This document shows positions 1-64,000 of a stretch of DNA of 64,000 bases, in pieces. Numbering within the stretch: position 1 is the first letter of the stretch; each line of letters starts with the position of its first letter. The notes under the pieces are model-generated. The model was not told where the DNA came from. It saw only the letters and a list, made by a program, of their open reading frames with translations, and searched no databases. The stretch is from Escherichia coli. Its GTDB lineage: Bacteria; Pseudomonadota; Gammaproteobacteria; Enterobacterales; Enterobacteriaceae. The position numbers were made by a program, and so were the translations under genes. Where the stretch lies: assembly GCF_030384885.1 (NCBI RefSeq), contig NZ_CP128613.1; one strand, 5' to 3'.

Positions 1-1
1 C

Positions 2-181
2 GGTCTGGGTGTTTCAATTTTGCCTGCTTCATTTAAACGTGTTCAGCTCAACGAAATGCGCTGGGTGCCGATTGCTGAAGAGGATGCGGTTTCTGAAATG
101 TGGTTGGTCTGGCCGAAACACCATGAACAAAGTCCGGCTGCGCGTAACTTTCGTATTCATCTGCTGAATGCTCTCAGGTGA
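2..181 (+). CDS. ynfL: 3' end of a LysR-family regulator (YnfL-like), truncated by the window edge
   Basis: Frame 2 is open from the window start to TGA at 179-181 (...WLVWPKHHEQSPAARNFRIHLLNALR*). It lies directly upstream of mlc, as in K-12. Confidence 0.6.
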   Translation, partial: GLGVSILPASFKRVQLNEMRWVPIAEEDAVSEMWLVWPKHHEQSPAARNFRIHLLNALR

Positions 182-210
182 GGGAAATTTCAGCGAAAAA
201 GCCCGAAAAA

Positions 211-226
211 TGTGCTGTTAATCACA
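211..226. promoter_or_regulatory. Putative CRP site upstream of mlc
   Basis: TGTGC-TGTTAA-TCACA matches TGTGA-N6-TCACA at 9/10 positions, about 95 nt upstream of the mlc start. Confidence 0.45.
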
Positions 227-281
227 TGCCTAAGTAAAAATTTGACGACACGTATTGAAGTGCTTCACCATAGCCTACAGA

Positions 282-302
282 TTATTTCGGAGCGCGAAAA
301 TA
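282..302. promoter_or_regulatory. Putative Mlc (NagC-family) operator for mlc autoregulation
   Basis: TTATTTCGGAGCGCGAAAATA has AT-rich inverted arms TTATTT/AAAATA around a GC-rich centre. It ends 14 nt before the mlc GTG. Confidence 0.5.
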
Positions 303-315
303 TAGGGAGTATGCG

Positions 316-1536
316 GTGGTTGCTGAAAACCAGCCTGGGCACATTGATCAAATAAAGCAGACCAACGCGGGCGCGGTTTATCGCCTGATTGATCAGCTTG
401 GTCCAGTCTCGCGTATCGATCTTTCCCGTCTGGCGCAACTGGCTCCTGCCAGTATCACCAAAATTGTCCGTGAGATGCTCGAAGCACACCTGGTGCAAGA
501 GCTGGAAATCAAAGAAGCGGGGAACCGTGGCCGTCCGGCGGTGGGGCTGGTGGTTGAAACTGAAGCCTGGCACTATCTTTCTCTGCGCATTAGTCGCGGG
601 GAGATTTTCCTTGCTTTGCGCGATCTGAGCAGCAAACTGGTGGTGGAGGAGTCGCAGGAACTGGCGTTAAAAGATGACTCGCCATTGTTGGATCGTATCA
701 TTTCCCATATCGATCAGTTTTTTATCCGCCATCAGAAAAAACTTGAGCGTCTGACTTCGATTGCCATTACCTTGCCGGGAATTATTGATACGGAAAATGG
801 TATTGTACATCGCATGCCGTTCTACGAGGATGTAAAAGAGATGCCGCTCGGCGAGGCGCTGGAGCAGCATACCGGCGTACCGGTTTATATTCAGCATGAT
901 ATCAGCGCATGGACGATGGCTGAGGCCTTGTTTGGTGCCTCACGCGGGGCGCGCGATGTGATTCAGGTGGTTATCGATCACAACGTGGGGGCGGGCGTCA
1001 TTACCGATGGTCATCTGCTACACGCAGGCAGCAGTAGCCTCGTGGAGATTGGTCACACGCAGGTCGACCCATATGGGAAACGCTGTTATTGCGGGAATCA
1101 CGGCTGCCTCGAAACCATCGCCAGTGTGGACAGTATTCTTGAGCTGGCACAGCTGCGTCTCAATCAATCCATGAGCTCGATGTTACATGGACAGCCGTTA
1201 ACCGTGGACTCATTGTGTCAGGCGGCATTGCGCGGCGATCTGCTGGCAAAAGACATCATTACCGGGGTAGGCGCGCATGTCGGGCGCATTCTTGCCATCA
1301 TGGTGAATTTATTTAACCCACAAAAAATACTGATTGGCTCACCGTTAAGTAAAGCGGCAGATATCCTCTTCCCGGTCATCTCGGACAGCATCCGTCAGCA
1401 GGCCCTTCCTGCGTATAGTCAGCACATTAGCGTTGAGAGTACTCAATTTTCTAACCAGGGTACGATGGCAGGGGCTGCGCTGGTAAAAGACGCGATGTAT
1501 AACGGTTCTTTGTTGATTCGTCTGTTGCAGGGTTAA
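316..1536 (+). CDS. mlc: ROK-family global sugar regulator Mlc (DgsA)
   Basis: The 406-aa ORF starts at GTG. The sequence MVAENQPGHIDQIKQTNAGAVYRLIDQ... is recognised as Mlc, and the ROK Zn motif CYCGNHGC is present. Confidence 0.95.
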   Translation: MVAENQPGHIDQIKQTNAGAVYRLIDQLGPVSRIDLSRLAQLAPASITKIVREMLEAHLVQELEIKEAGNRGRPAVGLVVETEAWHYLSLRISRGEIFLALRDLSSKLVVEESQELALKDDSPLLDRIISHIDQFFIRHQKKLERLTSIAITLPGIIDTENGIVHRMPFYEDVKEMPLGEALEQHTGVPVYIQHDISAWTMAEALFGASRGARDVIQVVIDHNVGAGVITDGHLLHAGSSSLVEIGHTQVDPYGKRCYCGNHGCLETIASVDSILELAQLRLNQSMSSMLHGQPLTVDSLCQAALRGDLLAKDIITGVGAHVGRILAIMVNLFNPQKILIGSPLSKAADILFPVISDSIRQQALPAYSQHISVESTQFSNQGTMAGAALVKDAMYNGSLLIRLLQG

Positions 1537-1660
1537 CATTTTTTAACTGTTCTACCAAAATTTGCGCTATCTCAATTTGGGCCAGGAAAGCATAACTTAG
1601 ACTTTCAAGGTTAATTATTTTCCTGGTTTATATTTGTGAAGCATAACGGTGGAGTTAGTG

Positions 1661-2356
1661 ATGCTGAAGCGTTTCTTTATTACCGGTACAGACACTTCTG
1701 TAGGGAAAACGGTGGTTTCCCGCGCATTGCTACAAGCGTTAGCCTCCCAGGGAAAAACGGTTGCGGGATATAAACCCGTAGCGAAGGGGAGCAAAGAGAC
1801 ACCCGAAGGGCTGCGTAATAAAGATGCCCTGGTGTTGCAGAGTGTTTCAACTATTGAACTGCCTTATGAAGCAGTTAATCCTATTGCCTTAAGCGAAGAA
1901 GAAAGTAGCGTGGCGCACAGTTGCCCAATCAATTACACCCTCATTTCAAACGGCCTGGCAAACCTGACCGATAAAGTCGATCATGTGGTGGTCGAAGGTA
2001 CTGGCGGTTGGCGCAGTCTGATGAATGATTTGCGTCCGCTCTCTGAATGGGTGGTGCAGGAACAACTGCCGGTGTTGATGGTTGTCGGTATTCAGGAAGG
2101 TTGCATTAACCATGCACTGCTAACAGCTCAGGCGATTGCCAACGACGGGCTGCCGCTCATTGGCTGGGTGGCTAACCGAATCAACCCAGGACTGGCGCAT
2201 TATGCGGAAATCATTGATGTGCTCGGTAAAAAACTTCCGGCACCGCTCATTGGTGAACTGCCTTATCTGCCGCGCGCCGAACAGCGTGAACTGGGGCAAT
2301 ACATTCGCCTATCCATGCTGCGCAGTGTGCTGGCGGTAGATAGAGTCACGGTGTAA
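1661..2356 (+). CDS. ynfK: Dethiobiotin synthetase paralogue (BioD2/YnfK)
   Basis: 231 aa from ATG 1661 ([18 protein letters not shown]-loop). The ORF-track start at 1649 is an upstream extension. Confidence 0.9.
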
Positions 2357-3564
2357 CGTCCGCGAGATTACCGACGCAATTACGCAGGCAATCAATAAAC
2401 CGGGGAGTAGCTGATACTCCCCGGTCATTTCACATATCATCAACGTCGACATAATCGGCGCGTGCGTGGTTGCCGCCAACAGTGTCGCCATCCCGGTCAA
2501 TCCGAGTAAAAGCGTAATTTCTTCGCCATCAGGGAACCATAATCCCAGGCTACGACCATACAACATGCCAATGGCAAGACCGATAAATAGCGTCGGTGTA
2601 AAGACACCACCGGGTGCGCCGGAACCGCTACTCGCCAGCACGGCACACAGTTTACAAAGGAAGATCCCGGCAATGATCATTAACAGTGGTGGGGCGGTTA
2701 AAAAGGATTGTACGGTGCTATAGCCGTTGCCCCACACTGCAGGTGTGAACAGGGAAAGCATACCACGATCAACCCGCCTAGTGCCAGTTGCCAGGGCGGC
2801 GCAAGTTTGAGACTCACAAATCCACGATGACAGGCGTTCATTAACGTTAACAACAGTGGTCCGCACAGACCTGCCAGCACACCTGTACTGATAATCAGCG
2901 CATAGTCACGAGCCTGAACTGTCACTGAGAGTTGTACGCTGTAGAGTAACGCGTCGCTATGATTAATCAGATTGCTAACCAGCAATGCCACGACGGCGGA
3001 AATAATCACCGGGCCGAGAGAGGCCAACATCATAGTGCCAAACAGCACTTCGGCTATAAATAAACTGCCAGCAAGCGGGGCACGATAGGCCGCAGCCATT
3101 CCCGCCGCGGCCCCACAGGCGATCCATAATTTCCACTCCTGGCGTGGCGTAAAACGCTGAGCAAAACAGGAGGCGGCAAGGGCAGCTAAAAGAATCATCG
3201 CACCTTCGCGACCAATTGCGCTGCCGCTAGTTACTACCAGCAGAGAGGCAAGCGATTTAACCAGGCTTGCTGCGTAATCGAATTTACCATCGGTTTGCAA
3301 CGCTTCCATGTAATCGGTCGGCGCATGAGGGCGTTGCTGGGTAAATTTCTGCCAGCCCATCAGCAACAAACCCGCCGCCAGTCCGCCGAGCGCCGGAGTT
3401 AGCAGCCGTCGCCACGGAGAAAGATTCGTCGCTGCATTGACCAGACTGCCGGAGTCATTATTGAGGAACAGCCATTCCAGTAGCAGCATCGCGTGACGAA
3501 ACGCGGCAACGGCAAAGGCCGCAAGAATACCGACTATTGTTGCGATAAGCAGACGGCGAAACAT
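2309..3564 (-). pseudogene. clcB: Voltage-gated ClC-type chloride channel ClcB, disrupted by a 1-nt deletion
   Basis: Two overlapping minus-strand ORFs (2698..3624 and 2309..2866) in different frames together cover the ClcB sequence. The span 2309..3564 is 1256 nt, which is 1257 minus 1. The frame breaks at ...LALGGLIV|[12 protein letters not shown], in a G/C run near 2763-2765. Confidence 0.8.
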
Positions 3565-3757
3565 AGTGCGCAGATCCGGATAGCTGTGTAGATGGTGCAT
3601 GAGCAGAAATGGACAATGAAACACGAGCGACTATTTTGCGGCAAAACAGGTTATCGGCAAAAGCAGTGCGTGCTTAAAGCGATAAAATACGTGACGTTGT
3701 AACGTATTATTGCCGAATGACGCGTGATTGTCGCCATCCGGCAATATTGCGGCAACT

Positions 3758-4372
3758 TTATCGAAACAGTGGTTTAACCGCGACAGGAATCAACAGTTGT
3801 GATTGCCATTGCGCCAGCGTTAAGCGAGCCAGTTCACCCAGCGCACGGTAGAAAGGGTGTTCTGCTTTTTCGATAAAAACGTCGAGAAAACGTGTTGACC
3901 ACGGAAAAAGATGCCATGCCAGCAATTCTTCACATTCTGTCTGGCGACCATTCTCCGCCAACCACGCAGCCATCAACAGCAGTGAACCAAAATGATCTTC
4001 CGGTTCGTTTTGCTTCATTTCGAACTGAATGCCTTTCTCGCGCATCCATTGACGAAGTGCCAATGTTGAATCGCCAAACAGCACAGATTCGCGATCCAGC
4101 CAGACCGACCCCCACGGCGGAGACGGCAGTGCCCACGGGCCGACAAACAAACGCTGCCAGGCCTGGGCGCGAGTCTCTTCACTCTGTGCCTGAAAAGCCG
4201 TCACCAGCGGCGCTAATGACGCTTCTGGTAGAGGCCACTGAGTTTCCCAGCCGTCACTGGTGAGTACCGCAACCAGAGGTGCGGCTTCTGCACTCTCTGG
4301 AGCGTAATAAAACAGCGCGCCCAACACGCGCGCCGCGACAGAAAAATTATCTTGCTGTGAAAAATGGGTCAT
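3758..4372 (-). CDS. dmsD: Tat proofreading chaperone DmsD
   Basis: 204 aa from MTHFSQQDNFSVAARVLGALFYY..., recognised as DmsD. It is the last gene of the ynfEFGH-dmsD operon. Confidence 0.93.
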   Translation of the reverse strand: MTHFSQQDNFSVAARVLGALFYYAPESAEAAPLVAVLTSDGWETQWPLPEASLAPLVTAFQAQSEETRAQAWQRLFVGPWALPSPPWGSVWLDRESVLFGDSTLALRQWMREKGIQFEMKQNEPEDHFGSLLLMAAWLAENGRQTECEELLAWHLFPWSTRFLDVFIEKAEHPFYRALGELARLTLAQWQSQLLIPVAVKPLFR

Positions 4373-4414
4373 TCCTAACATCCTGAAATGTGCGGGTTGC
4401 CCCGCACCAATTTG

Positions 4415-5269
4415 TTAACCTGCAATAGCCATTCCTACCGTCATGTGCAGGCCATAAAAGAGCACACGCCCGATCATCTCACCGCCAAGTATGAGGATTA
4501 GCCCCAGAATAAGTCCGGCAACGTGAGGTTCACGGCGACGAATGAGCGGACAAAGCCAGCATCCTAGACCTGTGCATAACAATACCACACGCCAGACCTG
4601 TAAGGAGGCGTAATCTGGTACCAGTGCGCTGGCTTGTTGTACGGATGAGTGAATAGACGCCAGAGACAAACCTTGCAGCACAATCACCCCGGCACAAGCG
4701 ATCAGCGCCAGAACGCTAATGATGGCAAATGGTGTGGTATTAAATGTAACGCGGGCTGCCCGCAGAATTGCGGCAGCAAGTATTGGACCGCTCAATAAAA
4801 CTGTCAGGAAGAAAGCCAGCGTAGTGTAACCGTTATGCCAGGTTGGCACAGTGTCGATTTGATACACGCAGGTCATCATCCAGACGAAAATGACGCCGAG
4901 CGCCATGCTGACAAGTAACCAGAGTTTCCCCAGCGCTTGCGGCATTTTACCAATGACCGCCACCAGCCACCATAATCCGCCAACGGCAAAAAATATTGAA
5001 CCGGCAGCAATCTCGTTACTCAGGCCGGAAGCTCCGATTCGATTCAGCGAGTTAAACGCCCGCAGTGGCGATCCCAGGTGCATGACAGAGGCAATAAACC
5101 CGATGCCCATCAGCAGCCAGAGGAAAAACATGCCACGGACAATACGCTGACGGTCTGCGTCATTTTTGCTGGCGAACCAGCCGATTCCGCTAATAATCAG
5201 CGCGCCTACGACGCATTGGCCCAATACGGTAAAGATAACCAGTGGCCATTCGTGCCATCCATTTCCCAT
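4415..5269 (-). CDS. ynfH: DmsC-family membrane anchor subunit YnfH
   Basis: 284-aa polytopic hydrophobic protein directly downstream of ynfG. Confidence 0.92.
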   Translation of the reverse strand: MGNGWHEWPLVIFTVLGQCVVGALIISGIGWFASKNDADRQRIVRGMFFLWLLMGIGFIASVMHLGSPLRAFNSLNRIGASGLSNEIAAGSIFFAVGGLWWLVAVIGKMPQALGKLWLLVSMALGVIFVWMMTCVYQIDTVPTWHNGYTTLAFFLTVLLSGPILAAAILRAARVTFNTTPFAIISVLALIACAGVIVLQGLSLASIHSSVQQASALVPDYASLQVWRVVLLCTGLGCWLCPLIRRREPHVAGLILGLILILGGEMIGRVLFYGLHMTVGMAIAG

Positions 5270-5270
5270 T

Positions 5271-5888
5271 TTAAACTTCCTCCGGATTAGCCAGGTAACC
5301 AGTGGTATCGCCGGTCGGGCGGCTGTTGGCGTTAGGTTTGATTACGATATTAGGTTTTGTGAAATGCGCGCGCGGCAGTGGCGCGACGGCAGCCAGAGTA
5401 CCGTGTTTCTGGCGCAGCTCTTCAATTGGACCGAACTCAAGTGCACGCAGCGGGCAGGATTCGACACATATGGGTTGTTTCCCCTTGGCGACGCGCGAAT
5501 AACAACCATCGCACTTCGTCATGTGCCCTTTTTCAGCATTGTACTGTGGCGCGCCGTACGGACAAGCCATGTGGCAGTAGCGGCAGCCGATACAAACATC
5601 TTCATCAACCACCACAAAGCCATCTTCACGCTTATGCATTGCGCCGCTGGGGCAGACTTTTGTACATGCGGGGTCATCGCAATGGTTACAGGAGATGGAG
5701 AGATAATAAGCGAACACGTTCTGGTGCCAGACGCCATTATCTTCCTGCCAGTCGCCGCCAGCATATTCATAAACACGGCGGAAACTGACTTCCGGGCCAA
5801 GATCTTTAAAATCTTTGCACGCCAGTTCGCAGGTTTTACAGCCAGTACAGCGGCTGGAATCGATAAAAAATCCATATTGTGTGGTCAT
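5271..5888 (-). CDS. ynfG: DmsB-family 4x[4Fe-4S] electron-transfer subunit YnfG
   Basis: 205 aa with repeated CxxCxxCxxxCP ferredoxin motifs (CTGCKTCELAC, CNHCDDPACTKVCP, CIGCRYCHMACP). Confidence 0.93.
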   Translation of the reverse strand: MTTQYGFFIDSSRCTGCKTCELACKDFKDLGPEVSFRRVYEYAGGDWQEDNGVWHQNVFAYYLSISCNHCDDPACTKVCPSGAMHKREDGFVVVDEDVCIGCRYCHMACPYGAPQYNAEKGHMTKCDGCYSRVAKGKQPICVESCPLRALEFGPIEELRQKHGTLAAVAPLPRAHFTKPNIVIKPNANSRPTGDTTGYLANPEEV

Positions 5889-5898
5889 GGGCTACTCC

Positions 5899-8325
5899 TT
5901 AAACCTTTTCGATCTGGACGAGATTGCTGTGCGACGGGTTTCCCTTTGCCAGCGGTGAAGGGCGGTGAGAGGTCAGAATATTGATACTGCCGCCGTGATC
6001 GACCCGGTCACCAAACATATCCGCTTTAAGCCACGCACCTTGCCCGATGGCGGTAACGCCAGGCAGAATACGCGGAGTCACTTTTGCGGCAATCAGCATT
6101 TCTCCATTATTGTTAAATACCCGCACGGTATCGCCATGACGGATACCGCGTGCCTGAGCATCAATGGGGTTGATCCACACCTCTTGTGGGCAGGCCTGCT
6201 GTAACACATCAATATTGCCGTAGCTGGAGTGGGTACGCGCTTTGTAGTGGAAGCCCGTTAACTGCAGTGGATAGGTTTTGCGCAGGGGATCGTCCCAGCC
6301 ATCAAAACCTGGGGTATACGCAGGAAGGGGATGAATTATTTCATCTTTTTTCAATTCCCATGTGTCAGCAATCGTCGCCAGCCGTTCAGAATAAATTTCG
6401 ATTTTCCCCGAAGGTGTTTTCAACGGGTTTGCCTGTGGATCTTCACGGAATGCGCGGAAAGCGACGTAATGTTCTTCCGGGCATTTTTTCTTAAAGATCC
6501 CGGTCGTTTTCATCTCCTCGTAGTCCGGCATCTCAGGGTTACGTTCCTTCGTTTTCGCATGGAGATATTTGATCCATTCATGCTGGCTGCGACCTTCAGT
6601 AAAAGTTTGATAAACGTCTGGTCCTAAGCGTTTCGCGACTTCACTCAGAATCCAGTAGATGGGTTTGCGTTCAAATTTTGCCGAGGTGGCGGGTTGGGCG
6701 AGGATCACATAGCCCATATTCCCTGCAGATTCATGAGAGATAAGGTCTTCTTGCTCTGTTGGCATCAGGTCGGGCAACAGGATATCGCAATACTTAGCCG
6801 AGGCCGTCATGAAGTGGTCAATGCCAACAATCATCTCGCACTTGCTGTCATCCTGAAGCACCTCATGGGTGTGATTGATGTCGCCATGTTGATTGATCAA
6901 TGTGTTACTGGCGTAGCACCACAAAAACTTGATTGGCACATCCAGTTTCTCTTTTCCACGAATACCATCACGGGTCGCGGTCATTTCCGTACCGTGGTCG
7001 ATGGCATCTGTCCATGTAAAGACGGAAATCTGCGTTTTAACAGGATTATCAAGCATCGGGAACCATTCGACCCCCAGATCCCAGCTACCTTCGCGTACAC
7101 CTGAGTTGCCGCCGTTTATGCCGACGTTACCGGTGAGAACGGAAAGCATGGCAATAGCGCGGGACGTTTGCTCGCCGTTGGAGTGTCGTTGTGGCCCCCA
7201 ACCCTGACAAATATAAGCAGGTTTTGCTGAACCGATCTCTCGTGCCAACTGGATAATTTTTTCTGCCGGGATGCTGGTGATTTTTGCTGCCCATTCCGGC
7301 GTTTTAGCTATGCCGTCAGGCCCTTCGCCCAGAATATAGGCTTTATAATGCGCGTTACGTGGTGCGTTGGCGGGCAGCGTTTTTTCATCGTAACCAACAC
7401 AATATTTGTCGAGAAATGGCTGATCGACCATGTTTTCCGTAATCAGTACCCAGGCAATCGCACAGGCCAGTGCGCCATCGGTGCCAGGGCGAATGGGCAG
7501 CCATTCATCTTCACGCCCGGCAGCTGTGTCGTTATAACGTGGATCAATGACGATCATGCGTGCGTTTGAACGTTCGCGGGCTTGCTCGACGTAGTAAGTG
7601 ACACCACCGCCGCTCATCCGGGTTTCTGCCGGGTTATTTCCGAACATAACGACCAGCTTCGTATTGGCGATATCATCCGGGCTGTTGCCATCATTGGCAC
7701 CGAACATATAACTCATTGCGGCACTGATCTGTGCGGTACTGTAGCTGCCATAGCGACTGAGAAAACCACCACAAGAGTTCATCAGACGGTACGGGACGTT
7801 TGAGTTGGTGATGTTTCCGCCATCTACGCCTGTTCCATAGAGAACATGTACAGCCTCATTTCCGTAATCTTTTAGGATCCGCCGAAGATTATCACTGATG
7901 GTATCCAGGGCTTCGTCCCAACTTATCCGTTCAAATTTACCTTCACCGCGCTTGCCGACGCGCTTCATGGGATATTTCAGCCGATCAGGATGATTCATCC
8001 GTCGGCGGATAGAGCGCCCGCGTAAACAGGCCCGAACCTGATGATTACCGTAAACGTCGTCACCTGTCGTATCAGACTCCACCCAGTACACAGTGTCATC
8101 TTTCACATGCAAACGTAACAGACAGCGGCTCCCGCAGTTAACGGTGCAGGAACTCCAGACCGCTTTCTCTTCTACCGGAGCCTCTGCCGCTCGGACCATT
8201 TGGGAAAATGGCAGAGTGAAAGCACTGCTTGCCAGCGCGAGACTGCCAAGTGCGGAGGTTTTCATCAGACTTCTACGGCTGATTTCAGCCTTCATGAGCG
8301 CCTCTGTGGTATGGATTTTCATCAT
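5899..8325 (-). CDS. ynfF: Molybdopterin (DMSO-reductase family) catalytic subunit YnfF
   Basis: 808-aa ORF with twin-arginine signal SRRSLMKTSALGSLALA and N-terminal Cys cluster CTVNCGSRC. It is a paralogue of ynfE. The true start may be the second Met. Confidence 0.92.
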   Translation of the reverse strand: MMKIHTTEALMKAEISRRSLMKTSALGSLALASSAFTLPFSQMVRAAEAPVEEKAVWSSCTVNCGSRCLLRLHVKDDTVYWVESDTTGDDVYGNHQVRACLRGRSIRRRMNHPDRLKYPMKRVGKRGEGKFERISWDEALDTISDNLRRILKDYGNEAVHVLYGTGVDGGNITNSNVPYRLMNSCGGFLSRYGSYSTAQISAAMSYMFGANDGNSPDDIANTKLVVMFGNNPAETRMSGGGVTYYVEQARERSNARMIVIDPRYNDTAAGREDEWLPIRPGTDGALACAIAWVLITENMVDQPFLDKYCVGYDEKTLPANAPRNAHYKAYILGEGPDGIAKTPEWAAKITSIPAEKIIQLAREIGSAKPAYICQGWGPQRHSNGEQTSRAIAMLSVLTGNVGINGGNSGVREGSWDLGVEWFPMLDNPVKTQISVFTWTDAIDHGTEMTATRDGIRGKEKLDVPIKFLWCYASNTLINQHGDINHTHEVLQDDSKCEMIVGIDHFMTASAKYCDILLPDLMPTEQEDLISHESAGNMGYVILAQPATSAKFERKPIYWILSEVAKRLGPDVYQTFTEGRSQHEWIKYLHAKTKERNPEMPDYEEMKTTGIFKKKCPEEHYVAFRAFREDPQANPLKTPSGKIEIYSERLATIADTWELKKDEIIHPLPAYTPGFDGWDDPLRKTYPLQLTGFHYKARTHSSYGNIDVLQQACPQEVWINPIDAQARGIRHGDTVRVFNNNGEMLIAAKVTPRILPGVTAIGQGAWLKADMFGDRVDHGGSINILTSHRPSPLAKGNPSHSNLVQIEKV

Positions 8326-8382
8326 TACTCACTTATTGCTTTTCAAACAAAATGTCATGCCAGAATTTATGGTTGTAGTGGG

Positions 8383-10809
8383 TTATATTTTTTCGATCTC
8401 GACCAGATTAGTGTGCTGCGGGTTTCCCTTCGCCAGTGGTGAAGGGCGCAGAGTGGTTAGCGTATTCACACAGCCGCCGTGGTCGATTTTATCGCCAGAC
8501 ATATCGGCTTCGTGCCAGGCTCCCTGGCCCATAGCGCTGACTCCTGGCAGAATGCGTGGTGTCACTTTGGCCGGTAACCGAACTTCGCCGCGACGGTTAA
8601 ACACTCGCACCATATCGCCGTTGGCAATCCCGCGTTTCTGCGCATCCATAGGGTTGATCCACACTTCCTGACGGCAGGCTGCCTTCAGGACGTCAATGTT
8701 GCCGTAGGTCGAGTGAGTACGGGATTTGTAATGGAAACCAAACAGTTGTAGCGGGAAGGTACTACGTTCAGGGGCGTCCCAGCCTTCGAAGGTTGAGGCA
8801 TAAACCGGCAGTGGGCTTATCACTTCATCTTTTTCCAGTTCCCAGGTACGGGCAATTTCCGCCAGCTTGCTGGAATAAATTTCAATCTTACCGGAAGGCG
8901 TTTTAAGTGGATTTGCCTCGGGGTCGTCACGAAATGCTTTGTAGGCGACAAAATGACCATTGGGATCTTTACGCTTATAGATACCCATTTTTTTCAGTTC
9001 GTCGTAAGACGGTAACGCCGGATCTTTGGCAAGCATTTTGGCGTACAGATGTTGTAACCATTGTTCCTGGGTGCGACCTTCAGTGAACTTTTGATAGACG
9101 TCAGGTCCAAGACGTTTCGCGACTTCACTCAGGATCCAGTAAATCGGTTTGCGTTCGAATTTTTCGCTGGTGACTGGCTGGAGGAAAATGAGATATCCCA
9201 TGTTACCGGCGTAATCGTTAGGAATAATATCTTCCTGCTCAACGGTCATCAGGTCTGGCAGCAGAATGTCGGCATATTTTGCCGATGAGGTCATAAAGTT
9301 TTCGATGACCACAATCATTTCACATTTCGATTCGTCCTGCAGAATTTCATGCGTTTTGTTAATGTCAGAATGCTGATTAACCAGGGTATTTCCCGCGTAG
9401 TTCCAGATGAACTTAATGGGCACATCCAGTTTATCTTTGCCGCGGACGCCGTCGCGGATTGCCGTCATTTGCGGGCCATGATCGATAGCATCCGTCCAGC
9501 TGAAGCAGGAGATTGATGTTTTGACCGGATTATCCAGCACCGGCAGGCGTTCTATGGTAATGGTATAGGTGGATTCACGCGCGCCACTATTTCCGCCGCT
9601 GATGCCGACATTGCCCGTCAGAATAGGCAACATCGCAATAGCGCGTGCGGTCAGCTCACCGTTTGCCTGGCGTTGCGGTCCCCAACCCTGGCAGATATAA
9701 GCGGGTTTTGCTGTGCCGATTTCACGCGCCAGTTTGATGATACGGTCCACCGGGATACCGGTAATTTGCGAAGCCCACTGCGGCGTTTTTGCTGTTTTAT
9801 CGTCACCATCACCAAGAATATAGGCTTTATAGTGGCCATTTTTTGGTGCATCTGCGGGTAAGGTTTTTTCGTCATAACCGACGCAGTATTTATCGAGAAA
9901 AGGTTGATCAACGAGATTTTCGTTAATCAATACCCAGGCAATGCCCGCTACCAGCGCGGCATCAGTGCCCGGGCGAATAGGAATCCATTCGTCTTCACGA
10001 CCGGCAGCCGTGTCGGTATATCGCGGATCGATAACAATCATTTTTGCGTTCGATTTCTCGCGCGCTTTTTCAAGAAGATAAGTGATGCCACCACCGCTCA
10101 TGCGGGTTTCTGCCGGGTTGTTACCAAACATCACGACCAGCTTGCTGTTTTCAATATCCGTGGTGCTGTTGCCATCATTACTGCCGTAGGTGTAGGGCAT
10201 GGCACAGGAAATTTGCGCGGTGCTGTAGGAGCCATACTGATTGAGTGAACCGCCGTAGCAGTTCATCAGGCGTTTGACCGCCGAGGCTGATGGTGAAGAG
10301 CGGGTCATATTGCCGCCAACAATCCCCGAAGAGTACTGAATATATACAGCTTCATTGCCATATTGTTCGACAGTTTTTTTCAGGCTACTGGCGATAGTAT
10401 CCAGGGCTTCATCCCAGCTAATCCGTTCGAATTTGCCTTCGCCACGTTTGCCCACGCGTTTCATTGGGTAATTCAAGCGATCGGGATGATTAATACGTCG
10501 ACGGATGGACCGACCGCGCAAACAGGCGCGTACTTGATGATTGCCATACTCGTCGTTGCCGGTGTTGTCAGTTTCCACCCAAGTGACTTCATTATCTTTA
10601 ACATGTAGACGAAGTGCACAGCGGCTACCACAGTTGACGGAACAGGCACCCCAGACCACTTTTTCGCTGGCCTGTTGTACCGCTGCCGCTGCACTGCGCA
10701 GGGTGAACGGTAAAGAAAAACCGCCTGCAGCCAGCGCCAGAGAACCTATCGCGGTAGATTTAACGAGTGTTCTGCGGCTGATGCCCACCATTTGTTCATT
10801 TTTGGACAT
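8383..10809 (-). CDS. ynfE: Molybdopterin (DMSO-reductase family) catalytic subunit YnfE
   Basis: 808 aa with Tat signal SRRTLVKSTAIGSLALAA and motif CSVNCGSRC. First gene of the operon. Confidence 0.93.
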   Translation of the reverse strand: MSKNEQMVGISRRTLVKSTAIGSLALAAGGFSLPFTLRSAAAAVQQASEKVVWGACSVNCGSRCALRLHVKDNEVTWVETDNTGNDEYGNHQVRACLRGRSIRRRINHPDRLNYPMKRVGKRGEGKFERISWDEALDTIASSLKKTVEQYGNEAVYIQYSSGIVGGNMTRSSPSASAVKRLMNCYGGSLNQYGSYSTAQISCAMPYTYGSNDGNSTTDIENSKLVVMFGNNPAETRMSGGGITYLLEKAREKSNAKMIVIDPRYTDTAAGREDEWIPIRPGTDAALVAGIAWVLINENLVDQPFLDKYCVGYDEKTLPADAPKNGHYKAYILGDGDDKTAKTPQWASQITGIPVDRIIKLAREIGTAKPAYICQGWGPQRQANGELTARAIAMLPILTGNVGISGGNSGARESTYTITIERLPVLDNPVKTSISCFSWTDAIDHGPQMTAIRDGVRGKDKLDVPIKFIWNYAGNTLVNQHSDINKTHEILQDESKCEMIVVIENFMTSSAKYADILLPDLMTVEQEDIIPNDYAGNMGYLIFLQPVTSEKFERKPIYWILSEVAKRLGPDVYQKFTEGRTQEQWLQHLYAKMLAKDPALPSYDELKKMGIYKRKDPNGHFVAYKAFRDDPEANPLKTPSGKIEIYSSKLAEIARTWELEKDEVISPLPVYASTFEGWDAPERSTFPLQLFGFHYKSRTHSTYGNIDVLKAACRQEVWINPMDAQKRGIANGDMVRVFNRRGEVRLPAKVTPRILPGVSAMGQGAWHEADMSGDKIDHGGCVNTLTTLRPSPLAKGNPQHTNLVEIEKI

Positions 10810-10908
10810 AACTCACTCCCTGTTCTTTATCGTTATATAAATATTTATATAATGAATATTTAGCGCGCTAACAATAGAGGGAGTCTACCCATTTTGGGTT
10901 AAGAATTA

Positions 10909-10922
10909 TTAATCCATATCAA
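10909..10922. promoter_or_regulatory. Putative FNR box upstream of ynfE
   Basis: TTAAT-CCAT-ATCAA matches TTGAT-N4-ATCAA at 9/10 positions, about 100-113 nt upstream of the ynfE ATG. Confidence 0.45.
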
Positions 10923-11007
10923 TAGAAGGGTATGAGTAATAAGGTGGGATTATGTTGTATGTTCAAATCGCCGGATGTGTCGTATCCGGCGTTCAGTCGA
11001 TAATGTG

Positions 11008-11313
11008 TTACTGCGGTTCGGCAGGCGCGCCATCCTGAGTAGACTGCGCGGGGGCAGAGACGTTACCGCTGGTGGTGCGGGTGTAAAGAATTTTATGCGT
11101 ATCATTGGCGCAATGCCCGACGACCTGGGAATCAGGCTGATCAACCTGGTCATTGGGTACAATACTTAACGTGAAGCTGCTTTCAGGTACGCCATTATTG
11201 ATAATGCGCTGTGATATATCGCTCTGTATGCGCTCACAGGATCCCGGCGCGGCGAGTACCGTGGGTGAGGCGAGGGCGAGCAGAAGCGTGGCACAGCAGG
11301 TTGAGAGTTTCAT
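11008..11313 (-). CDS. ynfD: DUF1161 periplasmic protein YnfD
   Basis: 101 aa from MKLSTCCATLLLALASPTVLA|AP (signal peptide). The ORF-track start at 11355 is an extension. Confidence 0.85.
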   Translation of the reverse strand: MKLSTCCATLLLALASPTVLAAPGSCERIQSDISQRIINNGVPESSFTLSIVPNDQVDQPDSQVVGHCANDTHKILYTRTTSGNVSAPAQSTQDGAPAEPQ

Positions 11314-11420
11314 CATAAGCTCCTTACGCGAATATAACTTTTTTAAGCATAGCATTTAACGTGTAAAGTACTGTATTTGCTACTATGATTGAGAATCATC
11401 TCTACTGTCTGGTGACTGTT

Positions 11421-12131
11421 GTGAAATACAAATTACTACCATGCTTACTCGCGATATTACTCACAGGATGTGACCGCACAGAGGTAACACTTTCATTTAC
11501 CCCTGAGATGGCCAGTTTCTCTAATGAATTCGATTTTGATCCGCTGCGTGGTCCGGTAAAAGATTTCACTCAGACGTTAATGGATGAGCAAGGTGAAGTG
11601 ACGAAACGTGTTTCGGGGACTTTGTCGGAAGAAGGCTGTTTTGATTCACTCGAATTACTGGATCTGGAAAATAATACCGTGGTTGCCCTGGTACTGGACG
11701 CCAATTATTACCGTGATGCCCAGACACTGGAGAAAAGAGTTCGTTTGCAGGGAAAATGCCAGCTAGCAGAATTACCTTCTGCCGGGGTGAGTTGGGAAAC
11801 CGATGATAATGGCTTTGTGATTAAAGCCAGCAGCAAACAGATGCAGATGGAATATCGCTATGATGATCAGGGGTATCCGCTGGGTAAAACTACGAAAAGT
11901 AACGACAAAACATTATCTGTCAGCGCCACGCCATCAACGGATCCGATCAAAAAATTAGATTACACAGCGGTTACTTTACTGAATAATCAACGGGTTGGTA
12001 ATGTAAAACAGAGCTGTGAATATGACAGTCACGCCAATCCGGTAGACTGTCAGCTAATCATTGTTGATGAAGGAGTAAAACCCGCCGTCGAACGGGTTTA
12101 CACCATCAAAAATACTATCGATTATTATTAA
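11421..12131 (+). CDS. ynfC: Lipoprotein YnfC (UPF0257)
   Basis: 236 aa from GTG 11421, with lipobox LLTGC near the N-terminus. Confidence 0.85.
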   Translation: MKYKLLPCLLAILLTGCDRTEVTLSFTPEMASFSNEFDFDPLRGPVKDFTQTLMDEQGEVTKRVSGTLSEEGCFDSLELLDLENNTVVALVLDANYYRDAQTLEKRVRLQGKCQLAELPSAGVSWETDDNGFVIKASSKQMQMEYRYDDQGYPLGKTTKSNDKTLSVSATPSTDPIKKLDYTAVTLLNNQRVGNVKQSCEYDSHANPVDCQLIIVDEGVKPAVERVYTIKNTIDYY

Positions 12132-12133
12132 TG

Positions 12134-12694
12134 CTATTGTGCGGTCGGCTTCAGGAGAGTCTGACCCGGTGTTTTGTGCTCTGCCAGATACTGATGCTGG
12201 AATATGCACATGCGAATGGCATTCCGATATTGACCATTAATAAAGAACTCATGCATCAATTCACCTTCAACCGTAAAGCCAAGCTTGCGGTAAATGTGAA
12301 TCGCTTTTTCATTCTCTTTATCGACGATCAGATACAGCTTATAGAGATTGAGAACGGTGAAGCCATAGTCCATTGCTAATTTTGCAGCACGCGTTGCCAG
12401 ACCTTTCCCCTGATATTCCGGGGAGATAATTATCTGAAATTCTGCGCGGCGATGAACATGGTTAATTTCCACCAGCTCCACCAGACCGGCTTTTTCGCCG
12501 TCACATTCCACCACAAAGCGCCGTTCGCTCTGATCGTGAATATGCTTATCGTACAGATCAGAGAGTTCAACGAAGGCTTCGTAGGGTTCCTCAAACCAGT
12601 AACGCATCACACTGGCGTTATTGTCGAGTTGATGTACATAGCGTAAATCTTCACGCTCCAGCGGACGTAGCTTAACACTGTGGGCGCTTGGCAT
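12134..12694 (-). CDS. speG: Spermidine N1-acetyltransferase
   Basis: The 186-aa GNAT protein [26 protein letters not shown]... is recognised as SpeG. Confidence 0.95.
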
Positions 12695-12728
12695 AACGTG
12701 TCCTTACATTCCTTAAATCAATAACAGG

Positions 12729-13070
12729 TTAGGGGGTAATAACGCGGCCAGTTCGACGGTCCAGGCAGCGCAATGTATTTGGCTCCCAGTAGGCATTGAT
12801 GTTGGCACTTTGCTCGCATTTATCGCGGTTATCAAAAGCGGCGTCGGCTTTATCCCACTCTTTTTCAGTGCGTTTATTCACTTTCTGTCGCAGATTGCGC
12901 GTGTCATTCCATTGTTCTTTTTCCATTGCAGCGTGCTGGCGGCTTTGTGCACTGTCGCCAGACTCAATCACCAGTTTGTTAGTTTCGGCATGGGCCGTTG
13001 TGCTCAATGCCAGTGCGCAAGGCAGCAGAAAAGCGAGCAGGCCGATTCGTTTGCTGAGAGTGATTTTCAT
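12729..13070 (-). CDS. ynfB: Secreted UPF0482 protein YnfB
   Basis: 113 aa with signal peptide [28 protein letters not shown]. Confidence 0.88.
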
Positions 13071-13204
13071 AATTCATTCCTTGTGTGAATGATTAAAGGC
13101 GATTCTACACCATCCACTGCGAACGCAAAACGCACCGGGAGGATGTTTATATTGATGATATTATGTCGCCCTATAACTATACATGATGTCAATAAGTGAC
13201 AAAG

Positions 13205-13531
13205 ATGATTAAAACAACGTTACTGTTTTTTGCTACTGCGCTGTGTGAAATTATTGGATGCTTTCTGCCCTGGTTGTGGTTAAAACGAAACGCCAGTATC
13301 TGGCTGTTGCTTCCGGCGGGGATTTCTCTGGCACTGTTTGTCTGGTTGTTAACGTTGCATCCTGCGGCGAGTGGGCGTGTTTACGCGGCTTATGGTGGCG
13401 TTTATGTCTGCACGGCGTTGATTTGGCTGCGCGTTGTGGATGGCGTGAAACTGAGTCTTTATGACTGGACGGGGGCGTTGATTGCGCTTTGCGGCATGTT
13501 GATCATTGTTGCGGGCTGGGGGCGCGCGTAA
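13205..13531 (+). CDS. ynfA: UPF0060 four-helix inner-membrane protein YnfA
   Basis: 108 aa from [23 protein letters not shown]... Confidence 0.88.
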
Positions 13532-13736
13532 GGACATAAATCCATTTTATCAATAAGATACAAGGAAGTGTCAGCTGACAAAAGGTATTCTATTTCATCT
13601 TTTGTCAACCATTCACGGCGCAAATATACGCCTTTTTTTGTGATCACTCCGGCTTTTTTCGATCTTCATACTTGTATGGTAGTAGCTCAGTTGCGTAGAT
13701 TTCATGCATCACGACAAGCGATGCAAGGAATCGAAC

Positions 13737-14951
13737 ATGAAGATCGTAAAGGCTGAAGTTTTTGTTACCTGTCCGGGGCGTAATTTCGTCACATTAAAAA
13801 TCATCACTGAGGACGGTATTACGGGCCTTGGGGATGCCACCCTCAATGGACGTGAGCTTTCCGTGGCCTCTTATTTGCAGGATCACCTTTGTCCGCAGCT
13901 TATTGGTCGCGATGCACAGCGTATCGAAGATATCTGGCAGTTTTTCTATAAAGGTGCTTACTGGCGTCGCGGTCCGGTGACGATGTCGGCCATTTCAGCG
14001 GTTGATATGGCGCTGTGGGATATTAAAGCCAAAGCTGCCAACATGCCGCTTTACCAGTTACTCGGCGGCGCGTCTCGTGAAGGGGTGATGGTTTATTGCC
14101 ATACCACCGGTCACAGTATTGATGAAGCTCTGGATGATTATGCCCGTCATCAGGAGCTGGGATTCAAAGCCATCCGCGTGCAGTGCGGAATCCCTGGTAT
14201 GAAAACCACCTACGGCATGTCGAAAGGCAAAGGTCTGGCTTATGAACCCGCAACCAAAGGACAGTGGCCGGAAGAGCAGCTGTGGTCGACGGAAAAATAC
14301 CTCGATTTCATGCCGAAATTGTTTGACGCGGTACGTAACAAGTTTGGTTTTAATGAACATTTGCTGCATGACATGCACCATCGCTTAACGCCTATTGAAG
14401 CAGCACGCTTTGGTAAAAGCATTGAAGATTATCGCATGTTCTGGATGGAAGACCCGACGCCTGCGGAAAACCAGGAATGCTTCCGCCTGATTCGCCAACA
14501 CACCGTCACGCCAATTGCAGTGGGTGAAGTCTTCAACAGCATTTGGGACTGCAAACAGCTGATTGAAGAACAACTTATCGACTATATCCGCACCACGCTG
14601 ACTCACGCGGGGGGGATTACCGGTATGCGCCGGATTGCCGATTTTGCTTCGCTGTATCAGGTACGTACTGGCTCACACGGTCCTTCCGATTTGTCGCCAG
14701 TCTGCATGGCTGCGGCGCTGCACTTTGATCTGTGGGTCCCCAATTTCGGTGTCCAGGAATACATGGGTTATTCCGAACAAATGCTTGAAGTCTTCCCGCA
14801 CAACTGGACTTTCGATAACGGCTATATGCATCCGGGCGATAAACCAGGTCTTGGCATCGAATTCGATGAAAAGCTGGCGGCGAAATATCCCTATGAACCT
14901 GCTTATCTGCCAGTCGCACGTCTGGAAGATGGCACGCTGTGGAACTGGTAA
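13737..14951 (+). CDS. rspA: Enolase-superfamily starvation-sensing protein RspA (mannonate-dehydratase-like)
   Basis: 404 aa from [22 protein letters not shown]..., recognised as RspA. Confidence 0.93.
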
Positions 14952-14962
14952 GGAGTAAGATA

Positions 14963-15982
14963 ATGAAAAGCATTTTAATTGAAAAACCGAATCAACTGGC
15001 AATTATCGAACGCGAAATACCCACCCCGTCAGCGGGTGAAGTACGAGTAAAAGTGAAACTTGCCGGAATTTGTGGTTCAGATAGCCATATTTATCGTGGG
15101 CATAATCCTTTTGCGAAATATCCGCGCGTCATTGGACATGAATTCTTTGGCGTCATTGATGCAGTGGGTGAAGGCGTGGAAAGCGACAGAGTCGGTGAAC
15201 GCGTTGCTGTCGATCCGGTGGTCAGCTGTGGGCATTGCTATCCGTGCTCTATAGGTAAGCCGAACGTTTGTACGACACTGGCTGTATTAGGTGTGCACGC
15301 TGACGGTGGTTTCAGTGAATATGCCGTGGTGCCGGCAAAAAATGCGTGGAAAATTCCTGAAGCAGTGGCCGATCAATATGCGGTGATGATCGAACCTTTT
15401 ACCATTGCGGCTAACGTTACCGGTCATGGTCAACCGACTGAAAATGATACCGTTCTGGTTTACGGTGCAGGTCCAATCGGCCTGACGATCGTTCAGGTAT
15501 TAAAAGGCGTCTATAACGTTAAGAATGTGATTGTTGCCGATCGCATTGATGAACGACTGGAAAAAGCGAAAGAGAGCGGGGCAGACTGGGCGATTAATAA
15601 CAGCCAGACACCGCTTGGCGAGATTTTCGCTGAAAAAGGCATAAAGCCGACATTAATTATCGATGCGGCTTGTCATCCTTCAATCCTGAAAGAAGCCGTA
15701 ACGCTGGCTTCTCCAGCGGCACGTATTGTATTGATGGGCTTCTCCAGTGAACCGTCTGAAGTGATTCAGCAAGGAATTACCGGAAAAGAACTCTCTATTT
15801 TCTCTTCACGCTTAAATGCAAATAAATTCCCGGTCGTTATCGACTGGTTAAGTAAAGGGTTAATTAAACCAGAAAAACTAATTACCCATACGTTTGATTT
15901 CCAGCATGTTGCTGATGCCATTAGTTTATTTGAACAGGATCAAAAGCATTGCTGCAAAGTCTTACTCACTTTTTCTGAATAA
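14963..15982 (+). CDS. rspB: Zn-dependent alcohol-dehydrogenase-family protein RspB
   Basis: 339 aa from MKSILIEKPNQLAI..., with motifs GICGSDSH, GHEFFG and GAGPIG. Confidence 0.93.
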   Translation: MKSILIEKPNQLAIIEREIPTPSAGEVRVKVKLAGICGSDSHIYRGHNPFAKYPRVIGHEFFGVIDAVGEGVESDRVGERVAVDPVVSCGHCYPCSIGKPNVCTTLAVLGVHADGGFSEYAVVPAKNAWKIPEAVADQYAVMIEPFTIAANVTGHGQPTENDTVLVYGAGPIGLTIVQVLKGVYNVKNVIVADRIDERLEKAKESGADWAINNSQTPLGEIFAEKGIKPTLIIDAACHPSILKEAVTLASPAARIVLMGFSSEPSEVIQQGITGKELSIFSSRLNANKFPVVIDWLSKGLIKPEKLITHTFDFQHVADAISLFEQDQKHCCKVLLTFSE

Positions 15983-16039
15983 TACCAATAACGGCGAGTA
16001 AGTAGTACGCATCTTACCTCTTTTTTAGAGATAACCATT

Positions 16040-17407
16040 ATGACAATAGAAAAACACGAAAGAAGCACTAAGGATTTGGTGAAAGCAGCAGTATCGGGAT
16101 GGCTGGGCACTGCGCTTGAATTCATGGATTTCCAGTTATATTCGCTCGGCGCAGCGTTAGTGTTTCATGAAATATTTTTTCCTGAATCATCAACGGCAAT
16201 GGCGTTAATTCTGGCAATGGGAACCTACGGTGCAGGTTATGTGGCGCGTATTGTCGGAGCATTTATTTTCGGCAAAATGGGCGACAGAATCGGGCGTAAA
16301 AAAGTGCTCTTTATTACCATCACTATGATGGGGATCTGTACCACCTTAATTGGTGTGCTGCCGACCTATGCACAAATTGGTGTGTTTGCGCCAATTTTGC
16401 TGGTGACGCTGCGTATTATTCAGGGGCTGGGGGCAGGCGCGGAAATTTCCGGTGCCGGTACGATGCTGGCGGAATATGCGCCAAAAGGTAAGCGCGGAAT
16501 TATCTCCTCATTTGTTGCTATGGGGACTAACTGCGGAACCTTGAGCGCAACGGCAATCTGGGCCTTTATGTTCTTCATTCTCAGTAAAGAGGAACTGTTG
16601 GCGTGGGGATGGCGTATACCGTTCCTGGCGAGCGTTGTCGTGATGGTCTTTGCTATCTGGTTGCGTATGAATCTGAAAGAAAGCCCGGTCTTTGAGAAGG
16701 TTAACGACAGCAACCAACCGACAGCAAAACCTGCACCTGCTGGTAGCATGTTCCAGAGCAAATCCTTCTGGCTGGCAACAGGGCTGCGTTTTGGTCAGGC
16801 TGGTAACTCAGGTTTAATTCAGACTTTCCTTGCAGGCTATTTAGTGCAGACGTTATTGTTTAACAAAGCAATTCCAACAGATGCATTGATGATCAGTTCG
16901 ATTCTCGGCTTTATGACCATTCCGTTCCTTGGTTGGTTATCCGATAAAATTGGTCGCCGGATCCCGTATATTATTATGAATACCTCTGCGATTGTGCTGG
17001 CGTGGCCAATGCTTTCTATCATCGTAGATAAAAGCTATGCCCCGAGCACCATTATGGTTGCACTGATTGTGATTCATAACTGTGCGGTGCTGGGATTATT
17101 TGCTCTGGAAAACATTACCATGGCAGAAATGTTCGGCTGTAAAAATCGCTTTACCCGGATGGCCATTTCTAAAGAAATTGGTGGTCTTATCGCTTCCGGT
17201 TTTGGTCCTATCCTGGCGGGTATTTTCTGCACCATGACGGAATCCTGGTATCCGATCGCCATTATGATCATGGCATATTCAGTGATTGGTTTAATCTCTG
17301 CGCTGAAAATGCCAGAAGTGAAAGACCGTGATTTAAGTGCACTGGAAGATGCCGCGGAAGATCAACCGCGTGTTGTAACAGCTGCGCAACCTTCAAGAAG
17401 TCTGTAA
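16040..17407 (+). CDS. ydfJ: MFS metabolite:H+ symporter YdfJ, intact
   Basis: The 455-aa polytopic MFS protein lies directly after rspB. In K-12 this junction is interrupted by the Qin prophage. Confidence 0.88.
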   Translation: MTIEKHERSTKDLVKAAVSGWLGTALEFMDFQLYSLGAALVFHEIFFPESSTAMALILAMGTYGAGYVARIVGAFIFGKMGDRIGRKKVLFITITMMGICTTLIGVLPTYAQIGVFAPILLVTLRIIQGLGAGAEISGAGTMLAEYAPKGKRGIISSFVAMGTNCGTLSATAIWAFMFFILSKEELLAWGWRIPFLASVVVMVFAIWLRMNLKESPVFEKVNDSNQPTAKPAPAGSMFQSKSFWLATGLRFGQAGNSGLIQTFLAGYLVQTLLFNKAIPTDALMISSILGFMTIPFLGWLSDKIGRRIPYIIMNTSAIVLAWPMLSIIVDKSYAPSTIMVALIVIHNCAVLGLFALENITMAEMFGCKNRFTRMAISKEIGGLIASGFGPILAGIFCTMTESWYPIAIMIMAYSVIGLISALKMPEVKDRDLSALEDAAEDQPRVVTAAQPSRSL

Positions 17408-17414
17408 ATCCTCC

Positions 17415-17446
17415 ATCCCTTCTCTTACCGGAGAGGGGATTTTTTA
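17415..17446 (+). terminator. Intrinsic terminator after ydfJ
   Basis: Stem 17415-17424 / 17431-17440 (ATCCCTTCTC...GAGAGGGGAT, one G-U pair) followed by TTTTT. Confidence 0.75.
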
Positions 17447-17496
17447 TTCATATAACAAAACATGCAGCTTGCCATATTTAAATTTAAGGAATTGTT

Positions 17497-18957
17497 ATGG
17501 GAAATAATTTGTTATCAGCAAAAGCGACGCTCCCTGTTTATGATCGTAATAACCTGGCCCCAAGAATTGTTCATTTAGGCTTTGGTGCATTTCACCGTGC
17601 GCATCAGGGCGTGTATGCCGATATTCTTGCTTCGGAACATTACAGTGACTGGGGATATTATGAGGTCAACTTAATCGGCGGCGAACAGCAAATTGCCGAT
17701 TTACAACAGCAAGATAATCTTTATACCGTTGCGGAAATGTCGGCCGATGCGTGGACGGCTCGCGTCGTTGGCGTCGTTAAAAAAGCCTTGCACATACAAA
17801 TAGATGGCTTAGAAACCGTGCTGGCTGCGATGTGTGAACCGCAAATCGCGATTGTCTCTCTGACAATCACCGAAAAAGGGTATTTCCACTCTCCGGCGAC
17901 CGGACAGTTAATGCTCGATCACCCGATGGTCGTTGCCGACGTGCAAAATCCCCACCAGCCGAAAACTGCAACAGGGGTGATTGTTGAGGCGCTGGCTCGC
18001 CGTAAAGCGGCAGGACTTCCCGCATTTACCGTCATGTCATGTGACAACATGCCAGAAAACGGTCATGTTATGCGTGACGTTGTCACTTCCTACGCGCAAG
18101 CTGTTGATGTAAAACTGGCACAATGGATCGAAGAAAACGTGACTTTCCCATCAACAATGGTGGACCGTATTGTGCCCGCAGTGACAGAGGATACGCTGGC
18201 GAAAATCGAACAACTTACCGGTGTGCGCGATCCTGCTGGCGTTGCCTGTGAACCTTTCCGCCAGTGGGTAATAGAAGATAACTTTGTTGCCGGACGTCCG
18301 GAATGGGAAAAAGCGGGAGCCGAACTGGTTAGTGATGTGCTGCCTTATGAAGAGATGAAGTTGCGCATGCTCAACGGCAGTCATTCATTCCTGGCGTATC
18401 TGGGTTATCTTGCCGGATATCAGCACATTAATGACTGCATGGAAGATGAAAATTATCGCCGTGCGGCACATGCCTTGATGTTGCAGGAACAGGCGCCGAC
18501 GCTGAAAGTGCAGGGCGTGGATCTGCAAAATTATGCGGATCGACTAATTGAACGCTACAGTAATCCAGCGTTACGCCATCGAACCTGGCAGATTGCGATG
18601 GATGGCAGCCAGAAATTGCCACAGCGGATGTTGGATTCTGTTCGCTGGCATCTGGCGCATGACAGCAAGTTCGATCTGCTGGCGCTGGGCGTCGCGGGTT
18701 GGATGCGTTATGTCGGTGGTGTTGATGAACAGGGAAATCCGATAGAAATCAGTGACCCACTGTTACCTGTTATTCAGAAGGCAGTACAAAGTAGTGCTGA
18801 AGGGACAGCGCGCGTCCAGTCATTGCTGGCAATTAAGGCGATCTTTGGTGATGATTTACCAGGCAATAGTTTGTTTACGACAAAAGTAACGGAAGCGTAC
18901 TTGTCTTTATTAGCGCATGGCGCGAAAGCGACCGTGGCGAAATATTCCGTGAAGTAA
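17497..18957 (+). CDS. ydfI: Mannitol-dehydrogenase-family oxidoreductase YdfI (UxuB paralogue)
   Basis: 486 aa with N-terminal [14 protein letters not shown] dinucleotide-binding motif. Confidence 0.9.
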
Positions 18958-18985
18958 AAAAAGCAATGCCGCCATCGGCGGCATT
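18955..18985 (-). terminator. Intrinsic terminator of ydfZ (may also stop ydfI)
   Basis: Perfect 9-bp stem AATGCCGCC/GGCGGCATT with a 3-nt loop. On the minus strand it is followed by GC then TTTTTTT (plus-strand A-run 18956-18962). Confidence 0.8.
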
Positions 18986-18992
18986 CACACGC

Positions 18993-19196
18993 TTAGTTCA
19001 TGCCGAGACGAATCAGGTCCAGAGGTGCCAGTTTCTCTTCACAACCTTCAACAACGACGGTTTTTCCGCGGCGGATTTGCTCAGCGGTCAGACCTTCAGT
19101 ATCAATCGACAGGATTTTGCCAGTGTGACCGGTGCCGCTAACCATAACACGGCTGCCAGTGGTGATTGCGTTACGGTTACGATCGTAGGTCGTCAT
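18993..19196 (-). CDS. ydfZ: Small putative selenium-binding protein YdfZ
   Basis: The 67-aa sequence [30 protein letters not shown]... is recognised as YdfZ. Confidence 0.9.
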
Positions 19197-19277
19197 AGGT
19201 GTTTTCTCCTTTCTGATTTACAGTCGAAGCCCACGTAACGGGCGCAATATAAATACTCCTGTCGAGTGAAATATTTT

Positions 19278-19291
19278 TTGTTTTTGATCAA
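19278..19291. promoter_or_regulatory. Putative FNR box of the ydfZ promoter
   Basis: TTGTT-TTTG-ATCAA matches the FNR consensus at 9/10 positions. Its centre is about 88 nt upstream of the ydfZ ATG. Confidence 0.5.
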
Positions 19292-19372
19292 GCTCACATC
19301 TTTTTTGATGCATGCATGAGCCATATGACGGAGGGAAAAACTCTCACCCCGGATGGGATGAGAGGAAATGAA

Positions 19373-20059
19373 TTACTCTTCGCTAAACCAGTCGCTGTTT
19401 TCCTGGCGGATCTGGCGCACGGATTCGCTGATTTCCTGCAAATGTTGCGTCATTGCACGTTCTACCGCATCGCCATCACGTTTTTGCAGGGCAGAGAAAA
19501 TCTCAAGATGCTGGCGTAACAGCATTTCTGGTGGAGAAACGTGGTCGAAACTCATATAGCGCACGCGATCAACGGTCGCTTTCAGGTTCTCAATGGTATC
19601 CCACGCCAGTTGACAGTCGGCAATCTGCGTCAGGAGTTGATGGAAGTTGTCATCAAGTTCAAAAAAATCATCCAGTTGCTTGCGCTCAATGGCAATGCGT
19701 TGCTGGTGAAGATTTTGTTCCAGTTGGTAGCACTGGCTTTCGGTAATCATGCTCGCCGCCCGACGCGCCACCGCGCACTCAATGGCCTGACGGATAAAAC
19801 TGCCGTTGTGCACCTGGGCCATGGAAATTTTGTTGACGTAGCTGCCACGCTGCGGACGAATTTGAATCAGGCCGTTTTCCGCCAGTTTAATAAAGGCTTC
19901 ACGAACCGGCTGGCGTGACACATTGAAACGAACAGAAACTTCTTTTTCCGACAACGGTGTGCCTGGTGCAATCAGGCAATGGACAATGTCGCGGCGAAGA
20001 ATACGATAAATCTGCTGATTGACAGGCTGTGTGGGATTAAGTTGCGTTTCGACGGTCAT
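19373..20059 (-). CDS. rspR: GntR/FadR-family regulator RspR (YdfH)
   Basis: 228 aa with an N-terminal winged-HTH ([21 protein letters not shown]) and a FCD-type C-terminal domain. Confidence 0.9.
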
Positions 20060-20147
20060 TCGTTCTTGCTTGTGAGTGAGTTAACTGCATGAGTCTACCA
20101 CTTTTTTGTGACAAGCAATAACCCGGCAGTTACGCCGGGTATAAAAA

Positions 20148-20894
20148 TTACTGACGGTGGACATTCAGTCCGGCATAGCTTTGGGTAACCGGCATCATTT
20201 CCAGGGTATTGATATTGACGTGAGCAGGCAGCGTTGACACCCACCAGACGGCTTCGCTGACATCTTCTGGCGTCAATGCAACTGTGTTTTGATAGGTTTT
20301 TTCGGCTTTACCGTCATCACCTTTAAAGCGGACATTAGAAAACTCGGTGCCACCCACCAGTCCCGGTTCGATGTCTGTGACACGTACTGCCGTACCGTGC
20401 AGATCTGTGCGTAGATTAAGGCTGAACTGACGAACAAACGCTTTCGTCGCACCATAAACGTTACCACCAGCATACGGCCAGCTGCCTGCCGTGGAGCCAA
20501 TGTTAATGATATGACCATGATTACGTTCAACCATACCCGGTAAGACGGCCCGCGTCATATATACCAGGCCTTTGTTGTTGGTATCAATCATCGTTTCCCA
20601 GTCTTCAACGCTGGCTTTATGCGCAGGTTCCATGCCCAGCGCCAGACCGGCATTGTTTACCAGGATATCAATATTGCACCACTCGGCAGGAAGCGATGCC
20701 AGCATCTCTTCAATAGCGGCGCGATTACGAACGTCCAGTTGGGCGATATACAGATTATCACCCAGTTCGTCTTTTAACTCCTGCAACCGCTCCTGGCGAC
20801 GGCCAGTGGCGATAACTTTATGCCCTTGTTGAATAAAACGACGAGTAATGCATTCACCAAAACCTGCCGTTGCTCCAGTTACTAAAACGATCAT
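20148..20894 (-). CDS. ydfG: NADP-dependent 3-hydroxy acid dehydrogenase YdfG (SDR)
   Basis: 248 aa from MIVLVTGATAGFG, with catalytic YGATK. Confidence 0.93.
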   Translation of the reverse strand: MIVLVTGATAGFGECITRRFIQQGHKVIATGRRQERLQELKDELGDNLYIAQLDVRNRAAIEEMLASLPAEWCNIDILVNNAGLALGMEPAHKASVEDWETMIDTNNKGLVYMTRAVLPGMVERNHGHIINIGSTAGSWPYAGGNVYGATKAFVRQFSLNLRTDLHGTAVRVTDIEPGLVGGTEFSNVRFKGDDGKAEKTYQNTVALTPEDVSEAVWWVSTLPAHVNINTLEMMPVTQSYAGLNVHRQ

Positions 20895-21030
20895 CTCACT
20901 GTTCCTCAACGCTTTTGTGTGTCAATAACATAGCACGTGATGCTTAAGAGCGGGTAATACTGGTTTGCAAGATTGCACTCCGTTATCAGTAAGCCTACGC
21001 TATGGAACACCTCGCGTTCAGGAGAAGAAA

Positions 21031-23076
21031 ATGACAACAATGAATCCTTTCCTTGTGCAAAGCACACTGCCGTATCTGGCTCCCCATTTTGATCAAATTG
21101 CCAATCGTCACTATCGACCGGCATTTGATGAGGGAATGCAGCAAAAGCGGGCCGAAATTGCCGCCATTGCGCTCAACCCGCAAACACCTGATTTCAACAA
21201 TACTATTCTGGCACTGGAGCAGAGTGGGGAACTGCTGACCCGCGTCACCAGCGTTTTTTTTGCGATGACTGCGGCGCATACCAATGATGAATTACAGCGT
21301 CTTGATGAGCAGTTTTCCGCTGAACTGGCAGAACTGGCTAATGATATCTATCTGAACGGTGAATTATTCGCGCGAGTAGATGCTGTCTGGCAGCGACGTG
21401 AATCCGAGGGGCTTGATAGTGAATCCATTCGCCTGGTGGAGGTTATTCATCAACGTTTTGTCCTTGCCGGAGCCAAACTTGCACAAGCTGATAAAGCAAA
21501 ATTAAAAGTTCTTAATACAGAAGCTGCGACCCTGACCAGCCAGTTTAACCAGCGGTTACTGGCAGCAAATAAATCCGGCGGTCTGGTTCTGGACGATATT
21601 GCGCAACTGGCTGGGATGAGCGAACAGGAGATTGCGCTGGCGGCAGAGGCGGCTCGCGAGAAAGGTCTGGATAACAAATGGCTTATTCCGCTGCTGAATA
21701 CCACCCAGCAACCGGCGCTTGCTGAACTTCGCGATCGCGCGACGCGTGAAAAACTATTCACTGCGGGCTGGACGCGGGCAGAAAAAAATGACGCTAACGA
21801 TACCCGTGCCATTATTCAACGGCTTGTGGAGATCCGCGCGCAGCAGGCAAAACTGCTTGGCTTCCCTCATTATGCCGCATGGAAAATCGCCGATCAGATG
21901 GCAAAAACACCTGAAGCAGCACTCAACTTTATGCGGGAAATTGTTCCAGCGGCGCGTCAACGTGCGAGCGATGAATTAGCCTCCATACAGGCGGTTATCG
22001 ATAAGCAGCAGGGCGGGTTTAGCGCGCAGCCGTGGGACTGGGCATTTTATGCCGAGCAGGTAAGACGTGAGAAATTCGATCTCGATGAAGCGCAGCTCAA
22101 ACCTTATTTCGAATTAAACACGGTGTTGAATGAAGGCGTATTCTGGACTGCGAATCAGCTCTTCGGTATTAAGTTTGTCGAACGTTTTGATATTCCTGTC
22201 TACCATCCTGACGTTCGTGTGTGGGAAATTTTTGATCATAATGGCGTGGGGCTGGCGTTATTTTACGGTGATTTCTTCGCCCGTGATTCAAAAAGCGGCG
22301 GTGCATGGATGGGCAATTTTGTTGAGCAATCAACGCTGAATGAAACGCATCCGGTAATTTATAACGTCTGCAATTATCAGAAACCCGCTGCCGGTGAACC
22401 TGCGTTGTTACTCTGGGATGATGTGATAACCTTATTCCATGAATTTGGTCATACGCTGCACGGCCTTTTTGCCCGCCAGCGTTATGCCACGCTTTCCGGT
22501 ACCAACACGCCGCGTGATTTTGTCGAATTTCCGTCGCAAATCAACGAACACTGGGCAACGTATCCGCAGGTATTCGCTCGCTACGCCCGGCATTATCAGA
22601 GCGGGGCAGCAATGCCTGACGAACTGCAACAGAAAATGCGTAATGCCAGCCTGTTCAATAAAGGGTATGAGATGAGCGAACTGCTTAGCGCCGCGCTTCT
22701 CGATATGCGCTGGCATTGCCTGGAAGAAAACGAAGCAATGCAGGAGGTAGATGATTTCGAATTGCGGGCGCTGGTGGCGGAAAATATGGATCTTCCTGCT
22801 ATACCGCCACGCTATCGCAGCAGTTATTTCGCCCATATTTTTGGGGGCGGATATGCCGCAGGTTATTACGCTTATCTGTGGACGCAAATGTTGGCCGATG
22901 ATGGTTACCAGTGGTTTGTTGAGCAGGGCGGATTAACGCGTGAAAATGGGCTGCGTTTTCGCGAGGCGATCCTTTCCAGAGGTAACAGCGAAGATCTGGA
23001 ACGCCTGTATCGACAATGGCGCGGTAAGGCACCTCAGATTATGCCGATGCTGCAACATCGTGGCTTGAACGTATAA
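21031..23076 (+). CDS. dcp: Dipeptidyl carboxypeptidase II (M3 metallopeptidase)
   Basis: 681 aa from MTTMNPFLVQSTLPYLAPHF..., with Zn motif HEFGH. Confidence 0.95.
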   Translation: MTTMNPFLVQSTLPYLAPHFDQIANRHYRPAFDEGMQQKRAEIAAIALNPQTPDFNNTILALEQSGELLTRVTSVFFAMTAAHTNDELQRLDEQFSAELAELANDIYLNGELFARVDAVWQRRESEGLDSESIRLVEVIHQRFVLAGAKLAQADKAKLKVLNTEAATLTSQFNQRLLAANKSGGLVLDDIAQLAGMSEQEIALAAEAAREKGLDNKWLIPLLNTTQQPALAELRDRATREKLFTAGWTRAEKNDANDTRAIIQRLVEIRAQQAKLLGFPHYAAWKIADQMAKTPEAALNFMREIVPAARQRASDELASIQAVIDKQQGGFSAQPWDWAFYAEQVRREKFDLDEAQLKPYFELNTVLNEGVFWTANQLFGIKFVERFDIPVYHPDVRVWEIFDHNGVGLALFYGDFFARDSKSGGAWMGNFVEQSTLNETHPVIYNVCNYQKPAAGEPALLLWDDVITLFHEFGHTLHGLFARQRYATLSGTNTPRDFVEFPSQINEHWATYPQVFARYARHYQSGAAMPDELQQKMRNASLFNKGYEMSELLSAALLDMRWHCLEENEAMQEVDDFELRALVAENMDLPAIPPRYRSSYFAHIFGGGYAAGYYAYLWTQMLADDGYQWFVEQGGLTRENGLRFREAILSRGNSEDLERLYRQWRGKAPQIMPMLQHRGLNV

Positions 23077-23120
23077 ACACAACCAATGGCTGGCCTGGAT
23101 TTATCGCCAGACCAGCCTCG

Positions 23121-23639
23121 TTATAGCAGTAATTGCAGCAGCTGGGCGAGGGCAAACCTCACCGCTAAAGCTAATACCGTTTCGCAGTCGCCAGCAAAAT
23201 GCATAACCGCAGTGTAGTTCTGGCCTTTAATATGCCACGCGAACCAGACGGTACCCGCTGGCGTACCATCTTCACCGCCCTCCGGTCCGCCGTAGCCGGT
23301 AATGGCAATACTGACATCAGCATCCGCACGCTCTATGGCACCGGTTGCCATTTCTGCTGCCACTTTCTCACTCACCGCAGAATATCGTTCAAGAGATTGC
23401 TGGCTTACGCTGAGGATTTTCATCTTTGCCTGATCGGTGAAAGTAACAAAGCCTGCACCGTAAAATTTGGGTGTATCTTCAGCTGCACACAGGGCGCTAG
23501 CCAACTTACCGCCGGTGCATGATTCGGCGGTAGTTAAGCGTAATTGATCCGCGATAAGTCTTTGACTCAACGCGGATGTCAGGTTTTCAATAGTGTCGGT
23601 ATCTGCGAGTTGTACAATTTTATCTTTATTAATGTTCAC
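23121..23639 (-). CDS. ydeJ: CinA-C/PncC-like domain protein YdeJ
   Basis: 172 aa. TTAESCTGG and ITGYGGP are typical of CinA-type NMN amidohydrolase domains. Confidence 0.88.
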   Translation of the reverse strand: MNINKDKIVQLADTDTIENLTSALSQRLIADQLRLTTAESCTGGKLASALCAAEDTPKFYGAGFVTFTDQAKMKILSVSQQSLERYSAVSEKVAAEMATGAIERADADVSIAITGYGGPEGGEDGTPAGTVWFAWHIKGQNYTAVMHFAGDCETVLALAVRFALAQLLQLLL

Positions 23640-23914
23640 TGTTTTTTGTCCACGCTATTATATGTAAAGGTGATTTGCTTTTTCTGTATGCTCGTCCAAT
23701 ATAATAATTTTCAAACATATAAATCCGATTATTCTGAAAATATGTTTAAGACTCTTCAATCTTCTTAACTTTAGTGAGTTAAATTCTCTGAATATTTGAC
23801 AGCTAGTTGGCTGATTTTAAATGCCTTATAACAATTGGCAGTATTCTTATTTGGCAATTATAAAAATAGCAACCAGACTTAATAAGTCAAACCAAACGCA
23901 ATTAAGGAGTTAGT

Positions 23915-24307
23915 ATGAAATTTCAGGCCATTGTATTAGCAAGTTTTCTTGTCATGCCTTATGCGTTGGCAGATGACCCGGGCGGTTTAAAACAGGATGC
24001 AGCGCCACCGCCGCCTCATGCAATAGAAGATGGCTATCGCGGAACCGACGATGCAAAAAAAATGACCGTTGATTTCGCAAAAACCATGCACGATGGCGCT
24101 TCGGTTTCACTACGCGGTAATTTGATTTCTCACAAAGGAGAGGACCGTTACGTTTTTCGCGATAAGAGCGGTGAAATTAATGTTGTTATTCCTGCGGCAG
24201 TCTTTGATGGACGAGAAGTTCAGCCGGACCAGATGATCAACATTAGCGGCAGTCTGGATAAGAAAAGCGCGCCGGCCGTCGTTCGGGTCACTCATTTGCA
24301 GAAATAA
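23915..24307 (+). CDS. ydeI: Periplasmic OB-fold (YgiW/BOF family) stress protein YdeI
   Basis: 130 aa with signal peptide [19 protein letters not shown]. Confidence 0.88.
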
Positions 24308-24561
24308 AAATAAATTAGCCTGATGGCCTGAACTACTGGGCCATTAGGGTATTGGGTTATGCTATTTGTCATCCTTTTAATTGCGATAATGCAGGCTTAA
24401 TTTACAGAATTAAACACTTTTTTATCCGCTGATTTTGTTTTAAATCACAATGTTATCTCAGAGATGACTCATAACTTCGGATTTCTATGAAAATATTGAC
24501 GTAATTTTGCTTTTCTCTCGTTAGAATAGCGCGCACAAGGAACTGTGAAAAAGGAGTGGCA

Positions 24562-25452
24562 ATGATCAAGAAGACAACGGAAATTGATGCCATCTTGTTA
24601 AATCTCAATAAGGCTATCGATGCCCACTACCAGTGGCTGGTGAGTATGTTTCACAGCGTGGTCGCGAGAGATGCCAGTAAGCCAGAAATAACGGATAACC
24701 ATTCTTATGGACTGTGCCAGTTTGGTCGGTGGATTGATCATCAGGGGCCACTCGATAACGATGAATTACCTTACGTTCGGCTAATGGATTCTGCCCATCA
24801 ACATATGCATAACTGTGGTCGGGAATTAATGCTGGCTATTGTTGAAAATCGCTGGCATGACGCACATTTCGACGCCTTTCAGGAAGGGTTGCTTTCTTTT
24901 ACTGCGGCATTAACCGATTACAAAATTTATTTGCTGACGATCCGTAGCAATATGGATGTTTTGACGGGTTTGCCGGGGCGTCGGGTTCTTGATGAATCCT
25001 TCGATCATCAGTTACGCAATGCTGAACCTCTGAATCTTTATTTAATGTTGTTGGATATTGACCGATTTAAATTGGTTAATGATACCTACGGGCATTTAAT
25101 CGGCGATGTAGTATTACGCACCCTCGCAACTTACTTAGCCAGTTGGACGCGCGATTACGAAACGGTTTATCGCTACGGGGGCGAAGAATTTATCATTATT
25201 GTCAAAGCGGCTAATGATGAAGAAGCATGTCGTGCAGGTATCAGAATTTGCCAGTTAGTCGATAACCATGCCATCACACATTCTGAAGGGCATATCAACA
25301 TTACCGTGACAGCAGGTGTGAGTCGCGCATTTCCTGAAGAATCTCTGGATGTGGTCATTGGAAGAGCGGACAGGGCAATGTATGAGGGTAAGCAAACCGG
25401 AAGAAATCGCTGCATGTTTATTGACGAACAAAATGTGATTAACCGAGTTTAA
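24562..25452 (+). CDS. dgcZ: Zinc-sensing diguanylate cyclase DgcZ (YdeH)
   Basis: 296 aa from MIKKTTEIDAILLNLNKAIDAHYQW (CZB domain), with GGEEF active site (YRYGGEEFIIIV). Confidence 0.94.
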   Translation: MIKKTTEIDAILLNLNKAIDAHYQWLVSMFHSVVARDASKPEITDNHSYGLCQFGRWIDHQGPLDNDELPYVRLMDSAHQHMHNCGRELMLAIVENRWHDAHFDAFQEGLLSFTAALTDYKIYLLTIRSNMDVLTGLPGRRVLDESFDHQLRNAEPLNLYLMLLDIDRFKLVNDTYGHLIGDVVLRTLATYLASWTRDYETVYRYGGEEFIIIVKAANDEEACRAGIRICQLVDNHAITHSEGHINITVTAGVSRAFPEESLDVVIGRADRAMYEGKQTGRNRCMFIDEQNVINRV

Positions 25453-25462
25453 GCTCCGTTTA
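25446..25462 (+). promoter_or_regulatory. PhoP box (direct repeat) of the mgrR promoter
   Basis: AGTTTA-AGCTC-CGTTTA fits (T/G)GTTTA-N5-(T/G)GTTTA. It overlaps the dgcZ stop codon. Confidence 0.6.
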
Positions 25463-25486
25463 ACATTCATTGAGAAAACTGATGCT

Positions 25487-25596
25487 ACTGTGTCAACGAT
25501 CCGTTATCAGTGCAGGAAAATGCCTGTTAGCGTAAAAGCAAAACACAAATCTATCCATGCAAGCATTCACCGCCGGTTTACTGGCGGTTTTTTTTC
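25487..25596 (+). ncRNA. mgrR: PhoP-dependent Hfq-binding sRNA MgrR (5' end approximate)
   Basis: A non-coding stretch downstream of the PhoP box ends in an 8-bp GC-rich hairpin (25569-25588) plus a T8 run. The location between dgcZ and mgtS matches K-12 mgrR. The TSS is not determinable from sequence. Confidence 0.65.
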
Positions 25597-25603
25597 GCCG
25601 TCA

Positions 25604-25643
25604 TAAAAATCAGGCCCCTTGTACACAGTTGTAACAAGGGGCC
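25604..25643 (-). terminator. Intrinsic terminator of mgtS
   Basis: Perfect 10-bp stem GGCCCCTTGT/ACAAGGGGCC, followed on the minus strand by TGATTTTTA. Confidence 0.75.
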
Positions 25644-25670
25644 GGTTAGGTGAGGGATTATCTCCGTTCA

Positions 25671-25766
25671 TTAGTCATCCCATTTGTGGCTGAAATACGC
25701 GGCCAGAAACCCAGAAAATAAAATTATTCCCAGTACGGCCATAAAAACATTCATATTACCCAGCAT
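25671..25766 (-). CDS. mgtS: 31-aa membrane small protein MgtS (YneM)
   Basis: Hand translation gives MLGNMNVFMAVLGIILFSGFLAAYFSHKWDD*, with SD GGAGG 7 nt upstream. Upstream on the minus strand a CGTTTA half PhoP box lies 12 nt before TAATAT. The gene is below the ORF-track size cutoff. Confidence 0.9.
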   Translation of the reverse strand: MLGNMNVFMAVLGIILFSGFLAAYFSHKWDD

Positions 25767-25892
25767 TATTTGCCTCCGTTTATGGTGTGGTGTGTTTCCT
25801 CGCTTACCTTAATTTTCATCTCAATGAGAAAGATATTAGCAGAGGTAACCTAAACGAAGGCTGAATTAAATTTTTATTGTGTTCGACTTAAA

Positions 25893-27080
25893 TCAACAAA
25901 GCGCGGGCTGCCCCCACGGTCTTGCACGAATTCCTTTTAACATCAGCACCCACGCAGCAACGATCACCAACGCTAAGATGATAAACAGCGAGAAAGGCGG
26001 CATACTGGTAAGCACTACGCCACTCACTAATGGGTTAATCGCCGCACCAAGCCAGCCTAAAGACTGGGCGGAAAAATAGCTGGCTTTCATTCCTGGCGGC
26101 GCAATATGGTCAATCAACATATACTCGCCCGGCGCATAAATGATTTCACCGACAGTAAATACCGCAGCTGACATACCCCACAATAGCAGGCTGTTGCCGG
26201 AAAAAATAAAACCGACCAGCCCAATGACGAAACAGAGGGTGCCTGCTGTCATCAGCGCGCGGATGTTAGCCGGGTTAAGGCGGCGGCCCACGGAATATTG
26301 CAACGTAACCACCATGGCAGCATTCACCGGAAGAACAACCGCGACCACCTTTTCGGCAAAATCACCATCAGCAATTACCATCACATATTGTGAAATGCAT
26401 GAAGCAAATGCGCCGCTAACAAAAGAAGCCAGAAAGCCCGAGCAGGTAAACCACAACAGTGCTTTATCTTGTAATAAAACTTTCGGCGACCAGACACTGC
26501 CTGTTTCCGTGGCGATGATTTTCTCGCTGCGCTTTACCCAAATTTGAATGAAAAGCATGGGAAACGCGGAACAGATAGCTGCCAGCCAAAAGGGCAGATT
26601 GATGCTCTGCATCACCAACAGCGTGCCGAGCGGCGGACCGATGGTCCAGCCAATGTTGAGCATGGTGTAGTTGATTGAGAAGATTTTCGTTTTGCTGGTG
26701 GACGAAAGATTGTCGGCAAACCAGGCTTTCAACACGGTAGCAAAAACGGAATAGGCGCAGTTAATAAGGGCAAAAAAGAGCACCACCAGCGTCACGTTAT
26801 TCACTAAAGGAATGGCAATAAAACCGCTAGCGAAGGCGGTAATTGCCAGTAACATATAGCGTTTCTTGTCGAACTTATCCGCCAGGATACCAAAACCGAG
26901 GCTAAAAACGACGCCAATAGTGAGCGCAATTGTCATCGCATAACCGATTAGATCGACACTCAGGCTGTACTGGCGACTCAAGTAAATGGTCATAAATGGC
27001 AGCGTAGCGCCGCGTCCGATGGTTAATAACAACGACGAGGCAAGAAGGGCGCTGGTAGAGCGTCGTAGGGATAAGTTCAT
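25893..27080 (-). CDS. ydeE: MFS exporter YdeE
   Basis: 395-aa, 12-TM MFS protein in the syntenic position. Confidence 0.9.
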   Translation of the reverse strand: MNLSLRRSTSALLASSLLLTIGRGATLPFMTIYLSRQYSLSVDLIGYAMTIALTIGVVFSLGFGILADKFDKKRYMLLAITAFASGFIAIPLVNNVTLVVLFFALINCAYSVFATVLKAWFADNLSSTSKTKIFSINYTMLNIGWTIGPPLGTLLVMQSINLPFWLAAICSAFPMLFIQIWVKRSEKIIATETGSVWSPKVLLQDKALLWFTCSGFLASFVSGAFASCISQYVMVIADGDFAEKVVAVVLPVNAAMVVTLQYSVGRRLNPANIRALMTAGTLCFVIGLVGFIFSGNSLLLWGMSAAVFTVGEIIYAPGEYMLIDHIAPPGMKASYFSAQSLGWLGAAINPLVSGVVLTSMPPFSLFIILALVIVAAWVLMLKGIRARPWGQPALC

Positions 27081-27274
27081 TTGTCTGTCCGGCAGTGCGT
27101 TTCGTTATGTTTTGTTTTAGAGATGTAAAGAAATAGCATGGCAAAAATCCGAAGTATAGCGACTTATTTGCGCATTAATGCCGTCGTAACCGGCGACTAA
27201 CGAATCAACTGTTAAAGAAAAGTAAATTCAGCTAATTTGATTGCTTACAAAAGATGAAATTCAGAGGCGGTAGA

Positions 27275-28174
27275 ATGTCGCGAAAAGATGGGGTGTTGGC
27301 GCTACTGGTAGTGGTCGTATGGGGGCTAAATTTTGTGGTCATCAAAGTGGGGCTTCATAACATGCCACCGCTGATGCTGGCCGGTTTGCGCTTTATGCTG
27401 GTCGCTTTTCCGGCCATCTTTTTTGTCGCACGACCGAAAGTACCACTGAATTTGCTGCTGGGGTATGGATTAACCATCAGTTTTGCGCAGTTTGCCTTTC
27501 TGTTCTGTGCCATAAATTTTGGTATGCCTGCTGGACTGGCTTCGCTGGTGTTACAGGCACAGGCGTTTTTTACTATCGTGCTTGGCGCGTTTACTTTCGG
27601 TGAGCGACTGCATGGCAAACAATTGGCGGGGATCGCCTTAGCGATTTTTGGCGTACTGGTGTTAATCGAAGATAGTTTTAACGGTCAGCATGTGGCGATG
27701 CTCGGCTTTATGTTGACCCTGGCGGCAGCATTTAGTTGGGCGTGCGGCAATATCTTCAATAAAAAAATAATGTCACACCCAACGCGTCCGGCAGTGATGT
27801 CGCTGGTCATCTGGAGCGCATTAATCCCGATCATTCCTTTCTTTGTTGCCTCGCTGATTCTCGATGGTTCCGCAACCATGATTCACAGTCTGGTCACTAT
27901 CGATATGACCACCATCTTGTCTCTGATGTATCTGGCGTTTGTGGCGACAATTGTTGGTTATGGGATCTGGGGGACGTTACTGGGACGCTATGAAACCTGG
28001 CGGGTTGCACCGTTATCGTTACTGGTGCCCGTAGTAGGACTGGCAAGTGCGGCACTATTGCTGGATGAACGCTTAACGGGTCTGCAATTTTTCGGTGCGG
28101 TGCTCATTATGACCGGGCTGTATATCAATGTGTTTGGTATGCGGTGGCGTAAAGCCGTGAAAGTGAGAGGCTAA
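27275..28174 (+). CDS. eamA: Cysteine/O-acetylserine exporter EamA (YdeD), DMT family
   Basis: 299 aa from MSRKDGVLALLVVVVWGLNFVVIK... Confidence 0.92.
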   Translation: MSRKDGVLALLVVVVWGLNFVVIKVGLHNMPPLMLAGLRFMLVAFPAIFFVARPKVPLNLLLGYGLTISFAQFAFLFCAINFGMPAGLASLVLQAQAFFTIVLGAFTFGERLHGKQLAGIALAIFGVLVLIEDSFNGQHVAMLGFMLTLAAAFSWACGNIFNKKIMSHPTRPAVMSLVIWSALIPIIPFFVASLILDGSATMIHSLVTIDMTTILSLMYLAFVATIVGYGIWGTLLGRYETWRVAPLSLLVPVVGLASAALLLDERLTGLQFFGAVLIMTGLYINVFGMRWRKAVKVRG

Positions 28175-28195
28175 AAAGCCCCGAGATGTCGGGGC
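28173..28195 (-). terminator. Intrinsic terminator of marRAB
   Basis: Stem GCCCCGA/TCGGGGC with a 4-nt loop, followed on the minus strand by TTTTT. Confidence 0.8.
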
Positions 28196-28204
28196 CAGAA
28201 TAAA

Positions 28205-28423
28205 TTACATAGCGTGTTGATTATAATAGGGCACGCCAAGCGCATCCGATTTATCACTGCCAGTACCCATGTGATTTAAATCAAACGGTGGTTGTTCCTG
28301 CGATGGGGGAACAACCACCACATTGCCACAGGAAGTAACAACCGGCTGCGTGGTTTGTTCCGCAAAGCTCTGCGCAGAGAAGAGAATAAGCGCGGTTACC
28401 ATTGCGGATAAAAGTGGTTTCAT
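28205..28423 (-). CDS. marB: Periplasmic protein MarB
   Basis: 72 aa with a signal peptide, downstream of marA. Confidence 0.9.
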   Translation of the reverse strand: MKPLLSAMVTALILFSAQSFAEQTTQPVVTSCGNVVVVPPSQEQPPFDLNHMGTGSDKSDALGVPYYNQHAM

Positions 28424-28454
28424 GATTGCCTCAGTGACGTTGTCACGTTATCAA

Positions 28455-28838
28455 CTAGCTGTTGTAATGATTTAATGGATGTAAAAAGCGCGATTCGCCC
28501 TGCATATTGGTCATCCGGTATTTATGTGGTGGAACATCAAAGTAATTTTTGAAGGTTCGGGTCAGAGTTTGTTGCGACTCGAAGCCATATCGTTCTGCCA
28601 GATAGAGTATCGGCTCGTTACTTTCCTTCAGCTTTTGCGCGATTTCCGTCATCTTACGGCTGCGGATGTATTGGCCTAATGAATGACCGGTTTCTTTTTT
28701 AAACATCCGTTGCAGGTGCCATTTGGAGTAACCCGAACGCTCTGACACTTTCTCCAGTGACAGTGGCGATTCCAGGTTGTCCTCGATCCAGTCCAAAATG
28801 CTATGAATGGTAATAGCGTCAGTATTGCGTCTGGACAT
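28455..28838 (-). CDS. marA: AraC/XylS-family multiple-antibiotic-resistance activator MarA
   Basis: 127 aa from [31 protein letters not shown]... The ORF-track start at 28889 overlaps marR and is an extension. Confidence 0.94.
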
Positions 28839-28857
28839 CGTCATACCTCTTTTTTGT

Positions 28858-29292
28858 TTACGGCAGGACTTTCTTAAGCAAATGCTCAAGTGTTGCCACT
28901 TCGTCCGCCGTCAGGTTTTTTGTTAATTCTTGATGCAGGTCCTGGCCAACTAATTGATGGCATTGTTCACATATTGCCGCGCCGCTGGTGGTAAGTTTTA
29001 CCAGTACGCCGCGCTTATCATTCGGGTTCGGCAACCTTTCCACCCAGCCTTTACAAACCAGGCGATCCAGCATACGGGTCAGCGCTCCCAGGTCGACCGA
29101 CAACACTTTTTTCAGTTCAACCGGAGTAATACACGACGCGCAGCGGATAGAGCAGAGCACCTTAAACTGTGCCGCGGTAATATCCAGCGGAGACAGATAC
29201 TCGTTAAGCAGGCGATCTTTCTTCTGATTAACCATATGGATTAAGCGACCCAATGGAATAATTTCATTGAACAGATCGCTGGTACTTTTCAC
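28858..29292 (-). CDS. marR: Repressor MarR
   Basis: 144 aa, [46 protein letters not shown]... Confidence 0.95.
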
Positions 29293-29297
29293 ATTAG

Positions 29298-29355
29298 TTG
29301 CCCTGGCAAGTAATTAGTTGCAGGGGATAATATTGCCCAGGCAAGTATAAGTCAA
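29298..29355 (-). promoter_or_regulatory. marRAB promoter with MarR operator sites I and II (marO)
   Basis: On the minus strand: -35 TTGACT (29350-29355), a 17-nt spacer, and -10 TATTAT (29327-29332). Palindromes TTGCCCAGGCAA (29333-29344, site I, within the spacer) and TTGCCCTGGCAA (29298-29309, site II) are present. Confidence 0.85.
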
Positions 29356-29371
29356 ATGAATGAATTAACCG

Positions 29372-29391
29372 ATGCCACGTTTTGCTAAATC
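29372..29391. promoter_or_regulatory. marbox (MarA/SoxS/Rob binding site)
   Basis: ATGCCACGTTTTGCTAAATC lies upstream of the mar -35 and is recognised as the marRAB marbox. Confidence 0.8.
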
Positions 29392-29503
29392 GGTTCAAGT
29401 TTTGGTCAATGCGATTCAAGGCTAGCTAAAGAGTGACACTTTATCGTTGTTTACCCCTTATACTTTTCGCTGATAACCCAGATACACAGGATAACAACCA
29501 CTA

Positions 29504-30169
29504 ATGTTAGATTTGTTTAAAGCAATAGGCCTGGGGCTGGTGGTGTTACTGCCGTTAGCTAACCCATTAACAACTGTCGCGTTATTTCTTGGCCTGGCAG
29601 GCAACATGAACAGTGCTGAACGTAATCGTCAGTCGTTGATGGCCTCGGTGTACGTATTTGCCATCATGATGGTGGCGTATTACGCCGGGCAACTGGTGAT
29701 GGATACATTTGGCATTTCGATTCCCGGTCTGCGAATTGCAGGCGGCTTAATCGTCGCGTTTATCGGTTTTCGGATGCTCTTTCCGCAACAGAAAGCGATT
29801 GATTCACCGGAAGCGAAAAGCAAGTCGGAAGAGCTGGAAGATGAACCCAGCGCCAATATTGCCTTTGTACCTCTGGCAATGCCTAGTACCGCCGGTCCGG
29901 GAACCATTGCGATGATTATTAGCTCGGCGTCCACTGTGCGTCAGAGTTCAATCTTCGCTGATTGGGTACTGATGGCTGCGCCGCCGCTGATCTTTTTCCT
30001 GGTGGCGGTTATTTTGTGGGGAAGTCTACGCAGCTCTGGCGCAATTATGCGGCTGGTGGGCAAGGGGGGAATTGAAGCGATCTCCCGTCTGATGGGATTC
30101 CTGCTGGTATGTATGGGTGTGCAGTTTATTATTAACGGCATCCTGGAAATCATTAAAACGTATCATTAA
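29504..30169 (+). CDS. marC: UPF0056 inner-membrane protein MarC
   Basis: 221-aa polytopic protein divergent from marRAB. Confidence 0.92.
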
Positions 30170-30190
30170 AAAAGGCCCGAATGGGCCTTT
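30168..30190. terminator. Bidirectional terminator hairpin between marC and sotB
   Basis: AAAGGCCC-GAAT-GGGCCTTT is a perfect 8-bp stem flanked by A- and T-runs. Confidence 0.7.
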
Positions 30191-30193
30191 CAA

Positions 30194-31384
30194 CTATTGA
30201 GTCTGTTCTTCGAGTGTCACTGGCCAGCGGCGAAAAATGATGATTGACCATATTAACGCGGCAAAAGCAGGCACCGCGCCCACATAACCAATCATCGACA
30301 TTGACCAGTGCAGACTGACCTGATTACCTACCAACGCGCCAGCGCCGATTCCAATATTAAATATTCCCGAGAATAGCGCCATCGCGACGTCGGTGGCATC
30401 TGGTGCCAGCGCCAGCACTTTAACCTGCATACCAAGCCCGATGATCATCATTGCGATCCCCCAGAAAATACTCAGCACCCCGAGGTGTATTTCACTGTTC
30501 GCCGCAGGTAGCAGTAATGCAAGGCAGACCAGCAACAGCGCAATCGCCGTACTCACCAACGTAGACGCATACTGATTGCCCAGTTTACCGAAAATAACGC
30601 TGCCAATAATGCCTGCACCACCGAGTAATAACAGTAATGCCGTGGCAAAGTTGGCGCTGAATCCCGCAATGTTTTGCACAAAAGGCTCGATATAGCTGTA
30701 TGCCGTGTAATGGGCGGTGACAACCACCACAGTTAACAAATAAATGCTCATTAATGCCGGGCGGCGGAACAATAGCGGAAGGCTTTTCAACGACCCTGAA
30801 TGCTCGCTGGGGAGTAAGGGAAGTAACTTAATCAGGCACAGAAGGGTGATAAATGCCCCGATACCGATCGCGAAGAAGGTCATACGCCAACCGAAATACT
30901 GCCCCACAATGCGCCCGAGAGGTAAACCTAATACCATCGCCAGAGCTGTACCGGTGGCAATTAAACTCAATGCCTGTGCTCGCTTTCCGGCCGGAGCCAT
31001 ACGGATCGCCAGAGACGCCGTAATCGACCAGAAAATCGCATGTGCAAAAGCTACACCAATGCGACTGATCACCAGAACGGTAAAGCTCCACGACAAAAAA
31101 GACAGTACATGGCTGGCAATAAACACCACAAACAGGCAGATCAGTAATTTGCGGCGTTCAACCTGGCTTGTCATTAGCATAAAAGGCAATGACATTAGCG
31201 CCACTACCCATGCATAAATGGTTAACATGATACCGACCTGAGCGGTTTGCATATGGAAACTTTGTGCGATGTCAGAAAGCAGGCCAACAGGGACAAATTC
31301 GGTAGTATTGAAGATGAAAGCGGCGACTGCCAGCGTAACTACCCGTAGCCACGCCACTTTGCGGGAAACAGTGTTTGTTGTCAT
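30194..31384 (-). CDS. sotB: MFS sugar efflux transporter SotB (YdeA)
   Basis: 396-aa MFS protein in the syntenic position. Confidence 0.92.
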
Positions 31385-31531
31385 AACAGATTATCGGGTG
31401 AGTTGCGAAAAGTAATGAAATGATCTTAAAACGGTTAATGATGTGAATACAATGCATTTGTGATCTGGATCGCATTTCCATCTCTCTGACGGTTGTTCTG
31501 TCACGCGTCAGAGAGTTGTTAACATCACATT

Positions 31532-32647
31532 TTAATGACGATCAGGAAGGTCTGGCGTTTTGGCGGCTGATGGTAAAGGTGACCTCACAGGGGAACGAGG
31601 CCTGTTGTCCAGTAGTTCTTCGTTACTAATTTTGGGCGGAATTTCATTTTTTACAAAAAGTTTTAGAATCTTGCGTGCCATACGATGGATACTTTTATCT
31701 TCACTTAATAATGCCGGTATCAACACATCATTCAGGTCATTTTCATTAGGTTTCATGAAAATTTGAAAGTGCAATAACATATTTGTAAAAAATAAGAATA
31801 GACTCTGAAAGTGAGGTATTTCTTTGTTTGATAAAAGCGATAAAAAGCAGATGCAAACTTCAGGTAGTACTTGTTTGTTAGAACCTAATGAATCCATGAG
31901 GTTTTGTAATAACTCATCTTTTAATGGGCTATCCTTTATGTCGTAGATGGCGGTGATTAAGTTTGGGTTTTTATTCGCGAACCACCTGTGGACCTGCGGC
32001 TTATTCCATAGTCGGGGGAGTATGACAAAATTACCACGAGAGATAAAGTTCAGTACGAATAAATCAAACTGACGTAAGTAATCTGCAGCGGTATGATGCT
32101 CAGGAGGAAGAGGTTCAATATGTGGAGTATGAGACCTTTTGATGGGGACGCCGGGGCTGATCATTGGAAATTGTTCAATAAAGTCATTAAGAAACAGAAA
32201 GAGCACACGCTCGACGCCGGTCTGAAAGGCCCGACCCATAGTGACAGGCTTTGGGTCGGGAGCACAATAAATATTAATTTCCCCATCGTGGCGAAAATTA
32301 TCTAAATAAATAGGGCTTAAATTTATTACTACCTGAAATTCAATGTTTTCTTTATGTCTTCCATTCTTAACAGGATACGTGAGTTTAAATTGAACCTTTT
32401 CATTGTATAGCGTGTCGTTATCTCGGAAAGTTGTCCTCTGTATATAAGATAGGTTATCAAGATTATTGAATATCTTTTTGGTGTTTGAATTGATGTTTAA
32501 AGACGTACGCCACTCCTCATCACATATTATAATGCTGAGCGCATCAATAAAATCCTTCAAAACTTCTTTTACCTGAGGTGCAATATTGCGAACGGGAAAA
32601 TCATCAGGAAGTGAGATGAAATTGCTGATGCTTACTGGCGTAACCAT
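31532..32647 (-). CDS. yneK: Uncharacterised protein YneK
   Basis: 371-aa soluble ORF in a visibly AT-rich gene. I could find no recognisable motif. Confidence 0.8.
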   Translation of the reverse strand: MVTPVSISNFISLPDDFPVRNIAPQVKEVLKDFIDALSIIICDEEWRTSLNINSNTKKIFNNLDNLSYIQRTTFRDNDTLYNEKVQFKLTYPVKNGRHKENIEFQVVINLSPIYLDNFRHDGEINIYCAPDPKPVTMGRAFQTGVERVLFLFLNDFIEQFPMISPGVPIKRSHTPHIEPLPPEHHTAADYLRQFDLFVLNFISRGNFVILPRLWNKPQVHRWFANKNPNLITAIYDIKDSPLKDELLQNLMDSLGSNKQVLPEVCICFLSLLSNKEIPHFQSLFLFFTNMLLHFQIFMKPNENDLNDVLIPALLSEDKSIHRMARKILKLFVKNEIPPKISNEELLDNRPRSPVRSPLPSAAKTPDLPDRH

Positions 32648-32724
32648 ATTTGCCCCATATAGTCATAAGTCATCGGAACATCACTATATAGAGCATATGA
32701 GCTGCAAGAACTATCAAAAATAGC

Positions 32725-33606
32725 TCATTGGGAAGACTGTTTTGCCGAGTCAGACACATCCAGTAGTTGAATAAATGCCTCAAGCGGACGCGTTTTCGCA
32801 CCGCGACGCCAGACCAGCCATGTTATTAACCAACGCCATTGCTCAGCTAACGGCCACGACTCAACCTGGTGATGCCCCGGCATACTTTCCAGCATAGAGC
32901 GTGGAATAAGCGCAATGCCCGCACCCGCAACCACACAGGCTAACATACCGTGATACGACTCCATTTCATGGATGGTCCCCGGCGCTGCACCGTCGGCATG
33001 AAACCAGCTTTCAAAGTGGCGACGATATGAACAATTGGCACGGAATGCATAAATGTTACAGCCATTAACCTGACTGGCGCGGGTTACTGGTGCATGTCCT
33101 TGTGGCGTGACAATCATCAACTCCTCGCGGTAGACCGGTATTCCATCAATAGCAGTATGGTTAATGGGCCCATCAATAAATGCCGCATTCAGTTTTCCCT
33201 CCAGCACCCCTTCCAGCATGGTGCCGGAAGGACCGGTGGAAAGCGAAAACTGAATTTTGGGATAACGACGGTTAAACTCCGCCAGCGTGGGCGGAATGCG
33301 CACTGCTGCGGTGCTTTCCAGCGAACCAAGAGAAAATAAACCTTGCGGCTCATCGCCAGCGACAACGCTCCGCGCTTCATCCACTAACGCGAGAATTTGT
33401 TGGCTATAGCGTAAAAAGTTATGCCCGGCAGGCGAGAGACGTAAACGCTGATTCTCGCGAATAAACAGATCAACCCCCAGTTCTGTTTCCAGCTGGCGTA
33501 GACGGGTAGTGAGATTCGACGGCACGCGATGCACTTTTGCTGCAGCCTGGGTAATGCTGCCAGCTTCGGCAACCGCGTTGAACATCTCCAGTTGGGTCAG
33601 ATCCAT
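32725..33606 (-). CDS. yneJ: LysR-family transcriptional regulator YneJ
   Basis: 293 aa with N-terminal HTH ([32 protein letters not shown]). Divergent from sad. Confidence 0.9.
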
Positions 33607-33621
33607 GGCATTCTCAATTCG

Positions 33622-33646
33622 TGAATAAGTGGCTTAATATTATTCA
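33622..33646. promoter_or_regulatory. Candidate LysR-type (T-N11-A-like) box in the yneJ-sad divergent region
   Basis: TGAATA-N13-TATTCA is an inverted repeat between the two start codons. Confidence 0.35.
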
Positions 33647-33706
33647 TTTTCAAGCAAGAGTAAATCTGCGTATCTTTTTACCATAACCCATAAAGGAGAT
33701 ACCCCG

Positions 33707-35095
33707 ATGACCATTACTCCGGCAACCCATGCAATTTCGATAAATCCTGCCACTGGTGAACAACTTTCTGTGCTGCCGTGGGCTGGCGCTGACGATATAG
33801 AAAACGCACTTCAGCTGGCGGCAGCAGGCTTTCGCGACTGGCGCGAGACAAATATAGATTATCGTGCTGAAAAACTGCGTGATATCGGTAAGGCTCTGCG
33901 CGCCCGTAGCGAAGAAATGGCGCAAATGATCACCCGTGAAATGGGCAAACCGATCAACCAGGCGCGTGCTGAAGTGGCGAAATCGGCGAATTTGTGTGAC
34001 TGGTATGCAGAACATGGTCCGGCGATGCTGAAGGCGGAACCTACGCTGGTGGAAAATCAGCAGGCGGTTATTGAGTATCGACCGTTGGGGACGATTCTGG
34101 CGATTATGCCGTGGAATTTTCCGTTATGGCAGGTGATGCGTGGCGCTGTTCCCATCATTCTTGCAGGTAACGGCTACTTACTTAAACATGCGCCGAATGT
34201 GATGGGCTGTGCACAGCTCATTGCCCAGGTGTTTAAAGATGCGGGGATCCCGCAAGGCGTATATGGATGGCTGAATGCCGACAATGACGGTGTGAGTCAG
34301 ATGATTAAAGATTCGCGCATTGCTGCAGTCACGGTGACCGGAAGTGTTCGTGCGGGAGCAGCTATTGGCGCACAGGCTGGAGCGGCACTGAAAAAATGCG
34401 TACTTGAACTGGGCGGTTCGGATCCGTTTATTGTACTTAACGATGCCGATCTGGAACTTGCGGTGAAAGCGGCGGTAGCCGGACGTTATCAGAATACTGG
34501 ACAGGTTTGTGCAGCGGCAAAACGCTTTATTATCGAAGAGGGAATTGCTTCGGCATTTACCGAACGTTTTGTGGCAGCTGCGGCAGCCTTGAAAATGGGC
34601 GATCCCCGTGACGAAGAGAACGCTCTCGGACCAATGGCTCGTTTTGATTTACGTGATGAGCTGCATCATCAGGTAGAAAAAACTCTGGCTCAAGGTGCAC
34701 GTTTGTTACTGGGCGGGGAAAAGCTGGCTGGGGCAGGTAACTACTATCCGCCAACGGTTCTGTCGAATGTCACACCAGAAATGACTGCTTTTCGGGAAGA
34801 GATGTTTGGCCCCGTTGCGGCAATCACTATTGCAAAGGATGCAGAACATGCGCTGGAACTGGCTAATGATAGCGAGTTCGGTCTTTCAGCGACCATTTTC
34901 ACCACCGACGAAACACGGGCCAGACAGATAGCGGCACATCTGGAATGCGGTGGCGTGTTTATCAATGGTTATTGTGCCAGTGATGCGCGAGTTGCCTTTG
35001 GTGGCGTGAAGAAGAGTGGCTTTGGTCGTGAACTTTCCCATTTCGGTTTACATGAGTTCTGTAATATCCAGACGGTGTGGAAAGACCGGATCTGA
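33707..35095 (+). CDS. sad: NAD+-dependent succinate-semialdehyde dehydrogenase Sad (YneI)
   Basis: 462-aa ALDH family protein with VLELGGSDP and the catalytic Cys in GQVCAAAKR. Confidence 0.93.
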
Positions 35096-35158
35096 CGCTA
35101 CATATTCAGCTCTGATATACTCGCAGGTCTTTTCAGACCTGCGGTCCAGGAGTAGAAA

Positions 35159-36085
35159 GTGGCAGTCGCCATGGATAATGCAATTTTAGAAAACATCTTG
35201 CGGCAAGTGCGGCCGCTCATTGGTCAGGGTAAAGTCGCGGATTATATTCCGGCGCTGGCGACGGTTGATGGTTCCCGACTGGGCATAGCTATCTGTACCG
35301 TTGACGGACAGCTTTTTCAGGCCGGAGACGCACAAGAACGTTTTTCCATTCAGTCTATTTCCAAAGTGCTGAGTCTCGTTGTCGCCATGCGTCATTACTC
35401 CGAAGAGGAAATCTGGCAACGCGTCGGCAAAGATCCGTCTGGATCACCGTTTAATTCCCTGGTGCAACTCGAAATGGAGCAGGGTATTCCGCGTAATCCG
35501 TTTATAAATGCCGGTGCGCTGGTGGTCTGCGATATGTTGCAAGGGCGCTTAAGCGCGCCACGGCAACGTATGCTGGAAGTTGTCCGCGGCTTAAGCGGAG
35601 TGTCTGATATTTCCTACGATACGGTGGTAGCGCGTTCCGAATTTGAACACTCCGCGCGAAATGCGGCTATCGCCTGGCTGATGAAGTCGTTTGGCAATTT
35701 CCATCATGACGTGACAACCGTTCTGCAAAACTACTTTCATTACTGCGCTCTGAAAATGAGCTGTATAGAGCTGGCCCGGACGTTTGTCTTTCTGGCTAAT
35801 CAGGGGAAAGCTATTCATATTGATGAACCTGTGGTGACGCCAATGCAGGCGCGGCAAATTAACGCGCTGATGGCGACCAGTGGTATGTACCAGAATGCGG
35901 GGGAGTTTGCCTGGCGGGTGGGACTACCGGCAAAATCTGGCGTTGGTGGCGGTATTGTGGCGATTGTTCCGCATGAAATGGCCATCGCAGTCTGGAGCCC
36001 GGAACTGGATGATGCCGGTAACTCGCTTGCGGGCATTGCTGTCCTTGAACAATTGACGAAACAATTAGGGCGTTCGGTTTATTAA
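35159..36085 (+). CDS. glsB: Glutaminase 2
   Basis: 308 aa from a GTG start, [34 protein letters not shown]..., with the serine-beta-lactamase-like SISK motif. Confidence 0.93.
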
Positions 36086-36444
36086 TGCAGTCTCTCGATC
36101 CACTCTTCGCGCGTTTATCCCGTTCAAAATTTCGCTCTCGCTTTCGTTTGGGTGTGAAAGAGCGTCAGTATTGTCTGGAGAAAGGCGCGCCAGTCATCGA
36201 ACAACATGCGGCGGATTTTGTCTCTAAACGTCTTGCTCCGGCATTACCGGCTAACGACGGTAAGCAAACCCCCATGCGCGGGCATCCGGTGTTTATCGCT
36301 CAGCACGCCACTGCAACCTGTTGTCGCGGTTGTCTGGCTAAGTGGCATAACATTCCGCAGGGTGTTTCGTTAAGCGAGGAACAACAACGTTATATCGTGT
36401 CGGTAATCTATCACTGGTTGGTTATACAGATGAATCAGCCATGA
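36085..36444 (+). CDS. yneG: DUF4186 protein YneG
   Basis: 119 aa. The ATG overlaps the glsB stop codon (TAATG). Confidence 0.88.
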   Translation: MQSLDPLFARLSRSKFRSRFRLGVKERQYCLEKGAPVIEQHAADFVSKRLAPALPANDGKQTPMRGHPVFIAQHATATCCRGCLAKWHNIPQGVSLSEEQQRYIVSVIYHWLVIQMNQP

Positions 36445-36582
36445 TAATTGCGGAAAACGATAAAATAGCATTCCCAGGATATCTTTATTTGCCGCCGCTG
36501 TCAGCGAACATGCTATCCTTTATGAGAATTTACTTATTACGTTGAGATAATTGCCACCCGCAATTGTATGGACAGATAATTA

Positions 36583-38001
36583 ATGCATGTACAGCCCATT
36601 TCAACTTTCCGTTTGTTCCAGGAAGGTCATCTGCTACGTAATAGCATCGCTATTTTTGTGCTAACCACGCTGTTCTATTTTATTGGTGCAGAGTTACGGC
36701 TGGTTCACGAACTTTCTCTTTTCTGGCCGCTGAATGGCGTAATGGCGGGGGTGTTTGCCCGCTATGTCTGGCTTAATCGACTGCATTACTATGCGATCAG
36801 TTATGTGGCAATGCTGGTTTATGATGCCATAACCACCGAATGGGGGCTGGTTTCACTGGCTATCAATTTCTCCAATATGATGTTTATTGTTACCGTCGCC
36901 TTACTGGTCGCGCGGGATAAGCGTCTGGGGAAAAATAAGTACGAGCCAGTAAGTGCCTTACGGCTATTTAATTACTGTCTGATTGCCGCATTATTATGCG
37001 CTATTGTCGGGGCGATTGGTTCGGTCAGTATTGATAGTCTGGATTTCTGGCCTTTGCTTGCCGACTGGTTCAGTGAGCAATTCTCAACGGGCGTGTTGAT
37101 CGTGCCTTGTATGCTGACGTTGGCAATTCCTGGAGTGCTGCCGCGCTTCAAAGCAGAACAGATGATGCCCGCCATCGCGCTCATTGTGTCGGTTATTGCA
37201 TCGGTAGTCATTGGCGGAGCGGGGAGTCTGGCGTTCCCGCTGCCTGCATTAATCTGGTGTGCGGTGCGTTATACGCCGCAGGTAACATGTCTGTTGACCT
37301 TTGTCACCGGTGCGGTGGAGATTGTACTGGTGGCAAATTCGGTGATTGATATCTCGGTCGGTTCGCCGTTCTCCATTCCGCAAATGTTCTCCGCACGGCT
37401 CGGTATTGCCACGATGGCGATATGCCCAATTATGGTTTCTTTTAGCGTGGCAGCGATCAATTCGCTAATGAAGCAAGTTGCGCTGCGAGCCGACTTTGAT
37501 TTTCTGACTCAGGTTTACTCACGGTCAGGTCTTTACGAGGCGCTGAAAAGTCCATCGCTTAAACAGACACAACATCTGACAGTCATGCTGCTTGATATCG
37601 ACTATTTCAAAAGCATTAACGATAACTATGGTCATGAATGTGGCGATAAAGTGTTAAGCGTGTTTGCCCAGCATATTCAGAAGATTGTCGGTGATAAGGG
37701 GCTGGTGGCGCGAATGGGCGGCGAAGAATTTGCTGTTGCAGTGCCATCGGTGAATCCTGTCGATGGTCTGCTAATGGCGGAAATAATTCGTAAAGGTGTT
37801 GAACTGCAACCGTTCACCTGGCAACAAAAAACGCTTTATCTCACGGTAAGTATTGGCGTCGGTAGTGGTTGCGCGTCGTTCCGTACGCTGACCGAAGACT
37901 TTAATAAATTAATGGTTGAAGCCGATACGTGTCTGTATCGCTCGAAGAAAGATGGGCGCAACCGTACCAGCACTATGCGTTACGGTGAGGAAGTTGTCTG
38001 A
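36583..38001 (+). CDS. dgcF: Membrane-anchored diguanylate cyclase DgcF (YneF)
   Basis: 472 aa with a multi-TM N-terminal domain and a C-terminal GGDEF domain (RMGGEEFAV). Confidence 0.88.
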   Translation: MHVQPISTFRLFQEGHLLRNSIAIFVLTTLFYFIGAELRLVHELSLFWPLNGVMAGVFARYVWLNRLHYYAISYVAMLVYDAITTEWGLVSLAINFSNMMFIVTVALLVARDKRLGKNKYEPVSALRLFNYCLIAALLCAIVGAIGSVSIDSLDFWPLLADWFSEQFSTGVLIVPCMLTLAIPGVLPRFKAEQMMPAIALIVSVIASVVIGGAGSLAFPLPALIWCAVRYTPQVTCLLTFVTGAVEIVLVANSVIDISVGSPFSIPQMFSARLGIATMAICPIMVSFSVAAINSLMKQVALRADFDFLTQVYSRSGLYEALKSPSLKQTQHLTVMLLDIDYFKSINDNYGHECGDKVLSVFAQHIQKIVGDKGLVARMGGEEFAVAVPSVNPVDGLLMAEIIRKGVELQPFTWQQKTLYLTVSIGVGSGCASFRTLTEDFNKLMVEADTCLYRSKKDGRNRTSTMRYGEEVV

Positions 38002-38174
38002 CATCTTTATTCATGCAGAGCGATTTTAACGGAATGTGTTCTACCACTTTATTGAGCGAATAAAAGGCGTAGTTCCTCGATTAAACCATGATCCGCGCCA
38101 CACTTTTCTCATAAAACTGCTCATTAATCATCAGGAGTTGATCAAAACAGGGGTTCGGCGTATTAAAGTTTGCT

Positions 38175-38201
38175 AACCTGTCGTACCAATTCAAACAGGT
38201 T
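38175..38201. promoter_or_regulatory. Operator-like inverted repeat upstream of uxaB (possible ExuR/UxuR site)
   Basis: AACCTGT-N13-ACAGGTT encloses GTACCAATT, which resembles half of the ExuR palindrome. It ends 28 nt before the uxaB GTG. Confidence 0.35.
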
Positions 38202-38228
38202 GTATGACTAATCAGAAGGGAACCCATT

Positions 38229-39680
38229 GTGAAAACACTAAATCGTCGCGATTTTCCCGGTGCACAGTATCCAGAACGTATCATTCAGTTTGGTGAAGGT
38301 AACTTCCTGCGCGCCTTTGTTGACTGGCAAATCGATCTCCTGAATGAGCACACCGATCTGAATTCTGGCGTGGTCGTTGTTCGTCCGATTGAAACTTCAT
38401 TCCCGCCGTCATTGAGCACGCAGGATGGTCTGTACACCACCATTATCCGTGGTTTGAATGAGAAGGGGGAGGCGGTCAGCGACGCGCGTCTGATTCGCTC
38501 GGTTAATCGTGAAATCAGCGTCTACAGTGAATACGATGAATTCCTGAAACTGGCGCACAACCCGGAAATGCGCTTTGTTTTCTCTAACACCACCGAAGCG
38601 GGTATCAGCTACCATGCGGGCGATAAATTCGATGACGCGCCAGCGGTAAGTTATCCGGCAAAACTGACCCGTCTGCTGTTCGAACGTTTTAGCCATTTCA
38701 ACGGAGCGCAGGATAAAGGTTGGATCATCATCCCATGTGAACTGATCGACTATAACGGCGATGCACTGCGTGAACTGGTGCTGCGCTACGCGCAAGAGTG
38801 GGCACTACCAGAAGCATTTATTCAATGGCTGGATCAGGCTAACAGCTTCTGTTCTACGCTGGTGGACCGTATCGTTACCGGTTATCCGCGTGATGAAGTG
38901 GCTAAACTGGAAGAAGAACTGGGTTATCACGATGGTTTCCTCGACACCGCTGAACACTTTTACCTGTTTGTGATTCAGGGGCCGAAATCCTTAGCGACTG
39001 AGCTGCGTCTGGACAAATATCCGCTCAACGTGCTGATTGTTGACGATATTAAACCGTATAAAGAGCGCAAAGTGGCAATCCTCAACGGTGCACACACGGC
39101 GCTGGTGCCGGTGGCGTTCCTGGCAGGGCTGGATACTGTAGGTGAAGCGATGAACGATGCTGAAATTTGTGCATTCGTTGAAAAAGCCATCTACGAAGAG
39201 ATTATTCCGGTACTGGATTTGCCTCGTGATGAACTGGAATCTTTCGCCAGTGCAGTCACCGGACGTTTCCGTAATCCGTACATCAAGCATCAGCTGCTGT
39301 CTATCGCGCTTAACGGTATGACCAAGTTCCGCACCCGTATCCTGCCGCAGCTGCTTGCAGGGCAGAAGGCAAACGGCACACTTCCGGCGCGCCTTACTTT
39401 CGCATTAGCGGCATTGATTGCGTTTTATCGCGGTGAGCGTAACGGAGAAACATATCCGGTACAGGACGATGCCCACTGGCTGGAACGTTATCAGCAACTC
39501 TGGAGCCAGCATCGTGACCGTGTTATCGGCACCCAGGAACTGGTTGCTATTGTGTTGGCTGAAAAAGACCACTGGGAGCAGGACCTGACGCAAGTGCCTG
39601 GTCTGGTCGAGCAGGTTGCTAATGACCTGGATGTGATTCTCGAAAAAGGAATGCGCGAAGCTGTACGTCCGTTGTGCTAA
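38229..39680 (+). CDS. uxaB: Altronate (tagaturonate) oxidoreductase
   Basis: 483 aa from a GTG start, [30 protein letters not shown]... Confidence 0.94.
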
Positions 39681-39687
39681 TACTCTG

Positions 39688-39715
39688 AACCCGGTTTCGA
39701 CCGGGTTTCTTATTT
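39688..39715 (+). terminator. Intrinsic terminator of uxaB
   Basis: Stem AACCCGG/CCGGGTT followed by TCTTATTT. Confidence 0.75.
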
Positions 39716-39750
39716 CACTATATTAGTTACAACATCCTATGTGCCTTTAT

Positions 39751-39784
39751 CATTAACAGGTGCCACATGCAGCACCTGTTAATG
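39751..39784. repeat. Perfect 13-bp inverted repeat (hairpin or operator) upstream of yneE
   Basis: CATTAACAGGTGC-(8 nt)-GCACCTGTTAATG, 93 nt upstream of the yneE ATG, with no flanking T-run. Confidence 0.7.
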
Positions 39785-39876
39785 TTGTAAGCTTGTAGGT
39801 AATTTGTAAGTAGTGTCTTGAGAATGTGATCGTAATCACGTTTAATAGGGCGACTTTTCCACGCCTGAAGATAACC

Positions 39877-40791
39877 ATGATCGTTCGTCCACAACAACAC
39901 TGGCTGCGCCGTATTTTTGTCTGGCACGGTTCAGTATTATCCAAGATATCCTCGCGCTTACTACTCAATTTTCTCTTTTCTATCGCTGTTATTTTCATGC
40001 TGCCCTGGTACACGCATTTGGGAATCAAATTCACCCTCGCACCGTTCAGCATTCTCGGTGTCGCCATCGCCATTTTTCTTGGTTTTCGTAATAATGCCGG
40101 GTACGCCCGTTACGTTGAAGCGCGAAAACTTTGGGGGCAGTTGATGATTGCCTCACGGTCGTTACTGCGCGAGGTAAAAACGACATTGCCGGATTCGGCA
40201 AGTGTAAGGGAGTTTGCACGGCTGCAAATCGCCTTCGCCCACTGTTTACGCATGACATTACGCAAACAACCACAGGCGGAAGTGCTGGCACATTATCTCA
40301 AGACTGAAGATCTTCAGCGTGTACTGGCTTCAAACACTCCAGCTAACCGTATTTTGTTGATAATGGGGGAGTGGTTGGCGGTTCAGCGACGCAATGGACA
40401 GCTTTCAGATATCCTGTTTATTAGCCTCAACGATCGGCTTAACGATATTTCAGCGGTTCTGGCAGGCTGCGAGCGCATTGCCTACACGCCAATTCCCTTT
40501 GCCTACACCCTGATTTTGCATCGTACCGTTTATCTGTTTTGTATCATGCTGCCGTTCGCGCTGGTCGTGGACCTGCATTACATGACGCCATTTATCTCTG
40601 TGCTGATTTCCTACACTTTTATTTCGCTGGATTGTCTGGCGGAAGAGCTGGAAGATCCGTTCGGTACTGAAAACAATGATTTACCGCTGGATGCCATCTG
40701 CAACGCTATTGAAATTGACCTGTTACAGATGAACGATGAAACAGAAATTCCAGCAAAAATTCTTCCCGATCGTCATTACCAGCTGACGTAA
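39877..40791 (+). CDS. yneE: Bestrophin-family anion channel YneE
   Basis: 304 aa from MIVRPQQHWLRRIFVWHGSVL... The ORF-track start at 39826 is an extension. Confidence 0.9.
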   Translation: MIVRPQQHWLRRIFVWHGSVLSKISSRLLLNFLFSIAVIFMLPWYTHLGIKFTLAPFSILGVAIAIFLGFRNNAGYARYVEARKLWGQLMIASRSLLREVKTTLPDSASVREFARLQIAFAHCLRMTLRKQPQAEVLAHYLKTEDLQRVLASNTPANRILLIMGEWLAVQRRNGQLSDILFISLNDRLNDISAVLAGCERIAYTPIPFAYTLILHRTVYLFCIMLPFALVVDLHYMTPFISVLISYTFISLDCLAEELEDPFGTENNDLPLDAICNAIEIDLLQMNDETEIPAKILPDRHYQLT

Positions 40792-40794
40792 TAT

Positions 40795-41553
40795 TTACTC
40801 CGTACGCCGGGCAACAATAAACAGACGCGGAAATGCCAGCAGTATCTGTCCGTTCTCTTGCAGTGGATACTGCTCTTCCAGCATCTGATGGTAGCGCGTA
40901 ACAAAATGCTGCTGTTCGCTCTCGGTCAGATCCTGTAACCACGGACGTAATCCAGTGGCGGTCACCCAGTCAATAATCGCCTGGTGCGACGGCATCTGGT
41001 GATAGTAAGTGGTTCGCCAGATATCGACCTCGCATCCGGCTTCACTCAAAATATCGTAGTAAGCATGAACGCCAGCCAGCGGCTCACGCCCGCGATCCGG
41101 GTAGTTTTGTTCCCAGGCGACTTCGCGCATGAGCACATGGGTAGGCTCCAGCCAGTTATCCGGCATTTGTACCGCCAGCACGCCCTGCGGACTGAGTAAC
41201 GAAACCAGATGAGGGAACAGTTCGTAATGGTCGGGCAGCCATTGCAGCGAGGCATTAGCAAAAATCAGATCGAGTGCCTGTTCCGGTTGCCAGTTGCGGA
41301 TGTCTGCTTCCACGAACTGGCAGTCTGGCAAAGCACTGCGCGCTTCAGCAATCATCGCCGGAGACGAGTCGATGCCTGTTATCCTGGCCGCAGGCCAACG
41401 TTGATGCAGCAGGGCGGTGCTGTTACCTGGGCCACAGCCAAGATCGGCAACGTATTCGATATTCTCCAGCGGCACTCTGGCAAGCAGCTCCACCGCCGGA
41501 CGCGATCGTTCAGCGGCAAAGTGCAGATATAAAGAGGGGTTCCAGTCAGACAT
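40795..41553 (-). CDS. tam: Trans-aconitate 2-methyltransferase
   Basis: 252 aa with SAM motif [12 protein letters not shown]. Confidence 0.93.
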
Positions 41554-41609
41554 TTATTTACTCCCGTCAGTGCGTTACCCCAATTGTAGATAAAACTGAT
41601 AAATTCGCC

Positions 41610-41900
41610 TCACGGCATCAATCCATTGAACAGACGTTTTTTACGCGGCCCGGTCATTAAAGATTCCAGTTTTGCGACACAGGTTTTGTAGTGGGGCGTG
41701 GTTTTATGGAACGCCACAGCGTCTTCATCTTTATAGGCTTCGTAGATATAAAAGCGCGAATTCACTTCCGGGTCCTGTAAGACATCGAAGCGCAAATTGC
41801 CTTCTTCCTGTACCGAGCCCAGGTGGTTCTGGCGAAAAACTTCGATAAACTCGTCAACCTTGTCTTCATGAACGTTAATTTCAACCAGTGTGACGTGCAT
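41610..41900 (-). CDS. lsrG: (4S)-4-hydroxy-5-phosphonooxypentane-2,3-dione isomerase LsrG
   Basis: 96-aa ABM-type protein, the last gene of lsrACDBFG. Confidence 0.93.
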
Positions 41901-41923
41901 AATTCTTCTCCTTAAATCCGCAG

Positions 41924-42799
41924 TTACTGTTTTTCACTCAGATAGAGTTCATATGCCCGATCAGCCGTTTCGTTATGGTGTACCACCGCCTGTACGGCTT
42001 TCATCATCGCCACCGGATGGTCAGACTGGAAAATATTACGCCCCATATCCACACCAGAAGCGCCCTGATCGATAGCCTGCCAGCACATTTCCAGCGCCTC
42101 GCGCTCCGGTAATTTTTTACCGCCAGCAATAACAATGGGTACCGGACATCCGGCAACAATCCGTTCAAAACCTTTATCAACATAATAAGTTTTGATAATC
42201 TGCGCCCCCATTTCAGCGGCGATTCGGGTAGCCAGCGAGAAATAACGTTGGTCGCGCACCATATCTTTGCCCACGCCAGTCACGGCCATGGTCGGCATTC
42301 CTACTTTCATTCCAGCATCGACCAGCTGAATAATATTTTTAATCGACTGATGTTCATATTCACTGCCGATATAAACCTGCGCTGCCACCGCGCAACTGTT
42401 CAGGCGCACGGCGTCATCCATCGATAACGCCACGGCTTCATTACTTAATTCCGCCAGAATAGAGTTCGCACCAGACGCCCGCAGTACTACCGGCTTATTG
42501 GTCGCCGGGGGGACTACGCTGCGCAAAATGCCGCGCGTACACATTAATACATCGGCATGTTCAAACAGCGGGGCGATATTTATATCAATGCGTTCAAGTC
42601 CGGTAGTCGGCCCCTGAAAATAACCATGGTCAAAGGCCAGCATCACGGTTTTACCCGTTTTCGGATTAAATATCCGTGATAAGCGTGACTGCATTCCCCA
42701 ATCCAGCGCACCGCAACCTTTCAGGGTAAAAGGGATATTTTGTTGCGGTTGATCGGTGCGAAAATCTTTACCATCTTTAATATCGTCTAAATCTGCCAT
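41924..42799 (-). CDS. lsrF: 3-hydroxy-5-phosphonooxypentane-2,4-dione thiolase LsrF
   Basis: 291-aa class I aldolase-like protein in operon position. Confidence 0.93.
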
Positions 42800-42825
42800 A
42801 ACGTACTCCGGTTAAGTAATGTACA

Positions 42826-43848
42826 TCAGAAATCGTATTTGCCGATATTCTCTTTGTTGAATATCACGCGCTCCGGTAACAGTACGATGCCATTACCATC
42901 CGCTTCGTAGTCATAGCCCTGAACGCTGTTTGGCGAGACTTCAACCTGACCTACGCCCTGAATATTCAGCTTGTCGCCCGTTTTCATTGATCCTTTTTTC
43001 AATAATGCATCCGCGACATAAACTGAAATTTTGCCTTGCTGAACCACATCCCACAGGCCAAATTCTTTCACCGTGCCGCGCTCTACATACGGACGCATCA
43101 CGTTTGGCGTACTGAATCCGACAATCGCAACTTTGTCATTTTTCAGGTTTTCTGCGGCTTGTGCGGCAGCGGGCAGGGCGTTGGCGTCCGGGGCGATAAT
43201 GGCGTCGAGATCGCTATAGGCTTTTAATATTCCTTCTGCGGTTTGTAACGATTTAGTGGCATCGTTATAGCCAAACTGCGTAGTGACAATTTCCCAGCCT
43301 GGATGGTCTTTGGCGATTTTCGCTTTCGCCTCTTTCACCCACTGGTTTTGGTCCGTAACGGTGGGGCTTGAGTAGAAAAACGCGACTTTGGCTTTGTCTT
43401 TATTCACCTGACGCGCCGCCATATCCACCAACATACCTCCCAACTGGGCGGGCGTTCCCTGATTAATGTAGTAAGAACGGCACTCCGGTTTAGTATCAGA
43501 GTCCCAGGTCAGCACTCTCACACCACGTTGCATGGCGCGTTTCAGTGCCGGACACAAGCCATCAGGCGAAACCGCAGAGACGATAATGGCGTTATAACCC
43601 TGATTGACGAAGTTATTAATCAACTGTACCTGACCAGAAACACTGGGTTCTGTCGGTCCGTCGTAGGTCACATCAACGCCCAGCTCTTTACCCGCTTGTT
43701 GTGCGCCGTTGCCACCGCTGGTAAAAAATCCCACGCCAACCAGTTTGGGAATAAATGCAATACGCTCTGCGGCCTGCACATTCATAGAGATTGCGGCAAA
43801 GCCAAGCGCGCTAAGTAAGGCGATTTTCTTAAAGCGATGAAGTGTCAT
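42826..43848 (-). CDS. lsrB: Periplasmic AI-2 binding protein LsrB
   Basis: 340 aa with a signal peptide; periplasmic sugar-binding fold family. Confidence 0.93.
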
Positions 43849-43859
43849 GAAGATATCCT

Positions 43860-44852
43860 TTATGGCAATGGGTTATTGGCCCGACGCGCCAGCCACTCTT
43901 TAATTTGCTGGCGATGCAGGCTAACGGAACGACCTACGACAACGACGATAAGTAGCGCACCGGAAAGGGCGCTGGACACCTGATTTGGCACTCCTGCCAT
44001 TTGCAAACCTTGTTGCAAATATCCCACTAATAAAACCGCAATGGCGGTGCCGATAATGGAACCAGAACCACCATAAATATTGGCACCGCCGAGCACTACG
44101 GCGGTGATGGCGGGCATCAGAAACGACGCACCGAGATCGGAACGTGCTGAACCAAAGTACGATACCAGCAGCACAGCGGCGACCGCAGACGCCAGCCCCG
44201 TCATGGCATAGAGTGCACATAAGGTGCGGTTAACCGGAATCGCGCTATAAAGCGCCACGCGCGGGCTTTGTCCAATCAAAAACACATTACGTCCGGCATG
44301 GGTTTTATGCAGCCACAGCCAGAAAACGATGAGACATATCAGAAAGATAATCAGCGGAACGGGAAGTCCCAGCACATCCAGGTTAGCGAAATCTGTAAAC
44401 GCCATCGGGAATCCACCAATACCTTCGTATCCCGTCGCTCCGGCCATCCCGGAAAGCAGCAGAGCGCTTCCGGCAAACAGATACAGCGTGCCAAGCGTAA
44501 TCACCAGCGGGTTAACTTTGGTATAGATAATTAATCCGGCGTTAATCAGCCCGCACAATGCGCCGAGCAGAAAGGTCAGAAGAATCGCCAGCGGCATCGG
44601 CACGCCGCTTTGAAACAGTACGCCTAATGCAATGGCGCACAAGCCGATGGTCGAGCCAAACGAAATATCGATCCCGCCACTGACAATCACCATCGTCAGC
44701 GGTAGGGCGACAATGCCAATGCAGATAAAGTCACTGGTGCTGAACAGCAACATATTGAGATCTAACATCCGCGGGTTAATTGCACCAAATGCGACAATCT
44801 CAATAACGAGCAGTGCGGCAAGAGCTAGTTCCCAACCGTAGCGAATACGCAT
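43860..44852 (-). CDS. lsrD: AI-2 ABC transporter permease LsrD
   Basis: 330-aa polytopic permease. Confidence 0.93.
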
Positions 44853-45880
44853 TACGCGGCCTCCCGTTTTTTACCTGACGAAGCGGGTTTAACGGATGGC
44901 GGTGGCGTCATAAAGCGGGCATATTTTTGCCGCCGTAGATTACGTTCCAGCGCACAACGCAGGCGTCCATCAAACACCAGCACCGCCAGCAGAACCAGGC
45001 CCGCGATAAAATCATTCCACCATGCCGGAATGCGCAACAGCACCAGTACACTATCGATCTGCGTCAGGAACCATGCGCCGAGTACCGCACCGATGATCGC
45101 ACCGGAACCGCCGAGCAAACTAATACCGCCCAGCACGCAGGCTGCAATCGCTTTCATCTCCAGCCCGGTACCGGTCTGGTTGGGAATAAAACCGATCTGC
45201 GAAGCAAACACAATCCCCGCCAGTGCCGCCATGCAGCCGTTCAACGAAAATGCCACAATCCTAATGGCTTCCGTACGAACGCCCAGTTGACGAGCGCCCT
45301 GCAAATTATCGCCCGTGGCATAAAAACTGCGTCCAAACGCCGTCTTCGGCAGCAGCCAGGCCATAAATGCCACCAGAATTATCGTCAACCAACCAATTGC
45401 TGAAACGCCAAACAGCAGCGGGGCGGAGAGTTGTTTCAGTTCGGCGGGTAACCCCTCAATCCATTTACCGCCAGTCCACAGCAACATGATGCCCCTGTAC
45501 AACCCTAACGTGCCAAGGGTGGCAACAATGGCAGGGATCTTTAGCCACGCGACCAGGACACCGTTGAAAAATCCCGCGAGCAAACCAAGCAGTAAAGTCG
45601 CGACACAAGCAACAGGTAGTGAATATCCTGCGTTTAATAACATCCCCAACAGCACCGCGCACATTCCGGTAATCGAACCCACTGAAACATCAATATTGCG
45701 TGTCAGCATCACCAGCGTCGCGCCCATTGCCAGCAGGATCAGGATTTGCGCGCTGCTATAAACCATGGTTAGCGTTTGCAGACTTAAATACTGGCGGTCG
45801 AGAAAACCAGGCAATACAAAAAGAAGCACCACTGCCAGCAGGGCCGTGATTTCACGGTTGTTCTGGATAAATTTCAGCAT
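44852..45880 (-). CDS. lsrC: AI-2 ABC transporter permease LsrC
   Basis: 342-aa polytopic permease. Its start overlaps the lsrA stop. Confidence 0.93.
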
Positions 45881-47409
45881 GACGCCTCCTTGCGGTGAGC
45901 ATCACCGAAGGCGACACGCATAATGGTATCGACATTAATATCGCGTCCCGTCAGTGCCGAGTGGGTAATCTCTCCCTGATGCATTACATACACGCGATCT
46001 GCCATCAGTTCGATCTCTTCCAGATCGGAGGAGATAAGCAGCACAGCCACATTTTGTGCGGCGATGCTGTGCAGCAGCTGGTAGATATCACTACGGGCCG
46101 AAACATCAACGCCGCGCGTCGGCTCATCGACAATCAATACTTGCGGCGAGGCTTCAAGACACTTGGCGATCAGGATTTTTTGCTGGTTGCCACCGGATAA
46201 TGTCCGTGCAGCTTGTTCAGATTGGTTAAATTTAATATTCAGCGCCCGACGATAACGTTCCAGTGTGGCATTATCTTTCGCAGTTTTCGCCCAGAATCCA
46301 CGAAGGTTGTGGGTCAGGGCGCAAACGTTCCAGGCCAGCGAGGCATCGAGATTCAATCCGGATGACTGGCGATCCTCCGGCAAATAAACAAGACCGCGCA
46401 GTAAACGTTCTCCGGTAGATAATTTATTGATCTCCTTACCATTCAGCATAATGCATCCGCCACGCAAAGTGCGTAAACCATATAGTGTCTCAGCCAGTTC
46501 CGTACGTCCGGCACCCACAAGCCCAGCCAGCCCCAGTATTTCTCCGGCATTAAGCGTCAAGCTAACATTCATAAAACCTTCGCCGGTCAGGTTTTCCAGT
46601 GTCAGCACCGGCGTTCCGGCGGCATGTTGTGGGCGGTTGCCAGGTAACTCCAGCCATAATTTTTGGCTGGCAGAGAGCGATTTTTCCCGTAGCGCTGGCG
46701 TGATGGCCTGAATGATGTCGTCGGTAGACAGCTCACAGGTTTTGCCACTTAACGCGATAGTTCCGTCGCGCATCACGCTAATACGATCGGCAATTTGGCG
46801 AATTTCCGGCAGTTTATGTGAGATAAAAACAATACCCACGCCAGTGGCGAGCAGTTCCCGTAAACGGCTAAACAAGCGTTCGGTTTCCGCAGGGGTAAGC
46901 GACGCTGTAGGTTCATCGAGAATGAGAATTTGCGAATCGCGCATCAGACCGCGCAGGATTTCCACCATTTGGCGGTCGGCAATATCCAGCGATCCTGCCA
47001 GACTATGCAGATCAAACTGGCAGCCCAGCGCCGCCAGCAAGTTCTTCAGTTTCTGCATGGAGAGCTGTTTTTTTGCCAGCCCAAACAGAATGTTTTCTTT
47101 TATCGACAGGCTTGGGAAAAGCAGCGGTTCCTGGGGAACGAGATAAATACCCAACTGATGAGCATGAACTGGCGTTAATCTGGTGTAGTTGTTGCCCCCA
47201 ATCTCCAGCGTACCGCTATCAGCAGGGGTAATACCGGCAATGATCTTCATTAACGTCGATTTACCGGCACCATTGCCGCCAAGCAGGGCGTGGACTTCCC
47301 CCTGATGCAACGTAAAATCGATGCCTTTCAGGACATTAACCCCTGAATACTGTTTATAAACCGAGCGGGCGCAAAGTAGCGGTAACGCGCGGGTATCACT
47401 CGTTAGCAT
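45874..47409 (-). CDS. lsrA: AI-2 ABC transporter ATPase LsrA (tandem ABC domains)
   Basis: 511 aa from [21 protein letters not shown], with Walker [10 protein letters not shown] and a second ABC signature LSGGNQQK. The ORF-track 540-aa form is an upstream extension. Confidence 0.92.
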
Positions 47410-47440
47410 GTTTCCCCCGTTCAGTTTTGCAGGTGAGTTT

Positions 47441-47473
47441 TGAACAAATGTATTTCTGCTTTCAATTTGTTCA
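47441..47473. promoter_or_regulatory. Putative LsrR operator (lsrA-proximal)
   Basis: TGAACAAAT-N15-ATTTGTTCA, which is TGAACA-N21-TGTTCA, lies 32-64 nt upstream of the lsrA ATG. Confidence 0.55.
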
Positions 47474-47574
47474 TAAACCTTAGGTGGACATTGCACATAT
47501 TTCCGACGAATAGATCACAATTTATGCTATTTTGATTTTCACGGTTGCGTTTGTTCATGCTCGTAGAGTCAAAC

Positions 47575-47590
47575 TGTGGTTGCTATCACA
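47575..47590. promoter_or_regulatory. Putative CRP site in the lsrR-lsrA intergenic region
   Basis: TGTGG-TTGCTA-TCACA matches the CRP consensus at 9/10 positions. The lsr operon is known to be cAMP-CRP dependent. Confidence 0.6.
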
Positions 47591-47609
47591 GATATAAATG
47601 CGCAAGAAC

Positions 47610-47642
47610 TGAACAATTGCATTAAAGATTTAAATATGTTCA
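47610..47642. promoter_or_regulatory. Putative LsrR operator (lsrR-proximal)
   Basis: TGAACA-N21-TGTTCA has the same geometry as the 47441 site and lies 17-49 nt upstream of the lsrR ATG. Confidence 0.55.
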
Positions 47643-47658
47643 AAGTGAAGAATGAATT

Positions 47659-48612
47659 ATGACAATCAACGATTCGGCAATTTCAGAACAGGGAATGTGT
47701 GAAGAAGAACAGGTCGCGCGGATCGCGTGGTTTTACTATCACGACGGGCTGACCCAGAGCGAGATCAGCGAGCGTCTCGGGCTGACTCGCTTGAAAGTGT
47801 CGCGATTACTGGAAAAAGGGCATCAGTCCGGCATTATTCGCGTGCAGATTAATTCTCGCTTTGAAGGCTGTCTGGAATATGAAACTCAATTACGTTGTCA
47901 GTATTCGCTGCAACATGTCCGGGTGATCCCTGGGCTTGCGGATGCTGATGTCGGTGGGCGACTAGGGATAGGCGCGGCGCATATGTTGATGAGTTTACTT
48001 CAACCACAACAGATGCTGGCGATTGGTTTTGGCGAGGCAACCATGAATACGCTGCAACGCTTAAGTGGTTTTATTTCGTCGCAGCAAATTCGCCTGGTCA
48101 CGCTCTCCGGTGGCGTCGGTTCTTATATGACGGGTATCGGGCAGCTTAATGCGGCGTGCAGTGTGAATATTATTCCGGCTCCGCTGCGGGCATCCTCCGC
48201 TGACATTGCCCATACGCTAAAAAATGAAAATTGCGTCAAAGATGTTCTGTTAGCCGCACAAGCTGCGGATGTGGCGATTGTCGGCATTGGGGCCGTGAGT
48301 CAACAAGACGACGCGACGATCATTCGCTCCGGTTATATCAGTCAGGGCGAACAGTTAATGATTGGCCGAAAAGGGGCGGTTGGCGACATTTTAGGCTACT
48401 TTTTTGATGCAAAAGGTGACGTTGTCACGGATATTAAAATACATAACGAACTGATTGGCTTACCTTTAAGCGCGCTGAAGACCATTCCCGTCCGGGTTGG
48501 CGTGGCAGGGGGAGAAAATAAAGCCGAAGCCATTGCCGCTGCAATTAAAGGCGGCTATATCAACGCACTGGTTACCGATCAGGACACAGCAGCGGCGATT
48601 TTACGTAGTTAA
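47659..48612 (+). CDS. lsrR: SorC/DeoR-type repressor LsrR
   Basis: 317 aa with N-terminal HTH ([22 protein letters not shown]) and a sugar-phosphate binding domain. Confidence 0.93.
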
Positions 48613-48690
48613 ATTTGCATGACCTTATTACCGGGAATGATGGAGAACGTATAGAGGAACAGACAGAACGCATAAGCCGAGGATAATCTA

Positions 48691-50283
48691 ATGGCTCGAC
48701 TCTTTACCCCTTCAGAATCAAAGTACTACCTGATGGCGCTGGATGCAGGCACCGGAAGTATTCGGGCTGTGATATTCGACCTGGAAGGCAATCAAATAGC
48801 AGTGGGACAGGCGGAGTGGCGGCATCTGGCAGTACCGGACGTTCCTGGTTCTATGGAATTTGATCTCAACAAAAACTGGCAACTGGCGTGTGAGTGTATG
48901 CGCCAGGCGCTGCACAACGCCGGCATAGCCCCGGAGTATATCGCTGCCGTTTCGGCATGTTCGATGCGCGAAGGCATTGTTTTATATAACAATGAAGGAA
49001 CACCGATCTGGGCCTGCGCCAATGTGGATGCCAGAGCGGCGCGCGAAGTTAGCGAACTTAAAGAACTGCACAACAATACCTTTGAAAACGAAGTTTATCG
49101 CGCCACCGGACAAACGCTGGCTTTAAGCGCTATTCCCAGATTACTTTGGCTGGCGCACCATCGTTCTGATATCTACCGACAGGCGTCGACCATCACCATG
49201 ATCAGCGACTGGCTGGCCTATATGCTCAGCGGTGAACTGGCGGTGGATCCCTCTAACGCTGGCACCACGGGACTTCTTGATCTAACCACCCGTGACTGGA
49301 AACCTGCATTGCTGGATATGGCCGGACTGCGGGCCGATATTCTTTCTCCTGTCAAAGAAACCGGCACATTGCTGGGCGTGGTAAGTTCACAAGCGGCGGA
49401 ACTCTGCGGTCTGAAGGCGGGCACTCCGGTGGTCGTTGGAGGAGGCGACGTGCAACTTGGTTGCCTGGGGTTAGGCGTTGTCCGTCCGGCACAAACCGCT
49501 GTTCTTGGCGGTACATTCTGGCAGCAAGTTGTAAACTTAGCTGCGCCGGTGACAGACCCAGAAATGAACGTGCGCGTTAATCCTCATGTTATTCCTGGCA
49601 TGGTACAAGCTGAATCTATAAGCTTTTTTACCGGACTCACCATGCGCTGGTTCCGCGATGCTTTCTGTGCCGAAGAAAAACTGATTTCCGAACGTTTAGG
49701 CATCGACACCTATACGTTGCTTGAAGAGATGGCAAGTCGTGTGCCGCCTGGGTCGTGGGGCGTAATGCCGATATTCTCCGACAGAATGCGCTTTAAAACC
49801 TGGTATCACGCTGCGCCTTCCTTTATTAATTTGTCTATTGATCCGGATAAATGTAACAAAGCGACATTGTTCCGTGCGCTGGAAGAAAATGCGGCGATTG
49901 TATCAGCGTGTAACTTGCAGCAAATCGCTGATTTCTCGAATATTCATCCTTCATCGTTAGTCTTTGCCGGCGGAGGTTCAAAAGGGAAATTATGGAGTCA
50001 AATTCTCGCTGATGTCTCGGGATTACCCGTCAATATTCCAGTGGTCAAAGAAGCCACCGCATTAGGATGTGCCATTGCAGCTGGCGTCGGTGCCGGAATT
50101 TTTTCATCAATGGCAGAAACCGGAGAACGCCTGGTTCGCTGGGAACGGACGCACACACCAGACCCGGAAAAGCATGAACTTTATCAGGATTCACGCGATA
50201 AGTGGCAGGCAGTTTATCAGGATCAGCTGGGGCTGGTTGATCATGGACTGACGACGTCGTTATGGAAAGCGCCTGGGTTATAG
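48691..50283 (+). CDS. lsrK: Autoinducer-2 kinase LsrK (FGGY family)
   Basis: 530 aa, [30 protein letters not shown]... Confidence 0.93.
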
Positions 50284-50291
50284 TTTCATTG

Positions 50292-50327
50292 ACAGCCACA
50301 TCATGATGACTGTGGCTGTTAGTTTTT
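50292..50327 (+). terminator. Intrinsic terminator of lsrRK
   Basis: Perfect 9-bp stem ACAGCCACA/TGTGGCTGT followed by TAGTTTTT. Confidence 0.75.
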
Positions 50328-50812
50328 GAGTATTGGTATTCTTATTTCCCTTCTTTAGAGCTGGCTTGTTAAATGCCAGCTTGCAGATTCATCGTTCCAT
50401 CACCAGTACTAAATTCAAGGGAAAATTGCTATTTTTCTTAAAGCATTAAGCATAACCCTTATTTTATAGCGAATATTCCTAAAGGCATTAATGGATGAAA
50501 AAGGGTTTTAATAAACTTCTGTTTTTAGCAATTAGTGCTATTCTTTGTTAAATATGATGATGATAATCTTCTTATTGAAAGAAACAGTTTTCTTATTAAG
50601 CAACAATAACTCATGGTTCATTTTTAAATAAAATAAGAACTATGCGATTTTTAATCTATCGATTAGAAAGTATTAGCAAATTAGCCAAATTGACACCTTC
50701 CCACCTCCAACCAACACTCAATACAGACCTCTGACAACTTAATAAGTTTCATTTTTAACGTCTGATGACTCATCTCTTTCGTGGCTGTATTGTTTGTATA
50801 TGGAGCGTTTAT

Positions 50813-53800
50813 ATGAATAGAATCTATCGCGTGATATGGAATTGCACCCTACAGGTATTTCAGGCCTGCTCGGAATTAACTCGCAGGGTAGGTAAAACAT
50901 CAACGGTTAATTTGCGTAAATCCTCTGGATTGACAACGAAATTCAGTAGATTGACGCTGGGTGTTTTGCTGGCACTAAGCGGTTCAGCGTCTGGTGCGAG
51001 TCTGGAAGTTGATAATGGTCAGATTACCAATATTAATACTGATGTTGCTTACGATGCCTACCTGGTTGGGTGGTATGGCACTGGAGTGCTTAATATTTTG
51101 GCTGGCGGTAATGCCTCCTTAACCACTATTACTACCAGCGTCATTGGTGGTAATGAGGACTCAGAGGGCACCGTTAACGTTTTGGGTGGCACCTGGCGAT
51201 TGTATGATAGCGGAAATAATGCAAGGCCTTTAAATGTGGGTCAATCCGGAACGGGGACGCTGAATATTAAACAGAAGGGTCACGTTGACGGAGGATATTT
51301 AAGGATAGGTTCTTCGACAGGAGGCGTCGGGACGGTCAATGTTGAAGGAGAGGACTCGGTTCTGACGACCGAATTATTCGAAATAGGGAGTTACGGTACA
51401 GGCTCATTAAATATTACGGATAAGGGTTACGTCACGAGTTCAATAGTCGCCATTGTAGGATATCAGGCGAACAGTAATGGTAAGCTTGTCGTTGAAAAGG
51501 GTGGCGAGTGGCTAATAAAAAATAATGATTCCTCAATTGAATTTCAAATTGGTAATCAAGGGACGGGCGAAGCAACTATTCGCGATGGGGGGCTAATTAC
51601 GGCTGAAAATACGATTATCGGTGGCAACCTCACCGGTATCGGAACCCTGAATGTGCAGGATCAAGACTCTGTCATCACGGTACGCAGACTCTATAATGGA
51701 TATTTCGGTAATGGCACAGTCAATATTTCCAATAATGGACTGATTAATAATAAAGAATATTCATTGGTGGGCGTTCAGGACGGGTCCCACGGTGTCGTCA
51801 ACGTGACCGATAAAGGGCATTGGAATTTCCTCGGAACGGGCGAAGCTTTCCGCTATATCTATATCGGTGATGCTGGCGACGGTGAACTTAATGTCTCGAG
51901 TGAAGGCAAAGTAGATTCGGGAATTATCACTGCGGGGATGAAAGAAACAGGCACAGGCAACATTACTGTTAAGGATAAGAACTCCGTTATCACTAATCTC
52001 GGAACTAATCTTGGTTATGACGGCCACGGCGAAATGAATATCAGTAATGAGGGGCTTGTTGTCAGCAACGGAGGAAGCTCACTCGGTTATGGAGAAACCG
52101 GCGTCGGGAAGGTTAGCATCACCACGGGGGGGATGTGGGAGGTCAATAAGAATGTCTATACCACTATTGGTGTTGCGGGCGTCGGAAACCTCAATATCAG
52201 CGATGGCGGTAAGTTCGTATCGCAAAATATTACTTTTTTGGGCGATAAAGCAAGCGGTATCGGCACACTGAACCTGATGGATGCGACATCATCGTTCGAT
52301 ACTGTAGGTATCAATGTCGGTAATTTTGGTAGCGGCATCGTAAATGTCAGTAATGGTGCCACCCTTAATTCAACGGGCTATGGATTTATCGGAGGAAATG
52401 CCTCCGGTAAGGGGATAGTTAATATTTCAACGGATAGTCTCTGGAATTTAAAAACGTCATCTACTAACGCCCAATTGCTACAGGTCGGTGTATTAGGCAC
52501 GGGTGAACTGAATATTACCACCGGAGGTATAGTTAAAGCGCGTGATACACAGATAGCTCTCAATGACAAAAGTAAGGGCGACGTGCGGGTGGATGGGCAG
52601 AACTCTCTTCTTGAAACATTCAATATGAACGTAGGGACGACTGGCACAGGTACGTTAACCCTGACGAATAACGGCACGCTGAATGTCGAAGGTGGAGAAG
52701 TTTACTTAGGTGTTTTTGAGCCTGCTGTAGGAACGCTAAACATTGGTGCTGCTCACGGTGAGGTGGCGGCAGATGCCGGGTTTATCACCAATGCGACGAA
52801 AGTGGAGTTTGGTCTTGGCGAAGGCGTTTTTGTCTTTAATCATACCAATAACAGTGATGCCGGCTACCAGGTCGATATGCTGATTACGGGTGACGATAAA
52901 GACGGAAAAGTGATGCATGATGCAGGCCATACGGTGTTCAATGCAGGGAATACTTATAGCGGTAAAACGCTGGTCAATGACGGCCTCCTGACTATTGCGT
53001 CACATACGGCAGATGGGGTAACAGGCATGGGTTCGAGTGAAGTAACCATTGCAAGCCCCGGTACGCTCGACATTCTCGCATCAACGAACAGCGCAGGAGA
53101 TTACACGCTGACCAATGCGCTCAAAGGCGATGGCTTGATGCGAGTGCAGCTGTCATCCTCCGACAAAATGTTTGGCTTTACCCATGCAACAGGAACTGAA
53201 TTCGCCGGTGTTGCCCAACTGAAAGACAGTACCTTCACACTGGAACGCGACAACACCGCTGCGCTTACTCACGCGATGCTTCAGTCTGACAGTGAAAATA
53301 CCACATCGGTAGAAGTGGGAGAGCAATCCATTGGTGGACTAGCCATGAATGGCGGTACGCTCACTTTCGATACGGATATACCTGCTGCGACGCTTGCGGA
53401 GGGATATATCAGCGTCGATACACTGGTTGTCGGCGCGGGTGACTACACCTGGAAAGGCCGTAACTATCAGGTAAACGGGACGGGCGACGTGCTTATCGAC
53501 GTGCCTAAACCGTGGAATGATCCCATGGCGAATAACCCTCTGACTACGCTCAATTTGCTGGAACACGATGATAGCCATGTCGGCGTTCAACTGGTGAAGG
53601 CGCAAACGGTTATTGGGTCGGGTGGCTCATTAACGTTACGTGATTTACAGGGCGACGAGGTGGAAGCGGACAAAACGTTACACATTGCACAAAACGGAAC
53701 AGTGGTCGCCGAGGGTGATTATGGATTCCGACTCACGACCGCACCTGGTGATGGTTTGTATGTTAACTATGGGCTGAAAGCGCTGAACATCCATGGTGGG

Positions 53801-56233
53801 CAAAAGCTGACGTTAGCCGAACATGGCGGAGCCTATGGCGCAACGGCCGATATGTCGGCAAAAATCGGTGGTGAAGGGGATCTGGCAATCAATACGGTGC
53901 GACAGGTTTCGCTTTCCAACGGTCAGAACGACTATCAGGGGGCAACCTATGTTCAGATGGGGACATTACGTACCGATGCGGATGGCGCGCTGGGCAATAC
54001 TCGGGAACTGAACATCAGCAACGCGGCCATCGTCGATCTTAATGGATCGGAGCAGACGGTAGAGACATTCACCGGGCTGATGGGTTCGACTATTTTGTTC
54101 AAAGAAGGTTCGCTGACGGTGAATAAAGGTGGGATCAGTCAGGGCGAACTGACAGGTGGCGGAAACCTGAATGTTTCAGGGGGAACACTGGCTATCGAGG
54201 GGCTTAATGCACGCTACAATGCGTTAACCAGCATTAGCCCAAATGCGGAAGTCAGCCTCGACAATACGCAGGGGTTAGGCAGAGGAAATATTGCCAATGA
54301 CGGTCTGTTAACGCTAAAAAACGTGACCGGCGAACTGCGCAATAGCATAAGCGGTAAAGGTATCGTGAGCGCAACCGCCAGCACAGACGTAGAGCTGGAT
54401 GGCGATAATAGCCGCTTTGTGGGGCAATTCAACATCGATGCAGGCAGCGCGCTCAGCGTCAACGAGCAGAAAAACCTGGGTGATGCTTCCGTTATCAATA
54501 ATGGCCTGCTCACCATCGCCACTGAGCGTAGCTGGGCGATGACGCACAGTATCACCGGTAGCGGCGATGTGACAAAACTGGGGACCGGGATCCTGACTCT
54601 TAACAACGATTCCGCGGCGTATCAGGGTACGACGGATATCGTGGGTGGTGAAATTGCTTTCGGTTCCGACTCTGCCATTAATATGGCAAGTCAGCACATT
54701 AATATCCATAACAGCGGTGTGATGTCGGGAAATGTCACCACTGCAGGTGATGTGAACGTTATGCCTGGGGGGACACTGCGTGTCGCCAAAACCACTATCG
54801 GCGGCAATCTGGAGAATGGTGGCACGGTTCAAATGAATAGCGAAGGGGGGAAACCGGGGAATGTACTGACCGTTAACGGCAACTATACCGGAAACAATGG
54901 CCTGATGACGTTCAACGCGACGCTGGGCGGCGATAATTCACCCACGGATAAAATGAACGTGAAAGGCGATACCCAAGGGAACACTCGCGTTCGGGTTGAT
55001 AACATTGGCGGCGTCGGTGCACAAACGGTCAACGGTATTGAACTCATTGAGGTTGGCGGTAATTCTGCAGGCAACTTCGCGCTGACCACCGGAACTGTCG
55101 AAGCTGGGGCTTACGTCTACACACTGGCTAAAGGGAAGGGGAATGACGAGAAAAACTGGTATCTAACCAGTAAATGGGAAGGCGTAACGCCACCGGATAC
55201 ACCCGATCCCATCAATAATCCTCCTGCTGTGGATCCGGAAGGCCCATCAGTTTATCGCCCGGAGGCCGGAAGCTATATCAGCAACATTGCCGCAGCCAAC
55301 TCGCTGTTTAGCCATCGTTTACACGACCGTCTGGGTGAGCCGCAGTATACAGATTCACTGCATTCTCAGGGTTCGGCAAGCAGTATGTGGATGCGTCATG
55401 TCGGAGGGCACGAACGTTCAAGGGCCGGTGACGGTCAGCTAAATACACAGGCTAACCGCTATGTATTGCAGCTAGGCGGCGATTTGGCGCAGTGGAGTAG
55501 CAACGCGCAGGATCGCTGGCATCTCGGCATCATGGCAGGCTATGCCAATCAGCACAGTAATACTCAGAGTAATCGTGTGGGTTATAAATCGGATGGGCGC
55601 ATCAGCGGTTACAGCGCTGGGATGTACGCGACCTGGTATCAGAACGATGCGAATAAGACCGGCGCTTATGTTGACAGCTGGGCGCTGTATAACTGGTTTG
55701 ATAACAGCGTCAGTTCCGATAACCGTTCTGCTGACGACTATGATTCTCGCGGTGTGACGGCCTCTGTTGAGGGTGGATATACCTTTGAAGCGGGAACATT
55801 TAGCGGCAGCGAAGGGACGCTGAATACCTGGTACGTCCAGCCACAGGTGCAAATCACCTGGATGGGTGTGAAAGATTCTGACCATACCCGGAAAGACGGA
55901 ACACGCATTGAAACGGAAGGTGACGGAAACGTGCAAACTCGACTTGGGGTGAAAACCTACTTGAACAGTCATCACCAGCGCGACAATGGTAAACAGCGTG
56001 AGTTCCAGCCTTACATTGAAGCGAACTGGATCAACAACAGCAAAGTCTACGCCGTGAAGATGAATGGTCAAACCGTAAGCCGTGATGGTGCGCGTAATCT
56101 CGGTGAAGTACGTACCGGGGTTGAGGCGAAAGTAAATAACAACCTTAGCCTGTGGGGGAATGTTGGTGTGCAACTAGGTGATAAAGGCTATAGCGATACT
56201 CAGGGCATGCTGGGTGTGAAATATAGCTGGTAA
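50813..56233 (+). CDS. yneO: Full-length AIDA-I/pertactin-type (type Va) autotransporter adhesin; K-12 yneO (ydeK/ydeU) pseudogene locus
   Basis: 1806 aa from ATG 50813 (GGAG 8 nt upstream). It has an extended signal peptide (MNRIYRVIWNCTLQVFQACSELTRR...ALSGSASGA) and a long passenger with many G-x-G-T-L-N-I beta-helix repeats. A Pro-rich linker PPDTPDPINNPPAVDPEGP precedes a C-terminal beta-barrel ending GVKYSW. Confidence 0.88.
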   Translation: MNRIYRVIWNCTLQVFQACSELTRRVGKTSTVNLRKSSGLTTKFSRLTLGVLLALSGSASGASLEVDNGQITNINTDVAYDAYLVGWYGTGVLNILAGGNASLTTITTSVIGGNEDSEGTVNVLGGTWRLYDSGNNARPLNVGQSGTGTLNIKQKGHVDGGYLRIGSSTGGVGTVNVEGEDSVLTTELFEIGSYGTGSLNITDKGYVTSSIVAIVGYQANSNGKLVVEKGGEWLIKNNDSSIEFQIGNQGTGEATIRDGGLITAENTIIGGNLTGIGTLNVQDQDSVITVRRLYNGYFGNGTVNISNNGLINNKEYSLVGVQDGSHGVVNVTDKGHWNFLGTGEAFRYIYIGDAGDGELNVSSEGKVDSGIITAGMKETGTGNITVKDKNSVITNLGTNLGYDGHGEMNISNEGLVVSNGGSSLGYGETGVGKVSITTGGMWEVNKNVYTTIGVAGVGNLNISDGGKFVSQNITFLGDKASGIGTLNLMDATSSFDTVGINVGNFGSGIVNVSNGATLNSTGYGFIGGNASGKGIVNISTDSLWNLKTSSTNAQLLQVGVLGTGELNITTGGIVKARDTQIALNDKSKGDVRVDGQNSLLETFNMNVGTTGTGTLTLTNNGTLNVEGGEVYLGVFEPAVGTLNIGAAHGEVAADAGFITNATKVEFGLGEGVFVFNHTNNSDAGYQVDMLITGDDKDGKVMHDAGHTVFNAGNTYSGKTLVNDGLLTIASHTADGVTGMGSSEVTIASPGTLDILASTNSAGDYTLTNALKGDGLMRVQLSSSDKMFGFTHATGTEFAGVAQLKDSTFTLERDNTAALTHAMLQSDSENTTSVEVGEQSIGGLAMNGGTLTFDTDIPAATLAEGYISVDTLVVGAGDYTWKGRNYQVNGTGDVLIDVPKPWNDPMANNPLTTLNLLEHDDSHVGVQLVKAQTVIGSGGSLTLRDLQGDEVEADKTLHIAQNGTVVAEGDYGFRLTTAPGDGLYVNYGLKALNIHGGQKLTLAEHGGAYGATADMSAKIGGEGDLAINTVRQVSLSNGQNDYQGATYVQMGTLRTDADGALGNTRELNISNAAIVDLNGSEQTVETFTGLMGSTILFKEGSLTVNKGGISQGELTGGGNLNVSGGTLAIEGLNARYNALTSISPNAEVSLDNTQGLGRGNIANDGLLTLKNVTGELRNSISGKGIVSATASTDVELDGDNSRFVGQFNIDAGSALSVNEQKNLGDASVINNGLLTIATERSWAMTHSITGSGDVTKLGTGILTLNNDSAAYQGTTDIVGGEIAFGSDSAINMASQHINIHNSGVMSGNVTTAGDVNVMPGGTLRVAKTTIGGNLENGGTVQMNSEGGKPGNVLTVNGNYTGNNGLMTFNATLGGDNSPTDKMNVKGDTQGNTRVRVDNIGGVGAQTVNGIELIEVGGNSAGNFALTTGTVEAGAYVYTLAKGKGNDEKNWYLTSKWEGVTPPDTPDPINNPPAVDPEGPSVYRPEAGSYISNIAAANSLFSHRLHDRLGEPQYTDSLHSQGSASSMWMRHVGGHERSRAGDGQLNTQANRYVLQLGGDLAQWSSNAQDRWHLGIMAGYANQHSNTQSNRVGYKSDGRISGYSAGMYATWYQNDANKTGAYVDSWALYNWFDNSVSSDNRSADDYDSRGVTASVEGGYTFEAGTFSGSEGTLNTWYVQPQVQITWMGVKDSDHTRKDGTRIETEGDGNVQTRLGVKTYLNSHHQRDNGKQREFQPYIEANWINNSKVYAVKMNGQTVSRDGARNLGEVRTGVEAKVNNNLSLWGNVGVQLGDKGYSDTQGMLGVKYSW

Positions 56234-56241
56234 ACCGTATA

Positions 56242-56276
56242 AGCCGCATGTCGAAGATGGCATGCGGCTGCTTAAT
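56242..56276 (+). terminator. Probable terminator hairpin after the autotransporter gene
   Basis: Perfect 9-bp stem AGCCGCATG/CATGCGGCT. The downstream T-run is weak (GCTTAAT). Confidence 0.55.
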
Positions 56277-56312
56277 ATTGCCGACTTCAAACGACTTTTA
56301 AATCCTCCTTTT

Positions 56313-56426
56313 TATCCGCGATCGCGGATAACACAGTGTTTATCCCGTAGAGCGGATAAGATGTGTTTCCTGATTGACTTTATCCCCACTAAAGGATAAA
56401 ACTGATAATATCCCCTTGAGCGGATA
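56313..56426. promoter_or_regulatory. hipBA promoter with four HipB operators
   Basis: Four copies of TATCC-N8-GGATA at 56313-56330, 56341-56358, 56381-56398 and 56409-56426. Confidence 0.9.
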
Positions 56427-56447
56427 AATATGCTGTGGACGTATGAC

Positions 56448-56714
56448 ATGATGAGCTTTCAGAAGATCTATAGCCCAACGCAATTAGCGAATGCAATGAA
56501 ACTGGTTCGTCAGCAAAATGGCTGGACGCAGAGCGAGCTGGCGAAAAAAATCGGTATTAAGCAGGCGACAATTTCCAATTTCGAAAACAATCCTGACAAT
56601 ACCACGCTCACGACATTTTTTAAGATTTTACAGTCGCTTGAACTCTCAATGACGCTATGCGACACGAAAAATGCCTCGCCAGAATCAACAGAACAGCAAG
56701 ATCTGGAGTGGTAA
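56448..56714 (+). CDS. hipB: Antitoxin / HTH-XRE repressor HipB
   Basis: 88 aa from MMSFQKIYSPTQLANAMKLVRQQNGWTQSELAKKIG... Confidence 0.94.
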   Translation: MMSFQKIYSPTQLANAMKLVRQQNGWTQSELAKKIGIKQATISNFENNPDNTTLTTFFKILQSLELSMTLCDTKNASPESTEQQDLEW

Positions 56715-58036
56715 TGCCTAAACTTGTCACTTGGATGAACAACCAGCGGGTAGGCGAGTTAACGAAGTTAGCCAATGGCGCGCACACCTTTAAGTATGCA
56801 CCGGAGTGGTTAGCCAACCGTTATGCCAGACCGTTATCACTTTCGCTGCCATTGCAGAGGGGGAATATCACCTCTGATGCCGTATTTAACTTCTTCGATA
56901 ACCTGTTACCCGATAGCCCGATTGTACGTGACCGGATCGTTAAACGTTATCATGCTAAATCCAAGCAACCGTTTGATTTATTGTCAGAAATAGGGCGAGA
57001 TAGCGTTGGTGCCGTAACGTTATTACCCGAAAATGAAACCATAACGCGCCCGATAATGGCATGGGAACAGCTCACTGAAGCCAGGCTTGAAGAAGTATTA
57101 ACGGCTTATAAAGCAGATATCCCTCTAGGCATGATTAGAGAAGAAAATGACTTTCGCATCTCGGTTGCTGGCGCGCAGGAGAAGACAGCGCTGCTCAGAA
57201 TAGGCAATGACTGGTGCATTCCGAAAGGAATAACGCCGACGACGCACATCATTAAATTACCGATTGGCGAAATCAGGCAGCCCAATGCGACGCTCGATCT
57301 CAGCCAAAGCGTTGATAATGAGTATTACTGTCTGCTGCTGGCGAAAGAACTTGGGTTGAATGTGCCGGACGCAGAAATCATTAAAGCGGGAAATGTGCGC
57401 GCGTTAGCGGTCGAACGTTTTGACAGGCGTTGGAATGCTGAGCGAACGGTTTTACTTCGCTTGCCACAGGAGGATATGTGTCAGACATTCGGTTTACCTT
57501 CATCGGTGAAATATGAATCAGATGGAGGCCCAGGCATCGCGCGGATCATGGCTTTTTTGATGGGGTCCAGCGAGGCGCTGAAAGATCGCTATGATTTTAT
57601 GAAGTTTCAGGTGTTCCAGTGGTTGATTGGCGCAACGGATGGCCATGCAAAAAACTTCTCCGTATTTATTCAGGCTGGCGGCAGTTATCGACTCACGCCA
57701 TTTTACGACATCATTTCAGCATTTCCGGTATTGGGTGGCGCAGGAATACACATCAGCGATCTCAAACTGGCAATGGGGCTTAACGCATCCAAAGGCAAAA
57801 AAACGGCAATCGATAAAATTTATCCGCGACATTTTCTGGCGACAGCAAAGGTGCTGAAATTTCCGGAAGTGCAGATGCATGAAATCCTGAGTGACTTTGC
57901 CAGAATGATTCCGGCAGCACTGGATAACGTGAAGACTTCATTACCGACAGATTTTCCGGAGAACGTGGTGACGGCAGTTGAAACCAATGTGTTGAGGTTG
58001 CACCGTCGGTTAAGCCGAGAATACGGTATTAAGTAA
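56714..58036 (+). CDS. hipA: Ser/Thr kinase toxin HipA
   Basis: 440 aa from MPKLVTWMNNQRVGEL. The ATG overlaps the hipB TAA by 1 nt. G22, S150, D291 and D309 are all present by hand count, so this is the wild-type allele and not hipA7. Confidence 0.94.
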   Translation: MPKLVTWMNNQRVGELTKLANGAHTFKYAPEWLANRYARPLSLSLPLQRGNITSDAVFNFFDNLLPDSPIVRDRIVKRYHAKSKQPFDLLSEIGRDSVGAVTLLPENETITRPIMAWEQLTEARLEEVLTAYKADIPLGMIREENDFRISVAGAQEKTALLRIGNDWCIPKGITPTTHIIKLPIGEIRQPNATLDLSQSVDNEYYCLLLAKELGLNVPDAEIIKAGNVRALAVERFDRRWNAERTVLLRLPQEDMCQTFGLPSSVKYESDGGPGIARIMAFLMGSSEALKDRYDFMKFQVFQWLIGATDGHAKNFSVFIQAGGSYRLTPFYDIISAFPVLGGAGIHISDLKLAMGLNASKGKKTAIDKIYPRHFLATAKVLKFPEVQMHEILSDFARMIPAALDNVKTSLPTDFPENVVTAVETNVLRLHRRLSREYGIK

Positions 58037-58112
58037 GATATGGGGTTTGGACGTTGTTAATGAGCAGGACAATCATGACCGCCAACGACTGGATTCTGCC
58101 TTGGTTTATGTT

Positions 58113-58144
58113 GGTGCGCATAATGTCAACGCGTTATGTTGAAA
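58113..58144 (+). other. dif: dif-like Xer site forming the left junction (attL) of the filamentous prophage
   Basis: GGTGCGCATAA (exact XerC arm of E. coli dif), then TGTCAACGCG (10 nt), then TTATGTTGAAA (9/11 to XerD arm TTATGTTAAAT). It starts 76 nt after the hipA stop, where K-12 dif lies by my recollection. Confidence 0.75.
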
Positions 58145-58178
58145 AGGCCGCTGCGAAAATCGAATCCCGCAGCGGCCT
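58141..58178 (-). terminator. Intrinsic terminator of the 309-aa cargo gene
   Basis: Perfect 11-bp stem AGGCCGCTGCG/CGCAGCGGCCT (58145-58155 / 58168-58178). On the minus strand it is followed by TTTTC, and that run overlaps the XerD-like arm. Confidence 0.75.
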
Positions 58179-58210
58179 CTTTAGCATAACGTCATTGTGC
58201 GAACCAATAG

Positions 58211-59140
58211 CTACTTTTTCGTATAACTCTCTTCGCATTTAGCCAAAAACAGCAGATTAGTAGCGGTTAAATGAAGGGTATAACTCGCTAAATACTCAGG
58301 AACTTTTGTTATTTCTGCCCCTTGTCCATGTCCACCTTCTTTATTTCGAATGGTTGGAATACCACTCTCAAGTAGAATTCTTATTGAAGAAAATTGATTC
58401 TGGAGGTATTCAGGTACTAAATTATTTGCCAAACAACTGTTAATTAGTTTTTTAGCTGTGTCAGTATCATTAAATTGCCAAGAATGTTTTTTATGTATGG
58501 CTTTCATTAGACTTTCAAAAGATTTGAGGCAATCATTTAAACATTCTTTATATCGCTGATGTCTATAATGCTCATGGGCGGATAAAAACTCATCGTTTGC
58601 TCCGTTATAACTCTTGTTCTTACCAAGAATCTGAAGCGTAGGCTTTACAACATCAGAATGAATGAATTGTGAGTCAACTTTAACCAACTCTCCTGACTCA
58701 AATTGATATCCAAGACCTGCTTCTTTAAACCTGATATTAAGTTCTTCAATAGCATCATCAGGACTTTGCTTTACTAACCCTCTGAATTTCCACTCATTTG
58801 ATCTTATATACCCGTCTATCAGTTTGAAACATATCTCAATGATATCCAAGCATTTTTCATGATCTCTCTCAGCTAGGAAATAGTCAAAAATTGCCCCGAA
58901 ATTCGATTCAGGATACTGTTTGAGAGAGAATACACCATATTCCTTACACAGCGTTTTATGAACGAGTCTGTAAAGCTTACTTGCTTCCGTTTCATAGTCA
59001 CTATCTTCACCGATAGTATCTCTTACAATATGAACAACCTGAACACGAAATGCATTTGGTATATTCGTGTATTGGTAAACATCAGCTACTTCACCTCTTA
59101 ATTTTTTTTGTCTTTTTGAAAATAATTCGAATATAGCCAA
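58211..59140 (-). CDS. AbiJ-NTD4-like / HEPN-motif protein (candidate abortive-infection or toxin RNase)
   Basis: 309 aa from a TTG start with GAGGA 7 nt upstream. The N-terminus MAIFELFSKRQKKLRGEVADVYQYTNIPNAFRVQVVHI resembles the AbiJ N-terminal domain 4 / STM4504-type family (from memory). The C-terminal R265-N-K-E-G-G-H271 (58328-58348) fits the HEPN R-x4-6-H motif. The gene is AT-rich: hand counts gave 18/60 and 23/60 G+C on two lines. Confidence 0.7.
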   Translation of the reverse strand: MAIFELFSKRQKKLRGEVADVYQYTNIPNAFRVQVVHIVRDTIGEDSDYETEASKLYRLVHKTLCKEYGVFSLKQYPESNFGAIFDYFLAERDHEKCLDIIEICFKLIDGYIRSNEWKFRGLVKQSPDDAIEELNIRFKEAGLGYQFESGELVKVDSQFIHSDVVKPTLQILGKNKSYNGANDEFLSAHEHYRHQRYKECLNDCLKSFESLMKAIHKKHSWQFNDTDTAKKLINSCLANNLVPEYLQNQFSSIRILLESGIPTIRNKEGGHGQGAEITKVPEYLASYTLHLTATNLLFLAKCEESYTKK

Positions 59141-59223
59141 TTTATAATCCTCAAAGATATGCCATTAATATGTCTGAGTTGATGAAAATCACACCGCTTT
59201 TACAGTCGTTTTCCACGGTGGAG

Positions 59224-59646
59224 TTACCAGTAATATGAGTTTCTTCTGTGCCACCAATAAAGAAGTCCGTATCCAATGATAAGAATTCCGAAAAACATCA
59301 ACGACATTCCCCAGCCAGTTCCGTACCACGAAACCATATCATCGAAAACTAACCCACCCATTTCACGAACTCCGGCTGCTTCCTTAAGAATTGGTTTGAA
59401 TACCGGAATCAGAAGGGCGATCGCAAGTGGAGCACCCCAGCGAACAAGACCAGTTTCCATTTTGATCCCGAAAAAGATCCCCGCACCGACAACAAGCAAC
59501 CAGACTATCAGGCCAGGCGCAGTTTCTAGTGCTGTTTGCCATTCAACATCGAAAGTTTTCATTAGCCAGGCAACAACTGCCAGACAGAAAGCAAATACGC
59601 CTACAACAACCAGTTCAACGCCGCTTGTTTCGTTATTTCTACTCAT
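59224..59646 (-). CDS. Small four-TM membrane protein of unknown function (prophage cargo)
   Basis: 140 aa from ATG 59646 (MSRNNETSGVELVVVGVFAFCLAVVAWLM...), with four hydrophobic helices. The 189-aa ORF-track form would overlap the upstream gene by 59 nt. It is GC-richer than its neighbours (33/60 on one line). Confidence 0.6.
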   Translation of the reverse strand: MSRNNETSGVELVVVGVFAFCLAVVAWLMKTFDVEWQTALETAPGLIVWLLVVGAGIFFGIKMETGLVRWGAPLAIALLIPVFKPILKEAAGVREMGGLVFDDMVSWYGTGWGMSLMFFGILIIGYGLLYWWHRRNSYYW

Positions 59647-59674
59647 CCTTTTGATCCTTTGTTGCTGTTCAAAA

Positions 59675-59717
59675 TCCGCACAATAAAGAACGTGCAGTGT
59701 AGGTAATACTGCACGTT
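59675..59717 (-). terminator. Hairpin (terminator or attenuator) between the RHH gene and the 4-TM gene
   Basis: Perfect 10-bp stem AACGTGCAGT/ACTGCACGTT (59689-59698 / 59708-59717) with a 9-nt loop, followed on the minus strand by CTTTATTGTG. Confidence 0.55.
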
Positions 59718-59734
59718 TGTACCATTCGTGGTAC

Positions 59735-59917
59735 TTAATCCTTTTGTTTGGCAGACATGAGATCTTCTGCTGCATCTTTAGAGTAGTTATCAATCAGATA
59801 ACCTAAAATCTCTGTCCATGTAATTGTTTTTCCTAGTTTTACACTGGCATTTATAGCCAGTCGTTCTAGTTTCATTTTTCTTTCTTCCGTCACGTTATAA
59901 GTCGTGCGCTTTGCCAT
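59735..59917 (-). CDS. Small ribbon-helix-helix-like protein, probable prophage regulator
   Basis: 60 aa, MAKRTTYNVTEERKMKLERLAINASVKLGKTITWTEILGYLIDNY... shows a beta-strand then two helices. It is divergent from the replication gene, the position of repressors such as RstR in integrating inoviruses. Confidence 0.5.
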   Translation of the reverse strand: MAKRTTYNVTEERKMKLERLAINASVKLGKTITWTEILGYLIDNYSKDAAEDLMSAKQKD

Positions 59918-59964
59918 TTTTTACGCTCGTTCAATGCAATATTTGAAGTGAGTATACATGCTCA

Positions 59965-60043
59965 TGAACTCATATCATCCAAGCCTCTTGAACTCACTAG
60001 CTCACTGGTGTAATGTTTAAACACTAATGAACTACTGAACTCA
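59965..60043. repeat. Iterated TGAACTCA motifs in the divergent phage control region
   Basis: TGAACTCA occurs at 59965, 59989 and 60036, and TGAACTAC at 60028, all in the same orientation, between the RHH gene and gII. Confidence 0.6.
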
Positions 60044-60086
60044 TGTGTTAGTAAGTCGTCATTTTTGTAATTTTGAGGATTTATTC

Positions 60087-61139
60087 GTGATCGATTGGCT
60101 TACCGGGATTTTCCCTTGCACACACAAACCGCTTCCGGCGGGGAGTGTTGTCAGCGTTGATGCTGACGGTGCAATTGAGTGGGAAACCGTTAAGCGACTG
60201 ACTGTTCGCGGTTCGCATGAAGCAACGATGAAAGTACGATCGATAGGATCTAATGGCGAAGGTAAAGCGACACATTTGTACATTGATGGTAATCCTTCCA
60301 AGTTTCTGCAGGGGCATTCTGTTGTTGGGTCGGATGATATACAAGGGCTCATGTTGACGGTCTATGCCAGGATTTTATCCTTATTGAATATTCCTCATGA
60401 TTTAGCGGCTTATAAAGCCGTTATGGCAGGTCAGTATAAAATTTCACGTATTGACATTAATTACATGTATTCATTATCTACGCTGGAAAATGTCAGATCA
60501 TGGCTTTATGCCGCCGAATTTAAAGCTAAAACACGCCATGGTCGCGCATGTGGGAAAGGCGGTACAGTTTATTTAGGTAAAAACTCCCGTCGATGGAGTC
60601 TGAAATTTTATTCAAAATATGATGAACACGTTTCTGGTAAAAAAGGGCACCAGATAGCCGAAGAGTTTGTACGAGCCGGGTTACTGGACTGGACGAAAGA
60701 TAAATTACGTATTGAATTAACATTAAGAACAACTGAGCTTATTGATTTAAATTTAACGCTTGGCGCTAACTGGAATATGAAAACACCACGTCAATTATTC
60801 TCTGAATATGTAGGGAGAATAGAAATGAATCAGAATGCTATTTTAAGTGATGAAAAAATAACGAAACTGCCAAGAAAAATACAGTCAACTTATTTACTTT
60901 GGAAACAAGGGGCTAACATGAAAGAAATGTTACCTCATAACACTTTTTATCGCCATAGAAGAGAATTGCTTTCGTTCGGTATCGATATTAATTTCTATTG
61001 TGATTCACCAGACTCTAATAACGTTGTTCCGCTAATAAGAACGCTGGAAGCCAAGCCAGCGGAAATCCCCTTATGGATTTATGAGAAAGGTTTTATTTTC
61101 GATTACAACCGTATTTCGCACGCCAGTAGCTGGCATTAA
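60087..61139 (+). CDS. Filamentous-phage replication initiation protein (gpII homologue)
   Basis: 350 aa from GTG 60087 (GAGGA 7 nt upstream), VIDWLTGIFPC... Matches to f1 gpII motifs: GNPSKFLQGHSVVGS vs ASPAKVLQGHNVFGT, ISRIDINY vs ISRIDATF, NNVVPLIRT vs NNVVPLVRF. Confidence 0.85.
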   Translation: MIDWLTGIFPCTHKPLPAGSVVSVDADGAIEWETVKRLTVRGSHEATMKVRSIGSNGEGKATHLYIDGNPSKFLQGHSVVGSDDIQGLMLTVYARILSLLNIPHDLAAYKAVMAGQYKISRIDINYMYSLSTLENVRSWLYAAEFKAKTRHGRACGKGGTVYLGKNSRRWSLKFYSKYDEHVSGKKGHQIAEEFVRAGLLDWTKDKLRIELTLRTTELIDLNLTLGANWNMKTPRQLFSEYVGRIEMNQNAILSDEKITKLPRKIQSTYLLWKQGANMKEMLPHNTFYRHRRELLSFGIDINFYCDSPDSNNVVPLIRTLEAKPAEIPLWIYEKGFIFDYNRISHASSWH

Positions 61140-61150
61140 AGGAAAGTAAT

Positions 61151-61468
61151 ATGTCTAATTATGGTCTTTTCGTTAAGGGTAAAATGTTGGGAGCCCGCCA
61201 ACGTAATAAAGTTAATGGTCAGGGCTATTATAATGAAATTGGTATTGGCCTTGAAATACCTGATGGTTTTGGTGGTACAAAGCAGGATCAAATTATTATT
61301 CGAGTTTCTCAGGCTCTCGTTAACGCAGGTCTAATGAACCAGGCGAATGCTTTCATTGGGAAATTAGTTCAAATTCCTGTCTATGTCCGTGCGTGGTCAA
61401 TGGAGGGTAGGGAAGGTGTAACTTATAATGTTTCTTCCGATGGTGGCATCGCAGAGATCAAAGGTTAA
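61151..61468 (+). CDS. Probable ssDNA-binding protein (gpV position)
   Basis: 105-aa ORF directly after gII and before the gVII/gIX analogues. The assignment is by position only; I saw no obvious similarity to f1 g5p. Confidence 0.5.
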   Translation: MSNYGLFVKGKMLGARQRNKVNGQGYYNEIGIGLEIPDGFGGTKQDQIIIRVSQALVNAGLMNQANAFIGKLVQIPVYVRAWSMEGREGVTYNVSSDGGIAEIKG

Positions 61469-61470
61469 AT

Positions 61471-61557
61471 ATGGACGATGTTATTCAAATTTTGATAGCG
61501 TCTGGCATCGTTATTTCTTTTGGCCTCGGCGCGATTACTGCGGGGGTCTTTCGTTAA
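61471..61557 (+). CDS. Minor coat protein gpVII homologue
   Basis: The 28-aa sequence MDDVIQILIASGIVISFGLGAITAGVFR resembles the f1 g7p C-terminus (...FALGIIAGGQR). Its stop overlaps the next ATG (TAATG). Below the ORF-track cutoff. Confidence 0.65.
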   Translation: MDDVIQILIASGIVISFGLGAITAGVFR

Positions 61558-61652
61558 TGTATATCGTTTATTTCTTCGGGGCTTATACCTTTGGTTTTGC
61601 CCTTTTCTATGCGGTCGGTTCATTTAAATCATTTTCTGACCGATTAATGTAA
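61557..61652 (+). CDS. Minor coat protein gpIX homologue
   Basis: 31-aa hydrophobic peptide MYIVYFFGAYTFGFALFYAVGSFKSFSDRLM. Its size and position match f1 g9p. Confidence 0.6.
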   Translation: MYIVYFFGAYTFGFALFYAVGSFKSFSDRLM

Positions 61653-61671
61653 CCTTAATGGAGTTATTCCT

Positions 61672-61914
61672 ATGAAAATTCTGTCTACTGTTAAATATAA
61701 AGTTGCTCTGGCTTCAACTGCGCTTTTTATTTCTGCAAGTTCTTTTGCGGCTGAAGGCGCTACAGGTGGTACTGATTATGCAGGCCAGGCAATGGATGCT
61801 TTGTTGACTCAGGCAAATGATCTCATTGGTAAAGTATGGCCTGTTGTTGTGGCTGTGGTTGGCGCTGGGCTTGCCATTCGTATTTTCAAAAAATTCTCTT
61901 CAAAAGCGGTTTGA
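61672..61914 (+). CDS. Major coat protein gpVIII homologue
   Basis: 80-aa precursor with signal peptide ...ISASSFA|AEGATGG, an acidic N-terminus, a hydrophobic core, and a basic C-terminus [11 protein letters not shown] (f1: KLFKKFTSKAS). Confidence 0.88.
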
Positions 61915-61923
61915 ATTTCACTC

Positions 61924-61947
61924 AGGGGCACTCGTTGCCCCTTTATT
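61924..61947 (+). terminator. Intrinsic terminator after gVIII
   Basis: Stem AGGGGCA/TGCCCCT followed by TTTATT, in the same position as the strong terminator after gene VIII in Ff phages. Confidence 0.75.
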
Positions 61948-61960
61948 AAAGCGGGTTACT

Positions 61961-63211
61961 ATGAAAAGGAAAATATTAATTCTTTCCGCTGTCCTCATTT
62001 CTCCTTTTTCACATGCTGAGTCATGGGAAAGCATTACTAAATCCACTTATCAAAGTTCTGCCTATGCTGAAAGTAAGCAAATAACCAATCAGGATGGCTC
62101 TAAGATAACGGTTTACTATATTGATGCTGCTATGCAGGCCTCCGCTTGTCAGGGTGCTAAATCCAGTGCTCAGAGTGTATTTACTCGGATTAAACCAACT
62201 TATGAGGGTATCTGGCCTGATTCTGAATTCCGTCTTGTTTTTACTGGCGATTGTACTTACAGCGATTCACCAGGGCAGAAGGATAAATATTGGTCTTTAA
62301 CGGCTTATATTGTTGGTAATATTCAGCGTTCTGTTCCTGATGAAAAACCTACTGACCCGACACCAGAAGAAATTTGTGAAGCGAAGCCGCCAGAAGAAGG
62401 TGTATTTAATAATGTTGATTCATATGATGGTGGTCGCTATATCTACTATAACGGCTGTGAATATGAGGCTACTGGTGTCATTGTTTGTCAGGGTGATGGT
62501 ACTGTTTGCGCTGCAACATGGAAGCCTACAGGTGCTGTAGCTGACCCCTCTGATAAACCCTCAACCCCCCAAAATGGTGGTGGTGAGTCTGGCGGTGGTG
62601 AGTCCGGCGGTGGTGAGTCCGGTGGTGGTGAGTCTGGCGGTGGTGAGTCCGGTGGCGGTAGTTCTGGCGGTGGCTCTAGTGGTTCCAGTCTTTCTAAAGG
62701 TGATATTCAGTCTGCGATCGAAGGTGCTTCACCCAAAATAGCCAGCGATATTCATGATAAATTAACGGAGAAAGACACTTCATCAGATGATAAAAAAAAT
62801 GCCGATGAACAAACCAGGAATAATATAAATCGTCTTGACGATTCCATTAACAATCTTACGCGGGGGGCTGGCCGTTTTGCTGACCCTTCAGGTGGTGATT
62901 CTCGTTATGGAAAGGGCGACTCTGAATTAGATGGCGCTTCTACTTTAGCTGATTCTGAATTGGGAATTGAAAAGGATTCTCACGGTGCTTTATGGGAAGC
63001 ATTTTTAAATAAAGGTGCTATGCTGCCTAATTTACCCAATGGTAACGGCTGCTCTGATTTTATTATTTTTCCCGGAGAGGTTTATCAGATTGATATTGGT
63101 TGCGATAAATTACTGACTATTAAAGATGTTCTTTCATGGGTTTTTTATTGCCTTACGTTCTGGTATGTCTTTACTTCTTTAACTTCATTGCTTCGCAAAG
63201 GGGGTGAGTGA
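61961..63211 (+). CDS. Adsorption / minor coat protein gpIII homologue
   Basis: 416 aa from ATG 61961, with signal peptide [19 protein letters not shown]|ES and a Gly-rich linker. The C-terminal anchor [40 protein letters not shown] resembles f1 IDCDKINLFRGVFAFLLYVATFMYVFSTFANILRNKES. Confidence 0.88.
62576..62689 (+). repeat. Tandem 15-bp coding repeats ([10 protein letters not shown] linker of gpIII)
   Basis: Five successive GGTGGTGAGTC(T/C)GG(C/T) units followed by degenerate GGGSS units encode (GGGES)5[10 protein letters not shown]. Confidence 0.9.
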
Positions 63212-63552
63212 TGCCTTTATTATTAGGTATTCCTGCATTGTTGCGTTTTCTTATTGGTCTTGTTCCTTTGTTTATTGGCTATGTGGCGAGTTTTTTAGCT
63301 CGACTTGCTACCAGAACAGGATTAATTGCCTTTGCATTGGTCGCATTAATTACAACAACTGTTACGCTTTTAATGCAGTACCTTGCTGAGGTCATGTATA
63401 ACGGTTTACCTGCTGATTTCTCCCATTTAATGGCGTCTGTATTGCCTGACCATTTTCAGGCGTGTGTTAACGTTATTATGGTTACTCGTATCAGTGTTTT
63501 TGTTTTCGATTTAAAACAAAAATTTCTTGATTATGCAAACAGGGTGATTTAA
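63211..63552 (+). CDS. Minor coat protein gpVI homologue
   Basis: 113 aa, [17 protein letters not shown]...VFVFDLKQKFLDY vs f1 MPVLLGIPLLLRFLGFL...IFIFDVKQKIVSY. The ATG overlaps the gIII TGA. Confidence 0.88.
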   Translation: MPLLLGIPALLRFLIGLVPLFIGYVASFLARLATRTGLIAFALVALITTTVTLLMQYLAEVMYNGLPADFSHLMASVLPDHFQACVNVIMVTRISVFVFDLKQKFLDYANRVI

Positions 63553-64000
63553 ATGGCGGTTTATGTAGTAACAGGCAAATTAGGCTCAGGCAAGACACTT
63601 GTTAGTGTTTCCAGAATACAGGAAAGACTTGCTAAGGGTTGTCCTGTTGCCACTAATCTTGATCTTAAATTGCATAATATGCCTATGGTTGGGCGTTATG
63701 CGAAAAAAACGCGCGTTATTCGCATTCCTGACAAACCTTCATTAAATGATTTACTTGCTATTGGTACTGGGAATACATCTTACGATGAATCCCGTAATGG
63801 CCTCCTTGTACTTGATGAATGTGGTACTTGGTTTAATTCCCGCTCATGGGGTGATAAAGACAGGCAACCTGTTATTGACTGGTTTTTACATGCCAGAAAA
63901 TTAGGCTGGGATATTATATTTTTGATTCAGGATATTTCGATAATGGATAAGCAAGCTCGTCTGGCGCTTGCTGAGCATGTTGTTTATTGTCGCCGTTCAG
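63553..64000 (+). CDS. Assembly ATPase gpI (Zot-like) homologue, 5' part only
   Basis: Hand translation gives MAVYVVTGKLGSGKTLVSVSRIQERLAKGCPVATNLDL...LLVLDECGTWFNSRSWGDKDRQPVIDWFLHARKLGWDIIFLIQD..., near-identical in motifs to f1 g1p, including Walker A GKLGSGKT. It is absent from the ORF track because it runs off the window. Confidence 0.9.
   Translation, partial: MAVYVVTGKLGSGKTLVSVSRIQERLAKGCPVATNLDLKLHNMPMVGRYAKKTRVIRIPDKPSLNDLLAIGTGNTSYDESRNGLLVLDECGTWFNSRSWGDKDRQPVIDWFLHARKLGWDIIFLIQDISIMDKQARLALAEHVVYCRRS

Follow-up and report, generated by a model that had tools for sequence, protein, structure and literature searches.

The right end of the window (the whole stretch of Escherichia coli DNA analysed, 64,000 nucleotides in length), from position 58113 onwards, very probably constitutes the left two thirds of a filamentous prophage of the UPφ group, integrated at dif as an Xer-exploiting element (IMEX) of the CTXφ type. 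The DNA directly shows where the element lies, which genes it contains, to which families they belong, how its hairpins are built and where its mosaic borders run, and as judged by sequence comparison the UPφ group joins virion and assembly genes of Lineavirus type to the gII/gV replication module and attP of CUS-1/Ypfφ. This kind of element has already been described; what is new here is the combination of accessory genes.

The dif junction and phage gene content

The host genes hipB and hipA end at position 58036 and are followed, 76 nt further, by the 14-mer GGTGCGCATAATGT (58113-58126), which also opens the 28-bp dif of E. coli K-12. From hipA to GGTGCGCATAATGT the host DNA matches K-12 colinearly, up to the exact K-12 dif position, and divergence from K-12 sets in directly after this 14-mer, at the host/phage junction. 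Chance would yield 0.05 occurrences of the 14-mer in the 64-kb window, where it is present once. A full dif was not found in the 64-kb window when up to 3 mismatches were permitted; in near-identical prophages of complete genomes the secretin gene is followed by two small ORFs and then, on the right, by a perfect 28-bp dif with phage DNA before it, in agreement with the expectation of an earlier note on this DNA that gIV and attR lie past position 64000. The same note had proposed a chromosomal inovirus at dif after hipBA, which is borne out by the colinearity with K-12 up to GGTGCGCATAATGT and by the Pfam assignments of the gene set. It had also seen no integrase and suggested exploitation of Xer; indeed, none is present in the visible part of the element or annotated in complete copies of close relatives, and on its sequence the element is an integrase-less, Xer-exploiting prophage at dif, presumably dependent on XerC. 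The visible phage genes are as follows:

60087 to 61139, plus strand: gII, rolling-circle replication initiator, 350 aa (Pfam Phage_CRI, 7e-71, and G2P_X_C, 2e-29)
61151 to 61468, plus strand: gV, ssDNA-binding protein, 105 aa (Pfam, 3e-51; 94% aa identity to Ypfφ gV)
61471 to 61557, plus strand: gVII, minor coat protein, 28 aa (Pfam Inovirus_G7P_2, 3e-11; 70% to IKe)
61557 to 61652, plus strand: gIX, minor coat protein, 31 aa (57% aa identity to IKe gIX)
61672 to 61914, plus strand: gVIII, major coat protein precursor, 80 aa (Pfam Phage_coatGP8, 8e-19; 59% to IKe)
61961 to 63211, plus strand: gIII, attachment protein, 416 aa (Pfam G3P_pilus-bind, 2e-25, and Phage_Coat_A, 9e-06)
63211 to 63552, plus strand: gVI, minor coat protein, 113 aa (Pfam DUF5455, 7e-09; 52% to IKe gVI)
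63553 to 64000, plus strand: gI, assembly ATPase with Zot domain (Pfam Zot, 9e-41), N-terminal 149 aa

The inovirus genes gII, gV, gVII, gIX, gVIII, gIII, gVI and gI are intact, the set being cut by the end of the window at 64000, owing to which only the N-terminal 149 aa of gI are visible. Each visible ORF is full length, with 96.5-100% identity to its prophage counterparts in complete genomes. The ATG of gIX overlaps the stop codon of gVII. The gIII product, which over its full length is 50% identical to IKe g3p, has the IKe-like domain order of a pilus-binding domain followed by a TolA-binding domain, and it carries a tandem array of glycine-rich GGGES repeats (62575-62673), a varying number of which is a hallmark of UPφ gIII (PMC7307601).

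Relationships to UPφ and IKe

Window positions 61471-64000 match E. coli ECONIH2 at three places, with 99.0% DNA identity over 100% of the length, and Shapiro and Putonti (2020, Virus Evol, PMC7307601) name ECONIH2 as having three UPφ prophages in tandem. The element resembles UPφ (UPφ901 and the ECONIH2 prophages) in its integration at dif, its gene order, the tandem arrays of its relatives, the GGGES repeats in g3p, the conserved reverse gene h3 and the variable reverse ORFs adjoining dif, as well as in possessing IKe/I2-2-like virion and assembly genes alongside a gII/gV pair common with Ypfφ, a split homology which was described for UPφ in the same publication (PMC7307601), where attP hairpin, origin and nature of the accessory genes lay outside the analysis. 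It differs from UPφ901 and ECONIH2 in its accessory cassette, which here consists of an AbiJ-like/HEPN gene and a gene for a 140-aa membrane protein.

From gVII through gIV the proteins show 50-71% aa identity to those of IKe, while the matches to M13 are uneven (gI 54%, gIV 51%, gVIII 48%, gVI 35%, and for gIII a 57-aa stretch only); over the N-terminal part of gI, identity amounts to 80% with IKe and 78% with M13. For gII the match to f1/M13 covers only 53 aa at 32%, and that to IKe is only local, at 24%. The f1-like genes named in the earlier note were each confirmed by Pfam, although by protein comparison IKe, and not f1/M13, is the closer free-living relative. The order gVII-gIX-gVIII-gIII-gVI-gI-gIV and the homology of these genes are common to IKe, I2-2 and PEar (Lineavirus and relatives) and to the Ff phages (M13/f1/fd); these, however, are episomal, are devoid of a dif-like site and of reverse accessory genes, and have a different gII/gV/origin module.

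The attachment hairpin and mode of integration

The attachment region comprises:

58111 to 58207, plus strand: attL, which is also the forked attP hairpin of the phage (from inverted repeats, fold, K-12 colinearity and the junctions of 14 loci)
58113 to 58144, plus strand: attP site 1, GGTGCGCATAA-TGTCAACGCG-TTATGTTGAAA
58179 to 58205, minus strand: attP site 2, inverted, GGTTCGCACAA-TGACG-TTATGCTAAAG

As single-stranded DNA the attP region folds into a stable fork with a bulge on one side (dG -32.7 kcal/mol, z -7.6), and this forked architecture is retained in a diverged Brenneria element (z -8.1). Among the junction sequences of 14 loci the spacer is the sole variable part of attP, which fits the expectation for an unpaired bulge. 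In Y. pestis the XerC arm of attL is that of the host, GGTGCACATAA, and the one at the junction between copies is that of the phage, GGTGCGCATAA, which places the crossover on the XerC side. The attachment region is made up of two inverted dif-like sites in a forked hairpin, the CTXφ type of integration; Ypfφ and CUS-1φ were listed by Das 2014 as CTX-type relatives with irreversible integration, an assignment based on sequence. Like CTXφ of Vibrio cholerae, the element appears to possess a (+)-strand fork formed by two inverted dif-like sites, a XerC-side crossover, a regenerated dif, tandem arrays and a reverse repressor gene beside the replication gene, and hybrid genomes would be expected from rolling-circle replication over tandem copies. 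It has no sequence relationship with CTXφ beyond Pfam-level gII/Zot families, and its cargo is found at the attL end, bounded by attP and the proposed origin, whereas ctxAB of CTXφ lies at the far end.

In the life cycle that we propose, the inverted sites at 58113-58144 and 58179-58205 of the packaged (+) single strand would fold into a fork mimicking the dif duplex, and host XerC would swap one strand pair with the chromosomal dif at the border between XerC arm and central region. Replication would then fix the insertion, the outcome being the hybrid attL seen here and a dif regenerated at the far end. As a regenerated dif permits more insertions, tandem arrays would accumulate. Integration is expected to be XerC-dependent, and also irreversible, since duplex DNA would hide the hairpin site. 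Rolling-circle replication, driven by gII and running from one copy's origin to that of the next, would yield new genomes, which would leave via the gI/gIV machinery without lysis. Relatives do occur in tandem arrays, at a median of 2 places per genome; the present copy may be active and may stand in tandem.

Integration of VGJφ type, in which the double-stranded replicative form would recombine reversibly with dif via the single site GGTGCGCATAA-N10-TTATGTTGAAA, is improbable. The duplex does offer a perfect XerC arm and an XerD-like arm matching at 9/11 positions, and in many Y. pestis lineages Ypfφ is unstable and frequently episomal (PMC4266046), but the arms of duplex attP are 10-11 bp apart as compared to 6 bp in dif, with variation confined to the spacer, a fork of great stability is completed by the second, inverted site and is kept in a diverged relative, and the published classification is CTX-type. 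Somewhat easier to entertain, though still unlikely, is a decaying remnant, inactive and fixed at dif, which has lost virion production, since CTX-type insertions cannot excise and dead copies therefore persist. Decay does happen, as is evident from the disrupted gVI/gI region in the second tandem copy of the closest complete genome; in addition, PEC422 has an IS1 within the element, PSJ-16 retains a fragment only, and the window itself covers just the left two thirds and stops inside gI. Against this reading, the full-length visible ORFs are conserved across complete genomes and other host species, the regulatory region, the attP hairpin and the conserved hairpin described below are all intact, and virion DNA of a UPφ901 lysogen was found in the culture medium (PMC7307601).

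That the element is a CUS-1/Ypfφ prophage proper (O18:K1:H7/Y. pestis lineage) with another accessory gene is least probable of all, to the point of being hardly tenable. For these comparisons CUS-1/Ypfφ was represented by Ypfφ of Y. pestis and the prophage of strain NC101, the published identity of CUS-1 and Ypfφ being 99%. Shared traits are integrase-free insertion at dif, an attP hairpin that is almost the same, a conserved 80-nt hairpin segment and a reverse-oriented variable accessory region beside attL; moreover, the left arm (58113-59745), which runs from attP to the conserved hairpin, has 98.5% identity to the NC101 prophage (element positions 1-1633), which from element position 1554 on is 99.4% identical to Ypfφ. 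However, what is common with Ypfφ is limited to gII, gV, the hairpin of attP and a single non-coding segment of 80 nt, and protein comparison with Ypfφ of Y. pestis yielded only gII (86%), gV (94%) and a weak secretin match (27%). From gVII to gI no similarity to Ypfφ or the NC101 element was detectable, gVII to gIV and the repressor gene being unrelated or barely related; the place of the 60-aa h3 is taken in CUS-1/Ypfφ-type elements by a 148-aa HTH protein. A CUS-1/Ypfφ identity of the virion/assembly module is refuted by the ECONIH2 and IKe matches. The lineage named in the earlier note holds for gII/gV, the attP hairpin and the left arm, while the virion and assembly genes are IKe-like, of the UPφ kind.

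A variable cargo slot beside attL

The UPφ-group prophage carries the following between attP and gII:

58211 to 59140, minus strand: accessory (cargo) gene, 309 aa, AbiJ N-terminal domain 4 followed by a DUF7014/HEPN-fold C-terminal domain
59224 to 59646, minus strand: predicted membrane protein, 140 aa, PHROG 4174, part of the left-arm cassette
59666 to 59745, plus strand: non-coding segment of 80 nt, conserved across all lineages examined
59690 to 59716, plus strand: invariant hairpin of this segment, ACGTGCAGT-GTAGGTAAT-ACTGCACGT
59719 to 59734, plus strand: second hairpin of this segment, directly after the h3 stop codon
59735 to 59917, minus strand: h3, reverse ORF, 60 aa, PHROG 2503
59918 to 60086, no strand: intergenic regulatory region between divergent genes, in which CT(C/A)(A/T/C)TGAACTCA occurs at least 3 times

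The ACGTGCAGT-GTAGGTAAT-ACTGCACGT hairpin is present, with at most one loop change and whatever its flanks, in 13/13 loci that reach it, and all mosaic breakpoints fall within 59666-59745 (fold z -4.7). Because of its conservation and by analogy with CTXφ ori(+) (PMC4439123), this segment is probably the (+)-strand origin, which would then lie inside the window and not past 64000 as the earlier note supposed; we also propose that the cargo slot ends here on its right side, though the segment could be a terminator, a minus-strand origin or a mere recombination hotspot. The adjacent h3, found in 221/229 UPφ prophages (PMC7307601), lies where CTXφ has its repressor gene rstR and Ypfφ has YPO2273, and by that position may encode a repressor. 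The intergenic region shows no conservation between UPφ-type and Ypfφ-type elements; its repeated motifs are candidates for operators or promoters.

The variable cargo slot spans attP to the conserved hairpin at 59690-59716. Its 309-aa product, with AbiJ_NTD4 and DUF7014 (HEPN-fold) domains, belongs to the NCBIfam STM4504/CBY_0614 family and is a putative single-gene abortive-infection RNase; its R-x5-H motif falls within residues 260-276, a loop modelled with low confidence (pLDDT <50), and its PADLOC match is to a candidate family only. The ORF is distinct from puvA, of which the earlier note had wondered whether it was a homologue; nor is puvA of CUS-1 the oppositely oriented accessory gene it was taken for, as it encodes a virion protein needed for receptor binding (PMC4266046). 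Homologues of the 309-aa protein form cassettes of their own, both within the superintegron of V. cholerae and on small integrase islands. The NC101 prophage carries the same cassette, with a 100% identical 309-aa protein, and among 55 E. coli genomes having the UPφ structural module only 2 possess the AbiJ-like/HEPN and 140-aa combination. The 140-aa membrane protein is common to UPφ-type, CUS-1-type and Klebsiella elements and missing from a variant with Doc cargo, and 4 of the 8 cassettes examined have no defence-like domain.

No description of the enterobacterial UPφ/CUS-1 slot, its borders or its contents was found in the literature searched. As a defined site of accessory-gene turnover in dif-integrating inoviruses it resembles the pHVRs described for Vibrio CTX-I/XafT-associated inoviruses, many of whose accessory genes are anti-phage or Abi-like and horizontally exchanged (PMC12715192, PMC11630473). 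In the element analysed here the putative RNase would have a role in defence, probably shielding the lysogen from other phages.

The prophage at dif and its assignment to the UPφ group

The window is colinear with E. coli K-12 across hipA, the spacer and the 14 bases that form the first half of the 28-bp K-12 dif; the 14-mer GGTGCGCATAATGT at 58113, 76 nt past the hipA stop, lies at the exact K-12 dif position in the alignment, and beyond it K-12 reads ATATTATGTTAAAT while the window reads CAACGCGTTATGTTGAAAAGG. This 14-mer occurs once within the window, which holds a hybrid attL and no complete dif, and to the right of the junction three reverse ORFs are followed by a forward block assigned with Pfam as gII, gV, gVII, gVIII, gIII, gVI and gI. 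The junction, the hybrid attL and the phage gene block bear out the earlier note, which had placed an inovirus at the chromosomal dif just past hipBA; no integrase had been visible to it, and none is present in the elements of complete relatives either. Every ORF visible in the window is full length, gI being cut by the window end. hipBA is immediately preceded by a gene for a 1,822-aa autotransporter, which RefSeq calls an ECSE_1600 family autotransporter in the closest genome; the annotation of at least one related strain (1368KP) gives it as frameshifted.

Features of the window at and around the prophage
50765-56233, autotransporter gene
56448-56714, hipB
56714-58036, hipA
58111-58207, attP/attL forked hairpin
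58179-58205, minus strand, inverted second site of the hairpin
58211-59140, minus strand, 309-aa ORF (cargo)
59224-59646, minus strand, gene for a 140-aa membrane protein
59666-59745, conserved 80-nt segment
59735-59917, minus strand, h3, a 60-aa ORF in the position of the repressor gene
61557-61652, gIX, by its likeness to IKe gIX

The UPφ group comprises tandem dif prophages of E. coli, Salmonella, Klebsiella, Citrobacter and Yersinia enterocolitica with IKe- and I2-2-like structural genes, only gII and gV being Ypfφ-like (>85%), with core genes about 98% or more identical to UPφ901-type prophages, a g3p with a variable number of GGGES repeats, two novel ORFs (h1 and h2) between gIV and the dif end, and reverse ORFs adjoining dif of which h3 is nearly universal and h4 and h5 are variable (Shapiro and Putonti 2020, PMC7307601). 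ECONIH2, named in the main text of that paper as carrier of a tandem triple of UPφ prophages, served as proxy for UPφ901 in the core-identity comparison, where window positions 61471-64000 (gVII to gI) matched it at 99.0% DNA identity over 100% of their length in three places. Amino-acid identities to IKe were 70% for gVII, 57% for gIX, 59% for gVIII, 50% for gIII, 52% for gVI, 66% for gI and 71% for gIV, with only a local match at 24% for gII; the g3p carries five GGGES units followed by GGGSS units and aligns end to end with that of IKe. With gII and gV alone Ypfφ-like, the rest IKe-like, the GGGES repeats and the 99.0% identity to ECONIH2, the element is a UPφ virus. Its h3 is 100% identical in UM146 and in a contig labelled as a Candidatus Nanosynbacter MAG (L006, JARKOR010000214.1), and cargo varies among strains; h1 and h2 are present and 100% conserved in the closest relatives (NZ_CP062855.1, UM146 and L006). 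The right end of the element in complete genomes of relatives consists of the rest of gI, the gIV secretin gene and two small ORFs, then another copy or a perfect dif, and the rest of gI, gIV, h1, h2 and then a second attP junction or GGTGCGCATAATGTATATTATGTTAAAT are expected past 64000.

The earlier note had proposed for the element the CUS-1/Ypfφ lineage, defined here by about 99% DNA identity over a core of ~7 kb (regulation, replication, morphogenesis and secretion), and this proposal had to be given up. A Ypfφ reference was taken from a Y. pestis genome, where its tandem unit measures 8,742 bp, in agreement with the published 8.7 kb. Window DNA matches it only in gII/gV (80% nt), attP and the 80-nt hairpin segment; at the protein level gII (86%) and gV (94%) match, gVII, gIX, gVIII, gIII, gVI and gI do not, and gIV of relatives gives a weak 27% match. 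A true CUS-1/Ypfφ backbone also occurs in E. coli, judging by the NC101 prophage, which shares 99.4% identity with Ypfφ across 7,502 bp. In the O18:K1:H7 strains UTI89 and NU14 the 140-aa membrane gene is the sole gene in common with the window. The UM146 prophage had been considered to be CUS-1, an identification dropped on the basis of PMC7307601 and the comparison with Y. pestis Ypfφ; it is UPφ-type. Nor is the 309-aa reverse ORF puvA, described in the earlier note as an oppositely oriented accessory gene, since the review by Derbise and Carniel (PMC4266046) describes puvA as a CUS-1 gene for a virion protein required in receptor binding.

A 7.6-kb query (hipBA plus phage) against 5,426 complete E. 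coli genomes was found whole at 98.9% in Res13-Lact-PEB17-18 and at 98.3% in NCTC9104, and the UPφ structural module occurs in 55 of these 5,426 genomes (about 1%). Megablast of the element against 50,697 GenBank phage records returned no match at high identity. IKe, the Erwinia PEar phages and I2-2 are the nearest free phages in these records by distant blastn (66-68% DNA identity over about half of the query), and CUS-1, Ypfφ and UPφ901 gave no match there. No Rfam family matches 57900-64000.

Several records outside the E. coli chromosome were also matched. The L006 contig carries a full UPφ gene set (97-100% aa) with E. coli dif flanks on both sides, and a contig labelled as an Aerococcus MAG (L010) was matched by gII alone (86%); this Saccharibacteria MAG contig and the Aerococcus one are almost certainly mis-binned enterobacterial contigs. 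Plasmid-borne matches number 4-5 in all, among them a 14,488-bp E. coli plasmid record (NZ_CP183160.1) with Zot-like and minor-coat genes 74% identical to window gI; this record may represent a different inovirus, submitted as a plasmid in its replicative form.

The attP hairpin and the likely route of integration

An intact attP, seen at the junction of tandem copies, consists of a perfect XerC arm GGTGCGCATAA, 10-11 variable bases and a XerD-like arm TTATGTTGAAA, followed 34 nt further on by an inverted second site, GGTTCGCACAA-TGACG-TTATGCTAAAG. As single-stranded DNA the 97-nt attP region is predicted to fold into one long hairpin (dG -32.7 kcal/mol, z -7.6; none of 200 shuffles folds as well) in which XerC arm pairs with XerC arm and XerD with XerD, the extra central bases of site 1 forming a one-sided bulge. 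The hairpin is near-invariant among UPφ, Ypfφ and NC101-type elements, most variation sitting in the bulge; the diverged Brenneria alni element keeps this architecture (z -8.1) with many changed attP bases, and forms Watson-Crick pairs at two places where the E. coli hairpin pairs imperfectly. In Y. pestis, attL has the host XerC arm GGTGCACATAA and the between-copy junction the phage arm GGTGCGCATAA, which places the crossover between arm position 6 and the variable central bases, that is, on the XerC side.

CTX-type IMEX integrate without a phage integrase, their insertion into dif leaving attL hybrid and dif intact at attR; their attP comprises two inverted dif-like sites whose (+) strand forms a forked hairpin with an unpaired centre, XerC-only strand exchange is completed by replication and makes integration irreversible, and phage is produced by rolling-circle replication from tandem prophages (Das 2014, PMC4246890). 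The same study counts Ypfφ and CUS-1φ among the CTX-type relatives, and Derbise and Carniel (PMC4266046) agree with it on Ypfφ. The attP of the window has the same anatomy as CTXφ attP(+), with two inverted dif-like sites in a forked hairpin; the window itself shows the hybrid attL, and complete relatives alone show the lack of an integrase and an attR with intact dif. With the crossover on the XerC side and tandem arrays common in relatives, XerC-only exchange, irreversible integration and rolling-circle production would be the likely route here.

Relatives as a rule carry tandem copies, sequence matches occupying a median of 2 places per genome and 15 at most. One E. coli genome (EC5502, NZ_CP092647.1) has 15-16 separate prophage matches as against the usual 2-3 tandem copies. 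In NZ_CP062855.1 the first copy is intact, and in the second (24387-25419 of locus L001) gVI is altered and gI shortened (annotated ORFs of 336 and 705 nt); copies inside one array can thus decay independently.

A variable cargo slot and its 309-aa protein

Among 14 slots from 11 loci, divergence sets in with the first base beyond the attP hairpin (...GCGAACCAA), and the sequences turn common again at the invariant hairpin ACGTGCAGT-GT(A/T)GGTAAT-ACTGCACGT (59690-59716), whatever the flanks. Eight different cassettes were seen between these borders.

Cassettes seen in the slot
AbiJ/HEPN protein and 140-aa membrane protein (window)
159-aa protein, zinc-ribbon protein and membrane protein (UM146; ECONIH2 copies 2 and 3)
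DUF6953 protein and a protein with a DpnII/MboI-like nuclease domain
Fic/Doc protein
Two Ypfφ ORFs
Unannotatable set (Brenneria)
Unannotatable set (Phytobacter)
Unannotatable set (ECONIH2 copy 1)

Four of the eight contain defence-like or toxin-like domains; the other four, those of Ypfφ, Brenneria, Phytobacter and ECONIH2 copy 1, drew no hit from PADLOC or Pfam, so that the slot is not established as a defence hotspot. The bulge of the attP hairpin (58127-58133) has two versions, TGTCAACGCG with the AbiJ cassette on both backbones and TGTACGACTCG with all other cassettes including that of Ypfφ; since the version matches the cassette type, the bulge variant travels with the cargo (58208-59689). 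Seventeen E. coli records contain the AbiJ cassette at ≥99.8% DNA identity; just two of them also have the UPφ structural module, and where checked (NC101) the others have a CUS-1/Ypfφ backbone. A literature search found no study of UPφ accessory genes, the mentions of UPφ being confined to the original description and two reviews. The slot of enterobacterial UPφ and CUS-1 elements resembles the hypervariable, defence-rich accessory regions described for dif-integrating inoviruses of Vibrio (PMC12715192).

The 309-aa protein matches AbiJ_NTD4 (8.6e-27, above the gathering score) and DUF7014 (1.1e-77) in Pfam, belongs to the NCBIfam family STM4504/CBY_0614 and matches the PADLOC defence-candidate family PDC-S32 (4.5e-10). 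Its more than 3,000 homologues are ~70% identical across Vibrio, Shewanella, Klebsiella and Halomonas, and R265 and H271, with the R-x4-6-H spacing of HEPN proteins, are invariant in 27 homologues and lie in a low-confidence loop of the model. An AbiJ N-terminal domain is combined with a C-terminal HEPN fold bearing the R-x4-6-H motif; a sequence search of solved structures returned nothing meaningful, fold comparison alone being informative. Homologues in V. cholerae (L021-L024), 74% identical, are single gene cassettes in the chromosome-2 superintegron, while those of Enterobacteriaceae (L017-L020) lie on small integrase islands beside a tyrosine integrase, the pair just downstream of AA_kinase/PUA-domain and Aldedh-domain genes (proBA-like by domain content). 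Their occurrence as single cassettes fits a self-contained one-gene function, and the chances that the protein is an AbiJ-like abortive-infection RNase, a putative assignment, seem to us roughly even.

Mosaic structure, a candidate origin and the exchange of cargo

The window is 98.5% identical to NC101 over element positions 1-1633 (58113-59745), past which gII/gV alone match, at 80%; NC101 is in turn 99.4% identical to Ypfφ from element position 1554 on. Every breakpoint thus falls inside the conserved 80-nt segment, which is non-coding and carries an invariant 27-nt hairpin in every related element of E. coli, Y. pestis, Klebsiella, Brenneria and Phytobacter; in the window its loop reads GTAGGTAAT (59699-59707). 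As UPφ-, CUS-1- and Ypfφ-type phages share gII they must share its origin. An origin just upstream of gII was set aside, since UPφ-type and Ypfφ-type elements, for all the 86% identity of their gII proteins, show no conservation there. RstA of CTXφ nicks the apical loop of an origin hairpin that adjoins a reverse repressor gene (PMC4439123); on this ground, and on that of the shared gII and its unconserved upstream region, we propose the invariant hairpin as a candidate (+) origin at which gII would act. Candidate operators lie between h3 and the divergent gII (59961-60043), where a 12-nt motif with TGAACTCA at its end occurs in three or more direct copies. The Brenneria element, which likewise has h3, keeps the motif, and Ypfφ-type elements, with their HTH repressor, do not. 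A simple promoter scan yielded fewer sites than chance and was given no weight.

In CTXφ, hybrid genomes arise by rolling-circle replication across tandem copies. With the gene order attP, cargo, origin, repressor and gII, a rolling circle would run from the origin of one tandem copy to that of the next, so that in each new genome the upstream prophage would supply the backbone and the downstream one attP and cargo, and mixed dif tandem arrays would shuffle cargo, much of it defence-looking (AbiJ/HEPN, DpnII/MboI-like nuclease domain, Fic/Doc), between otherwise unrelated phage backbones. The window would then be a hybrid that joins a UPφ backbone to a cassette otherwise found off that backbone; in the case checked (NC101) a CUS-1/Ypfφ-type prophage carries it. 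Replication across tandem copies would account for cassettes that occur on both backbones and for the mixed copies of ECONIH2 (L016, 243-25245), a tandem triple whose dif-proximal (attL) copy has a cassette of 234-, 91- and 46-aa ORFs and whose copies 2 and 3 have 159-aa, zinc-ribbon and 140-aa ORFs; this mixture fits successive insertions of different phages as well as hybrid formation. The pattern would look no different if it came from ordinary homologous recombination within the conserved segment, and origin-to-origin replication is for this reason proposed tentatively. Taken as a whole, a slot common to UPφ, CUS-1/Ypfφ, Klebsiella, Brenneria and Phytobacter relatives, a hairpin (+) origin and rolling-circle shuffling of cargo with the window as a hybrid make up a reading that we consider possible, with the balance tilted slightly against it.

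A 9,278-bp Brenneria alni contig (L007) has the same attP hairpin at both ends and is therefore probably a complete circular or tandem unit. It joins a UPφ-type h3, intergenic region and gII (94%) to a third, unrelated structural module, a combination which suggests that the regulatory-replication module is itself a shuffled unit.

Earlier publications already cover this type of element, the site it occupies, the family it belongs to and the route by which it probably integrates, filamentous prophages having reportedly been known at E. coli dif since CUS-1 (2002); what is new is modest and consists of the identity of the cargo gene, the sharp borders of the slot, the three-way mosaic and the origin candidate. 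The analysis gives the element its correct label and places its 'hypothetical' accessory genes in a sharply bounded slot, the contents of which swap between two phage backbones that have only a replication module in common. If confirmed, these findings would extend to Enterobacteriaceae the idea developed for Vibrio that dif inoviruses pay their way with phage-defence genes, and would provide a simple replication-based mechanism for the exchange of cassettes.

Follow-up and report, generated by a model that had tools for sequence, protein, structure and literature searches.

The closest described systems are phages that exploit XerC/XerD recombination at dif. The attP1 site of the Vibrio cholerae phage CTXφ, AGTGCGTATTA-TGTGGCGCGGCA-TTATGTTGAGG, has a 12-nt centre and its attP2 site a 7-nt centre, and the two fold together into the attP(+) substrate (PMC3089051). 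Catalysis by XerC alone is needed, the intermediate is resolved by replication, and, since duplex DNA masks the fold, the integration is irreversible (PMC3089051, PMC4246890). Ypfφ of Yersinia pestis and CUS-1φ of E. coli O18:K1:H7 are listed in the same class, and it has been proposed that their attP sites have the features of single-strand integration (PMC4246890); the reviews that treat this class come from the Barre and Das laboratories. As described by Derbise and Carniel, Ypfφ has an inverted pair of XerC/XerD sites and an intact dif at its 3' end, is found in tandem copies with an imperfect dif at the copy junctions, and reportedly integrates preferentially between tandem copies, while the ORFs adjacent to attL differ between Ypfφ and CUS-1 (PMC4266046). 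A third relative, UPφ, is a dif-integrated E. coli inovirus whose copy-boundary repeat agrees with dif over no more than its first ~15 bases (Shapiro and Turner 2020, PMC7307601). Its gII and gV are Ypfφ-like (~85% at the amino acid level), the rest is IKe/I2-2-like, three reverse ORFs follow dif, and a GGGES motif was noted in its g3p (PMC7307601). VGJφ and TLCφ also exploit XerCD at dif. The former uses one 29-bp double-stranded attP with a 7-bp centre and two Xer-compatible junctions and is reversible; the latter has a degenerate XerD arm, a centre nearly identical to that of dif and an XerD-first exchange (PMC4246890).

The DNA analysed here is a stretch of 64,000 nucleotides of E. coli (referred to below as the window). 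We consider it highly probable that positions 58113-58144, called site A below, are the left junction (attL) of a UPφ-type prophage inserted at dif, and that XerC and XerD integrated this phage through a two-site, folded, single-strand attP(+). On the + strand site A reads directly as GGTGCGCATAA + TGTCAACGCG + TTATGTTGAAA. The first part, at 58113-58123, is a chromosome-derived XerC arm, identical to that of E. coli dif at 11/11 positions. The central region TGTCAACGCG (58124-58133, + strand) has 10 nt, namely the TGT with which the dif centre TGTATA begins, followed by the phage-specific CAACGCG without any likeness to dif, and the phage-derived XerD-like arm TTATGTTGAAA (58134-58144, + strand) matches dif at 9/11 positions. 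The perfect XerC arm, near-consensus XerD arm and 10-bp centre that the earlier note had described are thus borne out by the counts. A canonical 28-bp dif (11-bp XerC arm, 6-bp centre, 11-bp XerD arm) with at most 3 mismatches does not occur in the 64-kb window, and the spacer of site A, with its 10 bp, departs from that canonical form.

The position of site A is that of the chromosomal dif. It starts 77 bp 3' of the stop codon of hipA (56714-58036, + strand, placed by the ORF list and by the RefSeq annotation of a syntenic locus), the chromosomal gene that flanks dif, and K-12 BW25113 has its dif, GGTGCGCATAATGTATATTATGTTAAAT, at an equal distance after hipA (locus L004, 764-791). Upstream lie hipB (~56448-56714) and, before it, an autotransporter gene. 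The GC content drops from ~47% before site A to ~35-40% after it. A dif-like match with 2 + 3 mismatches and a 9-bp spacer is found at 55646-55676 inside the autotransporter gene; it recurs in all homologous loci and was set aside as a coincidence of the coding sequence. The exact XerC arm occurs only once in the window. XerD-like 11-mers with at most 2 mismatches are common (30 found versus 27 expected by chance), so the case for site A rests on the combination of its parts and on its position. The same abundance lends something to the idea that site A is a mutated or decayed chromosomal dif, or a match by chance, without any mobile element, the resemblance itself being all that speaks for it. 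Inovirus genes directly follow the site, however, and the junction comparisons below refute this idea, to which we give practically no credence.

Searches over 5,426 complete E. coli genomes gave ~5,000 with an empty site, and these align to the window only up to position 58126 (…CATAATGT, …GGTGCGCATAATGT), which speaks against a degenerate chromosomal site. A complete, near-identical prophage is present in NZ_CP062855.1, with 99.4% identity over the 6.1-kb stretch 57900-64000. Its unit has 8,575 bp (8.6 kb) and occurs in two tandem copies, and the junction between the copies reads ccttaccatt-GGTGCGCATAA-TGTCAACGCG-TTATGTTGAAA (locus L001, 15789-15820). This is the window's 32 bp with a phage sequence as the left flank, which means that the sequence is the phage's own site A. 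The attR after the second copy is a perfect 28-bp dif (locus L003, 3401-3428) preceded by the same phage flank. A perfect dif also lies 3' of the prophages in loci L007, L010 and L012, and tandem copies are present in L001, L002 and L009. An intact dif after the prophage and a phage-phage junction of identical sequence again contradict a chance match or a decayed dif. For the strain studied here attR and the second copy lie beyond the window, and we infer them from the near-identical genomes. The prophage had no megablast match in the GenBank phage collection, and no deposited free-phage genome was found, so the attP sequence was taken from the phage-phage junctions of tandem prophages.

The phage's own XerC arm is identical to the chromosomal one in E. 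coli, and as a consequence the crossover cannot be placed within the arm in strains like the present one. Relatives with a marker base in the arm narrow it down. The arm at attL is GGTGCACATAA in Y. pestis as opposed to GGTGCGCATAA at the copy junction (marker at XerC-arm position 6), AGTGCGCATAA in Klebsiella spallanzanii as opposed to GGTGCGCATAA at attR (position 1), and GATGCGCATAA in E. coli VL46 as opposed to GGTGCGCATAA at the copy junction (position 2). In Y. pestis and K. spallanzanii the variant base at attL is the host variant, and the phage base is found at the junction or at attR. These host and phage markers place the exchange between position 7 of the XerC arm and position 4 of the central region, an interval that, as read from the alignments, includes the XerC cleavage point. 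By the same comparisons, 58113-58144 is a true hybrid attL, composed of a chromosomal XerC arm, a phage centre and a phage XerD arm. The earlier note had suggested such a hybrid and had proposed to align it with an empty dif, with the right junction and with attP. The end of the empty-site similarity at 58126 and the phage-phage junction with the same 32 bp now uphold that suggestion, and the alignments with empty-site dif, attR and copy junctions put the crossover at this place and not elsewhere. Site B, the second dif-like site described below, was ruled out as the crossover site, as the junction sits at site A.

The 5.8 kb 3' of site A consist of inovirus genes. The gII replication initiator (60087-61139, + strand; Pfam Phage_CRI and G2P_X_C) is 87% identical at the amino acid level to its Y. 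pestis Ypfφ homologue, and it is followed by the gene gV for the single-stranded-DNA-binding protein (61151-61468, + strand, RefSeq annotation of L001); the gII-gV stretch has 80% nucleotide identity to Ypfφ. Then come, all on the + strand, the major coat protein (61672-61914, RefSeq annotation of L001), the attachment protein g3p with GGGES repeats (61961-63211, from the ORF translation and the annotation), a g6p-like minor coat protein with a DUF5455 domain (63211-63552, L001 annotation) and the start of the assembly protein pI with its Zot domain (63553-64000), which is cut by the end of the window. The pI homologue in L001 is 66% identical to IKe pI at the amino acid level. Past the window end there follow, by comparison with the complete prophage, a secretin, two small ORFs and attR. 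None of the 13 annotated genes of the 8.6-kb prophage unit is an integrase. The packaged strand of inoviruses is the strand of the core genes, as in the Ff phages. All core phage genes lie on the window's + strand, and it follows that site A belongs to the top strand of the packaged strand.

Identification of the prophage as CUS-1/Ypfφ was considered and ruled out, since only the attP region and gII-gV match the Y. pestis locus and pI matches IKe. On the gene content, the prophage is best described as UPφ-type with a Ypfφ/CUS-1-type attachment region: it has Ypfφ-like gII and gV, an IKe-like pI, a g3p with GGGES repeats and reverse accessory ORFs, the comparison being with the published description of UPφ.

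Three reverse ORFs adjoin the attachment region. The first is the accessory or cargo gene (58211-59140, - strand), which codes for a 309-aa protein with AbiJ_NTD4 and DUF7014 domains (Pfam; the RefSeq name is STM4504/CBY_0614 family) and with a weak match to PADLOC PDC-S32. Its GC content is ~35%, and only 5 nt lie between its stop codon and the site B XerC arm, in agreement with the earlier note, which had put the cargo gene at the extreme edge of the element. The gene occupies a variable slot (58206-59223) in which related prophages have other, unrelated genes; the AbiJ_NTD4 + DUF7014 gene is one of several alternatives. The right border of the slot is the stop codon of the second reverse ORF, a conserved gene for a small hypothetical membrane protein (59224-59646, - strand, annotated in L001 and L002), and conservation resumes exactly at 59224 in all relatives. 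The third ORF (59735-59917, - strand) codes for a small conserved hypothetical protein of 60 aa with neither a Pfam nor a PADLOC match.

Between site A and the cargo gene there are two further elements. An apical GC hairpin (58146-58177, + strand) consists of GGCCGCTGCG, a 12-nt loop and CGCAGCGGCC, i.e. a stem of 10 GC-rich pairs, and 4 T follow it on the cargo strand. Next to it is site B (58179-58205, - strand), GGTTCGCACAA-TGACG-TTATGCTAAAG, a dif-like site with a 5-nt centre and two mismatches to dif in each arm, which is inverted with respect to site A and is present in all relatives. The earlier note had recognized site A and had missed this inverted site between the hairpin and the cargo gene. 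It had taken the hairpin for the terminator of the cargo gene; the hairpin with its 4 T is indeed there, although it escapes the terminator scan (12-nt loop, only 4 T) and is conserved independently of the cargo, being kept in phages with unrelated cargo. It may additionally terminate the cargo-gene transcript. An Rfam scan of 57900-60100 returned only generic hairpin matches, all of them below threshold. We regard the hairpin, on the basis of the folding predictions, as the apical stem-loop of a conserved attP(+) fold.

The pairing of a long site A centre with a short site B centre holds throughout the relatives. The spacers of sites A and B have 10 and 5 nt, respectively, in E. coli (the window and L001), 11 and 5 nt in E. 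coli VL46, Y. pestis, Phytobacter and Brenneria alni, 9 and 6 nt in K. spallanzanii, and 11 and 6 nt in L011, a contig binned in an Aerococcus metagenome assembly. Every site A spacer starts with TGT, and none is homologous to dif next to the XerD arm. The + strand DNA is predicted to fold into one long hairpin in which the XerC arms pair with each other, the XerD arms pair with each other, the GC stem-loop forms the cap and 5 bases in the spacer of site A are left as a bulge. The phage junction has a predicted energy of -28.7 kcal/mol (z = -6.5), and the window one of -32.7 kcal/mol (z = -7.4). The bulged hairpin is common to the predictions for the five lineages that were folded, i.e. E. coli, Yersinia pestis, Brenneria, Klebsiella and the Aerococcus-binned contig (-25 to -38.6 kcal/mol, z = -6.5 to -8.5). 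In two loci, L010 (Klebsiella) and L011, the apical hairpin has been swapped for an unrelated sequence and the architecture of the two sites is retained.

The alignment of the arms points in the same direction. When only the arms of the five distinct sequences are aligned, 91.8% of the cells are paired, as compared to 31-44% when the registers are slid by 1-3 columns. Seven pairs are changed on both sides versus 2.4 in shuffles, and 0 of 500 shuffles reach 7; this count refers to five distinct sequences with arms picked by their similarity to dif, and two sites that are each constrained toward dif will show some complementarity from that alone. Examples of covariation are a T-A to A-T change at XerD-arm position 7 in Brenneria, a T-A to C-G change at XerD-arm position 1 in Klebsiella, and changes at XerC-arm positions 1 and 9 in L011. 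G·T wobbles occupy XerD-arm positions 6 and 8 in 4 of the 5 distinct sequences and are once strand-swapped (T·G to G·T). A stable fold is predicted for the - strand as well (-26 kcal/mol, z = -5.2), and it is these retained wobbles that point to the + strand as the folded form.

These observations bear on a simpler route, namely a VGJφ-type double-strand integration in which the replicative form uses only site A to recombine with dif, the exchange being made by XerC and resolved by replication; site B and the hairpin would then be irrelevant to integration and could serve, for instance, as a terminator only. Such an exchange predicts junction sequences identical to those observed, and site A does have the perfect XerC arm and the TGT homology that it would use. 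Since a double-strand exchange at site A gives the same junctions, the anatomy of the prophage alone is no proof of a single-strand route. The spacers of 9-11 bp in all relatives differ, however, from the single 29-bp attP of VGJφ, in the window the site A spacer has 10 bp and is accompanied by a second, inverted site, and this site B is kept in five lineages with compensatory changes in spite of the swapped hairpin. Strand-specific G·T wobbles are retained and the architecture parallels that of attP1 and attP2 in CTXφ, and on balance we find the double-strand route improbable as compared to the folded single strand. A TLCφ-type mechanism does not fit either, as the XerD arm of site A matches dif at 9/11 positions and its centre shares only the TGT with dif.

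It is instructive to compare the locus with CTXφ point by point. Both are inserted at dif without an integrase, the present one at the hipA-proximal dif, and the + strand of both carries a pair of dif-like sites in inverted orientation, one with a long and one with a short centre (12 and 7 nt in CTXφ, 10 and 5 nt here, 9-11 and 5-6 nt in the relatives), so that the top strand is longer by 5 nt in each. The earlier note had mentioned over-long spacers in some CTXφ att sites, and attP1 with its 12-bp centre is a parallel of this kind (PMC3089051). Homology to the dif centre is limited to the TGT beside the XerC arm in both, the crossover here being at the border between the XerC arm and the centre; the XerD arm of the long site is TTATGTTGA in both, and both have a G·T wobble at XerD-arm position 8 (computed for CTXφ from Table II of PMC3089051). 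The + strand fold with duplex arms around a bulged centre is a computed one in our case. An intact dif is regenerated distally and prophages occur in tandem in CTXφ, and the same is seen here in the relatives, the window itself ending inside the prophage.

There are also differences. The gap between the two sites is ~34 nt here versus ~90 nt in CTXφ, and the whole attP has ~93 nt versus ~150 nt. The accessory gene is Abi-like as opposed to ctxAB, the host and the phage lineage are different, the structural genes are IKe-like, and the fold is here a predicted one.

The similarity to Ypfφ is closer in the attachment region. The attP region is 93% identical at the nucleotide level to that of the Y. 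pestis Ypfφ prophage, and the layout is that of Ypfφ/CUS-1φ, with accessory ORFs in reverse orientation beside attL and with copies in tandem, an imperfect dif marking the copy junctions and an intact one the 3' end. On the other hand, the central region has 10 nt here as opposed to the 11 nt of TGTACGACTCG in Ypfφ, the genes for the coat, attachment, assembly and secretin proteins show no DNA-level relationship to those of Ypfφ, and the accessory genes differ. As for UPφ, its description speaks of "a copy of the dif site"; the term attP is absent from it and a two-site fold is not described (PMC7307601).

The mechanism that we propose follows the CTXφ model; the single-strand substrate, the catalysis by XerC only and the irreversibility are taken over from CTXφ by analogy. 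The phage, having no integrase of its own, would integrate at the E. coli dif by means of the host XerC and XerD. In the packaged (+) single strand, sites A and B would pair with each other to give a duplex XerC arm and a duplex XerD arm. The resulting forked-hairpin attP(+) would have a 5-nt bulge in its top strand and conserved G·T wobbles in its XerD arm. XerC would then swap the top strands of attP(+) and dif at the boundary between arm and centre, where the shared TGT would stabilise the exchange, and the pseudo-Holliday junction so formed would become an integrated prophage through replication. On the left, the ligated strand would read chromosome, XerC arm of dif, centre of A, XerD arm of A, hairpin, site B', phage genome; on the right it would read phage genome, XerC arm of A, the dif centre TGTATA and the XerD arm of dif (i.e. 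an intact dif), chromosome. The window shows the predicted order on the left, and the complete relatives show it at their right junction. Once the prophage DNA is double-stranded, the fold would be masked, and site A, whose spacer has 10 bp, should be used only poorly by the Xer recombinases, which would make integration effectively one-way. New phage genomes would arise from the tandem copies via rolling-circle replication.

The long spacer thus acquires a different meaning from the one given to it in the earlier note, where it was seen as a defect that spoils the synapse. By analogy with CTXφ we read it as the designed top strand of a folded substrate whose bottom-strand spacer has 5 nt. The related claim that attL is inert for dimer resolution is plausible on the same analogy. 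A perfect dif is regenerated at attR in the near-identical prophage, and dimer resolution is therefore not at stake. Some caution about the inertness of attL is called for, because Ypfφ has been reported to integrate between tandem copies; this preference for resident copies may reflect homologous recombination or a residual activity of the imperfect site.

A part of the attachment region also turns up outside phages. The 72 bp at 58135-58206 run from the second base of the site A XerD arm through the hairpin and site B to the base that follows site B. With 93-94% identity they are found again at ~475 plasmid sites in E. coli and in at least one chromosome, that of strain 4069. There the module sits just inside one end of transporter insertion sequences of the IS1202 family (ISKpn21-like, ISAba32 subgroup). 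These elements have TGT…ACA ends, imperfect inverted repeats of ~50 bp and a 5-bp target duplication (CACTT in plasmid L005), and a dif or dif-like site adjoins their far end, its XerC arm being 5 bp away. Their gene order is IRR, module, passenger, transposase, IRL, dif. The transposase is a DDE transposase of 466 aa with HTH domains, and the passenger is either an AbiJ_NTD4 + DUF7014 protein, 61% identical to the window's cargo protein, or a SIR2-domain protein. The upstream flank of the passenger is homologous to the upstream flank of the cargo gene in the VL46 prophage. As opposed to the attP of the prophage, the IS copy is without the XerC arm and the central region of site A, and only its apical hairpin folds. 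A bioRxiv preprint on the IS1202 family nowhere mentions phage. The window contains no module-bearing IS of the IS1202 type. We also considered whether an IS1202-type element, inserting 5 bp away from the site B XerC arm, had brought in the cargo; the gene order and orientation do not fit and no IS ends flank the gene, and the idea was dropped.

The occurrence of this module in the IS elements raises the question of whether the hairpin and site B are a mobile 3' flank or terminator of accessory cassettes that travels with the cargo and has no Xer role. The two roles are not mutually exclusive. The 72 bp do adjoin a homologous Abi-like gene in the dif-targeting IS, at the plasmid sites and in the one chromosome alike, the cargo stop codon lies as close as 5 nt to site B, and transcription could end at the hairpin, which has TTTT after it on the cargo strand. 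Against this, the module is constant and the cargo varies, L010 and L011 keep the layout of sites A and B with unrelated hairpins, and the terminator scan does not call the hairpin. Moreover, the absence of the site A XerC arm from the IS copy makes that copy look like a captured fragment of a phage end. We hold a cassette flank without any role in integration to be quite unlikely, even more so than the double-strand route discussed above, and retain the folded two-site attP(+) as the preferred reading.

We speculate, tentatively and with more doubt than belief, that dif-specific inoviruses and dif-targeting IS elements exchange single-gene defence cassettes through conserved flanks, with Xer sites as a shared hotspot. 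If this is true, candidate anti-phage genes would move between phage, IS and plasmid at the Xer sites of chromosomes and plasmids. Site B, which is retained inside the IS, might still bind XerCD. This link between a phage attachment module and an IS is the only lead of the present analysis that may be new.

Otherwise the feature is already known in kind, and its sequence is 93% identical to the described Ypfφ attachment sequence. What is added here is modest, namely that the two-site design extends to the UPφ lineage, that the 10-nt spacer is a variant of the usual 11 nt, and that the fold has comparative support. The attachment region is not rare, since 187 of the 5,426 complete E. coli genomes (~3%), UTI89 among them, match at least 80% of the query 58096-58215. 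In practical terms, dif-like sites with 9-11-bp spacers beside hipA in E. coli should be annotated as left junctions of CTXφ-class inoviruses and not as damaged dif sites, and the place to look for the functional dif is the distal end of the prophage array. The compensatory changes, the G·T wobbles and the replacement of the hairpin give modest support to the view that enterobacterial inoviruses integrate as folded single strands, and they carry this view over to the UPφ lineage. Finally, the genes in the variable slot are defence-like at least in the prophage of the window (Abi-like) and in one relative (a PD-(D/E)XK nuclease domain), the other variants being uncharacterised, and these defence-like genes fit the view of filamentous prophages as elements that arm their hosts.

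One end of a dif-targeting transporter IS of the IS1202 family was found to contain 72 bp of the phage attachment region attP, at 93-94% identity. In the window, this module lies at positions 58135-58206 and comprises a partial XerD arm of site A (the dif-like site at the left prophage junction), the hairpin and the inverted dif-like site B. The IS with the attP module is present in L005, i.e. plasmid p1 (NZ_CP104504.1, 2951-5756), and in L006, the chromosome of E. coli strain 4069 (NZ_CP103673.1, 12164-14926), and there are about 475 sites on E. coli plasmids where the module occurs in the IS. The ends of the IS are TGT…ACA, the duplication is 5 bp long (CACTT in L005), and the opposite end lies next to a dif-like site, with 5 bp between it and the XerC arm. 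The passenger gene of the IS is either SIR2 or Abi-like, the Abi-like version being 61% identical in amino acid sequence to the cargo of the window, and the upstream flank of the passenger is common to the cargo of the related prophage in E. coli strain VL46.

There are a few further observations on the dif neighbourhood. In strain 4069, dif is directly followed on the XerD side by about 8 kb of strain-specific genes (L006, 14960-22900; a LysR regulator, aldo/keto reductases and oxidoreductases), after which come the usual HTH pseudogene and the fimA-like cluster. This segment points to further ways in which the neighbourhood is variable. In contig JARKOR010000214.1 (L007), an additional non-phage segment of about 3.4 kb (4811-8257) separates hipA from the UPφ-type prophage. 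It opens with AGTGCGCATAA-TGTGTTGA-ACATGTTAAAT, where the spacer measures 8 bp, and its far end is formed by a duplicate of the hipA-dif intergenic flank. ORFs of 315, 119 and 334 aa lie in between, and the segment may represent a further element that exploits Xer. JARKOR010000214.1 is labelled as a Candidatus Nanosynbacter MAG, but it carries hipA and a 99% gII and is clearly enterobacterial, so the label looks like binning contamination, as does the Aerococcus label of L011, another metagenomic contig.

A dif-like string, GATGCGAATAA-GACCGGCGC-TTATGTTGACA (55646-55676, plus strand; 2 + 3 mismatches, 9-bp spacer), is located within an ECSE_1600-family autotransporter gene, with counterparts at L001 4753 (in NZ_CP062855.1), L006 9728 and L007 2336. 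It is kept as coding sequence across all homologous loci, and its resemblance to dif is most likely a coincidence.

In the tandem prophage array of NZ_CP062855.1, the assembly (Zot) gene (L003, 1171-1875) of the second copy has 705 bp as opposed to 1,095 bp in full, and of the two small 3' ORFs only one is retained. These losses make the distal copy defective and leave the junction-spanning unit as the only possible source of a complete genome.

Between site B and the conserved membrane-protein gene of the prophage there is a variable slot for a single gene (58206-59223), occupied in the window by the cargo gene (58211-59140, minus strand; GC about 35%), which encodes an AbiJ_NTD4 + DUF7014 protein. 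In other strains the slot holds a hypothetical protein of 250 aa, a protein with a PD-(D/E)XK nuclease domain, or a CxxC…CxxC protein together with a 159-aa ORF. The slot looks like a hotspot for defence/accessory cassettes in UPφ/Ypfφ-type prophages.

Follow-up and report, generated by a model that had tools for sequence, protein, structure and literature searches.

A single-gene AbiJ_NTD4-HEPN cassette in a variable cargo slot of a dif-integrated filamentous prophage of Escherichia coli

A CUS-1/YpfPhi-type filamentous prophage of Escherichia coli carries, next to its attachment site, a variable slot filled by one gene for a two-domain AbiJ_NTD4-HEPN protein. This cassette is most likely a single-protein system, a sensor joined to an RNase, that acts in abortive infection or against mobile genetic elements. 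The prophage lies in a 64,000-nucleotide stretch of contig NZ_CP128613.1 (assembly GCF_030384885.1), here called the window. We consider the account as a whole, in which an inovirus backbone holds a slot with a single-gene NTD4-HEPN cassette working by a sensor-RNase mechanism, to be probable. The locus is best explained as the lysogeny-side end of such a prophage, Xer-integrated at E. coli dif and adjoining hipBA. The locus adds an unremarkable further case to a pattern already described, and current concepts stay as they are.

Three minus-strand genes lie between a dif-like junction (58113-58144) and gII (60045-61139), and the coordinates given for them in a preliminary description of this DNA were confirmed. 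The main features of the locus are as follows.

58111-58207, plus strand: remnant of phage attP at the attL junction, left edge of the cargo slot
58143-58182, minus strand: terminator-like hairpin with UUUU behind it in the minus-strand transcript, just past the 3' end of the cargo gene
58208-59223, minus strand: variable cargo cassette of 1016 bp and 34.7% GC (STM4504 gene with 83-nt leader), from alignments of 8-9 related prophages
58211-59140, minus strand: 309-aa STM4504/CBY_0614 family protein, TTG start, candidate single-protein HEPN defence effector
59141-59223, minus strand: 83-nt cargo-gene leader, which travels with the cassette; GAGGA stands 8 nt ahead of the TTG start
59224-59646, minus strand: 140-aa membrane protein with 3-4 hydrophobic segments, inovirus backbone
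59680-59734, minus strand: two hairpins and a U-rich tract in the interval between the 60-aa and 140-aa genes
59735-59917, minus strand: 60-aa protein at the rstR position, backbone, divergent from gII, candidate phage repressor
59918-60044: regulatory region from which the leftward genes and gII diverge, with a leftward promoter-like site and three RTGAGTTCA repeats
60045-61139: gII (Phage_CRI match, 1.4e-69)

The attP remnant begins with a dif-like site at 58113-58144 (GGTGCGCATAA-TGTCAACGCG-TTATGTTGAAA), followed by a GC-rich 17-bp hairpin (58147-58178) and a second, inverted dif-like site (58181-58207; minus strand GGTTCGCACAA-TGACG-TTATGCTAAAG), each arm of which agrees with E. coli dif at 9 of 11 positions. 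A scan of the whole window for the exact E. coli dif sequence, with as many as three mismatches tolerated, gave no match; the junction, found by reading the sequence, is a hybrid dif site with a 10-nt centre. Folded as single-stranded DNA, the block gives a single long forked hairpin (dG -32.7 kcal/mol, z -8.2), and its inverted repeat was also recovered in a separate repeat search. The block is kept in every cargo variant and at the internal junctions of tandem prophages, with conservation ending at 58207. Two inverted dif-like sites and a forked ssDNA hairpin mark 58111-58207, as far as its sequence tells, as a Xer-dependent attP of the CTXphi type. The terminator-like hairpin at 58143-58182, which is invariant across cargo types and as RNA is more stable than all of 200 shuffled sequences (dG -30 kcal/mol, z -6.5), coincides with the central stem of the attP hairpin and may therefore have a dual role.

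Like the window phage, CUS-1 of E. coli O18:K1:H7 and YpfPhi of Yersinia pestis integrate at dif, form tandem copies, and carry a leftward regulator and ORFs adjacent to attL. Those attL-adjacent ORFs differ between CUS-1 and YpfPhi, and their function is not known (PMC4266046). The regulator of CUS-1 and YpfPhi is an HTH (RstR-like) protein, whereas the window phage has the 60-aa regulator and an STM4504 cargo. UTI89 harbors an HTH-type relative with a 369-aa cargo, and gII of the window phage is about 80% identical to gII of HTH-type phages. A megablast search of a phage collection with 58000-60050 returned no match, and tblastn found only distant homologues (25-43% identity).

The boundaries of the slot are sharp. 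In alignments of 8-9 related prophages they fall at 58207/58208 and 59223/59224. Over 44 slot instances, identified by BLAST, the slot is occupied by about 14 unrelated sequence clusters or is reduced to an 8-nt empty state. With conserved bounds, unrelated alleles and an empty state, the attP-adjacent interval reads as an inovirus hypervariable cargo region. Some of the other alleles encode effector domains of conflict systems, namely a DpnII-MboI restriction endonuclease, a CAP12/Pycsar TIR domain and Fic/Doc, while about ten of the roughly 14 have no recognisable domain. Since most alleles are without recognisable function, the designation ‘defence hotspot’ rests on the four that bear domains.

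The cassette is present in 17 of the 149 E. coli genomes that match a query made from the backbone. It also occurs, 100% identical, in an NGF1-type inovirus in which the 140-aa gene is 97.2% and gII 80% identical. The identity of all 1016 bp in a lineage whose gII is only 80% identical indicates that the segment moves as a cassette. The preliminary description had treated the three leftward genes as one cargo block. Only the 309-aa gene and its leader, which fills the 83-nt gap noted between the 140-aa and 309-aa genes (59141-59223), prove to be cargo, and the 60-aa and 140-aa genes are backbone. The suggestion that the HEPN gene is accessory prophage cargo is upheld. Independent acquisition of the genes, raised there as a caveat, turned out to be the correct reading; the HEPN gene is found elsewhere without the 140-aa gene.

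Whatever fills the slot, the 60-aa and 140-aa genes are, judged from the alignments, conserved backbone of CUS-1/YpfPhi-type inoviruses, kept beside at least 14 unrelated alternative cargoes and beside the empty slot. The 60-aa protein (phrog_2503; WP_001335098.1) is identical beside all cargo types, and its position is taken by a 148-aa HTH_3 protein in HTH-type phages. It is a candidate phage repressor. Pfam, NCBIfam and PDB sequence searches gave no match for it, and hhalign comparison with Arc, CopG, ParD and Mnt aligned it in the RHH register, though at low probability (Prob 3.3%, E 0.013); the RHH-like character first ascribed to it is tentative. The 140-aa protein (phrog_4174) has no Pfam match and belongs to a family confined to Enterobacterales. 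Of the four transmembrane helices initially ascribed to it, three are strong hydrophobic segments on the Kyte-Doolittle scale and the fourth is weaker. It was rejected as a partner of the HEPN protein, since HEPN genes occur alone and the 140-aa gene stands beside unrelated cargoes.

The 309-aa protein consists of two domains, located on the minus strand as follows.

58637-59128, minus strand: AbiJ_NTD4 domain (residues 5-168), helical with a C-terminal beta-hairpin
58226-58633, minus strand: HEPN domain (residues 170-305; Pfam DUF7014)
58328-58348, minus strand: R265-N-K-E-G-G-H271 in the translation, the predicted catalytic HEPN motif R-phi-x4-6-H

Its assignment to the AbiJ-NTD4/STM4504 type, first made by eye, is well founded. 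The protein is identical to WP_000963948.1, named ‘STM4504/CBY_0614 family protein’ in RefSeq, and scores 456.1 bits against the corresponding NCBIfam model (NF046078; cut-off 150), with residues 23-300 covering model positions 1-280 of 281. AbiJ_NTD4 (PF18863) matches residues 5-168 with an E value of 8.6e-27 (94.9 bits against a gathering score of 34) and is found in all 114 of 114 sampled relatives; DUF7014 matches residues 170-305 with an E value of 1.1e-77. The TTG start of the gene corresponds to the same residue as the consensus start of the family. In an AF2 model of the protein (mean pLDDT 90.6), the C-terminal region is a HEPN domain by fold. The structural matches to this domain include the non-catalytic sacsin and MtlR.

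The RNKEGGH motif (residues 265-271), recognised earlier as a fit to HEPN RNases, is not a chance match: among 137 representatives with 39-58% identity to the query, R265 (0.99), N266 (0.98), H271 (0.99) and G272 (0.99) are conserved. Homologues in E. coli, Vibrio, Shewanella and Halomonas retain about 70% overall identity, which together with the 98-99% conservation of the motif R, N and H points to strong purifying selection on the predicted catalytic residues.

With local Pfam models, the 309-aa protein scores below threshold for Abi_C (PF14355; 12.8 bits, cut-off 24, E 0.14) and for the generic HEPN model (E 0.15), and Abi_C reaches an E value below 0.01 in 10 of 114 relatives. Precomputed Abi_C matches on homologues, made with another version of the model, have E values of 1e-5 or lower. 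Current Pfam carves out the Abi_C-type C-terminal domain as DUF7014. In PADLOC-DB v2, a check suggested at the outset, the sole match is the candidate family PDC-S32 (E 4.5e-10; residues 6-223, mostly the N-terminal domain), and the protein matches no named, validated system. In view of the sub-threshold Abi_C score, the different N-terminal domain and the match to PDC-S32 only, the protein is termed AbiJ-like and not AbiJ. A structure search with the N-terminal domain yielded no counterpart suggesting a ligand, the full model had no match at an E value of 0.001 or lower among the BFVD viral structures, and a PDB sequence search with the family profile returned nothing meaningful. NTD4, the presumed sensor fold, has no solved counterpart.

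Homologues of the HEPN gene are widespread and, elsewhere, solitary. The STM4504 family comprises 905 clusters at 50% identity (E<1e-30), and solo genes include an islet consisting of an integrase and the gene, a cassette of the Vibrio cholerae superintegron and an IS-flanked copy on an E. coli plasmid; the Salmonella prophage L020 likewise has the HEPN gene without the 140-aa gene. Neither here nor in the islet, integron and plasmid contexts is there an antitoxin-like or conserved neighbor. The gene of the window is flanked by the attP hairpin and the 140-aa gene, in agreement with the earlier observation that no MNT-type partner is adjacent. Identity as a HEPN-MNT toxin-antitoxin system of type II/VII was ruled out, given the lack of an adjacent MNT gene and the absence of a conserved neighbor from homologues elsewhere.

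The architecture itself has been known for some time. A fusion of AbiJ-NTD4 to an AbiJ-type HEPN domain, with CBY_0614 as prototype, was described by Anantharaman et al. in 2013, who proposed for it a model of a sensor N-terminal domain coupled to a suicidal HEPN RNase (PMC3710099). The 309-aa protein has the same two-domain architecture as the CBY_0614/NF046078 family and does not differ from it at the protein level; what is new relative to the prototype is where the gene lies, in a cassette beside the attP of an enterobacterial inovirus. Lactococcus AbiJ (Abi-859) and SadR of Staphylococcus aureus are also single-gene proteins with a C-terminal Abi_C-type HEPN domain and an R-N-x(4-5)-H motif, but their N-terminal domains are unlike NTD4. 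SadR, an Abi_C protein, is an RNase that cleaves ssRNA and total RNA, and mutation of the motif R, N or H abolishes phage defence together with RNase activity; among the 2,815 Abi_C proteins surveyed there, just 3 have NTD4 (PMC13590631). HepS from the Salmonella Gifsy-1 prophage (PDB 9oik) resembles the 309-aa protein in its HEPN fold only (11% identity). It is a tailed-prophage gene, and its non-HEPN parts are dissimilar.

In Vibrio, filamentous prophages that integrate at dif possess variable loci enriched in defence genes (Steensen et al. 2024, PMC11630473; PMC12715192). Like these loci, the present slot is a defined interval of a small, Xer-integrated inovirus with conserved phage sequence on either side; its alleles are numerous, unrelated, low in GC and about 0.4-1.2 kb long, and a few are recognisable defence genes. 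It belongs, however, to a CUS-1/YpfPhi-type phage of Enterobacterales hosts. Its position also differs. The pHVR of CTX-I lies between zot and xafT (PMC12715192), whereas the present slot does not occupy that interval and is flanked by attP and the leftward-reading 140-aa gene. In L001, a related prophage, Pfam returned nothing significant for the two small ORFs that lie upstream of attP, and thus no XafT-like gene was identified there. The novelty claimed in the preliminary description is overstated, for the architecture dates from 2013, the protein bears a RefSeq name and the Vibrio defence loci have been published. What holds is that our literature search found no experimental work on AbiJ_NTD4 proteins, on the STM4504/CBY_0614 family or on this slot.

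Signals for expression are sparse around the cargo gene. The promoter scan detected no promoter-like site in the 83-nt leader, whose fold is unremarkable (z -0.9). It returned one plausible leftward promoter, at 59951-59978 upstream of the 60-aa gene, from a total number of matches smaller than expected from shuffled sequences. Of four copies of RTGAGTTCA in the window, three fall within 59965-60044, where 0.8 copies would be expected in the entire window. The terminator-like hairpin reported after the 60-aa gene is real, with a 10-bp stem (59689-59717) followed by UUCUUUAUU and a total dG of -20.8 kcal/mol (z -3.3). The interval 59680-59734 is a possible attenuator or terminator, and the hairpin could stop leftward transcription before the 309-aa gene. 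Rfam models gave nothing near the gathering score over 57500-60500.

From these features we infer the expression, RNase activity, trigger and defence phenotype of the cassette. Leftward transcription, either together with the lysogeny genes or following them, would cover the HEPN gene and end at the attP hairpin. In the lysogen, the presumed sensor or autoinhibitory NTD4 would hold the HEPN domain in check and keep the protein inactive. Once NTD4 was engaged by something that an incoming phage or another mobile element produces, the R265/N266/H271 site would cleave RNA, halting translation and either aborting the infection or blocking establishment of the invader. Protection of the lysogen population would in this way also protect the inovirus, and recombination in the conserved flanks would spread the cassette between inovirus lineages. 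The HEPN-effector prophage module originally envisaged is thus retained as to its HEPN domain, motif and accessory nature, but not as a module of three genes.

Several other roles can be weighed against the sensor-RNase reading. The protein might target rival inoviruses or other ssDNA elements, or tune replication of its carrier phage, and not act on lytic dsDNA phages. A resident YpfPhi does give partial protection against superinfection (PMC4266046), the mutations by which phages escape lactococcal AbiJ lie in ssDNA-annealing proteins (PMC13064643), and several copies or kinds of CUS-1/YpfPhi-type prophage commonly share an E. coli genome (median 2 places, up to 16). This role is nonetheless unlikely, as the 905-cluster family reaches far beyond inoviruses into integron cassettes, islets and plasmids, the occurrence of the same cassette in two inovirus lineages argues against lineage-specific exclusion, and superinfection immunity in this phage type has been attributed to the repressor (PMC4266046). 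A further proposal, which we regard as unlikely, is that the attP-adjacent slot of CUS-1/YpfPhi-type inoviruses forms a largely unmined hotspot in Enterobacterales for small immune systems, each of one or two genes and most of them unannotated. Within it the NTD4-HEPN protein would, by analogy with lactococcal AbiJ, sense a component specific to ssDNA replication. If this were true, an ssDNA phage would carry a defence aimed at competing ssDNA phages or at invaders that depend on recombination, and would itself be spared.

A Xer-excisable, unstable prophage could instead use the HEPN protein as an addiction or stabilisation toxin that penalises its loss, with no effect on other phages. This appears quite improbable. 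Post-segregational killing is impossible for a stable toxin that lacks a labile antidote, and no antitoxin gene, obvious antisense RNA or repeat RNA is adjacent to the gene, here or elsewhere. Carriage by 17 of 149 backbone-matching E. coli genomes argues, in addition, against a part of the phage maintenance machinery.

It is very improbable that the 60-aa regulator, the membrane protein and the HEPN protein were acquired as one module in which the membrane protein is a partner, effector or antitoxin. The three genes are co-oriented and adjacent with short gaps, and a block of at least 95% similarity in the NGF1-type phage covers both the cargo and the 140-aa gene. Within that comparison, however, the cargo is 100% and the 140-aa gene 97.2% identical between the two phage lineages, and the homology shared by related prophages ends precisely with the 140-aa stop codon. 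The 140-aa protein remains 97-99% identical beside six unrelated cargoes, the 60-aa protein is identical beside all of them, and the HEPN gene is found without the 140-aa gene in L020, Vibrio cassettes, integrase islets and plasmids. The 140-aa gene is also, as noticed from the start, GC-richer than the HEPN gene (45.6% against 34.7%).

HEPN domains have roles outside defence too. That this one is catalytically inert or ligand-binding, and the gene neutral hitch-hiking cargo with no defence role, is the least probable reading: many HEPN domains, such as the sacsin and MtlR matches, are non-catalytic and the protein is sub-threshold on the generic HEPN and Abi_C models, but its R, N and H are 98-99% conserved, overall identity to the E. 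coli protein stays near 70% as far away as Vibrio, Shewanella and Halomonas, and DNA of no use should be selected against in an inovirus genome of only about 9 kb.

For the sensor-RNase reading, the consequences depend on whether the gene defends its host. If it does, the cassette would offer a compact and clear-cut way to test a very widespread family, about 70% identical across Gammaproteobacteria, on which no tests were found in the literature. Small inoviruses integrated at dif in E. coli, Salmonella and Klebsiella would then be seen to trade defence cassettes, as is already known for tailed prophages, satellites and Vibrio inoviruses, and such cargo could help to account for the small gain in fitness that CUS-1 and YpfPhi are reported to confer. 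In practical terms, the slot is a source of new candidate systems.

The window contains a filamentous prophage of the CUS-1/YpfPhi type, an inovirus that has integrated at dif; such phages use Xer for integration and often lie in tandem (PMC4266046). The same gene order is annotated in Escherichia coli NCTC9104, where the prophage is a tandem pair. The locus reads as follows.

end at 58036, plus strand: ECSE_1600/Ag43-like autotransporter gene, hipB and hipA; the prophage comes next
58111-58207: conserved block at the junction
58211-59140, minus strand: gene for a 309-aa protein
59224-59646, minus strand: gene for a 140-aa membrane protein
59735-59917, minus strand: gene for a 60-aa protein at the rstR (repressor) position, divergent from gII
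60045-61139: gII (Phage_CRI and G2P_X_C)
61151-61468: gV, then coat, attachment and assembly genes

The three minus-strand ORFs lie exactly where the preliminary description had located them, and three further details that it gave are confirmed: the 83-nt gap, the GC contrast (34.7% for the 309-aa versus 45.6% for the 140-aa gene) and the hairpin that follows the 60-aa gene. Its treatment of the three genes as a single cargo block, however, has to be abandoned. Related prophages at the same hipA-dif position have the 60-aa protein unchanged and the 140-aa protein at 97-99% identity, but from the 140-aa gene to the junction their sequence is wholly unlike the one seen here. Alignments place the boundaries of this replaceable slot at 58207/58208 on the left and 59223/59224 on the right, the latter coinciding with the 140-aa stop codon. 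Among 5,426 complete E. coli genomes, at least part of 59224-60044 (140-aa gene, 60-aa gene and intergenic sequence) was matched in 149, and the cassette carrying the 309-aa gene in 17.

A BLAST-based survey of 44 slot instances, drawn from E. coli and Salmonella loci, 23 IMG/VR contigs and eight GTDB genomes, returned about 14 sequence-unrelated alleles of 0.4-1.2 kb. The cargo alleles in closed slots all have 34-37% GC, against ~41% for the phage backbone and ~48-52% for the host flank, and this uniformity suggests a shared low-GC gene pool as their source. Besides the cassette of the window, the slot holds the following.

Zn-ribbon protein and a second ORF (114 aa by RefSeq; 159 aa by the ORF scan here)
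L004 3350-4144: 264-aa REase_DpnII-MboI protein with a PDC-S35-like N-terminus, and a DUF6953 partner
CxxCx11CxxC 'mobilome' protein and a small ORF
two ORFs without annotation
250-aa ORF
369-aa ORF, in UTI89
L023 2187-2921: Fic/Doc toxin, PDC-S23; the 140-aa gene is also replaced
L042 4419-5559: 368-aa CAP12/Pycsar-type TIR protein (PF10137 2e-19; PDC-S35)

In about ten further alleles no domain was recognised; several have transmembrane segments. Two IMG/VR contigs (L044 and L045, 4423-4432) have only 8 nt between the 140-aa stop codon and attP, and here the hotspot is unoccupied. In the IMG/VR sample, selected independently of cargo, the cassette of the window occurs in 4 of 14 closed-slot loci and in 4 of the 22 loci with a full-length 140-aa gene (L025-L028). 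One contig, JARKOR010000214.1, is binned as 'Candidatus Nanosynbacter' and carries a 99%-identical enterobacterial inovirus 140-aa gene with the Zn-ribbon allele; it is probably a mis-binned enterobacterial contig.

Judged by its sequence, the left slot boundary is the predicted phage attachment site, with an attP architecture of the CTXphi type such as has also been proposed for YpfPhi. The conserved block 58111-58207 comprises a dif-like site, a 17-bp GC-rich stem and an inverted second dif-like site.

dif-like site 1: GGTGCGCATAA-TGTCAACGCG-TTATGTTGAAA
dif-like site 2, inverted, on the minus strand: GGTTCGCACAA-TGACG-TTATGCTAAAG

Folded as ssDNA, the block forms one long forked hairpin (-32.7 kcal/mol, z -8.2). 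On the minus-strand transcript the central stem is followed by UUUU (-30 kcal/mol, z -6.5) and looks like a strong intrinsic terminator. The attP hairpin may thus serve both roles, and the cargo would be enclosed by the leftward genes on one side and a joint attP/terminator element on the other.

The cassette (58208-59223, 1016 bp) is 100% identical between the phage of the window and an NGF1/NC101-type phage in which an HTH_3 repressor replaces the 60-aa protein, gII is only 80% identical and the 140-aa gene 97.2%. Tandem Salmonella inoviruses have a copy of 96.6% identity in this slot, and one Salmonella prophage has kept the cassette and lost the 140-aa gene. Recent cassette exchange by recombination in the conserved flanks is the simplest explanation. 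Where prophage copies are tandem, in E. coli NCTC9104 (L001 12001-26044) and in Salmonella (L017/L018), the cassette is duplicated as well. Matching places number as many as 16 in some E. coli genomes; the sequence of the window stops at 64000. In E. coli strain E1 (L007 4796-5852) gII is truncated, and after it come another copy of the 60-aa gene and a full gII, an arrangement suggestive of partial internal duplication or of what is left of a tandem junction.

The 309-aa product was recognised earlier as AbiJ-NTD4/STM4504-type, and profile searches bear this out: Pfam AbiJ_NTD4 covers residues 5-168 (E 8.6e-27), DUF7014 covers 170-305 (E 1.1e-77), and the NCBIfam STM4504/CBY_0614 model scores 456 bits (cut-off 150); phrog_20794 also matches. 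It belongs squarely to a curated family and already has a name in RefSeq; the family counts 3,230 word-indexed matches and 905 clusters at 50% identity (E<1e-30). The proposed HEPN motif RNKEGGH does lie at residues 265-271. Because R265, N266, H271, G272 and G274 are 98-99% conserved among 137 aligned representatives only 39-58% identical to the query, the motif is under selection and not a chance string. The protein itself does not reach the thresholds of the generic Pfam models for HEPN and Abi_C; among 114 diverse relatives 20 and 10, respectively, match these models at E<0.01, and homologues have precomputed Abi_C matches on record. The AlphaFold2 model built from the 114 sequences has a mean pLDDT of 90.6. 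Profile and structure checks thus found the predicted HEPN fold in the C-terminus.

The other two labels fared less well. In the '4-TM' 140-aa protein, three hydrophobic segments are strong and a fourth is weaker. For the 60-aa 'RHH' protein there was no profile match and no PDB sequence match; an hhalign comparison with four classical members of the RHH group gave the expected register, but at only 3.3% probability. The mechanical ORF for the 140-aa gene starts 49 codons further upstream, at a TTG. This added stretch (59629-59793, minus strand), which RefSeq does not annotate, aligns with positions 1-47 of a different PHROG, phrog_6875 (E 2.5e-20), and runs across the hairpin/terminator into the end of the 60-aa gene; some phage records probably include it as an annotation artefact. 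In the divergent region that separates the 60-aa gene from gII (59965-60044), RTGAGTTCA occurs as three direct copies (59965, 59989 and 60036, minus strand), with four in the whole 64-kb window against 0.8 expected. These repeats are candidate operator sites for a phage regulator or gII control.

Homologues also occur outside inoviruses. In Klebsiella-like genomes a 74%-identical homologue and an integrase form a two-gene islet adjoining proBA, and in the Vibrio cholerae superintegron a homologue is a single-gene cassette among toxin-antitoxin and acetyltransferase cassettes. On E. coli plasmids there are 477 matching places, and in E. coli the family appears commoner there than in inoviruses. 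In the one plasmid inspected, pLD22-1-135kb, a 313-aa paralogue (L024 5072-6013, WP_000974762.1; 72.7% nucleotide identity) is a solo gene between IS remnants, adjoining a MacB/TolC efflux operon. No neighbour is conserved beside the gene across islet, superintegron and plasmid contexts, which argues both against a two-component toxin-antitoxin system and against the 140-aa protein as HEPN partner. If active, the gene acts alone.

Anantharaman et al. (2013) defined the AbiJ-NTD4 plus AbiJ-family HEPN architecture, whose prototype is CBY_0614; in their proposal, N-terminal domains of this sort detect components of the invader and keep a suicidal HEPN RNase in check (PMC3710099). SadR, of the Abi_C group, degrades ssRNA and total RNA, and mutation of R, N or H in its RNEYGDAH motif abolishes RNase activity and phage defence (PMC13590631). 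For lactococcal AbiJ no mechanism has been characterised; the mutations that escape it affect ssDNA-annealing proteins (PMC13064643). Given these precedents, the 309-aa protein is probably a single-protein sensor-RNase abortive-infection or anti-MGE system. Its gene would be expressed from the lysogeny-side transcription unit. Two features count against expression: the 83-nt leader contains no promoter-like site, and the hairpin after the 60-aa gene could stop leftward transcription.

The earlier claim of functional novelty stands in part. Literature searches turned up no experimental study of this family: the sole match for 'STM4504' was a T3SS-effector prediction paper, and that for 'AbiJ_NTD4' a sewage plasmidome survey. 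Variable defence loci in dif-integrating prophages, however, are published: in small filamentous prophages of Vibrio, defence genes are over-represented at a defined variable locus (PMC11630473), and CTX-I inoviruses of Vibrio carry variable loci termed pHVRs (PMC12715192). The attL-adjacent ORFs of YpfPhi and CUS-1 were reported to differ, with function unknown (PMC4266046), and no description of the CUS-1/YpfPhi slot as a defence hotspot was found in the literature. The enterobacterial slot is the same kind of feature as the Vibrio loci but differs in position relative to the phage genes. The 309-aa HEPN gene is, then, a good compact candidate for experiment rather than a surprise.

Follow-up and report, generated by a model that had tools for sequence, protein, structure and literature searches.

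Near one end of a 64,000-nucleotide stretch of the Escherichia coli genome (contig NZ_CP128613.1; hereafter the window), a gap of 169 bp with four copies of a short repeat separates a small leftward gene from a rightward replication gene. What is the function of these repeats, and which protein do they serve? An initial annotation, made from the sequence alone, compared the layout with the rstR/rstA lysogeny switch of CTXphi and proposed the repeats as operators of the ribbon-helix-helix (RHH)-like product of the leftward gene or, alternatively, as replication iterons. Comparison with homologous loci leads us to favor the operator reading. With a probability of roughly 0.78, the 169-bp region is the switch of a UPphi901-type prophage, in which the repeats would be operators of the 60-aa RHH protein controlling gene II.

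The prophage and its gene content

The end of the window is E. coli chromosome, in which hipB and hipA extend to 58036 and a dif-like site at 58113 is followed by a filamentous prophage (Table 1). The prophage is a UPphi901-type filamentous phage of Shapiro and Putonti (PMC7307601), integrated at dif. Of 5,426 complete E. coli genomes, 47 have near-identical prophages (near-full-length match) at the same site, frequently in tandem. The closest characterised phage is I2-2, which surfaced by protein-level searches only; at the nucleotide level, megablast of the prophage found no match in the phage collection. The product of gene II contains the Pfam domains Phage_CRI (7e-71) and G2P_X_C (2e-29) and shows 56% identity to gene II of I2-2 and 86% identity to that of CUS-1 and Ypfphi; genes V, VIII, III and VI are also present. 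The start of gene II matches the RefSeq annotation of a 350-aa protein in near-identical prophages, and it agrees with the point from which homology to the gene II of CUS-1 and I2-2 runs. The region 59918-60086 is the exact gap from the ATG of the leftward 60-aa open reading frame to the GTG of gene II.

Several other features of the prophage and its surroundings were noted. The two dif-like sites are inverted, about 90 bp apart and flank a GC-rich hairpin, which resembles the folded single-strand attP of CTXphi. The same pair is present in the tandem prophage L001 (L numbers denote loci in our comparison) and in CUS-1; the window and L001 have different spacers in the first site. Between dif and the 140-aa gene is a slot occupied by the AbiJ-like gene here, by two small open reading frames in other UPphi copies and by a 369-aa open reading frame in CUS-1, and its content is therefore regarded as variable cargo; the AbiJ-like gene is apparently an anti-phage defence gene. 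Gene III contains a run of GGGES repeats (62574-62700), and UPphi isolates differ in GGGES repeat number (PMC7307601). Directly upstream of hipBA lies a 1,822-aa autotransporter-like open reading frame (50765-56233, assigned by eye).

Table 1. Features around the gap between the regulator gene and gene II, in window coordinates.
Feature	Position	Strand	Description
dif-like site, first	58113-58144	+	GGTGCGCATAA-TGTCAACGCG-TTATGTTGAAA
dif-like site, second	58179-58205	-	GGTTCGCACAA-TGACG-TTATGCTAAAG
AbiJ-like gene	58211-59140	-	AbiJ_NTD4 and DUF7014
140-aa membrane protein gene	59224-59646	-	
Hairpin 1, 29 nt	59689-59717		AACGTGCAGTGTAGGTAATACTGCACGTT; AACGTGCAGTGT-AGGTA-ATACTGCACGTT
Hairpin 2	59719-59734		compensatory changes: GTACCAttcgTGGTAC here, GTCTCAttccTGAGAC in CUS-1
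60-aa regulator gene	59735-59917	-	predicted ribbon-helix-helix type, MAKRTTYNVTEERKMKLERLAINASVKLGKTITWTEILGYLIDNYSKDAAEDLMSAKQKD; RefSeq label 'hypothetical protein'
Candidate operator OA	59949-59972		three abutting 8-bp boxes, TGAGTATA/CATGCTCA/TGAACTCA; strong box 59965-59972
Putative regulator promoter	59951-59978	-	-35 ATGATA (59978-59973), 16-nt spacer, -10 TATACT (59956-59951)
Putative gene II promoter	59988-60016	+	-35 TTGAAC (59988-59993), 17-nt spacer, -10 TAATGT (60011-60016)
Candidate operator OB	59989-60004		two abutting boxes, TGAACTCA/CTAGCTCA
Candidate operator OC	60028-60051		three abutting boxes, TGAACTAC/TGAACTCA/TGTGTTAG
Gene II	60087-61139	+	rolling-circle replication initiator; GTG start; Shine-Dalgarno GAGGA 60075-60079; putative repression target

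Repeats and promoter-like elements in the gap

The four repeats were confirmed by direct reading: TGAACTCA occurs at 59965, 59989 and 60036 and TGAACTAC at 60028, the last two copies abutting at 60028-60043. All four are on the plus strand, as described initially, but this common orientation is not a conserved feature and flips between relatives. The reverse complement of TGAACTCA is TGAGTTCA, and the box is a pseudo-palindrome, TGA-RY-TCA; since it is palindromic except for the two central bases, orientation flips between lineages are expected. Weaker, degenerate boxes abut each strong box in an 8-bp register.

TGAACTMM has eight matches in the window on both strands, four of them within 79 bp of this gap. 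Among 5,000 dinucleotide shuffles of the 169 bp, 27 contained a 6-mer present four times and 7 an 8-mer present three times; some 6-mer occurred at least four times in 11 of 1,596 sampled 169-bp stretches of the 64 kb. The strongest of the chance tests is the comparative density in seven diverged homologous loci, where TGA[AG][CT]TCA was found in 21 copies in 1,088 bp of intergenic sequence and in none in the other 32,415 bp. A complete prophage unit of 8.3 kb contains three boxes in the gap and a single further exact box, inside gene h2.

The boxes form three candidate operators, OA, OB and OC (Table 1), whose positions recur in other lineages. The strong box of OA is 34-48 nt from the regulator start codon in eight of nine lineages; L022 has the degenerate TGAACATT there. 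At OB, TTGAACTCA is invariant in all eight aligned lineages, 24-25 bp from the OA box. The position of box C, 45-53 bp beyond box B, is conserved across lineages, and a triple box in the 8-bp register is found at the OC-equivalent place in L012, L014, L016, L018, L022 and L027; in I2-2 and L029 the triple box at this place has another sequence. Outside the core boxes, 42 of 137 columns vary in close relatives (Brenneria, Phytobacter), compared with 1 of 32 within them (Fisher p = 0.0006), the OA core being invariant in L005 and L011 and the OC core invariant in all columns except one. The core boxes appear to be under purifying selection among these relatives.

Two promoters are suggested by the conserved positions of their hexamers (Table 1). 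The putative regulator promoter is the only promoter-like match that a consensus scan found in the intergenic region; the scan did not report the putative gene II promoter. The -35 of the regulator promoter is poorly conserved, and a TAnnnT hexamer (TATACT, TAGAAT, TAAGAT, TATAAT; read by eye) is present at a constant distance from box A in other lineages. The gene II promoter is weak here (7 of 12 consensus matches); the position of TTGAAC-N17-TAnnnT is kept in all lineages, with TAGTAT, TATTAT, TATATT, TATCTT or TATGTT as the second hexamer (read by eye). OA overlaps the -10 and spacer of the putative leftward promoter, OB overlaps the -35 and spacer of the putative gene II promoter, and OC is just downstream of the -10 and predicted transcription start of the latter. 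Two other elements were considered and rejected. The terminator-like hairpin CACTAGCTCACTGGTG (59995-60010) is unconserved even in close relatives and is therefore taken to arise incidentally from the second OB box, and the positions of an alternative -10, TGTAAT (60066-60071), vary among close relatives. By eye, no LexA-type CTG-N10-CAG site was seen in the gap and no antirepressor (RstC) was evident.

Box B contains the -35 hexamer TTGAAC, so that promoter function could suffice to explain why this box is conserved. More generally, the boxes might be host-factor sites or repeated promoter elements (TTGAAC-like -35) in which the small protein has no part, and a common host factor is conceivable given that all the hosts are Enterobacterales. 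Yet boxes A and C are the same 8-mer and lie off the -35 of any conserved promoter, prophages with a helix-turn-helix (HTH) regulator lack the boxes in the same host species and at the same insertion site, and, within a single host group, the box sequence shifts together with the beta-strand of the neighbouring protein (see below). To our knowledge, the 8-mer also matches no E. coli regulator site. We consider this explanation quite unlikely.

Boxes and regulator across initiator classes

Informative loci were obtained through homologues of the 60-aa protein, by exact-protein look-ups of diverged RHH homologues and a viral-contig scan; a scan of genome contigs with gene II gave eight loci only. 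A divergent regulator/initiator layout is present in all homologous loci whose neighbourhood was examined, If1 excepted. TGA(AC/GT/GC)TCA occurs two to four times per intergenic region in all seven lineages whose regulator has a K-R-x-T-Y-N-(V/I)-T-E strand, and is absent from 12 intergenic regions that belong to other RHH subgroups or have an HTH regulator. These seven box-bearing lineages pair the RHH protein with three classes of initiator (the UPphi/I2-2 class, a second Phage_CRI/G2P_X_C class and Rep_trans), which show no significant similarity to one another. CUS-1 (UTI89) and Ypfphi (Yersinia pestis) have the 86%-identical gene II with an HTH regulator, and no boxes in the gap, where inverted 16-mers of another sequence are found. 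Within the second initiator class, L024 combines another RHH subgroup with ATGCAT boxes, and L012 to L018 have TGARYTCA. Because the same gene II class is found with another regulator and the same regulator type with other initiators, we assign the boxes to the small protein rather than to gene II.

The box also changes with the beta-strand of the regulator. Alternative 8-bp pseudo-palindromes occupy the same places as the boxes in homologues with other strand residues: RTTYTL pairs with TGAATT(C/T) (seven copies), RTTMAI and RTTMSI with TGCATG/ATGCAT, RTTASI (I2-2 type) with tandem GTATAC boxes, xDTTVAIN with TTACATGTAA, and RGDTTVRIN (Vibrio, environmental RstR/VAI1 type) with GCATGC. These non-TYN subgroups comprise mostly one to three lineages each, and L048 has only degenerate versions of its motif. 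At the level of sequence comparison, the initial proposal of RHH operators is thus supported by a box that follows the RHH gene from one initiator class to another, varies with the RHH strand and is missing where an HTH gene replaces the RHH gene.

The same observations bear on the iteron alternative, according to which the repeats are sites for the gene II protein at the viral-strand origin, as in the Ff phages. The plus-strand origin of f1/M13 lies upstream of gene II with repeats next to the nick site; here too the repeats are immediately upstream of gene II, and direct repeats are typical of initiator binding sites. However, the boxes are absent upstream of gene II not only in CUS-1 and Ypfphi but also in I2-2 (56% identity), they are present beside two unrelated initiator classes, and within the second of the three initiator classes the box type shifts with the RHH subgroup. 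A different element, hairpin 1, tracks the gene II class of the prophage. The iteron reading is therefore unsupported, and we regard it as highly improbable.

Hairpin 1 is invariant in UPphi, CUS-1, Ypfphi and I2-2, though the flanks in I2-2 are unalignable, and it is absent from loci with other initiators. Both hairpins are located just beyond the regulator stop codon, in the 88-bp gap before the 140-aa gene, and folding of the pair as single-stranded DNA is far stronger than that of shuffled sequences (z = -5.2). Since hairpin 1 tracks the gene II class, the pair (59689-59734) is a candidate for the plus-strand origin; it may alternatively be a terminator. The CTXphi origin is in ig-1 beyond rstR, which would be the same layout. 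On the minus strand at about 59679-59691, GTTCTTTATTGTG resembles the f1 nick site; the strand is the wrong one and I2-2 does not conserve the sequence, so the likeness was dismissed as coincidence.

The neighbourhood of the regulator gene also allows an RHH antitoxin paired with the 140-aa membrane protein to be considered, with boxes that autoregulate that operon only. The locus lacks the arrangement of a type II operon, in which a conserved cognate toxin gene comes straight after that of the antitoxin. The 88-bp gap with its two conserved hairpins separates the 60-aa and 140-aa genes, and the downstream gene differs with each RHH lineage (113, 369, 89, 76, 128 or 88 aa, or a Fic protein), the divergent replication initiator being the only constant neighbour. 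Moreover, the 140-aa gene is 97% conserved in CUS-1, in which the HTH protein replaces the RHH protein, and two of the three operators are on the gene II side. The antitoxin explanation is very unlikely in our judgement.

Alignment with CUS-1-type prophages delimits the exchanged segment. Homology covers query positions 1-96 (window 59650-59745) and resumes at query position 439 (window 60088): UPphi and CUS-1/Ypfphi are 88% identical up to 59745, with the 96-bp stretch to the left conserved, and about 80% identical from 60088, with nothing in between. The exchanged cassette is the regulator gene plus the gap (about 59746-60087), in place of which CUS-1/Ypfphi have a 148-aa HTH gene and an unrelated 171-bp gap. 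Among complete E. coli genomes, 112 records fall in the 80-90% identity band, and the matches listed among them have an HTH or 'transcriptional regulator' gene. Regulator and gap are thus swapped as a single cassette between UPphi and CUS-1/Ypfphi. Heteroimmune variants of CTXphi likewise exchange rstR and ig-2 as a cassette. The CUS-1 gap (L003, UTI89, 6544-6714) contains two inverted copies of ATGCTCA(T/G)(T/A)TCTGACA and a weaker third copy, found by eye; the inverted 16-mers are candidate operators of its own HTH regulator.

The regulator family, the proposed switch and known systems

The 60-aa protein is predicted to have the beta-alpha-alpha order of the RHH fold, an N-terminal strand followed by two helices. 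In an AlphaFold monomer built from a shallow alignment of 13 sequences (pLDDT 78.8), the N-terminal strand is unformed. Foldseek with this model gave nothing significant, Pfam gave no family at E <= 0.1, a PDB sequence search gave no match, and no sequence match to a curated RHH family or a solved RHH protein was obtained; hhalign probabilities were 5.6% for CopG and below 1% for omega and Arc. The protein is a member of the PHROG family phrog_2503, which has no function. A weak, gap-free alignment sets R4, T6 and N8 on R4, T6 and T8 of CopG, its base-contacting residues. R4 and T6 are invariant or nearly so in the family, and position 8 varies between subgroups. We consider the protein probably an RHH-type regulator; the box arrays and the strand/box co-variation would fit a dimer whose paired beta-strands read short repeated sub-sites in the major groove.

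The resemblance to rstR noted initially goes beyond analogy. The layout is borne out, with a regulator divergent from an initiator and repeated sites in between, and the regulator is homologous to proteins annotated as RstR. The environmental RstR of CTXphi/RS1 (GQ466611, ACV95592; CTXphi IB1617 and pre-CTX) and the RstR-like protein of Vibrio phage VAI1 (YP_010768644), both named by genomic position, match the 60-aa protein in tblastn at 40.7-42.4% identity over 57 residues (E 2e-6 to 6e-6); the allele of IB1617 and pre-CTX is the one at 40.7%. Both Vibrio homologues are divergent from and adjoin rstA. The environmental rstR allele is found in RS1 elements of recent outbreak (epidemic) Vibrio cholerae strains (PMC11395875). 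A literature search found no paper tying rstR to the RHH fold or mapping its operators for these alleles.

Two overlooked reading frames in well-known phages are further members. In I2-2 (L002, NC_001332), the 'intergenic region' holds a regulator homologue (2720-2918, minus strand) that is frameshifted in the deposited sequence. Intact I2-2-type versions of 65-66 aa, 80-91% identical to the repaired reading, were found on contigs of at least about 7 kb (mostly ~7.1 kb) and in plasmid-labelled records; the frameshift is due either to a sequencing mistake or to decay in a phage that does not integrate. If1 (L032, NC_001954) has an intact, unannotated 63-aa homologue with 58.5% identity in its 'major intergenic region' (locus 1492-1683, record ~5143-5301, minus strand), with no operator-like gap before it and no initiator gene opposite. 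The upstream DNA in If1 runs into ORF348, the N-terminus of which (KAYKFRLEPTPEQ...) we take to be that of an IS200/IS605-type TnpB, suggesting an insertion next to the regulator gene.

We propose the following working of the switch. The 8-bp box TGA(A/G)(C/T)TCA has the size that one RHH dimer reads with its two-stranded beta-ribbon. We infer DNA binding by the 60-aa protein, with neighbouring dimers binding cooperatively at OA, OB and OC, as MetJ does on met boxes and omega on heptad arrays, and with repression as the sign of regulation. Occupation of OB over the -35 and spacer, and of OC past the -10 and over the first transcribed bases, would silence gene II/X along with the phage genes downstream, and thereby stop rolling-circle replication and virion production. 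At OA, which covers the promoter of the regulator itself, binding would make the regulator negatively autoregulated. Together with its operators, the regulator would form an exchangeable immunity cassette comparable to rstR plus ig-2 of CTXphi. UPphi virions are released without induction (PMC7307601), and repression therefore cannot be complete.

A bolder possibility, which we hold tentatively and at somewhat less than even odds, is that the small-protein family is a natural specificity series for RHH-DNA recognition, shifting heteroimmunity groups as cassettes. All members would use abutting 8-bp boxes of the form TG-N4-CA, in which the invariant strand Arg and Thr would read the constant outer bases and the inner four bases would follow one strand position: Asn would go with AACT/AGTT, Thr with AATT (box TGAATTCA), Ala with CATG (box TGCATGCA) and Ser with TATA (box TGTATACA). 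If so, heteroimmunity cassettes move among three or more replication modules, unrelated to one another, in the filamentous phages of enterobacteria and Vibrio. I2-2 and If1 are regarded as non-temperate; on the same condition, their replication is under repressor control, or was until recently.

The proposed switch is of the familiar phage repressor-operator kind, carried by an uncharacterised protein family, and a repressor switch is new for the UPphi-type group; the paper that defined UPphi makes no mention of a repressor, an operator or transcription (PMC7307601). Hundreds of clinical Enterobacterales genomes contain UPphi-type prophages, which are located at dif, are often tandem and release virions. 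Naming a likely switch, with its regulator gene, three operators and two promoters, gives a handle on how the prophage is kept silent and why related phages are heteroimmune, and suggests a route to derepressed or cured strains. A fold and a probable function are also assigned to phrog_2503, which includes the epidemic RS1 rstR allele (PMC11395875) and covers the overlooked reading frames of I2-2 and If1.

Among known RHH repressors, Arc and Mnt (P22 immI) differ in belonging to a tailed phage and in their operators of 21 and 17 bp with two half-sites; profile comparison detected no homology of the 60-aa protein to Arc. Omega (pSM19035) and CopG (pMV158) differ as plasmid replication/copy-number repressors with 7-bp heptads (omega) and a 13-bp element (CopG), and similarity of the 60-aa protein to either was insignificant in the profile comparison. 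In the rstR/ig-2/rstA region of CTXphi, also a dif-integrating filamentous prophage, the regulator is likewise divergent from the initiator, the gap contains several operator sites, and regulator and gap are swapped between phages with conserved flanks. Canonical El Tor RstR is a larger helix-turn-helix protein with long footprints, whereas the regulator here is a 60-aa protein, predicted to be of the RHH type, with 8-bp boxes. The environmental RstR/VAI1 loci are closer in having a gap with repeated short pseudo-palindromes in tandem; they differ in the beta-strand KRGDTTVRIN, with two extra residues and other side chains, in boxes of GCATGC/TGyATGCG, in Vibrio hosts and in an RstA of the Rep_trans type. 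The VAI1 gap (L033, 1371-1500, between the RstR-like and RstA-like genes) contains GCATGC three times, with TGCATGCG and TGTATGCG abutting, so that the Vibrio members seem to share the 8-bp tandem-box layout. The met boxes of MetJ resemble the boxes described here in being abutting 8-bp pseudo-palindromes, two or three in a row; in MetJ, each RHH dimer takes one met box and contacts its neighbour.
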